Below are positions 1 through 64,000 of a DNA stretch of 64,000 nucleotides, in pieces. This stretch comes from Chiloscyllium plagiosum. Its lineage: Eukaryota. Numbering within the stretch: position 1 is the first letter of the stretch; every line of letters begins with the position of its first letter. The notes beneath the pieces are model-generated. The model was given only the letters and a program-made list of their open reading frames with translations, did no database searches and was not told where the DNA came from. Where the stretch lies: the NCBI RefSeq assembly GCF_004010195.1, contig NC_057719.1, positions 21,985,385-22,049,384 of the forward strand, written 5' to 3'. Made by a program: the position numbers and the translations under genes.

Positions 1-1683
1 TGGTCTCTCAGTGTGATGCTCTCTCAGTGTGATGGTCTCTCGGTGTGACAGTCTCTCAGTGTGGTGGTCTCTCTGTGTGATGGTCTCTTTGTGTGACGGT
101 TTCCCAGTGTGGTGGTCTCTCAGTGTGAGAAGTCTCAGTATGGTGGTATCTCTTTTGGTATGGTGGTCTCTCAATGTGATGGTCTCTCAGTGTGGCGATC
201 TCTCAAAATGGTGGTCTCTCAGTGTGGCGATCTCTCGGTGTGATGGAGTGATGGTGTGGTGGTCTCTCAGTGTGACGGTGTCTCAGTGTGGTGGAATCTC
301 TTGGTGATGGTCACTCAGTGTGACAGTCTCTCAAAGTGGAGGTCTCTCTGTGTGGTGGCCTCTCAGTGTGATGGTCTCTCAGTGTGATGCTCTCTCAGTG
401 TGATGGTCTCTCGGTGTGACAGTCTCTCAGTGTGGTGGTCTCTCTGTGTGATGGTCTCTTTGTGTGACGGTTTCCCAGTGTGGTGGTCTCTCAGTGTGAG
501 AAGTCTCAGTGTGGTGGTATCTCTTTTGGTATGGTGGTCTCTCAATGTGATGGTCTCTCAGTGTGGCGATCTCTCAAAATGGTGGTCTCTCAGTGTGGCG
601 ATCTCTCGGTGTGATGGAGTGATGGTGTGGTGGTCTCTCAGTGTGACGGTGTCTCAGTGTGGTGGTCTCTCAGTGTGGCAGAGTATCAGTATGATGATCT
701 CTCAGTATGATGGTCTCTCAGTGTGACCATCTCTCAGTGTGGCGGAGTCTCAGTGTGGTGGTCTCTCAGTGTAGCATTCTTTCGGTTTTTGTGTTCTCCT
801 GGTGTGGTGGTCTCTCAGTGTGGCAGAGTCTCAGTGTGATGGTCTCTCCTCTGTGTGGTGGTCTCTCAGTGTGGTGGTCTCTCAGTGTGGCAGTCTCTCT
901 GTGTGACGGCGTCTCAGTGTGACGGAGTCTCAATGTGACGGTCTCTCAGCGTGAGAAGTCTCAGTGTGGTGGTCTCTCAGTGTGGCGGTCTCTCAGTGTG
1001 ACGGTGTCTCAGTGTGGTGGTCTCTCAGTGTGACGGTGTCTCAGTGTGGTGGAATCTCTTGGCGATGGTCACTCAGTGTGACAGTCTCTCAAAGTGGAGG
1101 TCTCTCTGTGTGGTGACCTCTCAGTGTGATGGTCTCTCAGTGTGATGCTCTCTCAGTGTGATGGTCTCTCGGTGTGACAGTCTCTCAGTGTGGTGGTCTC
1201 TCTGTGTGATGGTCTCTTTGTGTGACGGTTTCCCAGTGTGGTGGTCTCTCAGTGTGAGAAGTCTCAGTGTGGTGGTATCTCTTTTGGTATGGTGGTCTCT
1301 CAATGTGATGGTCTCTCAGTGTGGCGATCTCTCGGTGTGATGGAGTGTCAGTGTGGTGGTCTCTCATTGTGACGGTCTTTTAGTGTGATGGTCTCTCAGT
1401 TTGACAGTTTCCCAGTGTGGTGGTCTGTCAGTGTGGTGAAGTCTCAGTGTGGAGGTCTCTCAGTGTAGCGTTCTTCCGGTGTGGTAGTCTCTCAGTGTGG
1501 CGGTCTCTCAGTGTGGTTTTCTCTCAGTGTGAATGTCTCTCATTGTGATGGTCTCTCAATGTGACGGAGTCTCAGTGTGGTGGTCTTTCAGTGTGACAGT
1601 CTCTCAATGTGGCGGTAACTCAGTGTGATGGTCTCTCGGTGTGGTGGTCTCTCAGTGTGGCGGTCTTTTAGTGTGGTGGTCTA
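1..1683. repeat. Minisatellite, 16-bp unit (CAGTGTGRTGGTCTCT) with higher-order block duplications
   Basis: Continuous degenerate 16-mer tandem array. Near-identical long blocks start at about 29, 400 and 1158. The array runs off the window start. Confidence 0.95.
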
Positions 1684-1800
1684 TCCATGTGAGGAAATGT
1701 AGAGGTAGAGGAATGGGTCTGGATGGAATGCTCAGGAGGGTCGGTGTGGACTTGTTGGGCCAAATAGTTTGTTTCCACACTATAGGGAAGCTAATCTATG
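1684..1800 (+). mobile_element. 3' fragment of HE1-type V-SINE (CR1-derived tail)
   Basis: ggagggtcggtgtggacttgttgggcc...gtttccacact matches the tails of the full SINEs at 5716 and 7997. Confidence 0.75.
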
Positions 1801-2119
1801 ATACCATTAATTTCTATTTTAGTCTACTATATCTTGATTAACTCTCATGCCCCACTTGACTTTGAAAACCTATGGCCACTATTTGCCCACATCCTCTGAG
1901 TGCAGTGCTAGTAGTGACCATTGCTAGCAGTGGCACTGTTGAGATTGCTGAGCTTCGAGCCCTCTGATTGGCCTTGGTGGCATTGGTCAGGCGGTCATCC
2001 TTAGTACTGATGACAACGTGCCAGCAGCCAGTTCAGTGCAGCTCGAGTACTGACATCCACTAAAGCAGGTTCAGCTGCCCACTTTCCACTTCTGGACCCA
2101 TGGCAAAGTTTCAATCTGA

Positions 2120-2625
2120 TGCTTTATCAGTCAGGAGTGTGAAGGAATATTCCCCTCTCACCCGGATAAGTGCAGCTCCAACAACACTCAAAAAGCTTGA
2201 TACCATCCAGGACAAAGGAGCTCACTTGGTTAGCAGTACATCCATAAGTATCCACTCCCTCCACTCCTGACACTCAGAAGCAGCAGAATGTACTATCTAC
2301 AAGATGCACTGTAGAAATTCTCCAAAAGATCCTCAGACAGCACCTTTCAAACCCACGACTATGACCACCTAGAAGGACAAGGCCAGCGGATATATGGGAA
2401 CATTACCACCTTCAGGTTCCCCTCCAAGCCACTCACCGTCCTGATTTGGAAATATACCATTTCTTCACTGTTGCTGGGTCAAAATCTAGGAATTCCCTCC
2501 CTAATGTGGGTCAACCCACAGCAAGAGAATTGCAGCGGTTCAAGAAAGCAGCTCACCACCACCTTTTCAAGGGCAACTAGGGACGGGCAATAAATGCTGG
2601 CCAGCCAGTGATCCCACAAATGAAT
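2120..2625 (+). mobile_element. CR1/Zenon-like LINE 3' fragment
   Basis: Degenerate RT C-terminus (VRSV.EYSPL..ISAAPTTLKKLDTIQDK) plus a 3' tail (ttctcaagggcaactagggacgggcaataaatgctggcc-type) shared with other copies in the window. Confidence 0.7.
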
Positions 2626-2776
2626 ATTGTTTAAAAAATAACATTCATTCTACTAGAGGCAAGTAGTGGCATCTCTGGAAAGCTACTCAATCCCTGAGAA
2701 AAGGAAACGGTAAGAGCTGGGGGAGAAAAAGGAGAGAATCCTCTTTGACCGTGATAATAGCTGTTAAGAGCTGAAA

Positions 2777-3087
2777 TTAGATTAGATTCTCTACAATATG
2801 GAAACAGGCCCTTTGGCCCAGCAAGTCCACACCGACCCTCCAAAGAGTAACCCACACAGACCCATTCCCCCAGCCTATTTTTACCCGACTAATGCACCTA
2901 TCACTATGGGCAATTTCGCATGGCCAATTCACCTGACCTGCACATCTTCGGACTGTGGGAGGAAACCAGAGCAAACACGGGGAGAATGTGCAAACTCCAC
3001 GCAGACAGTCGCCCAAGATGGGAATCGAACCCAGGTCCCGGGTGCTGCGAGGCATCAGTACTAACCACTGAGCCACTGTGCCACCCC
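2777..3087 (-). mobile_element. HE1-type tRNA-derived V-SINE
   Basis: Minus strand has a tRNA-like head with A/B boxes, a V-domain (gagtttgcacattctccccgtg) and a CR1-like tail ending in (AATCT)n. Confidence 0.9.
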
Positions 3088-3642
3088 AAACACATTTCAG
3101 CATGAAGGCAAGCAAACACAGAGAATACTGGAGAAACTCAGCATGCCTGTCTCCATCTGTGGAGATAAATAACAGAGTTAACATTTCAAGTCAAGTATGA
3201 ACTTCCCTCTGAATGAAGAAAGGTTTGGAAATTTTGTTTTACTTTTGACAGAGGTGGTGGTGGGTGGGGGAGGGATGAAGAGAACAGATGGTGCAAAGGC
3301 CAAGTGCAAATGACGAATGTTTTTTTTCGTGGTGGTGAAAGAGAAAAAGAGATGGTCTGTTAGGAGCAAATATGCAAACAAGACAAGGCTAGAGTGGAGA
3401 ATGGAAGCAATATGCAGAACAGACATCATGTGGTCAGATTCTGAAGTTGTGTGGTTCAATATTGAGTCCTAGAGGCTGTAAAGTGCTTAAGTGGAAAATT
3501 AAGTGTTGTTCTTTGAGCTTGTGTTGTCCTCACTGGAACATTATAGTACGTCCAGGACAGAAACATTCGAATGAGAGCAAGTTGTTTTATGTTAAAAATC
3601 ACACAACACCAGGTTATAGTCCAATAGGTTTAATTGGAAGCT

Positions 3643-3677
3643 CACTAGCTTTCGGAGTGACGCTCCTTCATCAGGTG
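3643..3677 (-). ncRNA. Minimal hammerhead ribozyme motif (family B, minus arm)
   Basis: Minus strand reads CAC-CUGAUGA-A-GGAG(CGUCA)CUCC-GAAA-GC-UA-GUG, with an intact core. Confidence 0.75.
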
Positions 3678-3682
3678 GTAGT

Positions 3683-3717
3683 CACCTGATGAAGGAGCGA
3701 TGCTCCGAAAGCTAGTG
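3683..3717 (+). ncRNA. Minimal hammerhead ribozyme motif (family B, plus arm)
   Basis: CAC-CUGAUGA-A-GGAGC(GAU)GCUCC-GAAA-GC-UA^GUG. Stem I CAC/GUG, 5-bp stem II, palindromic AGCU stem III, predicted cleavage after 3714. Confidence 0.8.
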
Positions 3718-4069
3718 TGCTTCCAATTAAACCTATTGGACTATAACCTGGTGTTATGTTATTTTTAACTTTGTACACCCCAGTCCAACACCGGCATCTC
3801 CAAATCAAGTTGTTTTATGTAATAGCAAGCAACTGGCAGATCAAGTTCATTCTGATGGACAGAGCGAAGTCTCAAAGCAGTCATCCAGGTCACCCAGGAT
3901 CACAAGGAGGATATTGGAAACATGGAAACATACCCCGTTATCAACCATCCAGTCCACAGCACAAAAAGGTGTGGATTCAAGATCAAATTTGCAGCACTAA
4001 GACGGACAAAAAATTTGATCAGTTAGGTTATGAAACAATGTCAGTTGAGTGGAATGAAGATATTGGTCT

Positions 4070-4650
4070 GTTACAAAAGCATAGAAACAGAGAAAGTAGG
4101 TGCAGGAATATGCCATTTGGCCTTCCAATCCTGCACCACAATTTAATATGATCATGGTTGGTCATTTAATTTCAGTATCCCACTCCTGCTTTCTCTCCAT
4201 ATCCCTTGATCCCTTTAGCCGCAAGGTCTCATTGAATGTATCTAATGAACTGGCCCCAACAGTTCTCTGCAGGAGTGAATTTCACAGGTTTCACAACTCT
4301 CTGAGTGACGAGATTCTTCCTCATCTCAGTCCTGAATAGCTTACCCTTTACTCTTAGACTGTGACTCCAAGTTCTGGACTTTCCCAACATCAGGAACATT
4401 CTTCCTTCTACTAACCTGTCCAGTCCCATCAGAGTTTTATATGTTTCTATGAGGTGTTTCCTCATACTTCTAAATTCCAGTGAGCAGGACACATTCGATC
4501 CAGTCTTTCTTCATATGTCAGTCCTGCCATCCCAGGCAGGTGAACCTTTGCTGGACTCCTTCAATAACAAGAACATTCTGCCTTAGACTAGGAGACCAAA
4601 ACTGCACACAATATTCAAGGTGAGGCCTCAGCAAAGCCCTGTATAACTGT
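4070..4650 (-). mobile_element. CR1 LINE 3' fragment
   Basis: Minus frames give [19 protein letters not shown] and LIETYK...TQRVV, followed by a CR1 tail. Confidence 0.9.
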
Positions 4651-5715
4651 GAGCAAATTGAACATGAAACAAGTTCAAGCAAGCTGAATGGTTTAATCAT
4701 GTATTTTTGTTTGCTGGGTTTCAAAATGCACAAAATAAACAATACAGAAAACAAAACAAATAAGAACCTAAAATTAGAGAGAAATAATTACAAATAACAT
4801 CTCAACGCTAAAGTTGGATTTTCCACTCCTTTTTCAGTTGTATTTTCCATTTTTCTTCAGCCTTTCCAGCAACAGGAATGTAACAGAAAACCAATTAACT
4901 GAGTCACTTTCACAATGCTTTCACTTGTCCTTTATTCCATATGAAACAATTATATAAACAAATATGAGCATATGCTTTGTCTGTCTTATGCGTCATTACT
5001 CTTGGGAAAGCCTCTTACATTTAAGCCAAAATTTTTCCATCTCATGGTATTTATCTTCATTTAAGCTCAACGTAAACTGGTAACGCTTTGAGTCCACAAA
5101 TCACATCGAGAGACTGCCTCTGAGTAACAGTCGACAGATCCACACAGACAGCTGGAAGATAAAACTTGACAAGTTAGTGCCAATGCTTGTAGGAATTCAA
5201 ACCTCACCTAAATAAAGTACTTAAGGACAAGTTGTTATGTAGCACCTACAATATTCGGGAAAGGTTTCATACTACAAATGCAAAAATGATCAGCATCTGC
5301 ATTTTTTAAATTCGGTCCTATTTCCTGTTCCATCACTCACCATTTCTCAAAACTATTGCAGCCTTAACTTAATTGGATGCTTTTACCTCCCCACTATTGC
5401 TTATCAGTCTAAACATTACATATAAAGGGGCTTTAACAGACGATCACTGATGTTAAACCTGTGTTCCTTGTGTCTGGGTTTTTTTTAACTGCAAAAGCCA
5501 ACAGTTGTTTTAACATTTAAATAACCACTAAAGAATGTTTTATATCTGACATGCAAGTAACATTGTGAAAAAGAAAAATATCATGTTAAATATGTGATAA
5601 TGGGGAACTAATATGAATTTGTTAAAAAAAATATGCAAAAGTATGAGAGTGTACATCTGCATATGTGACAGCTTCATGTGTATGTACCTCCATTTCTACC
5701 TCCCTTGCCAAAATA

Positions 5716-6028
5716 GGGCGACACGGTGGCTCAGTGGTTAGCACTGCTGTCTCACAGCACCAGGAACCGGGGTTTGATACCAGCCTTGGGTGACTGTCTG
5801 TGTGGGGTTTGCACATTCTCCCTGTGTCTGTGTGGGTTTCCTCTGGGTGCTCTGGTTTCCTCCCACAATCGAAAGATGTGCAGGTCAGGTGAATTGGCCA
5901 TGCTAAATTGCCCGTAGTGTTAGGTGCATTAGCCAGGGGTAAATGTTGGGGAATGGGCCTGGGTGGGTTAGTCTTCGGAGGGTCGGTGTGGATGTGTTGT
6001 GCTGAAAGGGCCTGTTTCCACACTGCAG
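5716..6028 (+). mobile_element. HE1-type V-SINE (ends at gap)
   Basis: A box tggctcagtggt, B-box-like gggtttgatac, V-domain and CR1 tail gggcctgtttccacactg. Confidence 0.9.
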
Positions 6029-6528
6029 NNNNNNNNNNNNNNNNNNNNNNNNNNNNNNNNNNNNNNNNNNNNNNNNNNNNNNNNNNNNNNNNNNNNNNNN
6101 NNNNNNNNNNNNNNNNNNNNNNNNNNNNNNNNNNNNNNNNNNNNNNNNNNNNNNNNNNNNNNNNNNNNNNNNNNNNNNNNNNNNNNNNNNNNNNNNNNNN
6201 NNNNNNNNNNNNNNNNNNNNNNNNNNNNNNNNNNNNNNNNNNNNNNNNNNNNNNNNNNNNNNNNNNNNNNNNNNNNNNNNNNNNNNNNNNNNNNNNNNNN
6301 NNNNNNNNNNNNNNNNNNNNNNNNNNNNNNNNNNNNNNNNNNNNNNNNNNNNNNNNNNNNNNNNNNNNNNNNNNNNNNNNNNNNNNNNNNNNNNNNNNNN
6401 NNNNNNNNNNNNNNNNNNNNNNNNNNNNNNNNNNNNNNNNNNNNNNNNNNNNNNNNNNNNNNNNNNNNNNNNNNNNNNNNNNNNNNNNNNNNNNNNNNNN
6501 NNNNNNNNNNNNNNNNNNNNNNNNNNNN
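6029..6528. other. Assembly gap
   Basis: Run of N. Confidence 1.
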
Positions 6529-6589
6529 GAGTGTTTCTTTTACTCTCTCAACAGTATCCCCACCCAGAAGCCAGCCTGATCGAAAAGTT

Positions 6590-6819
6590 TCAAGTCAAAA
6601 AGTTTGGCGCTGGAAAAGCACAGCCAGTCAGGCAGCATCCGAGGAGCAGGAGAGTCGAAGTTTCAAGTATAAGCTCTTCCTCAGGAATGACATTCCTGAT
6701 GAAGAGTTTATGCCCAAAATGTCGATTCTCCTGTTCCTCGGATGCTGCCTGACCTGCTGTGCTTTTCCAGCACCACACCCTTCAACTCTGATCTCCAGCA
6801 TCGGCAGTCTTCATTTTCT
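6590..6819. mobile_element. ORF-less inverted-repeat PLE mini-element (family A) with two decayed hammerheads
   Basis: Palindrome centred on tcaggaatg-a-cattcctga (about 6690) with arms of about 90 bp and a right-hand tail. Flanks cctgatcgaaaagtt (6575-6589) and cctgattgaaaagct (6820-6834). Confidence 0.8.
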
Positions 6820-7289
6820 CCTGATTGAAAAGCTTGCCTCCCTGCATCAGAAACTGCAAGTTCCAAGTTCAAAGTGACGAAAACAAAGATTACAACGGAT
6901 GGATATGTATATTAAGTATTGGGACATCAGGGATAATTGAGGGGCAAGTTCTGGGAGGGAGGAGGTCTGAAAGAAATTCAGGGCAGAGATGCAGCTTGGG
7001 TAGGGAGAGGGGCAGGTGTTGGATTATGGAGGGGGCTCAGTTATTAGTTTCTTGATCACCTTGGAGAACAGCTTATTGACTTTAGACAGACCCTGACTAT
7101 TGACAGAGAGGGAAAGTGATGGTGAGACAAGGTTACTGATCATTTGGGGTTGCCCAATCATGGGAAGATGTGGGTTTGTATTGCCATTGGATGGGTTGGT
7201 TACTCCAGAGGCAGGTCCAGTTGTGGGAAGTGAAGGACCTTTGTTTGGGAGGGGCTGAGCAAAGTCACCAAGATGCCTAATTTCCCAGG

Positions 7290-7590
7290 GTGGAGGGGTT
7301 AATTACTAGGGGACACTAGAGTTCGAGGTGCAAGCGTGGGATGTTTAAGAGAGATGTGCCCGGCAAGCCTTTCACACAAAGGGTGGTGAGTGCCTGGAAT
7401 GCATTTCCAGAGGAAGCAGACACAATAGCAGCACTTTAGAATCACCTCGATGAATAAATGAATAGGAAGGGAATAGAGGGATACAGATCCTGCAAGTGAA
7501 GATAGTTTTAGTATGGAAGGACAAAATGTGGCAGTGCAAGCTTGGACGGCCAAAGGGCCTGTTCCTGTGCTGTATTGTTCTTTGTTGCTC
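7290..7590 (+). mobile_element. CR1 LINE 3' end
   Basis: TRGH...FTQRVVSAWNA-like sequence and tail ggccaaagggcctgttcctgtgctgta. Confidence 0.8.
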
Positions 7591-7898
7591 CTCTCCTGAC
7601 CGACTGGGAAGAGGCTGAATAGGTTGAAAAGGCTGGAGCATTGGAGGTTGAGGGGTGGCCTTATAGATGTTTATAAAATCATGAAGGACATGCATAGGGT
7701 AAATAGACAAGGTCTTTTCCCTGGGGAGGGGGAGTGAAGAACTACATGGCATAGGTTTAGGATGAAAGGGGAAAAAAATCAAAAGGGACCCAAAGGGTAA
7801 CGTTTTCACAACTCGGATGGTGTATGTATGAATGAACTGCCAGAGAAAGTGGTGGAGACTGGTACAATCACAACATTTAAAAGGCATCTGGATGGGTG

Positions 7899-7990
7899 GC
7901 CTGATGAAGGGCTTATGCCCAAAATGTCGATTCTCCTGCTCCTCGGGTGCTGCCTGACCTTCTGTGCTTTTCTAGCTCCACACTCTCGAC
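7899..7990 (+). mobile_element. Solo PLE terminal repeat (family A) with decayed hammerhead
   Basis: ctgatgaagggcttatgcccaaaatgtcgattctcctgctcctcggg... Confidence 0.8.
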
Positions 7991-7996
7991 ATCTGG

Positions 7997-8320
7997 TGCA
8001 GCATTTTGGCTCAGTGGTTAGCACTGCTGCCTCACAGCTCCAGGGACACGGGTTTGATTCCCATCTCAGATGACTGTCTGTGTGGGGTTTGCACAATCTT
8101 CCCATGTCTGCATGGGTTACCTTCGAGTACTCCACTTTACTCCCACAAATGTGCAGGTTATGTGAACTGGCCATGCTAAATTGTCCATAATATTAGGTGC
8201 ATTAATCAGTGGAAAGTATAGGATTGGGGAATGGACCTGGGTGGGTTACTCTTCAGAAGGTTGATCTGGATTTGTTGGGCCAAATGGCCTGTTTCCATAC
8301 AGTACAGAATCTAATCTAAT
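7997..8320 (+). mobile_element. HE1-type V-SINE
   Basis: tRNA-like head, V-domain and a tail ending aatctaatctaat. Confidence 0.85.
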
Positions 8321-8935
8321 CTGGATGAGTGTATGAACAGCAAGGGTTTAGAGGGATGTGGGCGAAGTGCTGGCAAATGGGACTCGATTAGTTTAGGATA
8401 TCTGGTTGGCACAGACTGGAGGGTCTGTTTCCATGCTGTACATCTCTATGACTTGATGGCTCTCTGACTTACCTCTTCCACAAAGATGTCTTGTCCTTAT
8501 CTCCTTTTACCTGTTGGATTTCCTACTCCCCAACTCACCTGGTTGACCAGTACTAAACCTGGAAGAAGAAAAGAAAATGCCTCCTGGCTGCAGTATTTAA
8601 ACAATCAACTCTCTTCCCTGGATCAGATCAGTCACCTGATTCTGCATTAAAAAATAAAGCTGGAACTGTTCAGTATAATCTGGATCGGGTTTGAGACTTT
8701 TACATTTTTGCATTCCACTCAATCCAAACATGAACCCGAACAATTTTCGAGGTTAAAATTCCCCTCAGAACTTCAGATGTCAATTGCCTCAGATTTCAAA
8801 GTGAAATGAACAAAATACATTTAGGAAACAAGAACATATCGGTAAGAGGTCTTAAAAATAAAGCAACAAACAACAAAGACATAGTTAATGTGAAAAATTA
8901 TCAGGTCAGGTTTCAGACAGTTATTTTCATATGCT

Positions 8936-9102
8936 CAGGATTAGAGTGGTGCTGGAAAAGCACAGCAGGTCAGGCAGCATCCGAGGAGCAGGAAAATCAA
9001 CATTTCAGGCAGGAGCCCTTCATCAGGAATGCCTGCTGTGCATTTCCAGTACCACTACAATCTTGACTCTGATCTTCAGCATCTGCAGTCCTCACTTTCA
9101 CC
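8936..9102. mobile_element. ORF-less inverted-repeat PLE mini-element (family A), one arm internally deleted
   Basis: Minus arm 8940-9030 carries a hammerhead motif, and the plus arm restarts at cctgctgtgc. Flanks ttattttcatatgct (8921-8935) and ttattttcacaggct (9103-9117). Confidence 0.75.
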
Positions 9103-9684
9103 TTATTTTCACAGGCTGCTTTATTGTTAATGATACCTGTTGTAATGAAGAAAATAAATTAATCTTCAATAGTACATAGGGTAAGATTTAGACAGGTCGA
9201 GACACAGGTTTGCAGCTGGCTGGCAGTCATCGGGCATGATGTAGTGTAGAAGACCCTGCTACTGAATGATCAAAGGTCAGAAAGGAAAGTAAATGAAACA
9301 TAGAAACACAGAAAATAGGGGCTTGATAGTATCTGCTTGATTTCAATGCCATAGATGCTCAAAGTCAATTTAAAAATGGGAATATTGAAAATGCACAAAA
9401 GGTAGTCAGCCTCCAAGTCAAAAAATGATACGTTAATAGCTTGTAAAGACAGTGTCTTTTTATTTTTGTGCTTTCGAAATTGTGGACTCAACTAAGAAGA
9501 GCTGTTTTAAAACCAGTGTTTTAAAGACTTGCTGCATGTTTTGAAATGCAAGTAACCTAACATTCATGGCATGCATTGTGTAAACAGCTATTCGCACAAA
9601 TAGTTGAAGTGATTGTAAACAAATAGGAGCTGAGGGGTTCTGTGCACAGGGGCAACTGACTGGCAGCAAGACATTGAATTGAAA

Positions 9685-11466
9685 AGTGTGGTGCTGGAAA
9701 AGCTCAGCAGATCGAGCAGCATCTGAGGAGCAGGAGAATCGATATTTTGGGCATAAGCCCTTCATCAGGAATGTGGGGGAGGGGTGGGGGGGGGGTGGGG
9801 GGAGGAGGAGGCTGAGNNNNNNNNNNNNNNNNNNNNNNNNNNNNNNNNNNNNNNNNNNNNNNNNNNNNNNNNNNNNNNNNNNNNNNNNNNNNNNNNNNNN
9901 NNNNNNNNNNNNNNNNNNNNNNNNNNNNNNNNNNNNNNNNNNNNNNNNNNNNNNNNNNNNNNNNNNNNNNNNNNNNNNNNNNNNNNNNNNNNNNNNNNNN
10001 NNNNNNNNNNNNNNNNNNNNNNNNNNNNNNNNNNNNNNNNNNNNNNNNNNNNNNNNNNNNNNNNNNNNNNNNNNNNNNNNNNNNNNNNNNNNNNNNNNNN
10101 NNNNNNNNNNNNNNNNNNNNNNNNNNNNNNNNNNNNNNNNNNNNNNNNNNNNNNNNNNNNNNNNNNNNNNNNNNNNNNNNNNNNNNNNNNNNNNNNNNNN
10201 NNNNNNNNNNNNNNNNNNNNNNNNNNNNNNNNNNNNNNNNNNNNNNNNNNNNNNNNNNNNNNNNNNNNNNNNNNNNNNNNNNNNNNNNNNNNNNNNNNNN
10301 NNNNNNNNNNNNNNNNNNNNNNNNNNNNNNNNAATAGTGGAAGATGATGCGCTGTATCTGGAGATTGGTGGGGTGCACTGTCAGGACTGGGGAGATTCTA
10401 TCCTTGTTGTGGATGGAGGGGTGGGGTTCAAGAATGGGAAGTGGAGGAGATGGGCTGGAGGGCATCAGTGACCACATAGGAGGAGAAATTGTGGTCCTTG
10501 AAATAGGAGGCCATCTGGGATGTTTTGGAGTGGAATTGCTCTTCTTGGGACCAGATACGGTGGAGGCAGAGGATTTGGGAGTGAGGGATAGTGTTTTTAC
10601 AGGAGGGGTGTTGGGAGGAATTGTAGTCCAGGTAGCTATGGAAGTTAGTGGGTTTGATGTAGATGTCTGTGTTGTGTCAGTTGTCAGAAATGGAGACGGA
10701 GAGGTCCAGGAAGGGGAGAGAGGTGTCTGAGGTGGTCCAGGTGAATGTGAGGTCAGGGTGGAAGGTGTTTGTGAAGTTGATGACCTGTTCAACCTCCTCG
10801 TGGGAGCATGAGGTGGCGCTGATACAGTCATCGATGTTGGGAAGGAAAAGGTGGGGAATGGTCCCAGTGTAACTGCAGAAGATGGACTATTCCACATGTT
10901 TGAAAAAGAGGCAGGGAGAGCTGGGGCCCATGTGAGTGCCTATGGCTACCCCTTTGGTCTGAAGAAAGTTGGAGGATTTGAAGGAGAAGTTGTTGAGGGT
11001 GAGGACTAGTTCACCTAACCAAATGAGTGTGTTTATGGAAGGATACTGGTTGGGTTGGCAGGAGAGGAAAAACAGAGAGCTTGGAGGCCTTCACCATGGC
11101 AGGTGGATGTATACAGGGACTGGATGTCCATGGTGAAGATGAGGTGTTGGGTGCTGGGAAAACAAAAGTAATGGGGGAGGTGGAGGCCATGGGTGGTGTC
11201 CTGAATGTATGTGGGGAGTTCCTGGACCTGGGGGCATAGGATGATGTCAAGATATGAGGAGATAAGTTTGGGGGGCAGGAGCAGGTGGAGGAGATGGGTA
11301 AACTGGAGCAGTCAGGTTTGTGAATTTTGGGTAAGAGGTAGTACTGGGCGGTAGGGGGGGGTTTAGAGACTATGAGGGTTAGAGATTGTAGCTGGGAGAT
11401 CCCCTGAGGTGATGAGGTTGTGAATGGTCTGGGAGATGATGGTTTGGTGATGGGAGGTGAGGTCAT
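9685..11466 (-). mobile_element. Penelope-like element, 5'-truncated, spanning a gap
   Basis: Terminal repeat with hammerhead motif at 9685-9772. Minus frames give YYLLPKIHKPD and RT motifs homologous to the 62265 ORF, with frameshifts. Confidence 0.85.
9817..10332. other. Assembly gap
   Basis: Run of N. Confidence 1.
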
Positions 11467-11479
11467 CATCTGCAGTCTA

Positions 11480-12193
11480 GTGACCCATTATCAATGACAA
11501 AAGCCTTTTGCCAGCTAACAACTATGTGATTAGTTCTCAGGTAATTGAACAGCTCGAGACTGAGAACACAAAAGGGTGAAATATTTTGATTTCCACCAGC
11601 ACAGGAGCTGTTGCTCTCTTTTGTACAGTCAAAACACATTTTAAACCCGAAGAAAACCAGTTTATCTTTCCTTCAGCAGCTATTGTAAGGTGTGACTTCT
11701 AATCAATAGGTCAGAGACCATTTATAAATGAACTAGTCACCTTGTGTCTCTTGCAAACCAATGTAACTATCCAAAGAAGGATGGACTGAAAAGCAATGAT
11801 CTGACCAATATAAGAATCATAAAGATCATCTCAGCAACTCCTGGAACAGAACTCGTGAGCTGCCTTCTAGTTTTTCTTTACCCATACCCTATATTCTTCC
11901 TGTTTGTCTGTCTGAATGTATGTGTGTATGTGTCAGGGAGGGGGTGTTTATAGAGAGATCAGAGATTTAATTTGTATTGTTTTATGCCAATGGTTTAAAT
12001 TTGTTTACCTGCTGCTGCAGTCTAAGTACCTGAATTGTAAAGCAATTCTTGTTAAGCACAGACATCTTATTAAACTGTCTGAAAATCAAGTAAATTTTGG
12101 AATCTTGGGTACTCATTTTAAAATCTTTTAAAATCTTTTAAATCCAGGAGTAGTGTTCTTGATTTCCAGCGTGCTACCCCAATGAGTTGTAAC
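11480..12193 (+). mobile_element. Possible LTR remnant
   Basis: Non-coding segment ending ...gttgtaaca like Gypsy LTR 3' ends. No 5' end or TSD found. Confidence 0.2.
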
Positions 12194-13529
12194 AAGTTCA
12201 AATATAGGTTTTTCTTCAACTTTAATTTCTGACTCAGCTCTGGTGGAAGGTCTCTAACTGAACCTTGTCTTTTCTTTACACATAATGATTAGCCTACTGC
12301 ATGCATTCGACATTGGTTTATTTTCATCTCAGACAGCTGCCTTTTCAAGATTGTGTCCTCGTCTATTTAAAATGTGGGGCCGGGTGGTGGATGCATCGAT
12401 TCCATATTGTCAAAGTGGTTCACACACAAAGGGGAAATTTCCAAAATAACATCGAGTAAATGATGCTCCTGAAGAAGATAATTTTCAGGGAGGGCGAAGG
12501 GAAAATCGTTTCACTGCCGTGTGCCAGACAAACTGGAATCCTTTCATGCATCAGAGAAGTTTTTTAGTGAAGTTTATGTAATGTTGAAATCGCACAGGCA
12601 GAAGTTATAATTCTGTTCCTTGTGTCGAAAGAAGTGATAAATTGTCCTCATTTGCAATCAACAATACAAACACAATCTGGTACTGTCTGCCCTGCCATCT
12701 GATAAATATGCTTGGAGATACATCCACCCAGTTAGTCACATTCAGTAAATAGCAGAAACATGCATTTCAATCTGTTCCTTCAAAACAGCTATTCAAAATC
12801 CACCCGACCATCCTGCAAGAGCTGACAGAGGCAACAACAGCAGCAATAGGACTTTACGTCCATTTGGGTAACAGGATGTCTTCGAAAAAAGGTCAAGCCA
12901 CAGGTATGGTGACACCTTTTAGTTGTAAAATTACACTGAGCCATTTTTATGGAGTATCTGCCATTAACACTTGCCGTTTTAGACATTGAAGTGTTGACTG
13001 CCCAAGGGTACATTCAATGAAATGAGATATATTTGCAATGCCCTCAGCTAATCAAAACTAATTAAAAACAAAATTCAAACTGTGATTATTGCTAACATTA
13101 TAAAAAGATTAACAATATGAATTTTCCCTTGGTGCAGATTTGATTTTCTATTCAAATAAAGCTCATTACAAATCAATTTGTATGTTTCATGGTATGTTAA
13201 TGCAGTTTGCTGAGGTTCTTAAAAGATGACAGTGGTAACTAGATAAAAAGGGAAGGATTTTAGCAAATGCTGTCAGCTCAAAGCTGGGAACTAGACTATT
13301 AGTGAAAGAAGCATGGCTGTCCCTGTTTTAACTCATTAAAGACATGACCATCCCTCTTCCAGTTTTCCCTAACAATCAGAAATGTTGACATGACGATGCC
13401 CCACACCTATCAGGGAAAGGATCCTTATTTAAAGAGAGCTCAGCAGATGTCAGGTCTCTCACTAAGCAGCATTACAATGGATGCACAATGTTGGAAGGCT
13501 GTCACCATCTTCCTCCAATACACTAGCTC

Positions 13530-13735
13530 CACACTCCATCTCAACCTCTCATGCTTCCCTTTAGGCCATGCTGCAAGCTGTAACAGCCTGATACAGAACA
13601 GACTTCCTTTTGGCTGGGATGAAAAGGCCAGCCTCAAAACCAAACAGACGTGGCTGGAAGTGGCTGATGGGAGTGTCGTCCCTCACAGCTGTGTTACAAG
13701 AGGCTCAATGATTTCATCAGGGCAGGAAATCAGGC
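13530..13735 (+). pseudogene. PIF/Harbinger Myb/SANT-like gene relic
   Basis: KTKQTWLEVA then, after a frameshift, CYKRLNDFIRAG. This resembles the W.EVA...QCRKR.NDL signature of Harbinger Myb/SANT proteins. Confidence 0.6.
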
Positions 13736-14179
13736 ACGTTCTACTTTTGTCAAACACCACATTTTAGCTTCCTCAGCCTTAGCCTGCATGGCAATGCTCA
13801 AATTAATGAACATTCCAGCTCCACACATTCTTCTCTCTCTTGAGTCAACTCTTTACATTGCCATCTGATACTCCCATCAATCCTCACCCTCTTGTCATCA
13901 CACATCAATCCTTCACAGTCACCCTCCACGAATACTGTCACTCCATTGATAATCTGATGAGCAGTTTGAATGAGCACATGAATGGATGGTTAGCATGAAT
14001 ATTGTTCTGTTCCTTCCTGCGTCTTGCACATCTACTTGTAGATATAATCTCCTTCACCTCCTGTGCCATGTCCTCCTTGACTTTTAATACAGCACACAGT
14101 GATAGCCTTTGAGACTTTGGCAGGACTGCATTGTAAGGTCCTCCAGTCCCCCTAATTCCCCTTAGATCAACCCCGGTTC

Positions 14180-14875
14180 ATTGAGTAAGAGGGGATATTA
14201 GGAGCAACAGCAGACAGACCTAAAAAATGAGGTAAACCTGGTGAAAATTCAAATGAAGAACTACTTGATGTCAAACAATGGGACAGTATGCAACAGCTAG
14301 AGTTTAGTGATCCCACAACCATCAAATCAGGCCTATTCCTTCCAGTCCTGCATGAATGGTGGTGCACAATTAAACAGCTCACTGGAGGATGCTGCTTCTT
14401 TAATATCCCCATCATTAATGATTGGATAATGAAGAATTTGCAATCATCTTCAGCTGGAAATTCTGAGTGGATGATCCATCTTGGCCCACCTTGAGGTCAA
14501 TTGACATTTGCATATCAATAAATGGCTGTTGGTGAAGTGAAGGCAATAGGCCCTGACAGCGTTCTGTCAGTAGTACTGAAGATCGTGGCAATTAAGTCAC
14601 ATCTTAACTTCCAATGCCTGTCCACCAAAGCACAAGTGATGGAATATTCACCACTTGCCGAGATGGGTGCAATTGTATTAATACTCAGAAGGTTGAAACC
14701 AGCCCACTTCATTGGCAACCCGTCCCTCACTTATAAATAGTCAGTTTCCTCACCAACAATGTACAATAACAACAACATGTATTAGGTACAGGATGCACTG
14801 CAATAACTCATCCAGGACTCTTCAACAGCACCTTCCAAACTTACGGCCTCTACTACCTAGGAGGACAAACACAGG
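14180..14875 (+). mobile_element. CR1/Zenon-like LINE fragments (tail continues at 17630-17830)
   Basis: KAIGPD.V..VVLK and KAQVMEYSPLA.MGA motifs. The 3' part resumes after the CR1 insertion. Confidence 0.65.
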
Positions 14876-14879
14876 AAAT

Positions 14880-17625
14880 CATAGACAATCACAGTTTTCT
14901 ACAGATCCCCCAATACCAACAGAGACACAGAGGAGCAAATTGGGATGCAAATTTTGGAAAGGTGCAGAAGTAACAGGGTTGTTCTCATGGGTGACTTCAA
15001 TTTCCCTAATATTGATTGGAACCTCCTTGGTGCACATTGTTTGGATAGTGCAGAGTTTGTCAGGTGTGTCCAGGAAGGCAAGTAGAGAGGAGGCAATATT
15101 GGATTTGATGCTTGGCAACGGAGCAGGCCAGGTGTCAGATCTCTTGGTGGGAGATTTCAGGTGATAGTGATCACAACTCCCTGACCTTTACTTTACACAT
15201 GGAGATGAATGCGAGCAGAGTATGGGCAAGTTTTTAATTGGGGGAGCGGGAATTACAATGCTATTAGGCAGAAACTGTGGAGCATAAATTAAGAACAGAT
15301 GTTCTCAGGGAAATACGCAACAGAAATGTGGAGATTGTTTAAGGAGAACTTGCTGCGAGTGCTGGATTTGTCCCACTGAGGCAAGGAAAGGATGGTAGGG
15401 TGAAGGAACCTTGAATGACAAGAGATATGGAATATCTAGTCAAGAGGAAGAAGGAAGCTTACTTAAGACTAAGGAGGCAAGGAACAGAGAGGACTCTAGA
15501 TGGTTACAAGCTAGCCAGGAAGGAATTGAAGAATGAACTTAGGAGAGCTAGAAGGGGGCATGAGAAAGCTTTAGTGGGTAGGATTAATAAAACCCCAAGG
15601 TGTTCTACACTTGTAAGGGACCAGTGGATGGCCAGAGTGAGGATAGGGCTGATCAGGGATAGTGGAGGGAACTTGTGCCTGGAGTCGGAGGAGGTAGAGG
15701 AGGTCTTTACTGAATGCTTCACTTCAGTATTCACTACTGAGAGGGACCTTGTTTGTGAGGACAGCATGAAACAGACTGATATGCTCGAAGAAGTTGATGT
15801 TAAGAAGGCGTTTGTGCTGGAAATTTTGAAAAACACGAGGATACATAAGTCCTCTGGGCCAGATGAGATATATCCAAGGTATTACAGGAAGCGAGGGAAG
15901 AGATTGCTGTACCTTTGGTGATGATCTTTGCGTCCACACCTCTCACCAGAGTAGTACCAGATAATTGGAGGATGGCAAATGTTATTCCCTTGTTCAAGAA
16001 AGGGAATAGGGATAATCCTGGAAATACAGCCTAATCAATCTTGCGTCAGTGGTGTGCAAATTATTGGAAAGGATTCTGAGAGACAGGATTTATGGTTATT
16101 TCAAAAAGCATAGTTTGATGAGAGTCATAGATTCATAGAGATGAACAGCACAGAAACAGACCCTACAGTCCAACTCGTCCATACTGACCAGATATCCCAA
16201 TCTAATCTAATCCCATTTGGCCCATATCCCTCTAAACCCTTCCTATTCATATACCCAGCCAGATGCCTTTTAAATGTTGAATTTAAAGGGAAATGAATAG
16301 CTTCCACCACTTTCTCTGGTAGCTCATTCCAAACATGCACCACCCTCTGCATGAAAATGTTGCCCCTTAGGTACCTTTTACTTTTTTCCCATCTCATCCT
16401 AGGCCTATGCCGTCTAGTTCTGGACTCCTCCACCCCAAGGAAAAGATCATGTGTATTTACCCTATTCATGCCCCTCATGAATTAAAAACATCTATAAGGT
16501 CACCCCTCAGCCTCCAATGCTCCAGTGAAAACAGCCCCAGCCTGTTCAGCTTCTCCCTATGGCACAAATCCTCCAACCCTGGCAACATTCTTGTAAGTCT
16601 TTTCTGAGCTCTTTCAAGTTTCACAACATCCTTCTGATAGGAAGGACACCTGAATTGCACGCAATATTCCAAAAGTGGCCTAACCAATGTCCTGTACAGC
16701 CACAACATGGCCTTCTAACTCCTATACACAATGTTCTGACCAATGAAGGAAAGCATACCAAACGTGGATAGTGTGGAGGGCTGTTTTAGGTTACAATGGG
16801 AAGTTAACAGAATGCAGAGCTGGGCTGAGAAGTGGCAGATGGAAGTCAACCTGGAAAAGTGTGAAGTGATTCATTTTGGAAGGTCAAATTTGAATGCAGA
16901 TTACAGGGTTATAGGTAGAATTCTTGGCAGTGTGGAGAAACAGAAGGACCTTGATGTCTATGCCCATAGATCCCTCAAAGTTGCCACCCAGGTTGATAGG
17001 CTTGCTAAGAAGACATATGGTGTGTTGGCTTTCATTAGCAGGGGGATTGACTTTAAGAGCTGTGAGGTTATGCTCCAGTTCTATAAAGCCCTGGTTAGAC
17101 CACACTTGGAATATTGTGTTCAGTTCTGGTCGCCTCACTATACGAAGGATGTGGAAGCTTTATAGATGATGCAGAGGAGATTTACCAGGATACTGCCTGG
17201 ACTGGAGGGCATGTCTTATGAAGAAAGGTTGAGGGAGCTAGGACTTTTCTCCTTGGAGCGAAGAAGGGTGAGAGATGATTTTGATAGAAGTGTACAAGAT
17301 GATGAAAGGCATAGATAAAGTGGATTGTCAAAGCTTTTCCGATGACAGAAATGTCTATCATGAGGAGGTATAATTTTAAGGTGATTGGAGGAAGGTTTAG
17401 GGGAGATGTCAGAGGTCGTTTCTTTACGCAGAGACTGGTGGGTGTGTGGAATGCACTGCTAGCGATGATAGTTGAGTCAGACACATTAGGGACATTGAAG
17501 CAAGTCTTGGATAGGCACATGGAGGATAATACAATGAAGGATATATAGGTTAGTTTAATCTCATAATAGGATAAAAGGTTGGCACAACATCGAGGACCAA
17601 AGGGCCTATACTATGCTGTAAAGTA
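14880..17625 (+). mobile_element. Long CR1 LINE ORF2 relic (endonuclease end, RT, tail) with internal deletion
   Basis: [81 protein letters not shown]. Confidence 0.92.
16126..16765 (-). mobile_element. CR1 LINE 3' fragment nested antisense in CR1
   Basis: LYRTLVRPLLEYCVQF...FMQRVVHVWNELPEKVVEA plus tail. Confidence 0.9.
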
Positions 17626-17841
17626 TTCTAAATGCATAGGGCAACCAACACCTGTAAGTTTCCTTTAAGCCTTACATCATCTTGACTTGGAACTAAAACC
17701 ATCGCTTCCCTATTTCCTATCATTGTGGTTGCACCTACACACATGGACTGCAGTAATTCAGAAGAAAGCCCACCTTCACCTTCTCAAGGGCAATTAGGTA
17801 TGGGCAATAAGTGCTTCCATTGGGTGCCAATTAAGTATGGT

Positions 17842-18215
17842 TTATTGTGCTTGATGCTGCAGTGCCCTATCATGCAGAATGTGATGGTCATCCTGTTGAA
17901 AGTTCTCATCTTTCTCCTTATAAGATTGCTGCCATTCTCTGAGCTCTACTGAGTCCATCATATCCCCTGTTTGCGTGCAGTTGTGCAGGGAATGACATGC
18001 TGAGATAATGCGGCGTACTCTGTCGAGTAATGCAAGGCCCTCCGAGACTGATCCAAACATTGGGACGTCATCCTCAGAAGCCCGAAGATCTGGTCTACCT
18101 TGCCTTGATCAAATACTGGGTTGCATTATCTCTACACTCAGTCAGGGTATTGTGTAACAGAATCATCAGCCATTGGTAGTCCTTGCTATCCAGTAACCAT
18201 CCTTTTAAGGCATGA
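17842..18215 (-). pseudogene. PIF/Harbinger (HARBI1-like) DDE transposase C-terminal relic
   Basis: Across frameshifts the minus strand reads GWLLDSKDY.WLM...DQIFGLLRMTSQCLDQSRRALHY..RVRRIISACHSLHN. This resembles GWLLGD.GY...IE..IG.LK.RF.CLD.SGG.L.Y....V..I...CC.LHN. Confidence 0.7.
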
Positions 18216-18389
18216 CCAATGAGTATGAAAGACAATACACTTTGCACTGTGAATCTCAAGCTCACCACTGGTAATCAAGAGCTTCCCTGAACCCCAAGTT
18301 GCTTTCTTTCTGGGAAGATGGAAACTTGCATACTAATTAGATATTAATGAGATGTTAATACATGCTAACACATACAAATAGGCCTCTCA

Positions 18390-18850
18390 TAGCGGCAGAG
18401 TTGGACCCTCTTGCAGGAGGTCCTCTGCTACGCCCATTCATTCTCTTCTTTTTCTTTGTTAATTCCCCACTCTCCTCTCTTCTCTTGGCCTCGGATACCC
18501 AGCCTCCGAACCGGAGTCGGCGGAGATGCCAGTGGTCTGAGCGAGGATGCCAGCAGTCAGAATGGGGATGCCAGTGGTCAGAGCAGAGTGGCAACCAGCG
18601 GTCAGACCAGGTGGAGGCCCCTTGCACTGGTCTGCTCCACAGATCCTTTGGAGAGAAACTGTGGTATTTGTCTTCTTAACTTTGCATTTTGTTTTCTGAC
18701 CTATGGTCAGACTGTGTATAATGTAAGTTTCTTTTCTTCATTGTGTAACTAAGGATTGTACCTAGGTACCTTTGTAGTGCTGTAAGTGGTGACGTATGAA
18801 CTTTTCACTGTACTCATGTGAGTATAATAAAGTTCATTCAATTCATTGTT
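18390..18850 (+). mobile_element. Non-autonomous LINE-tailed (Rex1/L2-type tail) element
   Basis: GC-rich head with short internal repeats (gatgccagtggtc). Tail cttttcactgta...aataaa followed by (attc)n. Confidence 0.45.
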
Positions 18851-19906
18851 CACCAGCAAGAAATTTGTCTTGCCATTCAACACTTGGTTGGAAAATAGGA
18901 TATTTTCCTCTCCATGTTGAGAAATTCTTCACTGCCAATCTTATGAGATTAATCCGTTTTTTTTCATTAATGCCCATGTCATTCATTTTCCCAGAAGATT
19001 CTGCTCAAAATCTTGAATAAATATAACTGTAAGCTGGTCATCAATATTGATTTAATTAATGTGGATCTTGGCTTTGCAGTAGCATGGGTGGATACTTGAA
19101 ACATTCAACCTTTTTGGAATAAATGTTTAACTTGCTGCTTGGGTTAAGGAACTGGCTTAACTAAAGAAAGTACCCTCTGTTACCACCTTCAGAAATTAAC
19201 CCTATACTGCCATATGTACTATCCTAATTGTAGCTAGAAGCAACATAGAGCGTGGTACACATTGAATATAACTGCTGCCAATGCTAGTGTTCATTTATGA
19301 AAATAATTCATGAATACAATATGTGGAGGATAACAGTCCTGAATAAACTATGTTGATAAGAGAGTGTTCTATCTCTTTGGACAGCTTAGTCTCTGGACTA
19401 TCTCACCAGATGTTAAACTGCTTGGTTACATTTCTTACTTTGGAAGAAAGCATTGAGAAAACATTCTCTCAACTGAGATAACACACTTTCATCAATGTTA
19501 AAAAAAAAGTATTCACAGGTGTTTTTCCTCTGAAAAATGGCACAGTCTGTTTCTGATTAAAAAGTTTTTCTTTGCTGCAAGCTGACTTGATCATACTTTA
19601 ATGTCAAGATTTTGTAATCTGTCACTGATGCAGCATCTTAGGGAAAATTCAACATCTGCAAATACATCACTTTTGGCATAATTAAGTTCCTAGTTTTGTT
19701 CAACTGTTCCCTATTGCATCAATGTTAAATTGGGATAATAACTGATTGATATTATGGGGACTTGTGAGTACATTATAATGGAAAACCTATTCTATTGTTT
19801 TGCACTCAGTCTCCAGTCTGCTTCACTGCTGGGACACAGCAGCATCTGGGAGGATCATATTTTGGTAAAATCACCGATTTATTTTAACTGTCTTTTCTGC
19901 AACATG

Positions 19907-20085
19907 ATTTGGAGATGCCGGTGTTGGACTGGGGTGGACAAAGTTAAAAATCACACAACATCAGGTTATAGGCCAACAGGTTTAATTGGAAGCACCAGCT
20001 TTCGGAGCAACACGCAGCACTCCGAAAGCTAGTGTGCTTCCAATTAAACCTGTTGGACTATAACCTGGTGTTGTGTGATTTTTAA
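19907..20085. mobile_element. Second family-B inverted-repeat mini-element, hammerhead cores deleted at the hairpin centre
   Basis: Same arms and tail as 3593-3805 in the opposite orientation. Flanks cttttctgcaacatg (19892-19906) and cttttctgcaatatg (20086-20100). Confidence 0.85.
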
Positions 20086-20129
20086 CTTTTCTGCAATATG
20101 TATTCAACACAGCAGATAGTGAGGAAGGG

Positions 20130-20720
20130 AAATGGAATTTTGGCATTTATTGCTAAAGCAATAGATTATAACTAAACATCAGTGAGACCTCAGGTTGAAT
20201 ACTGCATACAATTTTGGTCCGCTTACTTGAGGAGGGATGTAGTTTTATTGGAGGCAGTGTAGATGAGGTTCACTAGATTAATTCCAGAGATAAGGGGCTT
20301 GTCTTATGAAGACAGACTGGGTAGTTTAAACCTAAAATCTCTAGAGTATAGAAGAATGTGAGATCTAATTGAGGTAAATAAGATGCTAAAAGGAATTGAT
20401 AAGTAAACATAGAAGGGTTGTTCCCTCGTGTAGAGTAATTTAGAATGAGAGGTCATAGTTTCTGAATGAGGGGGGCAACAGAATTAATATGGGGTTGAGC
20501 AGAAGTTATTTCCTTCAAAGAGTCACGAATCTGTGGAATTCATTACTCCAGATTATCGTGGATTTAGTGAATTTAAGGAGGAGACAGACAGGTTTTGAAT
20601 TTGCAATGGGTTGAATGGTTATGGAGAGCGGGCGAGAAAGTGGACTTGAGGCCAGGATGAGATCAGACATGATCATATGAAATGATGGAACCAGTGAGAG
20701 GGCCTGAAATGTTTTTATGT
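20130..20720 (+). mobile_element. Old CR1 LINE 3' fragment
   Basis: Degenerate VRPQVEYCIQFWS and QRVTNLWNSL motifs. Confidence 0.75.
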
Positions 20721-21072
20721 TCATTAAGTCCATGCTGGATCTCCAAAAGAACATTTGAAATAGTCCCATTGCCCCGCCCTTTCCCCATTGCTGTGAAATA
20801 TTTTTTAAATTATGCTATTATGCAGCACAGAAGATGCCCTCTGTCCATTGATTCTGCACCAACAAAAGCTACTGTTTAATCTACAGTAGCCCCACTTTTC
20901 AGTGTTTGGCCCATATTATTGAGTGTTACAACATTTAAAGTGCTCATCAGCATACTTTTAAAGTTGTGGGGCTTCCTGCCTCAATTACCCTCCCATGCAG
21001 TCCATTCCAGATTTCCATCACGCTCTGGGTGAAAATGTTAATCCACCCCTTCACCTTAAAACTTAACCTTTG

Positions 21073-21895
21073 TTAAGATCAGAGTGGTGCTGGAAAAGCA
21101 CAGCAGGTCAGGCAGCATCTAAGGAGCAGGGAAGTCGATGTTGTGGGCAAAAGCCCTTCATCAGGAATGAGGTTGGAAGCCTCAGGCGTGGAGAGATAAA
21201 TCAGAGGGTGGTGGGCTGTGGCGAAGGTAGCTGAGAGTGCAATAAGTGGATGGAGGTGTGGGTAAAGGTGATAGGTCGGGGAGGAGGGTGGAGCGGATAG
21301 GTGGGAAGGAAGATTGACAGGTGGGACAGGTCATGAGGATGGTGCTGAGCTGGAAGGTTGGAACTGGAATAAGGTGGGTGAAGGGGAAATGGGGAAATTG
21401 GTGAAGTCCATATTGATACCATGGGGTTGGAGGGGCCTGAGGCGGAAGTTGAGGCGTTCTTCCTCCAGGCATCGGGTGTCAAAGGTGTAGCGACGGAGGC
21501 GGCCCAGGACCTGCATATACACAGCAGAGTGGGAGGGGAAGTTGAAATGTTCAGCCACGGGGCAGTGGGATTGATTGGTGCGGGTGTCACAGAGATGTTC
21601 TCTGAAGTGTTCTGGGAGAAGGCGTCCAGTCTCTCCAACACAGAAGAGACAGCATCCGGAGCAACTATTACAATAAGTGACATTGGTGGATGTGCAAGTT
21701 GTGTGTTACTTACAATTTGAGTGTTGAGTCGGCCATCATTGATGGAGATGGAGAGGTCCAGGAAGGGGAGGGACGTGCCCGCAATGGTCCAGGTGAATTT
21801 AAGTTTGGGGTGGAATGTGTTGGTGAAGTTGATGAACTGTTCAACCTCCTTGTGGGAGCTTGAGGTGCCGCCAATGCAGTCATCAATGTAGCAGG
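21073..21895 (-). mobile_element. PLE 3' fragment, inverted partner of the long plus copy
   Basis: Terminal repeat with hammerhead motif at 21078-21168. Minus frames give YIDDCIG, LPFLDLSI and AEHFN...EEERLNFRL..LQPHGINMDF, with an internal deletion. Confidence 0.9.
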
Positions 21896-24445
21896 GGAAA
21901 AAGTCCTTACTCTCAGCTCCAGGCCTATACCAGATCCTAGCTCCCAGCCCTGGTGAGTTTTCACTATCCCTCCAGACCTTCCTCTCACTGAGGATGAACA
22001 ATCAGTCCTCAGCAACGATCTTACCTTCATCCCCCTCTATCCATGCATCAATGAATTAAATGTGTGTCATAACGTCGCACACGTCTTCTACTAGCTCAGC
22101 CTCCGAGCTTACTTTTCTCATCAAGACTCTCACCCAACCTCCACAGACTTCTTCTCCTGCCTCCAACACATTCTATCCACTGGGACACCCCAGTGCTGGC
22201 CTATTACCCACCCTTGACCTCTTTATTTCCAACTGCCACTGAGACATTAACCTGTCTACACTCCTTTCCCCTCTCCAAGCTCTCACCCTCACAATGTGCA
22301 GCCCTCCACTCCATCTGCACTAACCCCAACCTCTCCATCAAACCAGTGGATAAAGGGGGTGCAGTGGTAGTCTGGTGCACTGACCTCTACACCGCTGAAG
22401 CCAGATGCCAACTCAAAGACACCTCCTCCTACCGCCCCCTCGACCATGACCCCACCCCCCCCATCACCAAACCATCATCGCCCAGACCATACACAATGTC
22501 ATCACCTTAGGGGATCTCCCACCCACAGCTTCCAACCTCGGGAGCCACGTATTGCCCGATTCTACCTCCTACCCAAAATCCACAAGCCTGACTACCCTAG
22601 CCGACCTGTTGTCTCAGCCTGCTCCTGCCCCACCAAACTCATCTCCACCTACCTTGATACTGTCCTATCCCCTTAGTCCAGGAGCTCCCCACATACATTC
22701 GGGACACCACCCATACCATCCACCTACCCAAGACTTCCGTTTCCCCAGCCCCTCACACCTCATCTTCACATGGACATCCAATCCCTCTACACTTCCATCT
22801 GCCATGACCAGTGCTTCCAAGCCCTTCACTTCCTCCTCTCCCGATGTCCCCAACAGTACCCTTCCACTGACACTCTCATTCATTTGGCTGAACTGGTCCT
22901 CACCCTCAACAATTTCTCCTTTGAATCATCCCACTTCCTTCAGACCAAAGGGGTAGCCATGGACACTTGCCTGTGCCCCAGCTATGCCTGTCTCTTCCAG
23001 AGTTACAGCGGCACCACTCCCCATCTCTTCCTCCGCTACATTAATGACTGCATCGGTGCCACCCAGTGCTCCCGCGAGGAGGTTGAGCGGTTCATCAACT
23101 CCACCAACACATTCCATCCCGACCTTAACTTCACCTGGACCATCTTGGTCCACCTCCCTCCCCTCCCTGGACCTCACCATCTCCATCAACGATGACCGAC
23201 TCAACACTGGCATTTTTTACAAACCCACCGTCTCACACAGTTACCTGGATTATACCTCCTCCCACCCTACCTCCTGAAAAAATACTATCCCATATACCCA
23301 ATTCCTCCACCTCCACCTCCTCTGCTCCCAGGAGAACCAGTTCCACCACAGAACACACCAGATGGCCTTCTCTAAAGACCGCAATTTCCTCTTCTACATG
23401 GTTGAAGATGCCCTCCAATGCATCTCATCCACATCCCGCACCTCCGTCCTTGAACCCCACCCCTCCAACCACAACAAAGACAGAGCTTGCCTGGTCCTCA
23501 CCTTCCACTTCACCAACCTCTGCATAAATCGCATCATCCACTGACATTTCCGCCACCTATAAACAGACCCCACCACCAGGGATATATTTCCCTCCCCAAC
23601 CCTATATGCTTTCCGCAAAGACCGTTCCCTCTGTGACTACCTGGTCAGGTCCACGCCTCCCAACAACCCACCCTCCCCTCCTGCCATTTTCCCCTGCCAC
23701 CGCGGGAATTGCAAAGCCTGCGCCCACACCTCCTCCCTCACCTCCATCCAAGTCCCCAAAGGGGCCTTCCACATCCATCAAAGTTTCACCTGCACATCCA
23801 CTAATATCATTTATTGTATCCGTTGCTCCCGATGCAGTCTCCTCTACATTAGGGAGACCGGATGCCTTCTCGCGGAGCACTTTAGAGAACATCTCCGGGA
23901 CATCCGCACCAATCAACCACACCGCCCCATGGCCGAACATTTCAACTCCCCCTCTGATTCTGCAGAGGACATGCAGGTCCTGGGCCTCCTCCACCGCCTT
24001 TCCCTTACCACTCGGAGGAAGAACGCCTCATCTTCCGCCTCAGGGCCCCTCCAACCCCATGGTATCAATATGGACTTCACCAGTTTCCTCATTTCCCCTT
24101 CCCCCACCTTACCCCAGATTTTACCTTCCAGCTTAGCATCCTCATGACGCATCCCACCTGTCAATCTTCCTTCCCACCTATCCACCTCACCCTCCTCTCC
24201 AACCTATCACCTTCACCCACACCTCCATCCACCTATTGCACTCTCAGCTAACTTACCCCTCAGCCCCACCTACCCTCCTCCCATTTATCTCTCCACCCCC
24301 GAGGCTCCCAGCTTCATTCCTGATAAATGGCTTTCATCTGAAACATCGATTTTCTTGCTCCTCGGATGCATCCTGATATGCTGTGCTTTTCCAGCATCAC
24401 TCTAATCTTGACTCTAATCTCCAGCATCTGCAGTACACATCTCTG
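21896..24445 (+). mobile_element. Near full-length Penelope-like element (RT, Cys-rich linker, GIY-YIG), frameshifted
   Basis: IKPVDKGGAVVVW, FYLLPKIHKP, MDIQSLYTSI, GVAM, LRYINDC, C..C linker, IIYCIRCSRCSLLYIRET. Ends in a terminal repeat at 24315-24445. Confidence 0.92.
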
Positions 24446-25619
24446 CCAACATCCTTTTGTTGTCGACTCTTCGACTAAGGGGAGCAGCTGATTTCTGCAC
24501 ATCCTCTCCTATTCTTATACAGTCAAATCGGATCCACTGTCAACCTTCTCTGCTCTAAAGTAAACAACTCGACATTTTCCAACCTCCATTGAGCTAAATA
24601 ATTCCATCCCAGGCTACATTCTGATGAATTTCCTCTGTATCCCTTCCAGTGCAATCACATCCTTTCTATTGAAAAGATTTATTTTCAGATACTTATTAAA
24701 TTCTTTCTTTGAATGCCTCGTTTAAAACCCCCTTCCCTAACACTTGCATTTCACTTCCCTGTTCACTGATTTTAAAAGTTTGTTTTTGCGTTTCCCTTAT
24801 CTCTTTTTGTAAATCAATCAAAGCTGTTTTGTCGGCTCCTTCTGCTAAGGGGAACGATTTCCGTCTCCCGATCGTTCATGATTTTGACTAATTCTATCTA
24901 ACCTCTTCTCAACTTTGTCTTTTCGAAGGAAAATAACCTCAGCTCCCCAACTTTTGAACATATAACTGAAGTCCCTGTTCCTGGTCACATTCTTATAAAT
25001 TGGCTTTCCCTGAACCCAGGAGCTATTAACTGAACTGTGATGAACCTTGTCTTAATTTTACTTTTCTGTATTATTATGTATGACTTCTGTCATTAATATA
25101 GGCTCTGTGGTGTGACGTCTTATAAAACTTTTTTACTGTATCTTTCATGTACAAGTACACGTAACAATAAATTTCTATTCTATTAAAGAAGTCTTTTGTT
25201 CACCCTGTCTAAAACAGAATTGAACGCAGCTGAGGCTGAATCAGTCTTCAATAAAGGTTAATAGGATCAACTTCAATAATCCATACCTCTCCACATAAAG
25301 CCCAGGGTTATCTTCTCTCAACCTGTCCTGCCACTTTCAATGATTTATGCACATATAAATGCATAGGTCCCTGTGCTCCTGAAATCCCTTTGGAATTATA
25401 CCTTCTATTTTATGCTGCCTTTTTCCATTCTTCCTATTAAAATACATTTCTGTATTAAATTTCATCTGTTGTGCGTCCACTCATGTCTATGTCTTCTTGA
25501 TGTCTATCATTATCCTCCTCATGGCTCAAGATATTTCCAAGTTGTAGCACCATAGCTAAGAGATATAGAAATCATTTTGCCTTTTAACCATCTGATAGTC
25601 CTGAAAAATAACAAATGTA

Positions 25620-26240
25620 ACTAGGCAGCAAGGAGAGCAGCATGGACCCTCGTGATGACGGCATTGGGCCCAGTGTAGACTCTCATGGTAGCAGCAAGTG
25701 AACCCTTACTAACTTATTTAGAATGAACACAGGACCTGACATTGGAATCAGCAGCAGCTACATTGGCAGGGGCTCCATTGGCAAGGTAGGCCCAGCGATG
25801 AAAGATGGCGCTTGAGGATTGGTGACTTTGTGGTTGGTTGGGTCTGGCGCTGGTGGTGGTGAAGCGGTGGTGGAAGGGCATCACAGCCATATCGGCGAGA
25901 TGAGTCAAGCTGCCATCGGCAGGTCAGGTGCAGCCGGTGGTGAGGCGATGGCGAAAGAGAATTGGCCCAGCAGCGAAAGATGGTCCTTGAAGAGTGACGA
26001 CTTCAACGTTGGTTGGGTCTGGTGTAGATGGCGACGAGGTGCTGGAGAAAGGATGGTGGCACAGGTGTTAGTGATGGAGTCTCTTTTAGCTATATCTTTC
26101 CATTACTTTTCTTATTCTTAAAACTATTCAAAATGGTGCTGAATGGCGACAACAGTGGAAAAGCTTTTCACTGTATTTTATTATTTTTCTCACTGTAAAA
26201 TGCACATGACAATAAAATCATTCATTCATTCATTCAATCA
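25620..26240 (+). mobile_element. Non-autonomous LINE-tailed element, same family as 34835-35715
   Basis: Shares gcaaggtaggcccagcg..aaagatgg...gttggttgggtctgg and the tail cttttcactgta...gacaataaaatca(ttca)n. Confidence 0.6.
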
Positions 26241-26914
26241 ACTATATTGATATGATCTGCAAATTTCAACATCTCGCCCTTGTTTAAAATGATTGAGCCA
26301 CATTGTGAAGTATTGCAGTTCCAGTTTCCAAGTAACATCCTCTATCAATGCTCACAATCATTTTAATGTTTGCAAATGGCTCCTGGATGTTTGACAATAT
26401 CAGCAGAGGACGTCCAGGAACATTTAAAAAGAGGTTCCAAACAAGGTTGTTTTTCAAAATTGCTGCATTCATTATTAACAGGCTAGAACATTCCAGAATT
26501 ATGGAATGTCCGAGAACTGACTTAGAGCCATTAACAGCAGTAACTAGGGGGCTGTGAGTGGGTGGGGGCAGAGGTTATATAAAACATTAGTACCAGTTGA
26601 GTCCAGAGTGTGTCAACATTTCAGATCTAAGGATTGAGTTTTCAAATAAGTGTTGCAGTTATAGGGTTTATATGTCATCATAGAAAAGGAAGAATTGACA
26701 ATAATTTATGTGATCATTGACAATTGACTTAATGCTGGTAAAACTTGCTTTCAATTAAGAATAACATCACTACAAAAATAATCCGTAAATGCTTGAATGC
26801 ATAAGAATATTGGTAGATCAATGGCTTGCTTCAAATAGCTGAACTGATCTATGATGATTTTAATATGGAAAGTAATCATGGAATCCCTACAGTGCAGAGA
26901 GAGGCCATTTGGGG

Positions 26915-27650
26915 AAGGTATCTGGGGGTTCCCTGCAAATGTAAAAGATGCAAAACCTGTCAGTACACCAACCCCTCATCTCCATCCAGGGTCCTAAATA
27001 GTCCTTCCAGGTGAGACAGAGGTTCATTTGCCTCTCCTCCAACCTAGTTTACTGTATCCTGTGCTTCCGAAATAGTCTTCTCTACATTGGGCAGACCAAA
27101 CATAAATTAAGGGAATGTTTCGCTGAGCATCTCAACCAGGCTCACAGGGGCCGACCAGACCTCCCAGTTACACCCATTTTAACTCCCCTTCCCTCTCCCT
27201 CTCTGACATGACCATTCTTGGCCTCCTCCATTGCTGCAGTGAATCAGACTGCAAATTGGAGGAACAACTCCTCATCTTCCACCTGGGCAGCTTACAATCT
27301 GGAGGACTCAACATTGAGTTCTCCAATTTCAAATATCCTCCCTTCCCATCCCTCAACTCCCTTCTCTGCCCCTCCCCCTCCTTTCCATTCCTCTGAATGA
27401 CCCTTCCTTCCAACTTCCAACAGAATTCATTCCTCCCATCGACCAACCCACGTCATACCCTCTACCTGTCTCCACCTATCCCCACTCCACCACCCCATTC
27501 CTCCCCATCCCCCTTAAACCTCCATCTCCCCTTACACCCATGCCCAGTCCTGAGGAAGGGTTACACTGGAAACTTTGACTTCTCCACCTCCTGATGCTGC
27601 CTGGCTTGCTCTGATCTTCCAGCCTCCTGTATGTCTACTTTTGATTCCAG
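26915..27650 (+). mobile_element. PLE 3' fragment of a distinct subfamily (linker, GIY-YIG, terminal repeat)
   Basis: CKCKRCKTC, NLVYCILC...LLYIGQTK..LRECFAEH, KLEEQLLIFHLGSLQ.GGLNIEF. Hammerhead-like gtc-ctgagga-agggttacactg-gaaa-cttt-gac at about 27547-27579. Confidence 0.88.
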
Positions 27651-27654
27651 CAGT

Positions 27655-28150
27655 TTTCTTTCTCCATGCAAGTAGTCCTGTTCAGTACCTTCACCAGGAA
27701 TGGCTAGTGCTGCTCCCAATGTGTCCTCCTGCACTGTCCATTGAACCAGGCTTGATCTTCTGACTTGATGGTAATGGTTGAGTGAGGGATAAGCCGGGCC
27801 ATGAGTTACAGATGGTGCCAGAGTATAATTCTGCTGCTGTTGATGGCCCACAGTGTCACATGGATGCCCAGTTTTGAGTTGCTAGATCTGTTCAAAGTCT
27901 GTTCCATTTAGCACGGTGATAGTGCCACACAGCAAGATGGATGGTATTCTGAATGTGAAAGCGAGACTTTGTCTCCACATTTACTGTGCAGTGGTCACTC
28001 TTATTGATCCTGTCATGGAGAGCTGCATCTATAGCTGGCCAATTGGTTAGGATGAGGATTTTTCCCTCTTGTTCATTCCCTCACCTTCTGCTGCGCACCC
28101 AGTCTAGCAGCTATGTCCTTTAGGATCTGACCAGCTCCATCAGTAAAATC
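27655..28150 (-). mobile_element. CR1/Zenon-like LINE internal fragment
   Basis: Resembles recalled ORF1-end/endonuclease regions of this LINE group, but degenerate. Confidence 0.4.
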
Positions 28151-28499
28151 CAGATTACAGTGTCTGAGATTTTGTGAATGTTTCTGAGGGACCTTAAGGC
28201 TTTACAGAAATGTAAGTTGTCCTTTGATTTCTCAGCCAGTGTTCTGGGCTTCCTGCTTCCCCCTAACCATGAGCCTCTAAGCAACGAATAAGCCCAAAAA
28301 ATGCATCTGAATTGTAAGAAATGCCAGCTACACAGTTTCTATTTCTGGTTAAACATTGATTGGGTTGCCAACTATTACAGTGCCAAAATAAATACAATGA
28401 CTTCAGTACAAAGTACTATTATTGTGGCACTGAACGATAACTGGGACATTAATGGATAGGGCTTTATTAACATTTTACATAGGTGTTCACATTTTGTGA

Positions 28500-28870
28500 A
28501 TCATATAATATAGAAATAGAAACAGGGGTACATTGTTCGGCTCCATTATTCAATAAGATCATGGCTGATATGATTGTAACACCACCATTATGCCTGTCCC
28601 CTCCTCCCATGTCTCAGCCCTTAATTTGCATTTACATCAAAAAGCTGTATAACTTGGTCTTGTGCCTAGAATGACCCAACCTCTACTCCTGTTGGGGTAG
28701 CAGAATTCCAAACACTCATGACACTCTGACAGAACAATGCCTCCTAACTGGTCTTAAATGGATGACCCTGTATTTCAAAATGGTTTTGATTCTGGTTGAA
28801 GGAGAAACATCCTTTCAGCCTTTACCATGTCAAGCCCCCTCACAAACCAAGATGCTTCAGTAAGATCACC
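28500..28870 (-). mobile_element. Old CR1 3' end
   Basis: Tail (ccattattcaataagatcatggctgat) similar to 4070-4200. Confidence 0.6.
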
Positions 28871-29212
28871 ACATCTGAATCACTGGGTGACTGGATGCTG
28901 GTAATAAAAATGGAGCAGTTTGTTCATGCTAGAGAGTTCAAGGTTTCTACTTCTTGTCTCAGTATTGTCAATTGTCCATATTCTCATGTCTCATACTTAA
29001 TACAGAATAAATCAAAGATTTTAGAAAGCTTTGTCTACCCTACCGAATCCAGTACTTTCAATCATGATGCACATTCCTTCTTATCCCTCACGGCTGCCAT
29101 TTTTGTTACAGCTTTGAGTGAAGTTGACCATTTTGGAGTCATTTCTCAACTATTTAGTGCTAACACTAATTATTTGCTTTGCACTAATAACATTCCTGGT
29201 GCATTCAACCAG

Positions 29213-29333
29213 GAGAAAGTGACGACTGCAGATCAGAGTCGAGACTGTGGTGCTGGAAAAGCACAGTAGGTGAGGCAGCATCCAAGGGGCAGGAGAATTA
29301 ACATTTCAGGCATAAGCCCTTCATCAGGAATGA
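29213..29333 (-). mobile_element. Solo PLE terminal repeat (family A)
   Basis: Reverse complement reads attcctgatgaagggcttatgcctgaaatgttaattctcc... Confidence 0.8.
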
Positions 29334-29679
29334 GGCCACCACTATTCCCAACTCCTCAAAATGGCTCTGTGCCTAATAGGAAATTATTTTCAAGAGATGA
29401 TTTGAAAGAACTGGTGATGTTTGACAATCTTAGCTGATTTCTTTTGAAGAGATGATAGGACTAGTGGATAGGGTGGAGTACATATATATGGATTTCCACA
29501 TGGTTCATATAAAGTCGCTCATAAGATATTGTTACCACGAGACCACAATAGAAAAGATGTAGGATTAGAAAGAGAACATCCAAATCATCAAGTTCGATGA
29601 AACCATTGCTGATTTGAGAATTCTTTACTCCATGTTTCTGCCTTTTCCACATAACGTTTGAATTCCTGATGCCACAATC

Positions 29680-30590
29680 TATCACATATTCCCTTTCCCT
29701 CCCTTTTCAGGAGGAACAGCTCCTTCTGGAACACATGGTTCCATCTCCCCCATCCCAACACCTCCCTACCCTCCATGGCACCTTCTCAGGCAATTGCAGA
29801 AGGTCTAAACCAGGCATACTTTCCAGGTGAAGCAGTGACGTACCTGTACTTCATTCAGTCTAGTCTACTGTTTTCACTGTTCACAGTGTGGTCTCTGCTA
29901 CAACTGGGAGATGAAATGTAGATGAGGTGACTGCATTACAGAACACCAATGTTCGGTCTGCAATATTGACCGTGAGATTACGGTTGCCTGCCACATCAGA
30001 AAATCGCCGTGTTCCCATGGCAACATTTCTGTCACAGGCCTGCTGCATGTTTCAGTGAGTCTTAGAGTAAGCTTGAAGAACAACATTTCATTTTCCGCTT
30101 GGGAATCCTGCAGCCCATTGAGCTTAAAATCTTAGAGCCTAATTCCACCCTTCCCTATTTTTTCATGACCCCACATCTGGTCCTGTTATGACATAGGTTA
30201 CTTTTAACAGTCACTCAGTCTCATCTCCTCCTACGCCCATTATCAAATTATGTGAGTTTCGTTCAATGCAGCTCACACATTTTCTCTGACTCTTAGCTCT
30301 TATTATCACTCATTCAGTTTTTCTTCTGTCTTGGCCTACTATCCATAAGCACCTTGTTTATCTACACCTTTCATATTTCTCTGGGTTCCATTTCCATCTA
30401 TTTGATCACCTCTCCCTTTCTCCCAACTTCATAATCAGCACAGGTACCATCTTTGTTTCGTAGCTGCTAACACCAGACTTGAAATGTTAACTCTGCTTTC
30501 TTCCCACAGTTGCTACCAGGCCTGCTGAGCTTCTCTAGCAATTTCTGTTGATGTTTCTGATCTCCAGCATCTGCTGTTCTTTGTTTAGTT
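29680..30590 (+). mobile_element. Old PLE 3' relic with family-C terminal repeat
   Basis: LVYCFHCSQCGL.Y..E and KLEEQHFIFRLG.LQP. Terminal repeat at about 30470-30590. Confidence 0.7.
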
Positions 30591-31000
30591 TTTCCCTTGA
30601 TTCCCTTACTGATTAAAAATCTGTCTATCTCAGCCTCAAGTATTCTAATGGCACAACTTCTACAGCCCTCTGCTGTGAAGAATTCCACAGATTTGTTAGC
30701 ATATGAAAAATATCTTATTTGTTTCTGTCTTTAATGGATGAGCCCTTATTTGGAGACTATGCCCTTTATCCTAAACTCTCCCACAACGCAAAACAAGCTC
30801 CCCACATTGACCCTAAGAATCTTACATGTTTCAATATGGTCATATCTCATTCTGTTGAACTGTAATGAGTACAGGCCCAACTTTTTCCATCTCTCCTCAT
30901 AAGACAGTCCTTCCATGCCTGGGAACAACCCAGTGAACCTTCCCTGGCTGCCTGTAATGCCAGAATATCTTTATTTTGATAAGAGGACCATAAATGTTCA
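30590..31000 (-). mobile_element. CR1 3' fragment
   Basis: PGMEGLSYEERWKKLGLYSL and HIETCKIL. Confidence 0.8.
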
Positions 31001-31009
31001 CATGTTTGT

Positions 31010-32120
31010 GAGTTCAAGCTGAAAACGTATGGAACTGAAGACAAGTGACTGACCTTACGAGGTAATTCACTGAGCAACACAAGATGGTAGAGATAAAGAG
31101 CAGATACTCTAATAGGATGGACATGACTAGTACTGTTTGCCACTATTTGATCGTGGTATTGCGACTCTGTGTTTATTATTAACCTCTATGATAGGCTAAA
31201 AAGCCACCAGCTTACTGTTGAGACAAAGATAAGTTGCATTGTAATCAATTAGCTATGGATACATGAAATAGCGATGAAACATTGTTCAGTTAAATGAATG
31301 GTAAAATTGTGGTAAATCAAAATTAATGTAGACAAATATGAAGTCATTCACCTAAAAAAAGGATGGAACAAAGTCGTTTCTGATGACAAAATTTGAGAAA
31401 TAATGGAAATCCAGCGAGGCTTGAACTCCAATTATTTAGGCCATCAACATGTCATAAACAGGTAATCAAAAAAGGCTATGTGGTTTATATACCTGGAGGA
31501 CTGAAATACCAGCTGGTAGAAGTTATGTTACAGTCAATGGGCTAGTTAGACATCACCATCTGAACTGCTAGCAATTCTGGGCACTGAATCAGAGGGAAGA
31601 TCTACTAATCTTGGAGGGATAACCACAGTTTTTTTTAATCAAAATGGTGTCTGGGCTGCAAGGGTAAAATTATTAGGGGAGATTACACAAACTGGGTTGA
31701 TATTCCCCTGAATGTTGAAAGTCAAAGAGTGGTTTGTTCGATGTTTTCAATATAGTAAGGGAATCTGATTGCCTAGACAGATAGAAATGATTTCTACCTG
31801 TTGAGGCTTTAAGGATCAGGACCAATAATCTAAATGGTCACCAAAAGGCTAATTCAATTCAATTGTAGCGTGACTTTACAGAAGTGAAATCAGGAAATCT
31901 TCTAACCAAGGGGCAGTAGAAATTTATGTGTCTTCCATGAATAGCTATTGATGATGGATCAATGTTAATTTTAACTCTGAGACAGAAAGATTTTTGTGAA
32001 CCAAAGGTGTTAAGAAATAATGGCTGAAGACAGATATAGCTCACAGATCAGTCATAATCGCACTGAATCACAGAACAGATTCAAGGGGGTAACTGGCTAA
32101 CGCATGTTCCTGTGTTTCTG
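31010..32120 (+). mobile_element. Very old CR1 RT/3' relic
   Basis: Degenerate INVDKYEVIH and YEERL..LG-like segments plus a CR1-like tail. Confidence 0.5.
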
Positions 32121-33362
32121 TGTTGGTTTATTCTCAAGTGCACGTGAAACAAGTGTAAAAGATCTCAGAGCTTCACGTTGCCTGCTGTGTGGAAAGCTGA
32201 TATTTTTGAAATTAGGGAGTTTTTTTAAAAACATTTGTGCTTCTTTTTATTGTTGAGCTTAGCCTTGGTTTCAATCTAGATTTCCCCTAGATACAACCTT
32301 ACTTCCATTGATCAGAATTTCTATCCTTGCTAACTGTCAGTTTGAACAAAATTGAAGTTGGCGCTCCATTGCATTGTCCAGAATTCCTAGCAGTTCTGAT
32401 GGTGATGTCTAATTAGTCCATTGACTGTAACATAACTTCTACTAGCTGGTATTTAAGTCTCCCAGGTATATAGACCAATGTAGCCTTTTTGATTATCTGG
32501 TCCAAATATTGCTTGCTGTTGTAAGTTGTGGATTTTATTTCAGTCCTAGTATGTTTCTGTTAAAATATTAATCATACCTAATAGTTTGGTCCTTCATAAC
32601 ACCAAAGTGTATCTGTTCACCTGAGGCATATCACTTTGTATACAGTTATAGTGACTGGTTGAAGGTTTTGACTGAATGAAATAAATCTGGACATCTCACA
32701 AAACAGCCCAAGGCTCAGCAATGGGCAATAGAGCTAACAGCCTGATCTAAAGGCTATGGAGAAATAAAACAAAACAATCATAGTAATTCAGTATGCTGTA
32801 ATTGGGAAGAAATTAGTTAAGAAGAAAGGTTAGAATGTTCATTTACATATGGTCTGTGCTATACCTCACCTGGAATTACTTTGATGTTGATATTAGGTGC
32901 AGAAGTTGAAAAATTATTCAATTCCCTTTGTAATCAAACCTCAGTTTTGGGTTTTATGACAAACAATTGTGTCCTTTTAACAAAGTTTGCTTGAGTTAAT
33001 ATAGTGTGTTTTTTTTCCAGCTTTTTACAAAGTCTATGCCAAATGGTATTTGCTGTATCACACTGCAGGTTTCCCCAGCAGAATGCCAGCAAAAGATATA
33101 TATCTGAAGCCACACTAGCAAAGGCTTTTTGGTGAAAGTCATTTGATATTTTTCACCCATTATACATCTGTGTTCCCAGGCAGTCATAATGGTCTGAAAA
33201 TAAGGTGTAGAAAATTGATGGTAACTATGTGTCTATTCGTGGCATGTGAGGAAACTGTACTGACATTTCCTGAGCAGTTGGAAATCATTGCAGGTTGTTG
33301 ACATTGGACTTTGAATCCAAGAAACAGCCAGATCTCCGAAATTCTGAACCAAAGGTCCGGTA

Positions 33363-33536
33363 CAGAACAACCTTGATTATCCAAATGAGTTGGGCGGGGA
33401 GTATTTTGTTCAGATAACTGAGAGTTCAGGTAACAGATTGTTTGGATAATGGACAGTGTTTTTACGGGACCTTGAGGTCTTGTTCGGATGATCCGAAATT
33501 CAGATAATTGATGTTCAGATAATTGAGGTTGTCCTA
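33363..33536. mobile_element. Tigger/pogo-type MITE
   Basis: TIR cagaacaaccttgattatc / gataattgaggttgtccta, TA on both sides and repeated ttcRgataat subterminal motifs. Confidence 0.75.
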
Positions 33537-33719
33537 TATTCATTTGTAATTTAATTTGCTAAAACTATGCAAATAAGTGTCTATATGGCTAGATTTGAAA
33601 AAAAAACTATTAACTTGAAAAAAATGTGTAAAGTAATGGAGGTTTTGATAAAGGACTCAAAGTATAAAACAAGTGACCAAATGGCTAAGTATGTTATGCT
33701 AGATAGATCAGCACTGCCC

Positions 33720-34110
33720 ACATCCCAATGAGAAACTTAAGAAGTCGTGATGGTGTAACATTTGGGCTGGAAAGGAAAAGATGAAACCAGCCCGAACGCC
33801 TTTGATAATACCTTCCAAACCTACAGCTTTCACCACCAAGAAGAATATAGAGCAGAATACACAAAGGAACAGCACCACCTACAAGGTCACCTCCAAGTGA
33901 CACAATGTCCCGATTTGGAATGATGCCATTTCTATACGACAGATGGGTTAAAACATTAAAATTCCCTTTCTAAAAGCAATGTTAGAATAGGGTGCAGGCT
34001 ACGCTTGAGAGACTGCAGTGGTTCAAGGAGGACCTTTACAATCAGCTTCCCGATAACAATGGACAAATGTGCAAGACTTGCCAGTGATACTGACAATCTA
34101 AGAATGAAGA
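33720..34110 (+). mobile_element. Old CR1/Zenon-like tail
   Basis: accttccaaacc...aacagcaccacctacaagg similar to 2340-2600. Confidence 0.5.
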
Positions 34111-34834
34111 AAAAGGTCCCATTCATTCTCTAGATCCTCATCTAGTGTTTCCTACTGAATTTTCTTTTGCCAACATGCAATCTTCACGGACATATGAAGA
34201 AAGACCACCTACGAGGGAAGACTGTTAAGCTTGTTAGAGTTTGTTTTTCTACTAAAATATGAAACACAATATTCATTTGTAAATATTGGGGAATGTTAAG
34301 GACTGAGATCAGATTATGAGAAACTGATGCCTGAGTAAACATTTTATAATCATTTTCTTGTACAATAAGTCAAGAGAAAGAACAGCTGGTGAGATTTTAT
34401 GATATATAGCTCGGGGAAAATGTGGAAATAAACAGAAATGGAAATTGTTGGAGAAACTCAGGAGGTCTGACAGATGCTTTGTTTTATTTTTGACGGATGT
34501 GAAAGCCTATAATCAAACAGAGTGTAGGTACAGCAAATCGATGTAATATATTGGCAAACAGGACTAATCCTACCAAATCAAAGATGTTGCCACATAAGTA
34601 TAATGGGGCAAGTTTTCCTGTTTAATGTTTTGATATGTAACATCATAAGAGTTGGAAACACAAAGGGAAAATTGGACAGAGATGACTGCATACCTTTAAA
34701 TACCATAACACTTACATTATTGATCAAAATCCAATGGACTGTAATAGGGGCATACAATTCTGTCCAGCTGATTTCCTCCCAACCTAAATGGTAAAACAAA
34801 GAGTTGAATTTTATTAATAGTCCAAGAAGATGGC

Positions 34835-35715
34835 CCAAGATGGCAGCAGAGTATGGCTCCTTTGCCAGATGTCATTCGCTCCAATCACTTTTCTTTTACT
34901 TTTTCTTTTTTTCCCTGTTTTTCTTTTTCTCTTACTTACTTTGTCCTGAGCTTGAATGGCATTGACAACGATGAGAGCCCATCACATGGAAATCGAGCAG
35001 ACAGAGTGTGGACCTCAAGTGATCTTGAGGCAGGTCTAGGGCGTGACCTCAGACGGGCCTACCATAGACCTCAAGCGGGGCCAGGGACTGGACCTCAGCC
35101 CAGCCTACCATGGACCGTGAGCAGGCCTAGGGCACAGGCCTTGAGCAGACCCAAGGCCTGGAGTCAGCAGCTGCTGCATTGGCAGAGGCGACGTCAGCAA
35201 GGTAGGCCCAGCGGTAAAAGATGGTGCCTGAGGATCAGCGACTTTGATGTTGGTTGGGTCTGGTGTGGACAACAGTGAAGCAGTGACAGAGAGATGGCAG
35301 TGCACATGTCAGTTGATGGTGCTGAGCTGGCTCAGGACTGATGGACTCTCTTCAAGCTATGTCTCTTTTTTTAAACTTTATTCTTAAATTATGCAAAATG
35401 GCACTGTTTCATGAAAACAAATGAAAGAACTTTTCGCTGTACAGGTAGTTCTTCTACAACACAATGGTTGCGTTATTGTGCAACCCCACATTAAAAAAAA
35501 ACGCACTTTAGAAAGAGTGCTTAAAGTGTTGGCAGTGTAATCACATTACAGCCAACAAATGTTTTAAAAGTTTGCACTGTAGAAACAGTGTCCCCATTTC
35601 GTCAATCACATTTCAGTGAATTTGTGTTGTTGATATGCGCGTTATCACAGAATGACCTGTGTTTTATTGTACTCTTGCTGTAAAATAGACGTGACAATAA
35701 AATCAAAATCAATCA
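34835..35715 (+). mobile_element. Non-autonomous LINE-tailed element (head caagatggc, tail gacaataaa) containing a MITE
   Basis: Homologous to 25620-26240. Its tail is split at a TA by the 35442-35659 MITE. Confidence 0.6.
35442..35659. mobile_element. Tigger-type MITE with central palindrome
   Basis: TIR caggtagttct...aac / gttatcacagaatgacctg with TA/TG flanks. Internal hairpin tgttggcagtgtaat-cac-attacagccaaca. Confidence 0.65.
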
Positions 35716-37149
35716 GCTCAGTGTCAATTTTGGGGGAGTTTCACAGAAGGTTTCTCTTTGAGTTCCAGTGAATTTGTTTAACCAATTCTATGCAGTTCGT
35801 TACCGTATATATGTTGCACTGCTCTGTGGTGCCCTGCTGGTGCAGTCATGCATGCAGCAATGGCAAAAGTGCAGCTGAAATCTCCAGCCAGCGGCGTGTT
35901 TAAAAGCCACAGACCAGGTCAAGCACTGCCAGCCAGGAGCTACCTTTCATAATGCACATGGTGGGAGAGGAATGGTAAAGAAACGCTTCTGAAGGCATGT
36001 AGGTGTGATGGCTGACACTTCATTGCAAATGCAAGCGCACAGTCATAAATATATTGCTAGATTATATCATTAGCTGTCTGATCGCCTGTTATTGTAACAG
36101 CACTACAAGAATCAATCTGCACAGCTTAACCCTCCTTTACACCATTCTACCTTAGAAACTTGTAAAAGGCAGATCGGCTCTTCCCAAATACTCATTCCAG
36201 CCTAACATCTTCTCATTGTTCAATGTGGGGTCATCACCTACTGGACAGACTTTATGTGGGTGAGAATATTCACTTTCATTCAACAAAAGCAAAAGAAAAG
36301 AAAAACAAACAAACAAAAAAAATGATGCATTTGTTTCTGAGAACAAACAAGGACCACTTAGGAATGAATGATGACTGCGCACAGCTCACATCTTTTGGAA
36401 TGTGCTATCAATTAACTCAATTATGAAGAAAGAGTTAGTGGAAAGGCAAGTGCTGAGGGTAACAATCGCAACACCTCCCCCTGAAAAACGTGATTTGAAG
36501 CAAGCTCAGGCCATGATAATCTAAATTTTTAATAGCTTGAAGCTTTTGTTAAGGAGTGGTCAAAGGATTCCATGCAAAACATTAACAAGCTTACAAGCTA
36601 ACTTTGAAATTTTACAGGTTCACTGTTTTGAGCACAAAACAGGATGGTTATTTGCTGCACAGAAGGTTGTAGTACTCCTCCTTTTATAAATGCAATTATC
36701 TTCTAACAGGAGCAAAATGTCAAGGACATCATTCCAAAAGGAAAAAAAACTGCACTTTATAATTTTTCTTGTAGTTCAGAAGTTCAGTCTTCAAACTTAT
36801 ATTGGGGGAAAATGCCAACTGGGAAACCATAACATATCACAGTGGGCTATGTTCACCTAGAAAAAGTAAGAAATGAAAGTCATAGTCATAGAGAAAGAGA
36901 AAATAAAGCAATCAAATCGATCCAGGATCACACCAAGTTGCAGAATCCTTCAATGTTTCAAGAGCAACAAATTGAATTTATTTAGCATCGATAACATAGA
37001 AACACATCCCAAGGCAATACATGGATCTGTGGTCAGTTGACAAAGCAACACTGAGCTAAAAAAAGTAGATGGTATCTTAGAAGAGGAGATGTGAAGGAAA
37101 GACTTACAATGTTATAGTGGTTTTCATAACCAGCGAGATACCAACCTAC

Positions 37150-37420
37150 TTTACAGATAATGTAATACTTTTCCAAGTGTCATCAATTTGGGAAACACAG
37201 CAGCTAATACGGACTCAGCAAACTCCCACAAACAGCAATATGAAAATCAGCAGATAATATTGTCTGTGTTGTTGTCTATGGAATAAATGTTGGTTCAAAC
37301 ATCTTCAATATTAACTCCCCTTTTATACATGAGAAAAGCTCCATTGTATCGTTCATATCCACTAAGTAGGCAGATGTGACACTAGCTTAACATCTCAGCC
37401 TAACGGCAGCATCCCTGACA
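37150..37420 (-). mobile_element. Deu-domain SINE (DeuSINE/SacSINE1-like) relic
   Basis: ggaaacacagcagctaat...cagcaaactcccacaaacagcaat...cagataat...aactcccc...ttaacatctca resembles the recalled Deu-domain consensus. Confidence 0.6.
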
Positions 37421-38044
37421 GGGGTATATTTCAAAAATATATTTGTACCCAGGGGACAGCTTTAGCAAAGGCAGTCAAAATGTTATGTTTTTCATAACTA
37501 CATTTCCATCCTCTCTTTTGTGCACTGCTCCATTGATTTATTTGCTAAGTCACATAAATCAATAAAGATATTGTCACTCTTTGCAATTATCCAAGTATCT
37601 TGTTTTAGTGGCTCTTGATGACTATCACTAGCAACATGGAAGTGTAGTGAATAGTTCAGGATGGCTTTTCAGTAACTAAATGAAAGAATGAAATCTTTAT
37701 GAACTGCTTTGATACAAGCAAACCTGTCTTCATTATTAACAACTATTGAGGGAACTCTAAAGCTGGTCAGTAGGATAACTTCATTATTTCTTGTTCCAAA
37801 GTACTCAGACACTACCTGACTGAAACTACCAGAAGCGGGAAAAAAATAAAATATTCTTAAGGAAACCGTATTCTTTTTATGCAAAATTGTAAAGGAGGCA
37901 ATGTGATTGCCTAATGCCTATGCTACTTTAAGCAATCCAAGAACAAAGAACAGTTCACACAGGATTAAGTCTTTCAACCCATCAAGCCTGCAGTGACACA
38001 AAACACTTTTCTAAACTAAAAATCTTTTGTTTCTATGTAGTCCG

Positions 38045-38645
38045 CATGTTGAGTATAGGAGTTGGGACGTCATGTGGAGGTTGTACAGGACATTGGTGAG
38101 GCCTCTTTTGGAGCACTTGGTGTAGTTCTGATCATCCTGCTATAGGAAGGTTATTATTAAACAAGAGAGGGTTCATGAAAAGATTTACCAGGATGTTGCT
38201 GGGAATGGACAGTTTGAGTTATGAAAATAGGCTAAATAGGCTGGGGCTTCTTTTACTTGAGCATAGAGATTGAGAGCTGATCTTATAAAGGTTTATAAAA
38301 CCATGAGGGGCACAGAGAAGGTGAATAGCAAAGGTCTTTTCCCTAAGGTGGGGGAATTCAAAACTAGAGGGCATAGGTTTAAGATGAGTGGAGAAAGATT
38401 CAAAAAAGACGTGAGGGCCAACTTATTTACACAGAGAGTGATTAGTGTGTATAATGAACTGCCAGAGGAAGTGGTAGAGGCAGATAGAGTTATGTTGTTT
38501 AAAAGACATCTGGATAAGTACATGAACCCAAAACATTTGGAAGGATGTGGGCCAACTACAGATGTGTGGGACTGGTTTAATCTGGGAACATGGTCAGCAT
38601 CGACTAGTTGGACTGAAGGGCCTGGTTCCATGCTGTATCGGTCTA
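38045..38645 (+). mobile_element. CR1 3' fragment (nested)
   Basis: RADLIKVYK...KTRGHRFK...FTQRVISVYNELPEEVV. Confidence 0.9.
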
Positions 38646-39380
38646 TTCATGGATCTGTCTTAAATGTTACTATTGTAACTGCTTCTACCATCTCACTTAG
38701 CAGTGCATTCCAGGCAATTACCACCCTCTGTAAAACGGTCCTGTCTCTCACATTTCCTTTGAAATTTCCTCCACTTTACTTTAAATCTAGTAATTGACAT
38801 TTGCACCCTGGCGAGAAGATTCTGACTATCCATTCTATCGATGCCTCTCATAATTTTCTGACCTTCTATTTAGTACCCCCTCTGTCTCCATTGCTCAAAT
38901 GAAATCAAACCAGGTTTGTCCAGTCTCTCTTCATAGCTAATACCCTCCAAAACCAGGCAACAAACTTTTCTGTTCCCTCTCCAAATCCTCCACATCCTTC
39001 TAGTAGTGTGGTGATCAGAATGTTAAATGTGGCCTAATTGACGTTGTATATAGTTGCAACATGACTTGCCAATTTTTCTACTCTATGCCCCAACCAATGA
39101 AGGCAAACATGCCATACACCTTCTTAACCATCATATCCACTTGTGTTGCCATCTTCAGGGCACTGTTGACCTGTACACCTACATCTCTCTACATATTAAC
39201 ATTTCTAAGAGTTGCGCCATTTACTGTATACTTCTCTCCTGCATTTAACCTTCCAAAATGTAGGGACTCACATTTGTTTGGGTTAAATTCCATCTGTCAT
39301 TTCTCCACCCAAGTCTCCAGTCGAATGTTACATTGTTGTGTCCTCTAACAATCCTCCTCACTATCCGGAACTCCCCTGTA

Positions 39381-39543
39381 CAGGTTATCAGAAGGACTCG
39401 GATGTGGAGTATTTCACTCGGTTCATCAAATTCCAGATAATCGAATGCCGAATAACATAGTTTAGCCAAGCATTGGACCTCGCGATCTTGCCGGATAATC
39501 TGATATTCAGATAATCGATTGCCGGTTAATCAAAGTTCTTCTG
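39381..39543. mobile_element. Tigger-type MITE related to 33363-33536
   Basis: TA-cag...ctg-TA ends and repeated gataatcga motifs. The left TIR is partly deleted. Confidence 0.6.
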
Positions 39544-40343
39544 TATTTGTGTCATCCACAAACTTACTAATCATACTAGCTATATTCTCCTCCAAATCAT
39601 TGATATATATTACAAACAATATGGGTCTCAACACAAATCACTGTGGACACCATTGGTCAAAAATCTCCAGTCAGAAAGATACCCTTCCACAGCTATTCTC
39701 TTTCTTCTAAGACCAAGCCAGTTCTGTATCCATCTTACCAGCACACCATGGATCCCTTGTGACTTTGTCTTCTGGGTCAGTCTGCCAGAAGAGACCTTGT
39801 CGAAGGCCTTGCTAAAGTCATATAAACAGTATCCTCCATGCTGCACTCATTGATCGTCTATGTCACTTAATCGAGTTTGTGAGACATGACATTGCCTAAC
39901 AATAATAAATCCATATTTTTCTAAATATGAGTAAATACTGTCTCTAAGAATCTTCTTCCGTAATTTCCCTGCCACTGACATAAAGCTCACCAGCCTGTAA
40001 TATCTCGGATTGTAAACTGTTGTCCTTTTTAAACAATGGAACAACATTAGCTATTTCCCAGTCCTCTGGGACATCTGAGAACTCAAAGATCTTTTATAGG
40101 ACCCCAGCAATTTCCTCCAACACTTCCCTCAGTACTCTGGGATAGATTCTATTACATTCTGGGAAGTTGTCTAACTTCATTCTTTTCAAAACACCCAAAA
40201 CCTTTTTTTATATTGACATGCCCTAGAATATAATAAACCCCTTTCTAGCCTCACTAGCCACCATATCCTTCTCCTTTGTGAATACCAATGCCAAGTATTT
40301 GTGAAGGACCTCACCCCTTTTTCCTGGCTCCACACATATATTC

Positions 40344-41183
40344 ATAGATAGAAGGACATAGATAAGCTGCAGAGCTGGGCTGAGAGATGGCAAATGGAGT
40401 TTAATGTGGAAAAGTGAGAGGTGATTCACTTTGGAAGGAGTAACAGGAATAAAGAATACTGGGCTAATGGTAAGATTCTTGGTAGTGTAGATGAGTAGAG
40501 AGACCTCGGTCTCCATGTATATAGATCCTTGAAAGTTGTCATCCACGTTGATAGGGTCGTTTAGAAGGCACACAATGTGTTAGCTTTTATTGGTACAGAG
40601 ATTGAGTTTCGGAACCACGAAATCATGCTGCAGCTGTACAAAACTCTGGTGCGGCCACACTTGGAGTATTGCGCACAGTTCTGGTCACCGCATTATAGGA
40701 AAGATGTGGAAGCTTTGGAAAGGGTGCAGAGGAGATTTACTGGGATGTTGCCTGGTATGGAGGGAAGGTCTTATGAGGAAAAGCTGAGGGACTCGAGGCT
40801 GTTTTCGTTAGAGAGAAGAAGGTTGAGAGGTTGATTTAATTGAGACATATACGATAATCAGAGGGTTATATAGGGTGGAGATTGAGACCCTTTTTGCTTG
40901 GATAGTGATGGCTAGCACAAGGGGACATAGTTTTAAATTGAGGGGTGATAGATACAGGACAGATATCAGAGATAGTTTCTTAGTCAGAGAGTAGTAGGGG
41001 TGTGGAACGCACTGCCTGCAACAGCAGTAGACTCGTCAAATTTAAGGGCATTTAAATGGTCATTGGATAAACATTTGGATGAAAATGGAATAGTGTAGGA
41101 TAGATAGGCTTCAAATTGGTACCACAGATGGGCATAACATAGAGGGCCGAAGGGCCTGTACTGCGCTATAATGTTCAATGTTC
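40344..41183 (+). mobile_element. CR1 3' fragment (nested, relatively young)
   Basis: WAERWQMEFNVEK and LYKTLVRPHLEYCAQFWSPHYRKD. tatattc occurs on both sides as a possible TSD. Confidence 0.92.
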
Positions 41184-42363
41184 TATATTCCCTCCTTTGT
41201 CCTAAAGTGAACCTTCACTTTCCCTTGCTACCCTCTTACTCCTTATAAATGTGTAAATTGCCTTGGAATTTTCCTTAATTCTGATGGCCAAGGACATTTT
41301 TAGCTCTCACAAATCCTTTTTTAAGTTCTTTCATGCCTTCTTTATATTCTTCAAGAGATCTGTATGTCTTCAGTTTCTTAAACTGCATGCCTGCTATTTT
41401 GTTTTTACCCAGCTCCCAATTTATATTGTCATTCAAAGTTCCTGATCTTGCCTTCCTTACCCTTAATTTTCACAGGAACTAGCTAGTCCTGAACAACTAG
41501 CCTTTGAAAGAATCCCACATGACAGGTGTGAAATTACCCTCAAACAGCAACTCGCAATCTATATTCCTCAGTTTCTTTTGTCTGTATTATCAATCTAATA
41601 CTTTCACCTGAGAACTACTCTTGTCCTTATCCATAAGTATCTTCAAACTTGTGGAATTATGGTCACTGTTCCCAAAATGCTCCCCCACCTGGCCAGGCTC
41701 ATTCCACAATACCCGAGGTCTAGTATAGCCCACTCCGAGTTGGACTATTTACAGATTGCTTCAAGAAATCCTCTTTGATGCATCTAACAAATTTCATGCC
41801 CAACTAAGTCCAAGGAACTAAAGGAGTCCCAATAATATAGGGCAATTTATAAATCACACACCACAAAAACCCCGTGGATTTTACATTCCCCCAATTTAAA
41901 CACTTAACTTCTGCACAATCCTTCCTCCTTTCCATAATGATTTTGAAACTTAGAGTTATGGTCACTATTCCCAAAACACTTGCCCAATAAAACTTCAACT
42001 ACTTGATCCTGATGCACTTAACAATTTCACCCCGTCTAATCCTGTCACACTGCACTGATCCCAATTAATGTTAGTAAAGTTGAAGTCCCCTACAGCTCTG
42101 GCTCTGTTTCTCACATACCTTTCTGTGATCTGTTCATTCGCCTATATATCTGCTACTTTATCTCCCTCTGACTGTTGAGACGCTGATATGATAATCCGAG
42201 CCATGTAATCAACACATTTTTTTAAATTTCTAAGCCGTACCCTAGAACATCCTCCCTCATTATTGCAGTAATGCATTGCCCCTTCCTGTCTTGCATCCCT
42301 TCCATCCCACCTGAAATTTCTATACCTTGAAATATCAAATTGTCAATCCTGCCCTTCCGTCTA

Positions 42364-42497
42364 TCCTGGTGAAAGGTTCCAACCCGAAACGTTGACTCCC
42401 TTTCTCCTCTGATGCTGCTTGACCTGCTGTGCTTTTACCAGCTCCACTTTTCATCCACTCTGACGTTCCAGCATCTACAGTCCTCACTAGCTCCACT
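42364..42497 (+). mobile_element. Solo PLE terminal repeat with hammerhead remnant
   Basis: ctggtgaaaggttccaacccgaaacgttgac. Flanks ctgcccttccgtcta (42349-42363) and ctgcccttccttcaa (42498-42512). Confidence 0.75.
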
Positions 42498-44306
42498 CTG
42501 CCCTTCCTTCAACTAATAATTGCATCAATGTCAGATTCCCACATGCTGAGCAGTGCTCTGAATTCATCCACCTTACCAATCAAGCTCCTTCTATTAAAAT
42601 GGATACAATTTAGCTTTCCAAACTCCCATGTTTTTTAACATGCTTGTCATGTTGTCTTTTATCATTACATTTAAACAGGTTTCTTTAGAACACAGTCAAA
42701 CACAGTCCTTAAAACCACATGCAGTACATTTTCTTTCTTAAAAGGAACATCTGCCTCACTGTGTTATCTCAGCAGTTACATGCAACATGCTTAAGGGACC
42801 ATGCTCATAATATCATCATCATATTAAAGCTTAATGTATGAATATATGGTAAGGGAATAAAGGTCAGAGTTTCCATCTTACTGAGTCCTCTCTCTTGCAT
42901 TATGAAAGGCTGAAGGAGGTATGTGCTAGCTTGCACCCAAATTGTTTAGTTTGAGCCCAGACACAGAGTGTCTGTGTTTTTAATGAACACATGTAGATAC
43001 AAGCTGCTGTAATAGAAGTAATTGTTAATTTAGAGAGCTAAAGTGTCTTTCAATTATACTCACAAATAGATCCTTCTCGAAAGAATGAATGAATACATCA
43101 CTAGTTTTTCTTATATTCATGGATTTGGGTCTGCATTTCCACTGTTGTACGAGTAATAAATTTCTTTTTGTCTCAAATATGATGAATTTTGACAAATGTA
43201 AATCTGTGTTTTCTAGCTCAGTGCTCACAGTTTAAATAAATAGCCTTATGTATGTACATAATTTATACCTTGTGGCAAGTCAGTAGAGGTTGCTCCCTCC
43301 TCTTCTATAACAACAAATTTCTTACCTCTTTCTGGATTATTTTGAACATAAGACATAAGCATGGTTATCTTTTGTTCAACCTTGAGATTTGGAGAACACT
43401 TTTGAAAATAAGCAGTTGGAAAGGAAAGTGTGATTTATGACTGAAGTACTTCGACTCTTGGGGAAAAAAAAGTTCCCTATTCTCCTTCTTGAAATGGGAA
43501 AAGGATGATAAGTATTTTAGATATTTAAAAAATGCAAAAATAAACTTGTAAAGGGATAATTGCAGAGAAATTAAGTCCCAATTTTCCTTTTCCTTTGGCA
43601 TATAAGCTTTGATCATGTTCTCTTGTCACTGGTCTCAATCTCATCAAATTATTTTGATAATTTACTTTTACACTCCTATAATTCTCTGCAATTATGCCTC
43701 TATGAGTTTGTTAACATCACATTCCAGTGTCTAACACTGCACAGGGGAAAAACAGCTGAAGCTCTCCAATATCAGGAATATATAAATTTGTTCAAAGATT
43801 ATATATCTTGTGGGTTTGAATTTCACGTTTATTTTTGTACAATTTTAACATAAACTTTGTTTAAAGGACTACCAATTTACTGAAAAGTACACCTCTTTCA
43901 AACCATCATTTTCCACCCTGTATTAAAAAGTCATGCTTAATTAAAAGTCATACCTGCTGGATCAACACTCATGTTGTTTATTTCTGCTTTGGAAGGCAGC
44001 AATTCAATTTACAGTTTTGAGACTTTGGGTAAAGGTGGAGTTCTATTGCGATCGTGAAAGTATTAATAATTGCATTAATTTAGGAATTGAGGAATCTCTG
44101 CTCTGAAAATAACCAGATTATTCATTAAACTAAGATCTTTCCTTGCAAAAAAAAAATTCAAGTGTCCACTTTATTGAGATGTAATTGATTTGTTTTTAAC
44201 TGTTTGGTGAAGCATGCCAAATCTAGCCGGGCCCAAGGTATTTCCAATTACACATTAATGTTTTGTAACTAAACATGTGAAATTCAACAGGGAGGGACAG
44301 TGTAAA

Positions 44307-44490
44307 TCTGATGAAGGGTTTCTGTCTGAAATGCCCCGACTCTTTCACTCCTCTGATGCTGCTTAATCTGCTGTGCTTTTCCAGTGTCACACATTTCGAG
44401 TCTGATATCCAGCATCTGCAATCCTTACTTTCTCCTCTCCACAGATGCTGCCAAACCTGCTGAGTTTTTCTGGTAATTTCTGGTTTTGTG
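44307..44490 (+). mobile_element. Two adjacent PLE terminal repeats (families A and C)
   Basis: ctgatgaagggtttctgtctgaaatg... followed by tctccacagatgctgccaaacctgctgagt. Confidence 0.65.
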
Positions 44491-45129
44491 ACTATATACA
44501 TGTTCACGGTCCTCTTCCCACCATTTGCAATACAAGTTTCCTGAAGGAAACTCCACAATTGGAACAAAGAAGCTCTAATTATTCAGGTACAGAGGTACTA
44601 TTTTTAGCAAGTCTATGTTCACAAAGAAGACCAGCATTGAACTAATTCTGAAGGGGTATAGGATATCATTTAAAATGTTTTAAGTCAAGGATGGGAAAGA
44701 AACAACATAATCAGGACTGTTGCTCGAGTGTTTCCTTTGGATCATGTCTAAAATGTGACAGTTTATGAACAAGTGTCTCTTGAAAGAGAGCTCCTTATTA
44801 AAAGGTGTATGTTAGTCCATGTATATAGTTTAATCTTTCCAAATGAAGTTCAGTCAAATCTCATTCAATTTTATCAATACAATTTAAACAGTCAGCAATA
44901 TCTACCCACAACATTCAATCAACAAATTGGTTTGTATGCAAGATATTTTGCTATTTTCTATAATTTTCAACTAATTTGATTAACTCCACGTGGTAGCAAG
45001 AAATCACTGAAGACATTGGGAGCTTGTAAATATTTTATGGGCTCTGACAACATTTGCCAATAGCATTGAAAAAATTGTGCGACGGAATGAGGTGTGTACA
45101 GCTGCAACACGCCCATCTAACTGGCTGTG

Positions 45130-46475
45130 GTATATCCTGTCTATAGAATGCAGGATAAATCCAAACAGCCAATACTGCTTTATCAGTCTATTCTGCATCT
45201 TCAGCAAAGTGATGAAAGAGATCAGCAACTGTGCCACAAGGATAAATGCTCAGTGGAGATCAGTTTGTTTTCCTTCAAGGCCACTTAGCTCCTGATCTCA
45301 GTACAGCCTTCATTCAAACATGAACAAAGAAGCTGAACTCCAGAGGAGGGGTGAGTGCGACTGCCTTTGACAGCAAGGTTGCATTCAACTGAGAATGGCA
45401 GTGAGGTGCCCTAGCAAAACTGAACTCAATGGAAATAAGGGGGGAAACTCTTTGCTGATTAGAGCCATAGCTAGCACAAAGGAAGATGGTTGTGGTTGTT
45501 GGAGGTCAACGATCTCATGCTCAGAACATCACTGCAGGAGTCCCTGAAGGTAGTGCCCTAAATTCAACCATCTCCAGTTGCTTCAGCAGTGAGTCCCTCC
45601 ATCATAAGGTCAGAAGTTGAGAGGTTCATTAACTATGACATAAATGTTCAGTACCATTCACTGTTCCTCAGATACTGAGGCAGTCTGTGTTCCTAAAGAG
45701 CAAGACCCAGAAAGCATCAGATTTGACCTGATGAGTGACATGTGACATTTGTATTGGACAACTGTGAGAACATGACCATCTCCAACAAGAGGGAACCTAA
45801 CACCGCCTCTTGACATTAATGACATTGCTAATACAATACCCTACTATCAAAATCCGATGTGTTGCACTGGCCGGATATTGAACTGTGCCATCCATATGCA
45901 TACTGTGGCTGCAAGAACAGGTCTGTGCTGTGTAACTAATTTGCTTCTCCCCAGTGTCTGTCCACTATGTACAAGACAGAAGTCAGGAATGTGATGGAAT
46001 ACTCTCCATTTGTCTGGATAGATCAACTCCAAGAACACTCAAGGTGCTCGATTAATTCCAGAACAAAGCAGCCTGCTTGATTAATACCCTATCCAACACT
46101 TTCAAATTCACTGCCTTCACCACTGAAGCACAGTGTCAGCAACGTGTACCATTCACAAGATACACTGCGGTAATTCCTATGACAAAAATTTCAAAGTATG
46201 CAAACTCAACTACTAAGAAGAACAAGTGCAGAGGCAGAACAAGAATACCATCACCTTCAACTTCCCCTCCAGATCACACACCATCTTGACTTCAAATTAT
46301 ATCACCATTCATTCACTGTCACTGGTTCAAAATCCTGGAATACCTTTCCCACCAACACTGTTAGTGTACCTGGACTTCCAAAGACTGCAGCAATTCAAGA
46401 AGGCACTTCTACCAACTCCAGGATAATTAGGAATAGTTAATAAATACTGGCCTATCCAATAATCAATGAATAAAT
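45130..46475 (+). mobile_element. CR1/Zenon-like LINE RT and tail relic
   Basis: VRVTAFDSKVAF, MVVVVGGQ, ITAGVPEGSALNSTI, YKTEVRNVMEYSPFVW. Confidence 0.8.
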
Positions 46476-49199
46476 GAAACAATGAAGGTAGAAGTCGAAG
46501 AAAAAAACTATTGAATTTCTACAGATAAAATGTTTCAATTCAGATTTCCTCCCAAGACACTTTTTAAAAATTCACAACACATGAAAAAAAACTTCGACAG
46601 GTAAACCTGCACTCAGTGTAATCTGAACCTTTGTTTTATATGTTCAGTACATTAAGAATAGCAAACAGCTTGACGGAATGAAAATGCCTCTTTTATTTTA
46701 CTGGATAATGGGTTGAATTCCTATATGTTTAAGACTATTTTAGGAGAAGGCAATCTGCAATATACAATATATTTTGTAATGTATTCGACTATTAAACAAG
46801 TTTCCCCATGATTAGAGTTATATGCAGTATAAGCAACTATTGAATAGGTTAATCTTGCGCAAGGAGTCTAAAGTTAGATTGTAATGAATTAATCAAAGAA
46901 AACCATCAGACAACTCCCTTAAAATTGTTCTGGTAAACATTCTTTATTTTGAGTAGAAAGAAGTCTTCTGGAGACATTTATGAGGCCATTGTAGTTTGTC
47001 ATGCTAGGGATTTTAGGTTGTTTTAGAAGAATGAGCTGGATAGGTCAAATTGTTTCCTGCAGAACATATCTTTGTGATCTTTCAATGGAAGTACTTCTCA
47101 GAAGAAAATAAGCAATTTTGTTCCTCAGTGAAAGCAGATGATAATCTTTGAGCAGCTTACCATAAGTAGAAGTTTGGAGAAGTTAATATCCCCAAACACA
47201 ATATGAAGCCATAGTTGGTAGTTCTTCAGATTACATATCCACAATTCTACTTTGGGCTAAATATCATTTGTTTAAATTGTTCTCAAGGGTCCATCCCAAT
47301 GAGTTTGACAGTAAGCCTATCAAAATAATGAGGTATCGAGCTAACGACATGATAAAAACATGCTCCTAGAGGCACGAATGGTACAGAAGGCTGGGAAGAT
47401 GGATATCACTCTCACCCAGGGAGCAGAAAATTTTTGAGGACTACCTCAAGAGGAGTTTGAGAGAATGAGGTCACTGTTATGGGGTGTCAATTACCAGATT
47501 GTGATCCTGAGGACTTTAACACAGCACTATAGGAATGCTAATGACCTTATACAGGTACTTAATGTCACTGAATGCAATTTCACATAATATTCCAACTCAG
47601 CAAAATACTGTCTTCACATTCAGCTCGATTCGTACATCCGCGACTTACACCTTAGCATTCCCTTGTGCTCAAGACTAATGACTAACATCCAGATACACCC
47701 CATCTCACCCTTCCAGAGCTGCCAGTCTTACAATGAGGCTATTCCTCCTGCTTGCACATACTCCTGCCATTCAGCTTTGGTACATGTAATGCAAGCAGTC
47801 ACATTGTGACCTCACTGTTGAACAAGGAGTATGTAATATGAGGAAACAAAGCAAAGTCAGTGGAGGATGAGAATGTCTTCATTCACTGAGCACTATGAGT
47901 TAGGTGACTTTCATCTCCCACTATGTGCTCATCCTGCATCACGCAAGCTACTGATGTTGTGACTACTGACCTCCTGCATCATATATAACACAGAAGCTGG
48001 AATTCCAGAGTAATCCCAGACCTGATGCCTGGAAAAGACAGTGAAAAGTAAATTTACCTCTAGTTGGTTCCTAGATCCTTTAAGAGCCCATCCTGAACCT
48101 CACTCGGGCTCTTCAAAGATTGAAGAATATCTGTACAGAATCTGTACGATCCAGCTTAGGAATTTCGGCATTACATCCACCAGTCTGCTTTGTTATGCCA
48201 GTTAGAACTGGATACAGGAGATGTATATCTGTGCAGCCAGGAACAGTATGTGCTCTTGGGAATCAATGGTAGGTTCCTGTACTTCCACTTGAGAGACAGA
48301 GATATCCAATTGAATTTGGAGCTTAGTGCTCTCGAAGCAGCCCTGAAGATAACACAGTGGTATAAATAATTTCCAGTGAAGATGAAAGTCTTTTCTCCCT
48401 GCCTCAATAAATTCCATTGGCGGCCATACTTAGGAACAGTTAAAGCGATGTCTTGCAGATTCATTTAATAAGCAGTACATGCAATTCATGCCTGGTGTAC
48501 CAATCCAGCAATCAAAAAATTAACATGTCAAAATATTGTTTTTCTTTCACGGGGACGATATGGCAGCCAAAAAGATATCTCAGCAAACATTTTAACAACA
48601 GTGTGGCTTGCATTTTCACTACAAATCCTAAAGCTGCTGTTTCAAAACTAGGCACAAACAAAAGGGACCATAATTCCTTCATGACACCTGCATCTACAGG
48701 AATAAGAACTGAAAGGTGAAACATTTTAAAAGCACATCAAATTATTTTTATTGTTCAGAAGGTTTCGATAGCACAGTGATGGAGTTACAAGCCCATTAAG
48801 GTTTCCAAGCAAAAATGGGCCACATTGATGTATTATGTACCCTTTGCAATCAGCTACCTTATGTAGGTAAGATTAATCAGGTTCAGAATAGTAGAATATT
48901 CCAAATCAGGATGAAAATACAGCAAGGTTGGGGGAACCTGATTAAAATGCATCATTGATAAGAAGGAAGTGAAGAATTTTAAGACTGTGTTTGAACTTTC
49001 TGGGTTGTTCTGTAAAAGGAAACAAGATAAATGGGGTAGCAATGAAAAACCAAATAATGAGGTGAATAACCTTTTGCTGTGAAACTTGCTTGAATGTCCT
49101 ACTTTTATCATGAAAACGCATTTCACATAACAAATACGTTGAGCAATAATTTTCTGTGACAGGACATCTAATGATTTCTGCTTCTAGTTAGACTGGCAT

Positions 49200-51200
49200 A
49201 ATTGGTTTTGTTCTTTTTATTATTCATTCAGATAATATGGGCTTTACTAGTTAAATGAGTGAAGGTTAGTCATCCTCATTTGCCCTTGAGAAAATGATGG
49301 TAAATTGCCTTCTTAGATAATGCAGTCCATTTGTTGTAGGCACAAGCACATTCTTTCACGGTCGCTGGGTCAAAATCCTGGAATTCCCTCTCTAATGGCA
49401 TTGAAGTCAACCCATGGCAGATGGACAGCAACTCACCACCTTCTCAAGGGCAAACTAGGGACGGGCAATAAATGCTCCCAGCCAACGATGCTCACATACC
49501 ACAAACAAAAAAATGTTTTAAATATGCTGTTTTGGAAGGAATTTCAGCACTTTGACCCAAATTTCACTTAGGAATCGATAACCGTGCAGCAAGGAATACA
49601 AAGACATCCAGGACCTAAGTGAACAAGGCAAGCAAATGTGTATGCCTTTCTCCAATCAGATCTTTTGTTCTATTTCTGGGATATGGGCATTGCTGCCAGC
49701 ATTTGTTGCTTATCCCTGGTTGCCCTTCAGAAGGCGGCATTGAGTTGTCACCTTGAACTGCCACAGTCCATTTGGTGTAGGCACACCCAGAATGATGCTA
49801 GAGAGGGACCAAGTGACACTGAAGAAATGCTGACATATTTCCAAGTTAGGGTGGTCGATTGGCTTGGAGGGGAACTTGTAGCTGGTGGCATTCCCATTTA
49901 TCTGCTTCTAGATTGAAGGATTATGGAAAGAACAGTGCAAGGACAGAGAAAGATATATCAATTGGAGTAGCAGAATTGAACGCCAAATCAGGCACGGAAT
50001 GAGAACTAAAGAGACAGCAAGAAATATCAAATTGAGCGATAAAGGCCAGAATGACGAAAACGGTTTTTTGAAGTTTGCAACAATGAAAACCCAAATGATT
50101 AAGAACTCAAACTTGGGATGGTTGTGTGTGTGTGTGTACATGTACAGATGGGGATGTTTGTGGAGGTGGACAATGCCATTGCTACAGGGATAGCTATAGT
50201 CAACTGAAGGGCTCGACATGACAAAGCCCATCCAAATACCACACCCAATACTGAGGTATTGAGATGTTTGCCAGGGCTTAATGAGCAGTTTGCCCTCGTG
50301 ACAGAGGGACCACTTCACCACTGGTAAAATGCTATTGACAATAGGAAGATGAGGTTTATAGCAAATAAAATGGGTTGATTAGCTTCTGGAAGAGCCATCT
50401 ACCACCTTGCTATTGCTGGCAAGGTGGCATGACATCAGGAAGACAATGGGCACCTTAGCCTTCGCTGCAGGAGTTTTATGGGTTCCACCACCCAGCGAAC
50501 TTGGACTGAAGGAAACTTATTCACACATTCATTGAGGGATAAGGAGATGGATTATGACTTACAACAGTGATGGTAAATCAACAACCACGGATTACTGAAG
50601 CAATATATATCCTTTTTTTCTTTATTACTTCATGTAGTATGGGCATCACTTCTAATCTAAGAATTTTAAAAAGTTTATATATTGGGTGTGGTTACGGTTG
50701 GCTCAGCCAGCATTTATTGCTCATCCCTAATTGCCCATCAAGCAGTTAAGAGTCAACCTATGATAGTGTTAGGGTTAGGATTAGTGGTCTGGAGACACAT
50801 CTGCAAGGACAAGTTGGACCGAAAGGTCTCTTTCCTTGCTGTACAGCTCTCTGACTCCGTGACTCTATGTAGGTAAAGATAGCAGATTTCCTTCCCCAAA
50901 GAAAATTAATGAACAACATGGAGTTTTACAGTCATCGACAGTTGTCACCACCAGCTGCTTTTTATCGAATTCAAATTTTGCCACCCTCAATGACAGGTTT
51001 TGAAACCATATCCCCAGAACATCAGCATGGGGTTTGGAATACAGCTATGCCACCTCCTTCCACCAAGTTGCCCATGTGTTTCCCAGCTCAAATTACTCTT
51101 GAATAATGTGATTTGCCATAGCCATTTCAGAGGGCAGTTAAGAGATAACCAGATTGCTGTGGTTCTGACATCTCATGTCAGCCAGACAAGTTAAAGGATG
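49200..51200. mobile_element. Cluster of short CR1/Zenon-like tail fragments in both orientations
   Basis: ttctcaagggcaaactagggacgggcaataaatg at about 49440. Reverse copies (gccagcatttattg...) at about 49690 and 50705. Confidence 0.5.
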
Positions 51201-52587
51201 TTGGTGGTTGTAGCATTGAATTTTATAGTATGGATATGGTTCTTAGAATCATAGAATCCTCCAGTGTGGAAACAGGCCATTTGGACCATCAAATTCACAC
51301 CAACATTCTGAAGAGCATCTCACCCAGGGCTGGCCCTTAAGCTGTCCCTGAAACCCTCCTAGCCAGATCGTTACCCGCTCCTTTGTCTGTCCAACTGTTC
51401 CTATGTCCCTTTGGACCCTATCCCCACCTATCATTTACTTCTTATACCTTCCCCCCACCCATATAAATCAACATTTTCCTAGCTATCATCAGTTTTGAGC
51501 AGGGGCTATGTGATCTGAAACTCTGATTTCTCTCCACACCTGCTGAACTTATTGAGCAATTTCTGTTTCTGTGCATATAGTTCATACTGTTTTTCTACAG
51601 TTTCTGCATTTGCATTTGGGAATAATGAAAAGTAGAAGCTTTTGACACAGCCTTAAAAAGTGATCACCTTATGTAAAAAAATATCTCTGAATAGAAGTAA
51701 TTATACACTATGCCCATGTTTTAGTTAGCACAGATGCAAAGCATTCCAACTGAGTCATATGATGTCATCTGTCCACACTGTGTAAACATTGACCACGAGG
51801 CAAACTCACTTTATTAAGGCCATTGGAAAAGTTAATTGGGGAAGAATGCCAGATTGTGAACAATTTGTGAACAATGAGTGGAACGGATGCCAGGTCTATC
51901 CTGCTCAAAATTGCTCTATGCTGCCAGCTACATGAAAGATTTTCTTTTAATCCCTTTTGCAGAGCCAAGATGTACAGGAAAGCTCTTCAGAGCCCAACAG
52001 CCTTGGTGATTAAATGTCCACACCCTCTGGTTTGCACCAACACTAGAGTCCCTTCTGCGCCCATTGCCTGATCCCCTCTCAGAATAGACCTAACAATTGT
52101 GGCCAGTGAGTTCAATATTTTCTGTATGAGCAAGCTGCGGAGATGAACATGCATGGCAGCTCACCAAGGCACATAGACCTGTGCCAATACCTAGTGATTA
52201 TTTGTCCTCTTGGTTTGGATATTGGAAGATGTGAGTTTTCCATTTTAAGTTTAAATCTTCAAAATCAAGGTAATTTCAATAAAACTTTATCAAATAATCA
52301 ATCAGGAACAGCCAGTTTCCTTTCTCGGATTGTATTTTCCCCTGAAGCATCATTGATCTCAAAACGATGGGATTCTGACTATCCAACTTAGATAGCAATG
52401 CTCTTGATTATTAAAGAAGCAATATCAATTCCTGGATTAAATTCTATCCAACTGCATATTTACATTGCTAAAATCTTGTGACACATAGAACATACAGTTG
52501 GTTCTGATGTAATGTGATAGTTCTGTTCTTGTGTGATCTCATGTAATAAGAAAATCGTGCAATAGCAGTGCCATTTAAATTAATGGG

Positions 52588-52782
52588 GCCTAACTTTGGT
52601 GGTCATGAAGTGCTTTGAAAGACTGGTCATGGCATTAATAAACTCCAGCCTCCCCACTAATCTTGACACACTCCAATTTGCCTTTTGGACTAACCAATCC
52701 ACGTCAGATTCTATATCATTTGCCCTTCACTCCTCCCTAGAACATCTTGACACCAAGAACAGCTACGTAAGAATTCTACTAA
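52588..52782 (+). mobile_element. Rex1/Babar LINE RT fragment
   Basis: VVMKCFERLV...LDTLQFAF.TNQSTSDSISFALHSSLEHLD.KNSYVRILL is typical of Rex1 RT. Confidence 0.85.
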
Positions 52783-53137
52783 TGTGGCAGAAATCATGTT
52801 ATAGCCAAGACAGGTAAGAAACATTTGTGTTCCACAGATAATAATCTAAACTCTTCAATTGCGTTAAAACTAATTCGTGTTGAAGAAACCCATCCTATAG
52901 CAGAACCAACTGTATATGGATTTCAAATGTTTCCTCCAGAGATAAGAGAATTGTCATCTTGACAAAACAAAGTGCTGACAAAATATCAGGAAAGTTTTGG
53001 AAATGTCCTTCAAGTAGACATTAATTTTTCCCAAATTCAACCCAAAATTATTCTTAGATCCCAGGTGTTCACTTCTGTTCTTTTTTCCGGCTGGTAATTT
53101 CTAATCCCAAAATTGTACTATATAGAAATGATTCAGC

Positions 53138-53742
53138 TCCCTTCCACATCCGTCAGAAACTCAACTGCACCTCTACCAATGTCATCTACTGCATCCATTG
53201 CACCCAGTGTGGGCTCCTCTCCATCGGGGAGACAGGAAACCTTCTTGCGGATCGTTTCAGAGAACATCTTTGGGGCACCCGCACCCACCAACCCCACCAC
53301 CCCGTGGTTGAACACTTCAACTCCCCCTTCCACTCTGTCAAGGACATGCAGGTCCTGGCCCCCTCCACCACCAAACCATTACCACCCAATGCCTGGAGGA
53401 GGAATGCTTCATATTCTGCCTTGGGACCCTGCAAGCACACGGGATCAATGTGGATTTCAACAGCTTCCCTTCCCCCACATTATCCCAGTCCCAAGCCTCC
53501 AACTCAGCACCACCCTCCGAACCTGTCCTTCACTCCCCTCTCTGACTTATCACCTTCTCCCTTATCTTCATCCACTTATCGCTTTCCCAGCTACTTTCCC
53601 CAAACCCTAGCCCCCTCTCATTTATCTCTCAGCCCCAACCCATAAGCCTCTTTCCTGATGAAGGGCTTATGCCTGAAATATCGATTCTCCTACTCCTCTG
53701 ATGCTGCCTGACCTGCTGTTTCCAGCACCATACTCTCGACAT
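53138..53742 (+). mobile_element. PLE 3' fragment (GIY-YIG and terminal repeat)
   Basis: NVIYCIHCTQCGLLSIGETG.LLADRFREHL. Terminal repeat ttcctgatgaagggcttatgcctgaaatatcg at about 53652. Confidence 0.9.
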
Positions 53743-54080
53743 TGATTTTCACTTGGCAGTGGTGGGTTGTGGACATTGTGGACAGCCAACTTATCTCAGT
53801 AATATTCAGATTTCTATCTTTCCAAATTCACCAAACAAACTGGAAGTTGAGAAACTTGGGATACAGAACATGCAGCTAGCAAATTCAGCCCACAGCTGGG
53901 TTCAGGTGACGACCATTTTGGACACTGAGCACCAACATCTCAGCGCACACTCATGGGCATCTGTCATACACAGCTCACATCCACAGATATTGGCATCAGA
54001 TGCATATCAGCCTCTGAGAACTCTCATGGCACATCTCTCATTCACTTACTGGATACTTGACACTTCAGTGCTGCACCTCG

Positions 54081-54421
54081 TAGAATCATGGAAACTTTAT
54101 AGTGTGGAAGCAGGCCATTCAGCGTCTTGAGCCCATACCGACTCTTTGAAGACCAACCCATCCTACTATATCCCTGTAACCTCTGCATTTCCCATGGCTA
54201 AGCCACCCAGCCTGATCAGCCTTAGATACTATGGACAATTTAGTATGACCAATCCACCTAACCTGCATAAAATTGGACTGTGGGAGGAAACTGGAGCACT
54301 TGAAGGAAACCCATGCTGACACAGGGAGAATGTACAGACTCCACACAGACGGTCATCCGTGGGTGGAATTGAACCTGATGCTGTGAGGCAGCAGTGCTAA
54401 CCACTGAGCTACTGTGTCGCC
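54081..54421 (-). mobile_element. HE1-type V-SINE
   Basis: Minus-strand tRNA-like head, V-domain and CR1 tail. Confidence 0.85.
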
Positions 54422-54789
54422 TCAGTGCAACCTCAGGCTAGACTGGCAACTGTAATGCTGCAGCAAGAACACAGTGCATTCAGTAATGTACACCCAGCTC
54501 ATTGACTGGAACAGGCATATTACTGGGATCTGCAATCTGTCTGCTAATGCTCACTAACTCTGATCTTACAAGGATGCTTGCAGCATCCCTGCCAGGCGTT
54601 GCTTTGTTTTTTTTCACATTTCACGCTCTTATCAAGAGATACCAGGCTCATATTACTGCTGTCTTACCTTGCCATTTAGTGCAGAAACAAAGCCAAGGTG
54701 CATGTCATGGCTGTCAGTCAATTCAAGAGCGATAGACTTCGCTCAGGAGATCCTGGGTCAATAAGTCAAGAGCGCTCTCCAATACAAGT

Positions 54790-55360
54790 CCATGGACTGC
54801 CCATCGAAGTCAGAGTTAGGATTCTTTTCTCATAAGAGGAACTGAATGTTGGGCAGTTCATCGCCCACCTTGACTCTTTCTTTGCCCTATACTCAGATGT
54901 TTTTATCTTGCAATGAGAGAAACAGGTGTTATGAGAGATTAAATTGAGTGGCATAAGTATTACAGTTTCTGCAAGTGGTGGTGGTGGGGGTGGGGGGGGG
55001 GCAGTGGGGGGCATGTAAGAAGTAAGAAGGCAATGCCATGGTATACAGAGTCGGTGATATAAATGGTTCGGATGACAACAAGTGAGGGAAGCGTCGCATG
55101 TGACAGTAAGAATGGTAGAGCATGACCCTTAGTGAAGATGGTTGCATTTGCAGGGATGGAGTGAATGTCAGCAGGCAGAGAGAAGATGAACGCATCTTAC
55201 CCTGGCAGAGTGATGAAGGTCATTGACCTTCTTACATTGTTGGGCATTCCTCTAGACTGTTGTGACCTGGGTGGAAATCTTGGATGGGGTTGCCATGGTC
55301 TGGTACTATAGCCTCCATTGCTGGCTCTGGAGGAAGAGGAAAAGCCATGTTTATATGACC
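54790..55360 (-). pseudogene. PIF/Harbinger Myb/SANT-like gene relic with retained intron
   Basis: Minus strand gives RNAQQCKK-VNDLHHSAR then donor gtaag (about 55200). An acceptor-like ttctctcattgcaag near 54908 is followed by a KTSEYRAKKE...YEKRILTL segment. Confidence 0.6.
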
Positions 55361-55753
55361 CCATAGGACTTACAGCACCCTGCTCACAATGTAGGATGCA
55401 GATTGCACCTTATCTGCTATGTCCAAGGAACCATGCAGGGCAGCTCCAGACTGACAGTGCTTGTCCAGGTGCACAATGGAATGTTAAATATGCCACCAAA
55501 TAACAATGAATATAAGAGTTTAGTAAGTTACAGTGAGAAAATTGGCCGGGTTTTATAGTGAGAGTCACTCCACCAACTCACGATAATATACACTGAACCA
55601 AAAATGTGCAAGATTTTACCCTTTGTGTTCTATTGGACTCTGAACCAAGGTCTGACCTCATCCTCATTGTTGCTCAAACTGTCTTCATAATATCTGTTGA
55701 AACTTTATTGCTGGAACAGCACAGCAGGTCAGGCAGCATCCAGGGAACAGGAG

Positions 55754-55789
55754 ATTCGACGTTTCGGGCACAGGCCCTTCTTCAGGAAT
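55754..55789 (-). ncRNA. Minimal hammerhead ribozyme motif, intact
   Basis: Minus strand reads AUUC-CUGAAGA-A-GGGC(CUGU)GCCC-GAAA-CG-UC^GAAU. Confidence 0.8.
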
Positions 55790-55940
55790 GAGCAGAGAGT
55801 GTTCAGCAGGAGAAGATAAAAGGTAGGGAGGAGGGACATGGAGGAGGGGCGTTGGAAATGTGATAGGTGGAAAGAGGTAAAGGTGAAGGTGATAGGTCGG
55901 AGTAGGGTGGAGGCGGAGAGGGCAAGAAGAAGACTGCAGG

Positions 55941-56633
55941 NNNNNNNNNNNNNNNNNNNNNNNNNNNNNNNNNNNNNNNNNNNNNNNNNNNNNNNNNNNN
56001 NNNNNNNNNNNNNNNNNNNNNNNNNNNNNNNNNNNNNNNNNNNNNNNNNNNNNNNNNNNNNNNNNNNNNNNNNNNNNNNNNNNNNNNNNNNNNNNNNNNN
56101 NNNNNNNNNNNNNNNNNNNNNNNNNNNNNNNNNNNNNNNNNNNNNNNNNNNNNNNNNNNNNNNNNNNNNNNNNNNNNNNNNNNNNNNNNNNNNNNNNNNN
56201 NNNNNNNNNNNNNNNNNNNNNNNNNNNNNNNNNNNNNNNNNNNNNNNNNNNNNNNNNNNNNNNNNNNNNNNNNNNNNNNNNNNNNNNNNNNNNNNNNNNN
56301 NNNNNNNNNNNNNNNNNNNNNNNNNNNNNNNNNNNNNNNNNNNNNNNNNNNNNNNNNNNNNNNNNNNNNNNNNNNNNNNNNNNNNNNNNNNNNNNNNNNN
56401 NNNNNNNNNNNNNNNNNNNNNNNNNNNNNNNNNNNNNNNNNNNNNNNNNNNNNNNNNNNNNNNNNNNNNNNNNNNNNNNNNNNNNNNNNNNNNNNNNNNN
56501 NNNNNNNNNNNNNNNNNNNNNNNNNNNNNNNNNNNNNNNNNNNNNNNNNNNNNNNNNNNNNNNNNNNNNNNNNNNNNNNNNNNNNNNNNNNNNNNNNNNN
56601 NNNNNNNNNNNNNNNNNNNNNNNNNNNNNNNNN
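55941..56633. other. Assembly gap
   Basis: Run of N at the centre of an inverted PLE pair. Confidence 1.
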
Positions 56634-57183
56634 TCTCCAAGTCCCCAAAGGAAACTTCCATATCCGCCACAGATTCACCTGCCCCTCCACCCACATTATC
56701 TACTGCATCCGCTGCAGCCGGTGTGGCCTCCTCTATATTGGGGAGACAGGCCGCCTACTTGCGGAGCGATTCAGAGAGCACCTCTGGGCCAACCCAATCA
56801 CCCTGTAGCACAGCATTTCAACTCCCCCTCCCACTCCACCGAGGATATGCAGGTCATTGGACTCATCCACCGCCAAACCACAACAACGCGACGGTCGGAG
56901 GAGGAGCGTCTTATCTTCCGACTGGGGACCCTCCAACCGCAGGGGATGAACTTGGACTTCACCAGTTTCTTTCTCCCCCCTCCCCCCACCTTGTCTCCGC
57001 CGGGTCCCCCCAGCCCGGCGCCGCCTTCCTGACCTGCAGTCTTCTTGTTGACCTCTCCGCCTCCACCCTACTCCGACCTATCACCCTCACCTTGACCTCT
57101 TTCCACCTATCACATTTCCAACTCCCCTCCTCCAAGTCCCTCCTCCCTACCTTTTATCTTCTCCTGCTGAACACTCTCTGCTC

Positions 57184-57219
57184 ATTCCTGAAGAAGGGCC
57201 TGTGCCCGAAACGTCGAAT
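57184..57219 (+). ncRNA. Minimal hammerhead ribozyme motif, intact
   Basis: AUUC-CUGAAGA-A-GGGC(CUGU)GCCC-GAAA-CG-UC^GAAU. Stem I AUUC/GAAU, predicted cleavage after 57215. Confidence 0.8.
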
Positions 57220-57382
57220 CTCCTGTTCCCTGGATGCTGCCTGACCTGCTGTGCTGTTCCAGCAATAAAGTTTCAACTTCATAATATCTGTCTATACCCT
57301 TATTCTAATTGCTTCCAAAACCCCCATCCATTCCATATTACCATCAAATCTGACCACTCCAATGATCTGCAATTATTAAATA

Positions 57383-57570
57383 AAACAAAGAACTGCAGAT
57401 GCTGGAAATCTGAAATGAAAACAGAAATTGCTGGAGAAGCTTGGCAGTTCTGGCAGTATCTGCAGATTCAGAAATCTAAATACTGAAAAAGAGTCACTGG
57501 ACTCAAAACATTTACTCTGCTTTCTCTCCACAGATGCTGCCAGATTTGCTGATCTTTTTCTATAATTCTT
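57383..57570. mobile_element. Old inverted pair of family-C PLE terminal repeats
   Basis: Minus arm 57383-57465. The plus arm has a decayed ctgaaaaagagtcactggactcaaaac motif. Confidence 0.6.
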
Positions 57571-59809
57571 CCTTGCCTTCCTAATCTGTCCTCCAGCCTG
57601 ACAACCCCCTGGAGATCTGCATTCTTTATCTTTTGTCCATCTTCCACTTCCTTCACCATATCACTGCGTCTTTAGCTAAATTTATTTCTTATGCTTTTGA
57701 ATTTGCACTGTCTACCTCTCAGCTTTTCCAACTCACTTTCATCTTAAGATCTCTCCTTAAAAACTGAACCTTGACCAAGCAGTCGATCACCTTTCCCAAT
57801 GTTTTTCTTTTCTCTACTCTGCTGTTAGGTTTTATCTGGCGTCGCTGGTGGGAATATTTTACTGCATTAACAGAGCTGTACAAATTCAACATGATATTGC
57901 TAATATTTTTCCTACAAAGTAGCAGATGTTTCAAAGTCATTGCTGAAAATAGCTTCTAGCTAGTTTGCTGTGATTCCATATGTGTTACACATTCTGAGTT
58001 AGTGTTTCGAAAATCTGTTCTTTATGACTAAGTTCAGCAGCAGTCCATTAATATTTCCCATACATAGCTGTGTCTTGATGTATTGTTTACAGTATCATAG
58101 ACAGTTAAATGAATGTACTTCTGTAGAAATAGCCTCGCAAGTGCAGCGTCTCAGGAAAAAGCGATGCCATACCACTATCAGGGGCAGCTTTTAAATGTTA
58201 TTTTAAGAAATGCCTCTGCTCTTATTATTTTGGACCAAAGCTCCTCACATTAAAAGGGAACACATGATTGATTTCAGAGGAAATAGTGAGAATCTGAGCC
58301 AGTTAGGAACATGAGATGACTGGAGTGTTTTGTTCATAAAGTATAGTTCCATTAACCTGAAGGGGGAAGATTCCTACTTAGTGTTAATCTGAAACACATT
58401 CCCAAACCCCAAGGAGAAAAGATTCTTACTTTTTCTCTTATTTTCCTTTTATCTTCTCAGTCTGCTGGGTAGACTTTGACCAGACTCAAACCTTTAGGTT
58501 GTCATTACATAGAAAACCTCTTTAAAACTCTTGCCAAACCCGTTATAAACTGACAATTGCCCTCCAGCATTAATCCTCTGGGATCTACTGAATCATGAGA
58601 ATTCCCTATTGCTTTCAGCGACTCTTTAAAGATCTGAAAACAAACCAAGGTATAGATCTCTGTCTTTAGTGTTGCGTGTTAGGCTTCACTTGGATTGACT
58701 GCAGCAAGAAGTAACTGGAGGTGAGGGTCACTTGCTGGGAAAGGTACCTTCTAATCTGTTTTGTCACAGACATTAACAGACGAAAACCAACAAGTTCTGG
58801 AGAATGTGCACTGGACCTCCCTGCTAGATATTCAGTTGCAGATCTGTCAAGGTAATGCATCTCAAAGTGAAAAAATGAAAATTTAGTGCCTGAGTATTGT
58901 ATTTGCTTTTCTTTCTCTTTTTTTCTTCCTTCACTGAAGGTATTGGCTCATATTGGGATTCAACATGTGGCCAGACCTCCAGTATTTCAATCATTTTACA
59001 TGGCAGAGCTTGAACTGTGAATGTGAGTGGGGTATTTGATAGTCTTGGGATAAGGCCATCAGAGGCAATTCTGATCCTGCTCCCATTTCATACATTTTCC
59101 AGTGCACTAGACTGTTTGGCAGTCACAAGTAGTAATCTGAGGTGACTTTTCCTTTGCACACGATCTTGGGCATTAAGGACAATTTCTCTGCCCTAACTGA
59201 GGTCAGGAATTATACATCTATGTGTTGGCCACAGGGTGCTTATCACTGAACCAACAAAGTACCTTAAAATGTGTTTTCTCATCAGAATTCAAGTTTGCCA
59301 TAACTGAAGTTAAGAAATGTGTGAAGCCAAAATCAAACCAATTATGAAAATGTAACACCATGAAACATAACTTTAACACTCATTAGTTTCAATGAAAGTC
59401 TAGTGAAGGAGTGGGTAATAAGCCACAGCTCCTTTACCATCAGCCAGTCATTCCTTTGTGGTAAAAGAGGACAGGATTCGGCAACAGGACTGTGGTCATT
59501 CTAAGATTTGATTGTCTCAGCCTTAGGCACCAGCTCATTCTCCATAATTGGATGGGAAACTTAAAGGTGGCCTCTTATTTTGCTATGTGCAGGTAGATTA
59601 CCCAGGCAGCCAATGTTGGTTGCCCCTCGCTTATTTTTAAAAATGCACTGGATTCTTGTTCACCTCTCAGTTAATCCAGTTTTCTCCCCCAACTCTGCTT
59701 GTGTGCACAGCAGACGCACATATATAATTGTAAAGCATTGTTGAGTTCCTGATCCCTGCAATGCTGATCAATGAAATTTGAATGAAAATGCTTTCAATTC
59801 ACTTTGTAA

Positions 59810-60572
59810 ATAGAGTCATAGAGTCATACAGGACCGAAACAGACCCTTCGGCCCAATCAGTCCATGCCGATCACAATCCCAAACTAAACTAGTCCCACCT
59901 GCCTGTGCTTGGCCCATATCCCTCCAAACATTTCTTATTCATGTACTTATCTCAATGTCTTTTAAACACTGTAACTGTACCCATGACCACCACTTCTTAC
60001 AGAAGTTCATTCGACATATGAGCTACTGTCTGTGTAAAATTTTGCCTCTCATGTCTTTTTAAAATCTTTCTCCTCTCACGTTAAAAATATGCCATCTAGT
60101 CTTGAAATCCCCAAACCTAGGGAAAAGAGAGCTGCCGTTCACCTTATCTATGTCCCTCATGACTTGATAAACATCTATAAGATCACTCCTCAACCTCCTA
60201 TGCTCCAGTGAAAAATGCCCCAGCCTATCCAGCCTCTTCTTATAACTCAAACCCTCCATTTCTGGGAACGTTGTGGTAAATATTTTCTGAACCCTCTCGA
60301 GCCTAATAATATCCTTCCTTTAACTGCATACACTACTCCAGAAGTGGCCTCACCAATGTCCTGTACAATCTCAACATGACGTCTCAACTCTGATACTCAA
60401 AGGTCTGAGCAATGAAGGCAAGTGGGCTAAACGTCTTCTTAAACCACCCTGTCTACATGTGATGCAAACGTCAAAGAATTATGCATTAGGCCCTACTTTT
60501 AATAGCATAAGTCCTGTCTTTGCTTGTTTTACCAAAATGCAATACCTCACACTTATCCAAATTAAACTCCAT
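59810..60572 (-). mobile_element. CR1 3' fragment
   Basis: MEGLSYKKRLDRLGHFSLEHRRLRSDLIDVY plus tail (tatgactc)n. Confidence 0.9.
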
Positions 60573-62180
60573 ATGATGGGTGCATTTGAATAAAGGAGCT
60601 ACGATATCCGCTGAAAAAGTGGAGAAGGAAATTTGAAATGACAGTTGAACATTTAATTTGCTCCCTAATTAAATTTCCAAACAAATGGGTGATTTTAGTG
60701 AGTTTGTGCCTTGGTGGGTATACCATTTTAAAATGGGAGACAGGATGATAAAAATGAGGAACATCAGGAATGAGAACCCCAGAATTAGGTGCTATCTATT
60801 ATTTTTAAAGTTTGGAAAGTCTTTCAAACCCCACAAAATTCCTGGCCGTTATCTCCCATTCGTAAATGCTGCCTTTCCATGGGGAGCTGTATGAATGATT
60901 TAAAGAAAATATAAAAGCAAAATGCTGCAGATGCTGGAAATCTGAAACAAACACAGGGAATGGTTGAGAAACTCAGCAGGTCAGTCAGCCTCTCTGGAAA
61001 CAGAAGGAGTTTCTCCAGCATTCTCAAGTTCAAATAATTTAAACCCTTTTTGAGGCAACTGTAGGTAGCTTGTCTGTACCAAGAATCCCATTGTTTAATA
61101 TTATCCCATTTCCAACACTGACTTTATTAAACAAAGGCTACCCTTTGAATGGTAACCACTTTACGTCTGTTTGCCACTCTTCCTAAGAGTGTTCCCTTCT
61201 TTTTTCAAATTCAACTTTTGGGAAATAGTCTCAGTGGCTGAGTTAGCACTTATTGTCTGTCCCCAGTTGTCCTTGACAAGGTGGTCATGAGCCACCTTCT
61301 TGAACTGTAGCAGCCCTTTTGCTGTGGGAAGATCCATAATGTCATCAGTCAGAGAATTCCAAGATTTTGACACAGCAATACTGAAAGGACAGTGATATGG
61401 CAGGATTGTGAGTGTTTGGTTAGAATTCACATGTGGTAGTGTTATAGATGATAGTGGTTGTGGGTTTTGCTAGGTGGTGTGTAAGGATCTTTGATGATTT
61501 TCTGTGGTACATCTCATAGATTTTACACACTGATGTGACAGACAGTCAGTGGCGGAGGGAGATGTTTGTGGATGTGTTGTCAATCAAACAGGCTTGGATG
61601 GTGTCAAACTTCATAAGTATTGTTGAAGCTGCATTCATTCAGACAAGTGATGACTATTCCATCAAACTCCTCTGTTGACACTTCCAGATGTTGAACAGGC
61701 TTTGTGGTGTCAGGTGGTCAGTTATTCATTGTAATATTTCAAGCCTCTAACCTGTTGTTTTAGCCACTTATGTGGTATTTATGTGGTTAGCTCAGTTCAG
61801 TTTCTGGTCAATGGTAACTTCCAGGATGTTGTAAATTGGGGATTCGGTGAAGTTAACACTATTAAGTCAAGAGGTGATGATTAGATTGTCTCTTATTGGA
61901 GATGGTCATAGCTTGGCATTTGTGTAGTGTGAATGTTACTTGCCACTTGTCAGCTCAAGCCTAGGTGCTGTTCAGACCTTGTTCCATTTAGATATGGTCT
62001 GCTTTAGTATCTGAGGAGGCATGAACGGTGCTGAACATTCTGCAAACATTGGCAAACATCATCAGTTTTGATCTTATGCTGGAGGGAAGATCATCAATGA
62101 AGATGGATGAGCCCAGGACATTACCCTGATGAACTCCTGCATAAATGTGCCAGAGCTAAGATGACTGATCTCCAACAACC

Positions 62181-63177
62181 CTCCTTCGACTGACTGAACT
62201 GGTCCTCACCCTGAACAACTTTTCTTTCCAATCCTCCCACTTTCTCCAAACAAAAGGAGTAGCCATGGGCACCCGCATGGGCCCCAGCTATGCCTGCCTC
62301 TTCGTAGGGTATGTGGAACAATCCATCTTCCGCAACTACACTGGCCCCACCCCCCATCTTTTCCTTCGCTACATTGATGACTGTATCGGCGCTACCTCGT
62401 GCTCCCACGAGGAGGTTGAACAGTTCATCCACTACACCAACACCTTCCACCCCGACCTCAAATTCACCTGGACAGTCTCGGACTCCTCCCTCCCCTTCCT
62501 AGACCTTTCTGTTTCTATCTCAGGCGACCGAATCAACACGGACATCTACTACAAACCAACCGACTCCCACAGCTACCTAGACTACACCTCCTCCCATCCT
62601 GCCCCCTGTAAAAACGCCATCCCATTCTCCCAATTCCTACGTCTCCGCCGCATCTGCTCCCAGGAGGACCAGTTCAAAATACGTACAACACAGATGGCCT
62701 CCTTCTTCAAGGACCGCAATTTCCCCCCCGACGTGGTCGACGGTGCCCTCCACCGCATCTCCTCCACTTCCCGCCCCCCCGCCCTTGAGCCCCGCCCCTC
62801 CAACCGCCACCAGGACAGAACCCCACTGGTCCTCACCTACCACCCCACCAATCTCCATGTACAGCGCATCATCCGCCGTCACTTCCGCCACCTCCAAACA
62901 GACCCCAGCACCAAGGATATATTTCCCTCCCCTCCCCTATCAGCTGTCCGTAGAGACCACTCCCTCCGCGACTCCCTTGTCAGATCCACACCCCCCACCG
63001 ACCCAACCACCACTCCCGGCACCTTCCCTTGCAACCGCAGGAGGTGCAACACTTGCGCCCACACCTCCCCCCTCACTTCTCTCCAAGGCCCCAAGGGAAA
63101 CTTCCATATCCGCCACAGATTCACCTGCACCTCCACCCACATCATCTACTGCATCCGCTGCAGCCGGTGTGGCCTCC
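62181..63177 (+). mobile_element. Young PLE fragment with uninterrupted reading frame (RT C-half, thumb, Cys-rich linker, start of GIY-YIG)
   Basis: Frame is open from 62181 and includes ORF 62265: GVAMGTRMGPSYA, FLRYIDDC, LPFLDL, YYKPT, CNRRRCNTC, IIYCIRCSRCG. It is truncated just before the YIG motif. Confidence 0.95.
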
Positions 63178-63390
63178 ATGTTTGGATCATTGGAATCTCT
63201 GCTGGGGTAGAATTGACGTGCATAAGAAGGATGGATTGTACCTGAATTGGAAGGTGTCTAATATCCAGGCAGGGAGATTTGCTAGTGCTACTCAGGAGGC
63301 ATTAAACCAGTGAGGGAGTGGGGGGTAAACCTAAAGAGATAGTGAGAGAAGAGGTATGTCTGAGGCTGGTACAGTTGAGAAGTTAGACAG
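63178..63390 (+). mobile_element. CR1 ORF1 (SGNH esterase-like) C-terminus and inter-ORF fragment
   Basis: LDHWNLCWGRIDVHKKDGLYLNWKVSNIQAGRFASATQEALN* resembles the DGLHLN block that ends CR1 ORF1. Confidence 0.75.
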
Positions 63391-63392
63391 TC

Positions 63393-63428
63393 ATTCCTGA
63401 AGAAGGGCATGTGCCCGAAACGTCGAAT
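63393..63428 (+). ncRNA. Minimal hammerhead ribozyme motif, intact, in PLE terminal repeat 63391-63488
   Basis: AUUC-CUGAAGA-A-GGGC(AUGU)GCCC-GAAA-CG-UC^GAAU, predicted cleavage after 63424. Confidence 0.8.
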
Positions 63429-63865
63429 CTTCTGTTCCCTAGATGCTGCCTGACCTGCTGTGCTGTTCCAGCAATAAAGTTTCAGCTTTGATCTCCAACA
63501 ACCACATATAAACCATGAAATTAGATATTCATTCACCAACTCAAATTTCTAAGTGCAATGTGATGCCCCAGCTATGACTTCAACCAGTGAAGAGCCTTTT
63601 CCTTGGTTCCCATTGAGCCCAGTTTTAGTGGACACATGGTCAAATGTGATCTTTTCATCAAAGGCTGTCAACTTCATCTCACCTCTGGAATTCAACTCTT
63701 TTGTCTGTGTTTGAACCAAAGCTGTGATGATGTTAGGAGCTGGGCATCACTGAGCAGGTTATTGCTGAGCAGCTGCTGCTTGATAGCACTGTTGTTGACA
63801 CCTTCCATCACATTACTGATGATCCAGAGTAAACTGATAATGATTAGCTGAGTTGGATTGGGCTT

Positions 63866-64000
63866 GATTTGGAGATACCGGTTTTGGACTGGGGTGTACA
63901 AAGTTACAAATCACACAACACCAGGTTATAGTCCAACAGGTTTAATTGGCAGTACTAGCTTTCGGAGCGCCAGTCCTTTATCAGGTGGTTGTGAGTACAC
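63866..64000 (-). mobile_element. Family-B PLE terminal repeat (cut by the window end)
   Basis: Same tail and arm as 19907-20000, with a decayed hammerhead at about 63954-63988. Confidence 0.8.

Follow-up and report, generated by a model that had tools for sequence, protein, structure and literature searches.

Insertions of EN+ Penelope-like elements (PLEs) are the closest described relatives of the locus considered here; in these, an inverted 5'-truncated copy and a 30-40-bp tail on one side only are described as standard (Craig et al. 2021, PMC8557442). Rotifer Penelope insertions carry an inverted pseudo-LTR (pLTR), a 31-bp tail, and target site duplications (TSDs) of 8-10 bp (Arkhipova et al. 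2013, PMC3846280), while dual minimal hammerheads on opposite strands have been credited to truncated PLEs (Cervera and de la Pena 2014, PMC4209133)—in vitro, metazoan minimal hammerheads are reported in the same work to show no cleavage as monomers and low cleavage as dimers. For the Anolis Poseidon element PAc, the tail has been explained as spanning the distance from one RT start site to another; in vitro, the Anolis protein nicks both strands and extends them, and the two internal start sites bound the tail (Frangieh et al. 2024, PMC11167929).

We describe a fold-back at positions 3578-3820 of a 64,000-nt stretch of Chiloscyllium plagiosum DNA (NC_057719.1, positions 21,985,385 to 22,049,384 of the forward strand), which as a whole we call the window. 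The fold-back is real but ordinary, with an architecture that has been known since 2013-2014. Very probably, it arose long ago as a short insertion from an abundant Penelope-like family, of which it keeps the hammerhead-bearing end, the pseudo-LTR with its tail; the mirror half was likely assembled at insertion and not copied from a hairpin master. This reading starts from features that are observed directly—the anatomy, the flanking repeat, the abundance of the family, the differing centers of sister copies, and the decay of the arms. Among openly accessible papers, we found no description of the family.

The two arms are 87 nt each (3591-3677 and 3683-3769), are complementary at 81/87 positions (93%), and have 5 nt between them; together with the tail they form an insert of 213 nt between the flanking repeats, without an ORF. 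The repeats themselves, at 3578-3592 and 3806-3820 on the plus strand, are exact (15/15 identical). Within positions 1800-64000 of the window, two exact 15-mers recur at a spacing of 150-300 nt, one of which is this repeat. The start of the window (1-1693) is taken up by a diverged tandem repeat array, with self-matches of 74-83% at many offsets.

Read as parts of a Penelope-like element, the arms are unequal. The sense pseudo-LTR arm (3683-3769, plus strand) begins 3 nt upstream of the hammerhead core and continues into a one-sided tail (3770-3807, plus strand) that measures 36 nt to the flanking repeat (3770-3805), or 38 nt counting a shared CA, within the 30-40-nt one-end-only range of EN+ insertions. 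The inverted pseudo-LTR arm (3591-3682, minus strand) has no tail, reaches to 8 nt upstream of the core, and takes in the 5-nt "spacer" at 3678-3682. This spacer, GTAGT, is the inverted arm running on and not a separate loop, because its reverse complement precedes the arm in longer copies of the family, namely the copy at 63863-64000 and the loose ends found in sequencing runs. On the minus strand it reads ACTAC before CACC, where the 63863-64000 copy has ACAAC, and the loose ends before 3682/3683 finish in CCACTA or CCACAAC in all four runs mapped. The flanking repeat overlaps the element as well: the first 2 nt of the right copy (CA) are the family's own sequence at 3806-3807, to which 2109 contigs of one DNA run (X1) match through 3807, and the last 2 nt of the left copy (GT) fall within the inverted arm. 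With 2 nt of overlap at each end, the true target duplication is 11-15 nt.

The preliminary description of this locus had reported two arms of about 87 bp with a 36-bp one-sided tail, and in this it was correct. It had also reported a 5-nt separation and a perfect 15-bp TSD; the 5 nt and the exact repeat are both there, but the first is no separate spacer and the second includes element sequence at either end. The features of a PLE insertion occur together—an inverted 5'-truncated copy adjoining the pLTR, a tail at one end, a TSD, and a minimal type I hammerhead motif in the pLTR—and it is on this anatomy that the family would be counted as Penelope-like.

Each arm opens with a 3-bp stem I strand; next come CUGAUGA with one additional A, then stem II, then GAAA, GC, and UA, and last the partner strand. 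The putative minimal hammerhead of the sense arm (3683-3717, plus strand) has a 3-bp stem I, the extra A after the core, a 5-bp stem II, and a loopless palindromic helix III, with a predicted cut at 3714/3715; in that of the inverted arm (3643-3677, minus strand), stem II is cut down to 4 bp and the predicted cut lies at 3646/3645. The suggested Penelope derivation of these motifs, with their palindromic loopless helix III, agrees with the anatomy and with features given for metazoan PLE hammerheads (PMC4209133). An Rfam scan of the window returned no family at its gathering threshold, and Hammerhead_HH10 scored 15 bits (E 4.3, below threshold). The claim of an intact hammerhead on each strand can therefore be kept for the conserved letters of a candidate minimal hammerhead only, which are present on both strands but fall below every Rfam threshold. 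MicroRNA matches with low E-values were rejected; they lie below their own thresholds and reflect only the long hairpin.

That hairpin has a predicted minimum free energy of -144.2 kcal/mol, equalled by 0 of 200 shuffled sequences. Owing to the head-to-head layout, the antisense arm is transcribed ahead of the ribozyme on either strand; folding predictions put the cost of a hammerhead fold over the full hairpin at 50 (plus strand) and 48 (minus strand) kcal/mol, and the probability of the stem II closing pair within the full hairpin at about 1e-12. With the antisense arm made first and a cost of 48-50 kcal/mol, the ribozymes are predicted to be locked off in the 87-bp duplex of any read-through RNA, with no second state, and the built-in switch that had been proposed is not supported. 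In a cofold prediction of two arm copies the active dimer was not the minimum-energy form, a result that is uninformative for a 4-bp helix.

The family occupies three loci in the window (5 BLAST hits). A second fold-back (19892-20100, minus strand) has the same tail and a 15-nt flanking repeat that is 14/15 identical; its center lies inside stem II, and it has no CUGAUGA core. The third copy (63863-64000, minus strand) consists of arm and tail and runs on upstream of the core until the window end cuts it. A further family, here called family B, has 17 hits in the window and no real similarity to the first, and shows the same anatomy twice: at 6575-6832 (plus strand), two hammerhead-like arms stand head to head with a tail and a 13-nt flanking repeat with 1 mismatch, and at 8921-9113 (plus strand), a fold-back with an asymmetric center has an 11-nt flanking repeat, again with 1 mismatch. 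Elsewhere, at 55696-57277, inverted family-B ends (245 nt, 97.6% identical) surround an assembly gap of 693 N.

The centers of these fold-backs bear on how the mirror half arose. Relative to the core, the four in the window have centers at about -8/-3 (the 3578-3820 fold-back, with its inverted arm running to -8 and its sense arm starting from -3), +11/+11, -6/-5, and -5/+57; all four differ, as do both of the two within the same family. The preliminary description had suggested a retrozyme-like unit with fixed boundaries and had named junctions that differ in every copy as the pattern that would speak against it; such differing junctions are what the four window fold-backs show, in a small sample, and copies in the sequencing runs pass at 3682/3683 into upstream element sequence.

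Coding sequence can be associated with family B: ORFs with YIDD and CX4CxxC motifs precede its hammerhead arms at a distance of 147-168 nt, and they also hold a motif that we take to be GIY-YIG-like. In an atlas comparison with one family-B ORF, the top 3 of 30 hits were clusters in which 12-20% of members carry RVT_1 and GIY-YIG. Pfam searches on 6 ORFs gave one sub-threshold RVT_1 match (a family-B ORF, E 0.006) and one weak zinc-finger match, a 134-aa stop-to-stop frame over the tail had no Pfam match, and a PDB sequence search with a family-B ORF gave 0 hits. Beside the three window copies of the 3578-3820 family, no RT or endonuclease ORF was seen; the locus codes for no protein, in line with the earlier view of it as ORF-less and moved in trans. 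The window holds decayed copies of a second Penelope-like family (62169-63500, 22446-24434, 21072-21900, 10343-11466, and 53058-53736), with pieces of RT and endonuclease-like ORFs and a CX4CxxC linker; they are Neptune-type by the description in PMC8557442, and several finish in a hammerhead-like arm.

Abundance was assessed with a reference of one arm, the tail, and the right flank (3678-3977), mapped at 82% likeness on 4 of 24 public runs: three DNA runs, taken as contigs, and one raw poly(A) single-cell RNA run (X21), of which about 2 in 100 reads were read. Contigs matched in the three DNA runs numbered 34,787, 44,299, and 36,736, where run depth is not a copy number. In run X1, 2109 and 424 contigs depart from the reference after 3807 and 3806, respectively, into varied flanks, so that copies sharing this tail end must number at least in the thousands. 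Metagenome contigs and viral contigs each gave 0 matches to a 20-nt family pattern. Past 3807, many copies run on with TGACT-like letters; a few contigs return from the tail end to 3682 or to about 3730-3738, forming partial tandems in head-to-tail order. Joints between the tail end and opposite-strand position 3755 occur in 5 and 8 contigs.

At the other end, 435 contigs of run X1 depart at 3682/3683 into upstream element sequence and not into the center of the fold-back. With a single-arm reference, the 3578-3820 center is detectable only as a strand-changing joint, and contigs break in repeats; among the 15 of 59 joints listed (1-8 contigs each), that center was absent. Opposite-strand joints from 3683/3684 to 3717 were not counted as centers, as they may be alignment breaks at a 2-nt indel. 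In all four runs, bin 3678-3687 has at most half the depth of the next bin, which by rough inference leaves little room for copies matching 3678-3682. The public runs thus give, indirectly, no sign that the 3578-3820 center has been amplified, with space left for a small subfamily that carries it.

The arm includes a poly(A) signal region (3726-3766, plus strand): the hexamer at 3726-3731 is ATTAAA, or AATAAA in other copies, family transcripts receive their poly(A) at 3743-3746, and a GU/U-rich stretch lies downstream. Of 2438 mapped X21 reads, only 9 reach at least 99% identity; the reads come from other family copies. Among them, 345 carry poly(A) behind 3743 and 417 behind 3746, and another 238, of the short form, are polyadenylated as well. 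A functional poly(A) site therefore lies within the arm, upstream of the tail, and RNAs ending there cannot template tailed insertions. Taken together, about 1000 of the 2438 reads are polyadenylated at 3743-3746, 12-15 nt past A(A/T)TAAA and before the GU-rich stretch; these could be element mRNAs or host transcripts borrowing the element's signal.

In the same run, depth is level across 3714/3715, so that family poly(A) RNA spans the predicted cut site uncut. RNA ends at this position had been proposed as a sign of cleavage; no pile-up of starts or ends appears there in X21, a poly(A) library of a kind that captures cleaved products poorly, and what the run shows is uncleaved RNA, not an absence of cleavage. 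Zero X21 reads fall on the 3' flank (3818-3977), for about 2 in 100 reads of one sample. The suggested dsRNA source is possible to the extent that it is for any fold-back, but gains nothing from that flank. A>G and T>C places in the family hairpins (3683-3807) are more numerous in X21 RNA (22 and 30) than in DNA (12-14 and 12-17). Editing is possible, but we did not take this excess as a sign of it, since most of the remaining change types are raised as well and the DNA compared is unmatched.

The age of the insertion can be approached through its decay. A single CpG, decayed on opposite strands, accounts for two of the six arm differences, and five are single-arm departures from the family majority; none restores pairing, and one arm has lost one stem II pair. 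These look like neutral decay, and the locus has likely decayed neutrally since insertion. In two related organisms, B and C, contigs carry the same flank joined to 12 and 19 tail nucleotides, respectively, with 10/184 and 4/115 differences—close to the 6/87 between the arms—although both sets fall below our 31-letter bridging rule. This common joint suggests that the insertion is shared with both organisms and likely older than their split. No empty target site was seen in the contigs of the runs mapped. An exact TSD does not imply youth, since a perfect 15-mer is expected with probability 0.34 at the divergence of the arms.

A plausible course of events can be proposed from these features and from the biochemistry of the Anolis protein. 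A Penelope protein made elsewhere and acting in trans would place one nick in each target strand, at a distance of 11-15 nt. Reverse transcription would be primed from one of them at the far internal start, the tail end at about 3807, and from the other at a near start at about 3769, each primer end matching the element by 2 nt. Both cDNAs would run for a short distance, to a point just upstream of the hammerhead, where the template RNA likely has its 5' end, and their head-to-head joining would give an inverted arm without a tail, a sense arm with one, and the target duplication. Target-element matches of 2-4 nt are found at both outer ends of both family fold-backs, which fits priming from two nicks; end joining would also leave such matches, and in the Anolis system, unlike here, reverse transcription begins at a site non-homologous to the cut DNA (PMC11167929). 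We extend this course of events tentatively, and on balance doubtfully, to Penelope fold-backs at large: these would be two separately primed reverse transcriptions, one per nicked strand and sometimes on two RNA molecules. Each would begin 85-125 nt from the RNA 5' end, and 19892-20100 would be a fossil of such an event. In that copy, a 2-nt indel that is commonly polymorphic in the family separates the arms, which also appear to differ in loop-II haplotype. This discordance suits two templates, but the loop difference adjoins the junction and can be read as a small duplication, making it weak evidence. Both arm differences in this region (19990-20040) are common family polymorphisms, and an insertion from two templates is a possibility there.

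Assembly at insertion could also proceed by self-priming, in which a single cDNA (or an antisense template) would turn back on itself and serve as its own primer, as put forward for rotifer Penelope palindromes (PMC3846280); being a sub-case of assembly at insertion, it shares that part of the confidence placed in the best explanation, and by itself it carries appreciable weight while falling short of an even chance. A minor variant, A at position 3735, which accounts for no more than about 11% of family depth, occurs in both arms of the 3578-3820 fold-back, as a single cDNA would produce, although it fits one template or later arm-to-arm conversion as well as two primings. The center of 19892-20100 within the self-complementary stem II would suit a fold-back primer too, but the indel and haplotype differences between the arms of that copy do not, the 3578-3820 center offers a hairpin-forming microhomology of only 0-1 nt, and the 2-4-nt matches at both outer ends would fit priming from the target.

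A different origin would be a non-autonomous hairpin subfamily, the whole 213-nt unit being transcribed and re-inserted by Penelope proteins. Clean boundaries and TSD, a tail end common to thousands of copies, the ability of PLE cis sequences to mobilize other DNA in trans (PMC3846280), and the existence of non-autonomous PLE derivatives (bioRxiv 10.64898/2026.07.22.740005) would all accommodate it; we nonetheless consider it improbable, given the unlike centers of both family fold-backs, the halved depth (or less) of bin 3678-3687 in 4/4 runs (a rough inference), a template region that would lie in the 87-bp duplex, and a poly(A) site upstream of the tail. Adoption by the host, as an RNA switch or dsRNA source at 3578-3820, could draw on the stable 87-bp duplex and on likely retention in three related organisms, but it is very improbable indeed: the antisense arm comes first on both strands, with the predicted closing-pair probability and folding cost given above; decay has gone uncompensated to the point of losing a stem II pair in one arm; X21 has no reads on 3818-3977 and 9/2438 reads at 99% identity or above (about 2 in 100 read, one sample); and metazoan minimal hammerheads cleave in vitro not at all as monomers and little as dimers (PMC4209133). 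An insertion whose mirror half was built as it integrated is the reading we prefer over both.

As one of at least thousands of stubs, the single locus matters little. The family, however, is a large natural data set on the making of Penelope inverted repeats and tails and on RNA start and end points—if two separate primings should prove true, the thousands of hairpins in this genome would settle the origin of Penelope inversions and tails.

Compared with the insertions described in PMC3846280 and PMC8557442, the fold-back shares the head-to-head inverted truncated copy, the one-sided tail of 30-40 nt, and the short TSD; in contrast to them, it consists of two arms and a tail only, 213 nt without an ORF, and its TSD (11-15 nt) exceeds the 8-10 nt of the rotifer examples (PMC3846280). 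With the metazoan PLE hammerheads of PMC4209133 it has in common the conserved core, the extra base between positions 9 and 10.1, the G10.1-C11.1 pair, and the palindromic 15.2-16.2, as well as thousands of dispersed copies and opposite-strand pairs; however, its cores lie 11 nt apart as against about 100-700 bp in the dual motifs reported there, and its stems I (3 bp) and II (4-5 bp) are shorter than in the Schistosoma examples. Animal non-LTR retrozymes are likewise non-coding, with a type I hammerhead and kinship to PLE pLTRs, but they are same-strand tandems that release circular monomers (Cervera and de la Pena 2020, PMC7229834; Li et al. bioRxiv 10.64898/2026.07.22.740005). We rejected a retrozyme identity for the fold-back, whose arms are inverted with one motif per strand and no same-strand tandem, because two opposite-strand motifs cannot excise a monomer. 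Unlike Anolis Poseidon PAc (PMC11167929), the family is known from sequence only and has target-element matches of 2-4 nt at both ends; like PAc, as described in the same source, it has a hammerhead motif in the pLTR, a tail that two start points would bound, and RNA-seq without ends at the cut site.

Follow-up and report, generated by a model that had tools for sequence, protein, structure and literature searches.

The insertion at 62166-63503 of the 64-kb window (the whole stretch of DNA that was analysed) is the work of a PLE, and it carries a piece of another retrotransposon's ORF1 between two PLE parts. The reading preferred here, held tentatively at a probability of roughly 45%, is that the insertion is one 5'-truncated copy of a non-autonomous chimera that had formed beforehand and was moved in trans. 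The likely parts of such a chimera are the end of a PLE reverse transcriptase (RT), a scrap of decayed CR1 ORF1 and a hammerhead-bearing terminal repeat, with the copying supplied by an intact PLE. A pre-formed chimera is favored because it explains, with the fewest special events, both a filler that seems decayed and multi-copy and a junction that lies at a generic 5' end. It is unsettled in general how the terminal repeats of PLEs arise and how these elements acquire cargo. A young, apparently polymorphic insertion that has a readable empty site, 9 nt of homology for priming and a junction at the common 5' end of its family yields predictions that can be counted, as to the points at which copying begins, stops and jumps.

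Structure of the insertion and its target site

An exact 15-mer, TGATCTCCAACAACC, is present just twice on the plus strand of the 64-kb window, enclosing the insertion at 62166-62180 and 63489-63503, and the minus strand contains none. The repeat is not extendable past 15 nt to the left or to the right, and a repeat of this length within 20 nt on either side of both insertion ends is expected by chance at about 2e-6. The insertion is PLE-made and has a true target-site duplication (TSD), the duplication being true if the empty-site reading given below is right. All parts between the TSD copies lie on the plus strand. A 5'-truncated PLE coding region (62178-63177) contains the C-terminal part of the RT with its YIDD motif, the thumb and linker, and the start of GIY-YIG. 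It is followed by 213 bp of filler in sense orientation (63178-63390), consisting of the end of an SGNH-esterase ORF1 and 77 nt past its stop codon, and then by a PLE terminal repeat (pLTR) with the start of its tail (63391-63497), which includes a hammerhead at 63393-63428 and AATAAA at 63473-63478. A sister copy in the window matches the PLE part up to 63177 at 94 of 98 nt (56634-56731) and then runs on into LYIG, and its terminal repeat matches the repeat that starts at 63391, again at 94 of 98 nt. By this comparison, the 213 bp at 63178-63390 replace 450 bp of the sister copy. The preliminary description had claimed an exact 15-bp TSD, about 1 kb of stop-free PLE frame broken just before YIG, the absence of a PLE stretch between the two parts and a terminal repeat that begins at hammerhead stem I, and all of these claims hold.

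The stop-free frame extends over 357 codons (62172-63242) and contains YIDD, CNRRRCNTC and IIYCIRCSRC. It departs from PLE sequence at 63177, one base into the codon preceding YIG. The PLE part is 64-71% identical to three other long copies in the window. Pfam returned RVT_1 alone for this part, with an E value of 0.006 that is below the cut-off, and Atlas placed the PLE protein among eukaryotic clusters with HTH_animal, RVT_1 and GIY-YIG (0.91-0.96). The CNRRRCNTC segment (63030-63056, plus strand, by translation) is a zinc-finger-like CX4CxxC motif in the linker, which agrees with the CX2-5CxxC pattern between RT and endonuclease that, in the available part of PMC8557442, defines Neptune and Nematis and is missing in Penelope and Poseidon. 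By this linker motif, the element would be of the Neptune/Nematis type. The copy is non-autonomous because the N-terminal part of the RT is missing and the endonuclease is cut. An autonomous EN+ PLE is thereby ruled out; the copy, with its RT 5'-truncated and its endonuclease ending before YIG, is a dead derivative.

Sequence from 4 of 24 runs was aligned to 61900-63800 at 90% likeness, namely DNA contigs of X1, X2 and X6 and RNA reads of X21. The PLE family is very abundant, with 29,612 to 49,450 contigs per DNA run aligning over 1.9 kb. Protein-changing differences make up 4 of the 5 near-private differences in the PLE part and 11 of the 28 others (p 0.15; all 33 PLE-part differences are listed, within the 40 of 188 rows given for the whole table), an excess that weakly hints that the template may have drifted without selection. 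A shared haplotype, considered from the residual depths at 62778 and 62946, was rejected; the runs are inconsistent.

The alignments also point to an allele without the insertion. In X1, one contig (record 1) spans 61937-62180 and then continues with 2 unaligned letters. Two contigs, X1 record 8 and X2 record 16, begin at 63489, preceded by 11 and 12 unaligned letters, respectively. An empty allele is predicted to mismatch at the first base on either side of the TSD, and the contig ends fit this prediction. Judged by these alignment end points, two of the three DNA runs (X1 and X2) appear to contain the empty allele; a piece of this kind is not among the matches listed for X6. Since contigs of two of the three DNA runs fit an empty site, a recent and still polymorphic insertion is likely. 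The target lies on the minus strand (61950-63700) and, from its translations, is an old and decayed stretch split by the insertion; its minus-strand frame reads VVGD in both flanks across the TSD. We take it to be RT-coding sequence of a LINE, from motifs that we recognise. Other copies of the target repeat join 62179/62180 to 63568/63679, among the joints listed.

Both ends of the insertion share letters with the target. Contigs of the PLE family match through 63497 and then diverge into tails of their own (X1, 12 contigs with agreement 0.99; X2, 25 with agreement 0.87), and therefore 9 nt of the TSD, 63489-63497 on the plus strand, are also PLE sequence. Sharing of 9 nt between tail and target has a chance of about 2e-4 over 40 possible end points, for a copy that was selected post hoc. 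At the 5' junction, contigs of other PLE copies (27, 26 and 21) match from 62178 onward and have loose ends ahead of it, so that the final 3 nt of the left TSD copy (62178-62180) match the PLE as well. The sister insertion, which has inverted arms, is bounded by a 15-bp TSD at 55683 and 57277, with 3 and 2 shared nt at its ends. Among 10 stub cores, 15-bp TSDs surround 2, both young, and the other best repeats (9-20 nt) resemble chance or other repeats. Target homology at the priming end, proposed earlier, is thus supported by the 9 nt common to PLE tail and target, and this one case suggests that pairing with the target can help priming. Annealing-type joining of the 5' end is known for LINEs (PMC4245944). 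For PAc, the Poseidon element of Anolis, in vitro copying is reported to start inside the RNA, which remains uncleaved, at a site that is non-homologous to the cut DNA (Frangieh et al. 2024, PMC11167929). The insertion resembles PAc, as far as the latter is described there, in that copying would begin within the tail, on the 3' side of the hammerhead, and pass through the uncleaved hammerhead. It differs from PAc in the 9 nt shared with the target, as does the sister insertion with 3 and 2 nt at its ends, and in its Neptune/Nematis linker motif.

Identity and abundance of the filler

The second frame of the filler (63179-63310) encodes the last 44 codons of an esterase ORF1, with the stop codon at 63311-63313. 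The filler carries neither an ORF2 3' end nor a LINE tail. A phmmer search with the filler over 1.84 billion representatives gave 17 hits (best E 6.6e-9), of which 14 (51-60% identity) are ends of esterase-type ORF1 proteins, unrelated repeat proteins making up the other 3; the earlier proposal that the filler derives from an ORF1 esterase end, with no CR1 tail, is supported by these 14. The named relatives are from ray and skate. One relative (P0008) matches the structure of the ZfL2-1 ORF1 esterase (PDB 4C1B, E 5.6e-30), and in another (P0003) the same ORF1 end is fused to an AP endonuclease. The donor is likely to be labelled correctly as CR1, because chondrichthyan L2s are reported to be without ORF1 and vertebrate CR1s to have it or to have had it, in the text available from PMC13343379; the label comes from this clade distribution and the fused relative, and it would apply to an ORF1 piece that is unlinked to any ORF2.

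The ORF1 piece is likely a decayed and dead remnant, as its residues suggest rather than prove. The esterase catalytic triad is described in PMC3905857; the catalytic DxxH reads DxxY (DGLY) in the filler, and 10 of the 14 relatives have DGLH at the histidine column. The filler differs from the majority of the 14 relatives at 13 of 42 residues, 7 of these occurring in no relative, and the relatives themselves depart from their own majority at 8-15 of 42. Pfam with the 45-aa filler alone returned nothing relevant and one weak unrelated match. Word-indexed protein searches with the filler or with the peptide reading through the junction found no matches, exact look-up of three ORF versions found none (0 of 3), and DNA patterns compared with metagenome and viral contigs gave 0 matches, as expected for animal DNA. 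The filler piece is out of frame and catalytically dead, and no new protein is implied. Neither blastn nor tblastx found a donor within the window, where just 0.5 kb is visible to the right of the insertion. A hit at 7633 was rejected as donor; it is a weak match to the end of a CR1 ORF2, another region.

Part of the filler is abundant in other DNA. One contig per run matches it with 0 differences, at 63295-63386 in X2 (depth 476) and at 63295-63387 in X6 (depth 545), and an exact contig is not among the matches listed for X1. These depths exceed those of five chosen, presumed single-locus positions per run by factors of 38-74 in X2 and 20-62 in X6, depth not being the same as copy number. Most related contigs carry another letter at 63348 (75-88% of depth). 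The letter of the window at this position has depths of 505 and 545, and in X2 and X6 what is left matches the exact contig in depth. By these comparisons, the filler would belong to a tight group within a larger and more diverged family. Judging by depth, the stretch seems to be present in tens of near-identical copies. The preliminary description had placed both template switches in this very insertion, a claim that is weakened by the exact match of part of the filler to sequence at tens-fold single-locus depth.

Many identical copies of a decayed piece call for a carrier, and the filler sits inside a PLE insertion; on this reasoning, the multi-copy stretch may be linked to PLE parts. The exact contig ends 3-4 nt before the hammerhead junction and may thus derive from ordinary CR1 copies. 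Record 22 of X6, a related contig with 10 differences to the filler, continues beyond 63391 on other sequence. Among the matches listed (24 of about 117,780 pieces and 15 of 210 joints), no contig or read bridges 63177/63178 or 63390/63391. The window letter at 62946 has a depth of at most 165 in X6, which is below 545 and counts against a pre-formed chimera.

The hammerhead-side junction and the origin of the composite insertion

The repeat includes a minimal type I hammerhead (63393-63428) with a CUGANGA core, stem II, GAAA, a UH site and stem I, and its stems fold. Rfam over the window returned 0 matches, hammerhead included. Self-cleavage, which is predicted only, would occur after 63424. 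The junction between filler and repeat (63390/63391) sits 34 nt upstream of this predicted cut, and ribozyme cleavage was rejected as its origin. The distance from the cut, together with the position of the junction at the common 5' end of the stubs, weakens any role of ribozyme cleavage in the capture of foreign RNA that had been proposed to occur next to the ribozyme. An extension of stem I by 63386-63390 is part of the best fold, with z = -0.7, and was set aside.

The hammerhead-side junction appears to be generic, because common 5' ends, a contig with a direct joint and mixed ends of RNA reads all fall at or near it. The last 270 nt of the sister copy have 13 non-self matches in the window, and 7 of these, the insertion included, start at the equivalents of 57181-57187, as do 6 of the 12 others when the insertion is left aside. 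These 7 nt are the beginning of stem I; of the remaining matches, 4 extend beyond it in the upstream direction and 2 start internally. In X1, a single contig passes from PLE position 62683 directly to 63395. Loose ends of mixed sequence (agreement 0.45) precede 63393 in 74 RNA reads, compared with 87 that continue into normal upstream sequence. At most 1 nt is shared at this junction, as a related contig matches through 63391. The common 5' end is probably the start of the transcript. A TCATTCC in the region of 63392-63393 is presumably initiator-like, by the consensus as we know it. Penelope is reported to have an internal promoter with an initiator (PMC2377424), and initiator-like motifs have been noted in rotifer pLTRs (PMC3846280). 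A pile-up of RNA read starts or ends was not seen in the single-cell poly(A) library, of which about 2 in 100 reads were covered.

If the insertion is a copy of a pre-formed chimera, a hammerhead repeat would first have joined a dead CR1 copy, earlier and elsewhere, at the point where the short copies of the family usually begin. A stub insertion of the ordinary kind would be enough for this joining, as would one run-off followed by a jump. PLE coding sequence could next have been joined to the CR1 piece by one template switch or a deletion, and transcripts ending in the repeat would then have been copied many times. At the 62166 site, the nicked target may have paired with 9 nt of the repeat tail, and the cDNA would have been extended over 1.3 kb before its 5' end was closed through the microhomology of 3 nt. 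It is conceivable, if rather doubtful, that an active Neptune-type PLE of the shark makes a short, strong-stop-like cDNA from tail to transcript start and then jumps, and that one product, with a CR1 scrap replacing the endonuclease, became a non-autonomous, microhomology-primed family of tens of copies that is mobile to this day.

Somewhat less doubtful, and still short of probable, is the amended form of the earlier model, namely a double template switch that happened once, in the course of this very insertion. The RT would prime at the tail, run off the 5' end of the RNA after about 105 nt, copy 213 nt of CR1 RNA or DNA and then jump into the endonuclease region of a PLE. The position of the hammerhead-side junction at the common 5' end of the family, with no more than 1 nt shared, agrees with this model, as does the X1 contig that passes directly from 62683 to 63395, and internal initiation near the 5' end of the RNA has been seen in vitro for the Poseidon PLE (PMC11167929). 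However, two internal jumps would have to occur in a single event, the window holds no donor, and the donor would have to be apparently decayed yet present in tens of near-identical copies. A plausible donor is a CR1 lineage that has many copies and whose ORF1 is degenerate. ORF1 is described as often lost, and maybe dispensable, in the CR1 group (PMC13343379, PMC3905857), so a young CR1 lineage of this kind could also explain the copies of the filler.

Two further explanations are less likely. An assembly mosaic, in which a true PLE insertion had its interior filled from other loci via collapsed repeat paths, is improbable. The window contains 3 N-gaps, one of them within the sister copy, the inner junctions are unbridged among the matches listed, and two of the three DNA runs appear to be without the insertion allele. 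However, the insertion sequence itself has no N-gap, its TSD has no mismatch, the contigs of the empty site stop precisely at the TSD edges, and the hammerhead junction falls at a biologically recurrent point; the junctions would, moreover, most likely still need to exist somewhere in the genome. It is very improbable that a double-strand break after insertion removed 450 bp of PLE and that repair inserted 213 bp of CR1 DNA. Internal deletions are reported in Penelope copies (PMC3846280), and random filler would often be CR1 in elasmobranch genomes, 22-34% of which is given as CR1-group sequence in PMC13343379. Against such a repair, there was little time for it, since the insertion is apparently so recent as to be polymorphic, and the breakpoint on the right falls on an end point that is linked to retrotransposition.

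Relation to known systems

Foreign DNA ahead of a Penelope 3' repeat and mobilisation in trans are already known. In Pen1_Av and Pen3a_Av of Adineta vaga, spacers of host DNA precede the 3' pLTR, and pLTRs are considered sufficient for mobilisation in trans (Arkhipova et al. 2013, PMC3846280). The same source describes unrelated sequence between solo pLTRs with TSDs and proposes template jumps. The insertion resembles Pen1_Av and Pen3a_Av, as characterized in the text at hand, in having foreign DNA directly ahead of the 3' pLTR within a TSD-bounded unit. The rotifer spacers are 0.9-1.5 kb long, unique to each copy and mostly located after an intact ORF, whereas the filler replaces the endonuclease and 3' region, derives from a retrotransposon ORF1 and is apparently multi-copy. 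Non-autonomous partners of PLEs are known in Chlamydomonas (PMC9977147).

In the open-access literature, judged by titles and the beginnings of abstracts, no description of a PLE carrying a CR1 ORF1 piece was found. Esterase domains are reported in some PLEs (PMC3905857). If the insertion belongs to an amplified family, a PLE spreads the debris of another retrotransposon in trans in a vertebrate, and this would be one way in which esterase modules could be exchanged with PLEs. If this family is still mobile, it would provide a living route for LINE ORF1 modules into Penelope elements. If the insertion records just one event, it adds another fossil record of a process that has already been described.

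Chimeric retrocopies of the U6/L1 type consist of two retroelement-borne sequences in the same orientation within one pair of TSDs, the second RNA being joined by its 3' end. Unlike these, both upstream partners are joined here at internal positions, and no CR1 tail is present. Non-LTR retrozymes are hammerhead-bearing, non-coding units that are moved by PLE proteins and are proposed to be PLE derivatives (bioRxiv 10.64898/2026.07.22.740005). They are described there as tandem arrays of short units, in contrast to the one dispersed 1.3-kb copy with a single hammerhead and a coding remnant seen here; a non-LTR retrozyme, which requires at least 2 tandem hammerhead units, was ruled out. The hammerhead resembles the minimal PLE hammerheads of Cervera and De la Pena (2014, PMC4209133) in being of type I, in its stem I of 4 bp and in the palindrome that remains of stem III. 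A fixed 5' end at stem I and cargo are not among the features described in the portion of PMC4209133 that was available, and many solo truncated copies are common to the elements described there and to the family in the window.

Young and older hammerhead copies in the window

The window contains a second young PLE copy, a sister insertion (55683-57291) of the same young family as the main insertion (62166-63503), with inverted terminal arms and a gap of 693 N within it. The TSD of the sister insertion is exact (55683-55697 and 57277-57291), and a length of 15 bp is common to both young PLE copies of the window. Five older hammerhead stubs were also matched in the window (6602-6798, 8950-9097, 9692-9816, 7633-7984 and 29237-29334). 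The 5' junction of all five lies at the start of stem I, as it does in the main insertion. Their settings differ: two have a fold-back joint, one is joined to a C-rich run, one adjoins a CR1 ORF2 end and one is solo.

RNA reads, variant contigs and folding of the main insertion

In RNA run X21, 59 reads depart from the hammerhead repeat of the main insertion after 63484 and continue into a few letters followed by an A-run (agreement 0.58). The stretch concerned is 63473-63484, and the departure point is about 12 nt beyond the AATAAA of the young repeat. The young PLE repeat may serve as a poly(A) signal source at some locus; alternatively, the A-run in these reads may be a genomic A-run.

One contig of DNA run X6 returns from 63426 to 63393 with two letters in between. 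Its structure is a tandem of the hammerhead 5' part, ending 2 nt beyond the predicted cut. The end of the CR1-like filler (63386-63390) is able to pair with 63432-63436, just past stem I, which extends stem I in the best fold; in folding comparisons this extension was no better than in shuffled sequences. Within the filler, a variant of the G-run at 63320-63325 that is one G shorter reached a depth of 504 in DNA run X2 and 363 in X6, with three contigs per run. The depth of this variant suggests that the filler sequence has two high-copy branches, of which it marks the second.

Other repeats in the window

A family of short palindromic repeats of about 150-200 bp, whose copies are 88-97% alike, occurs at 3591-3812, 19900-20089 and 63863-63989; blast within the window revealed no relationship between this family and the hammerhead repeats. 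The start of the window (1-1693) is a diverged tandem array with approximately 75-85% self-identity at many offsets.
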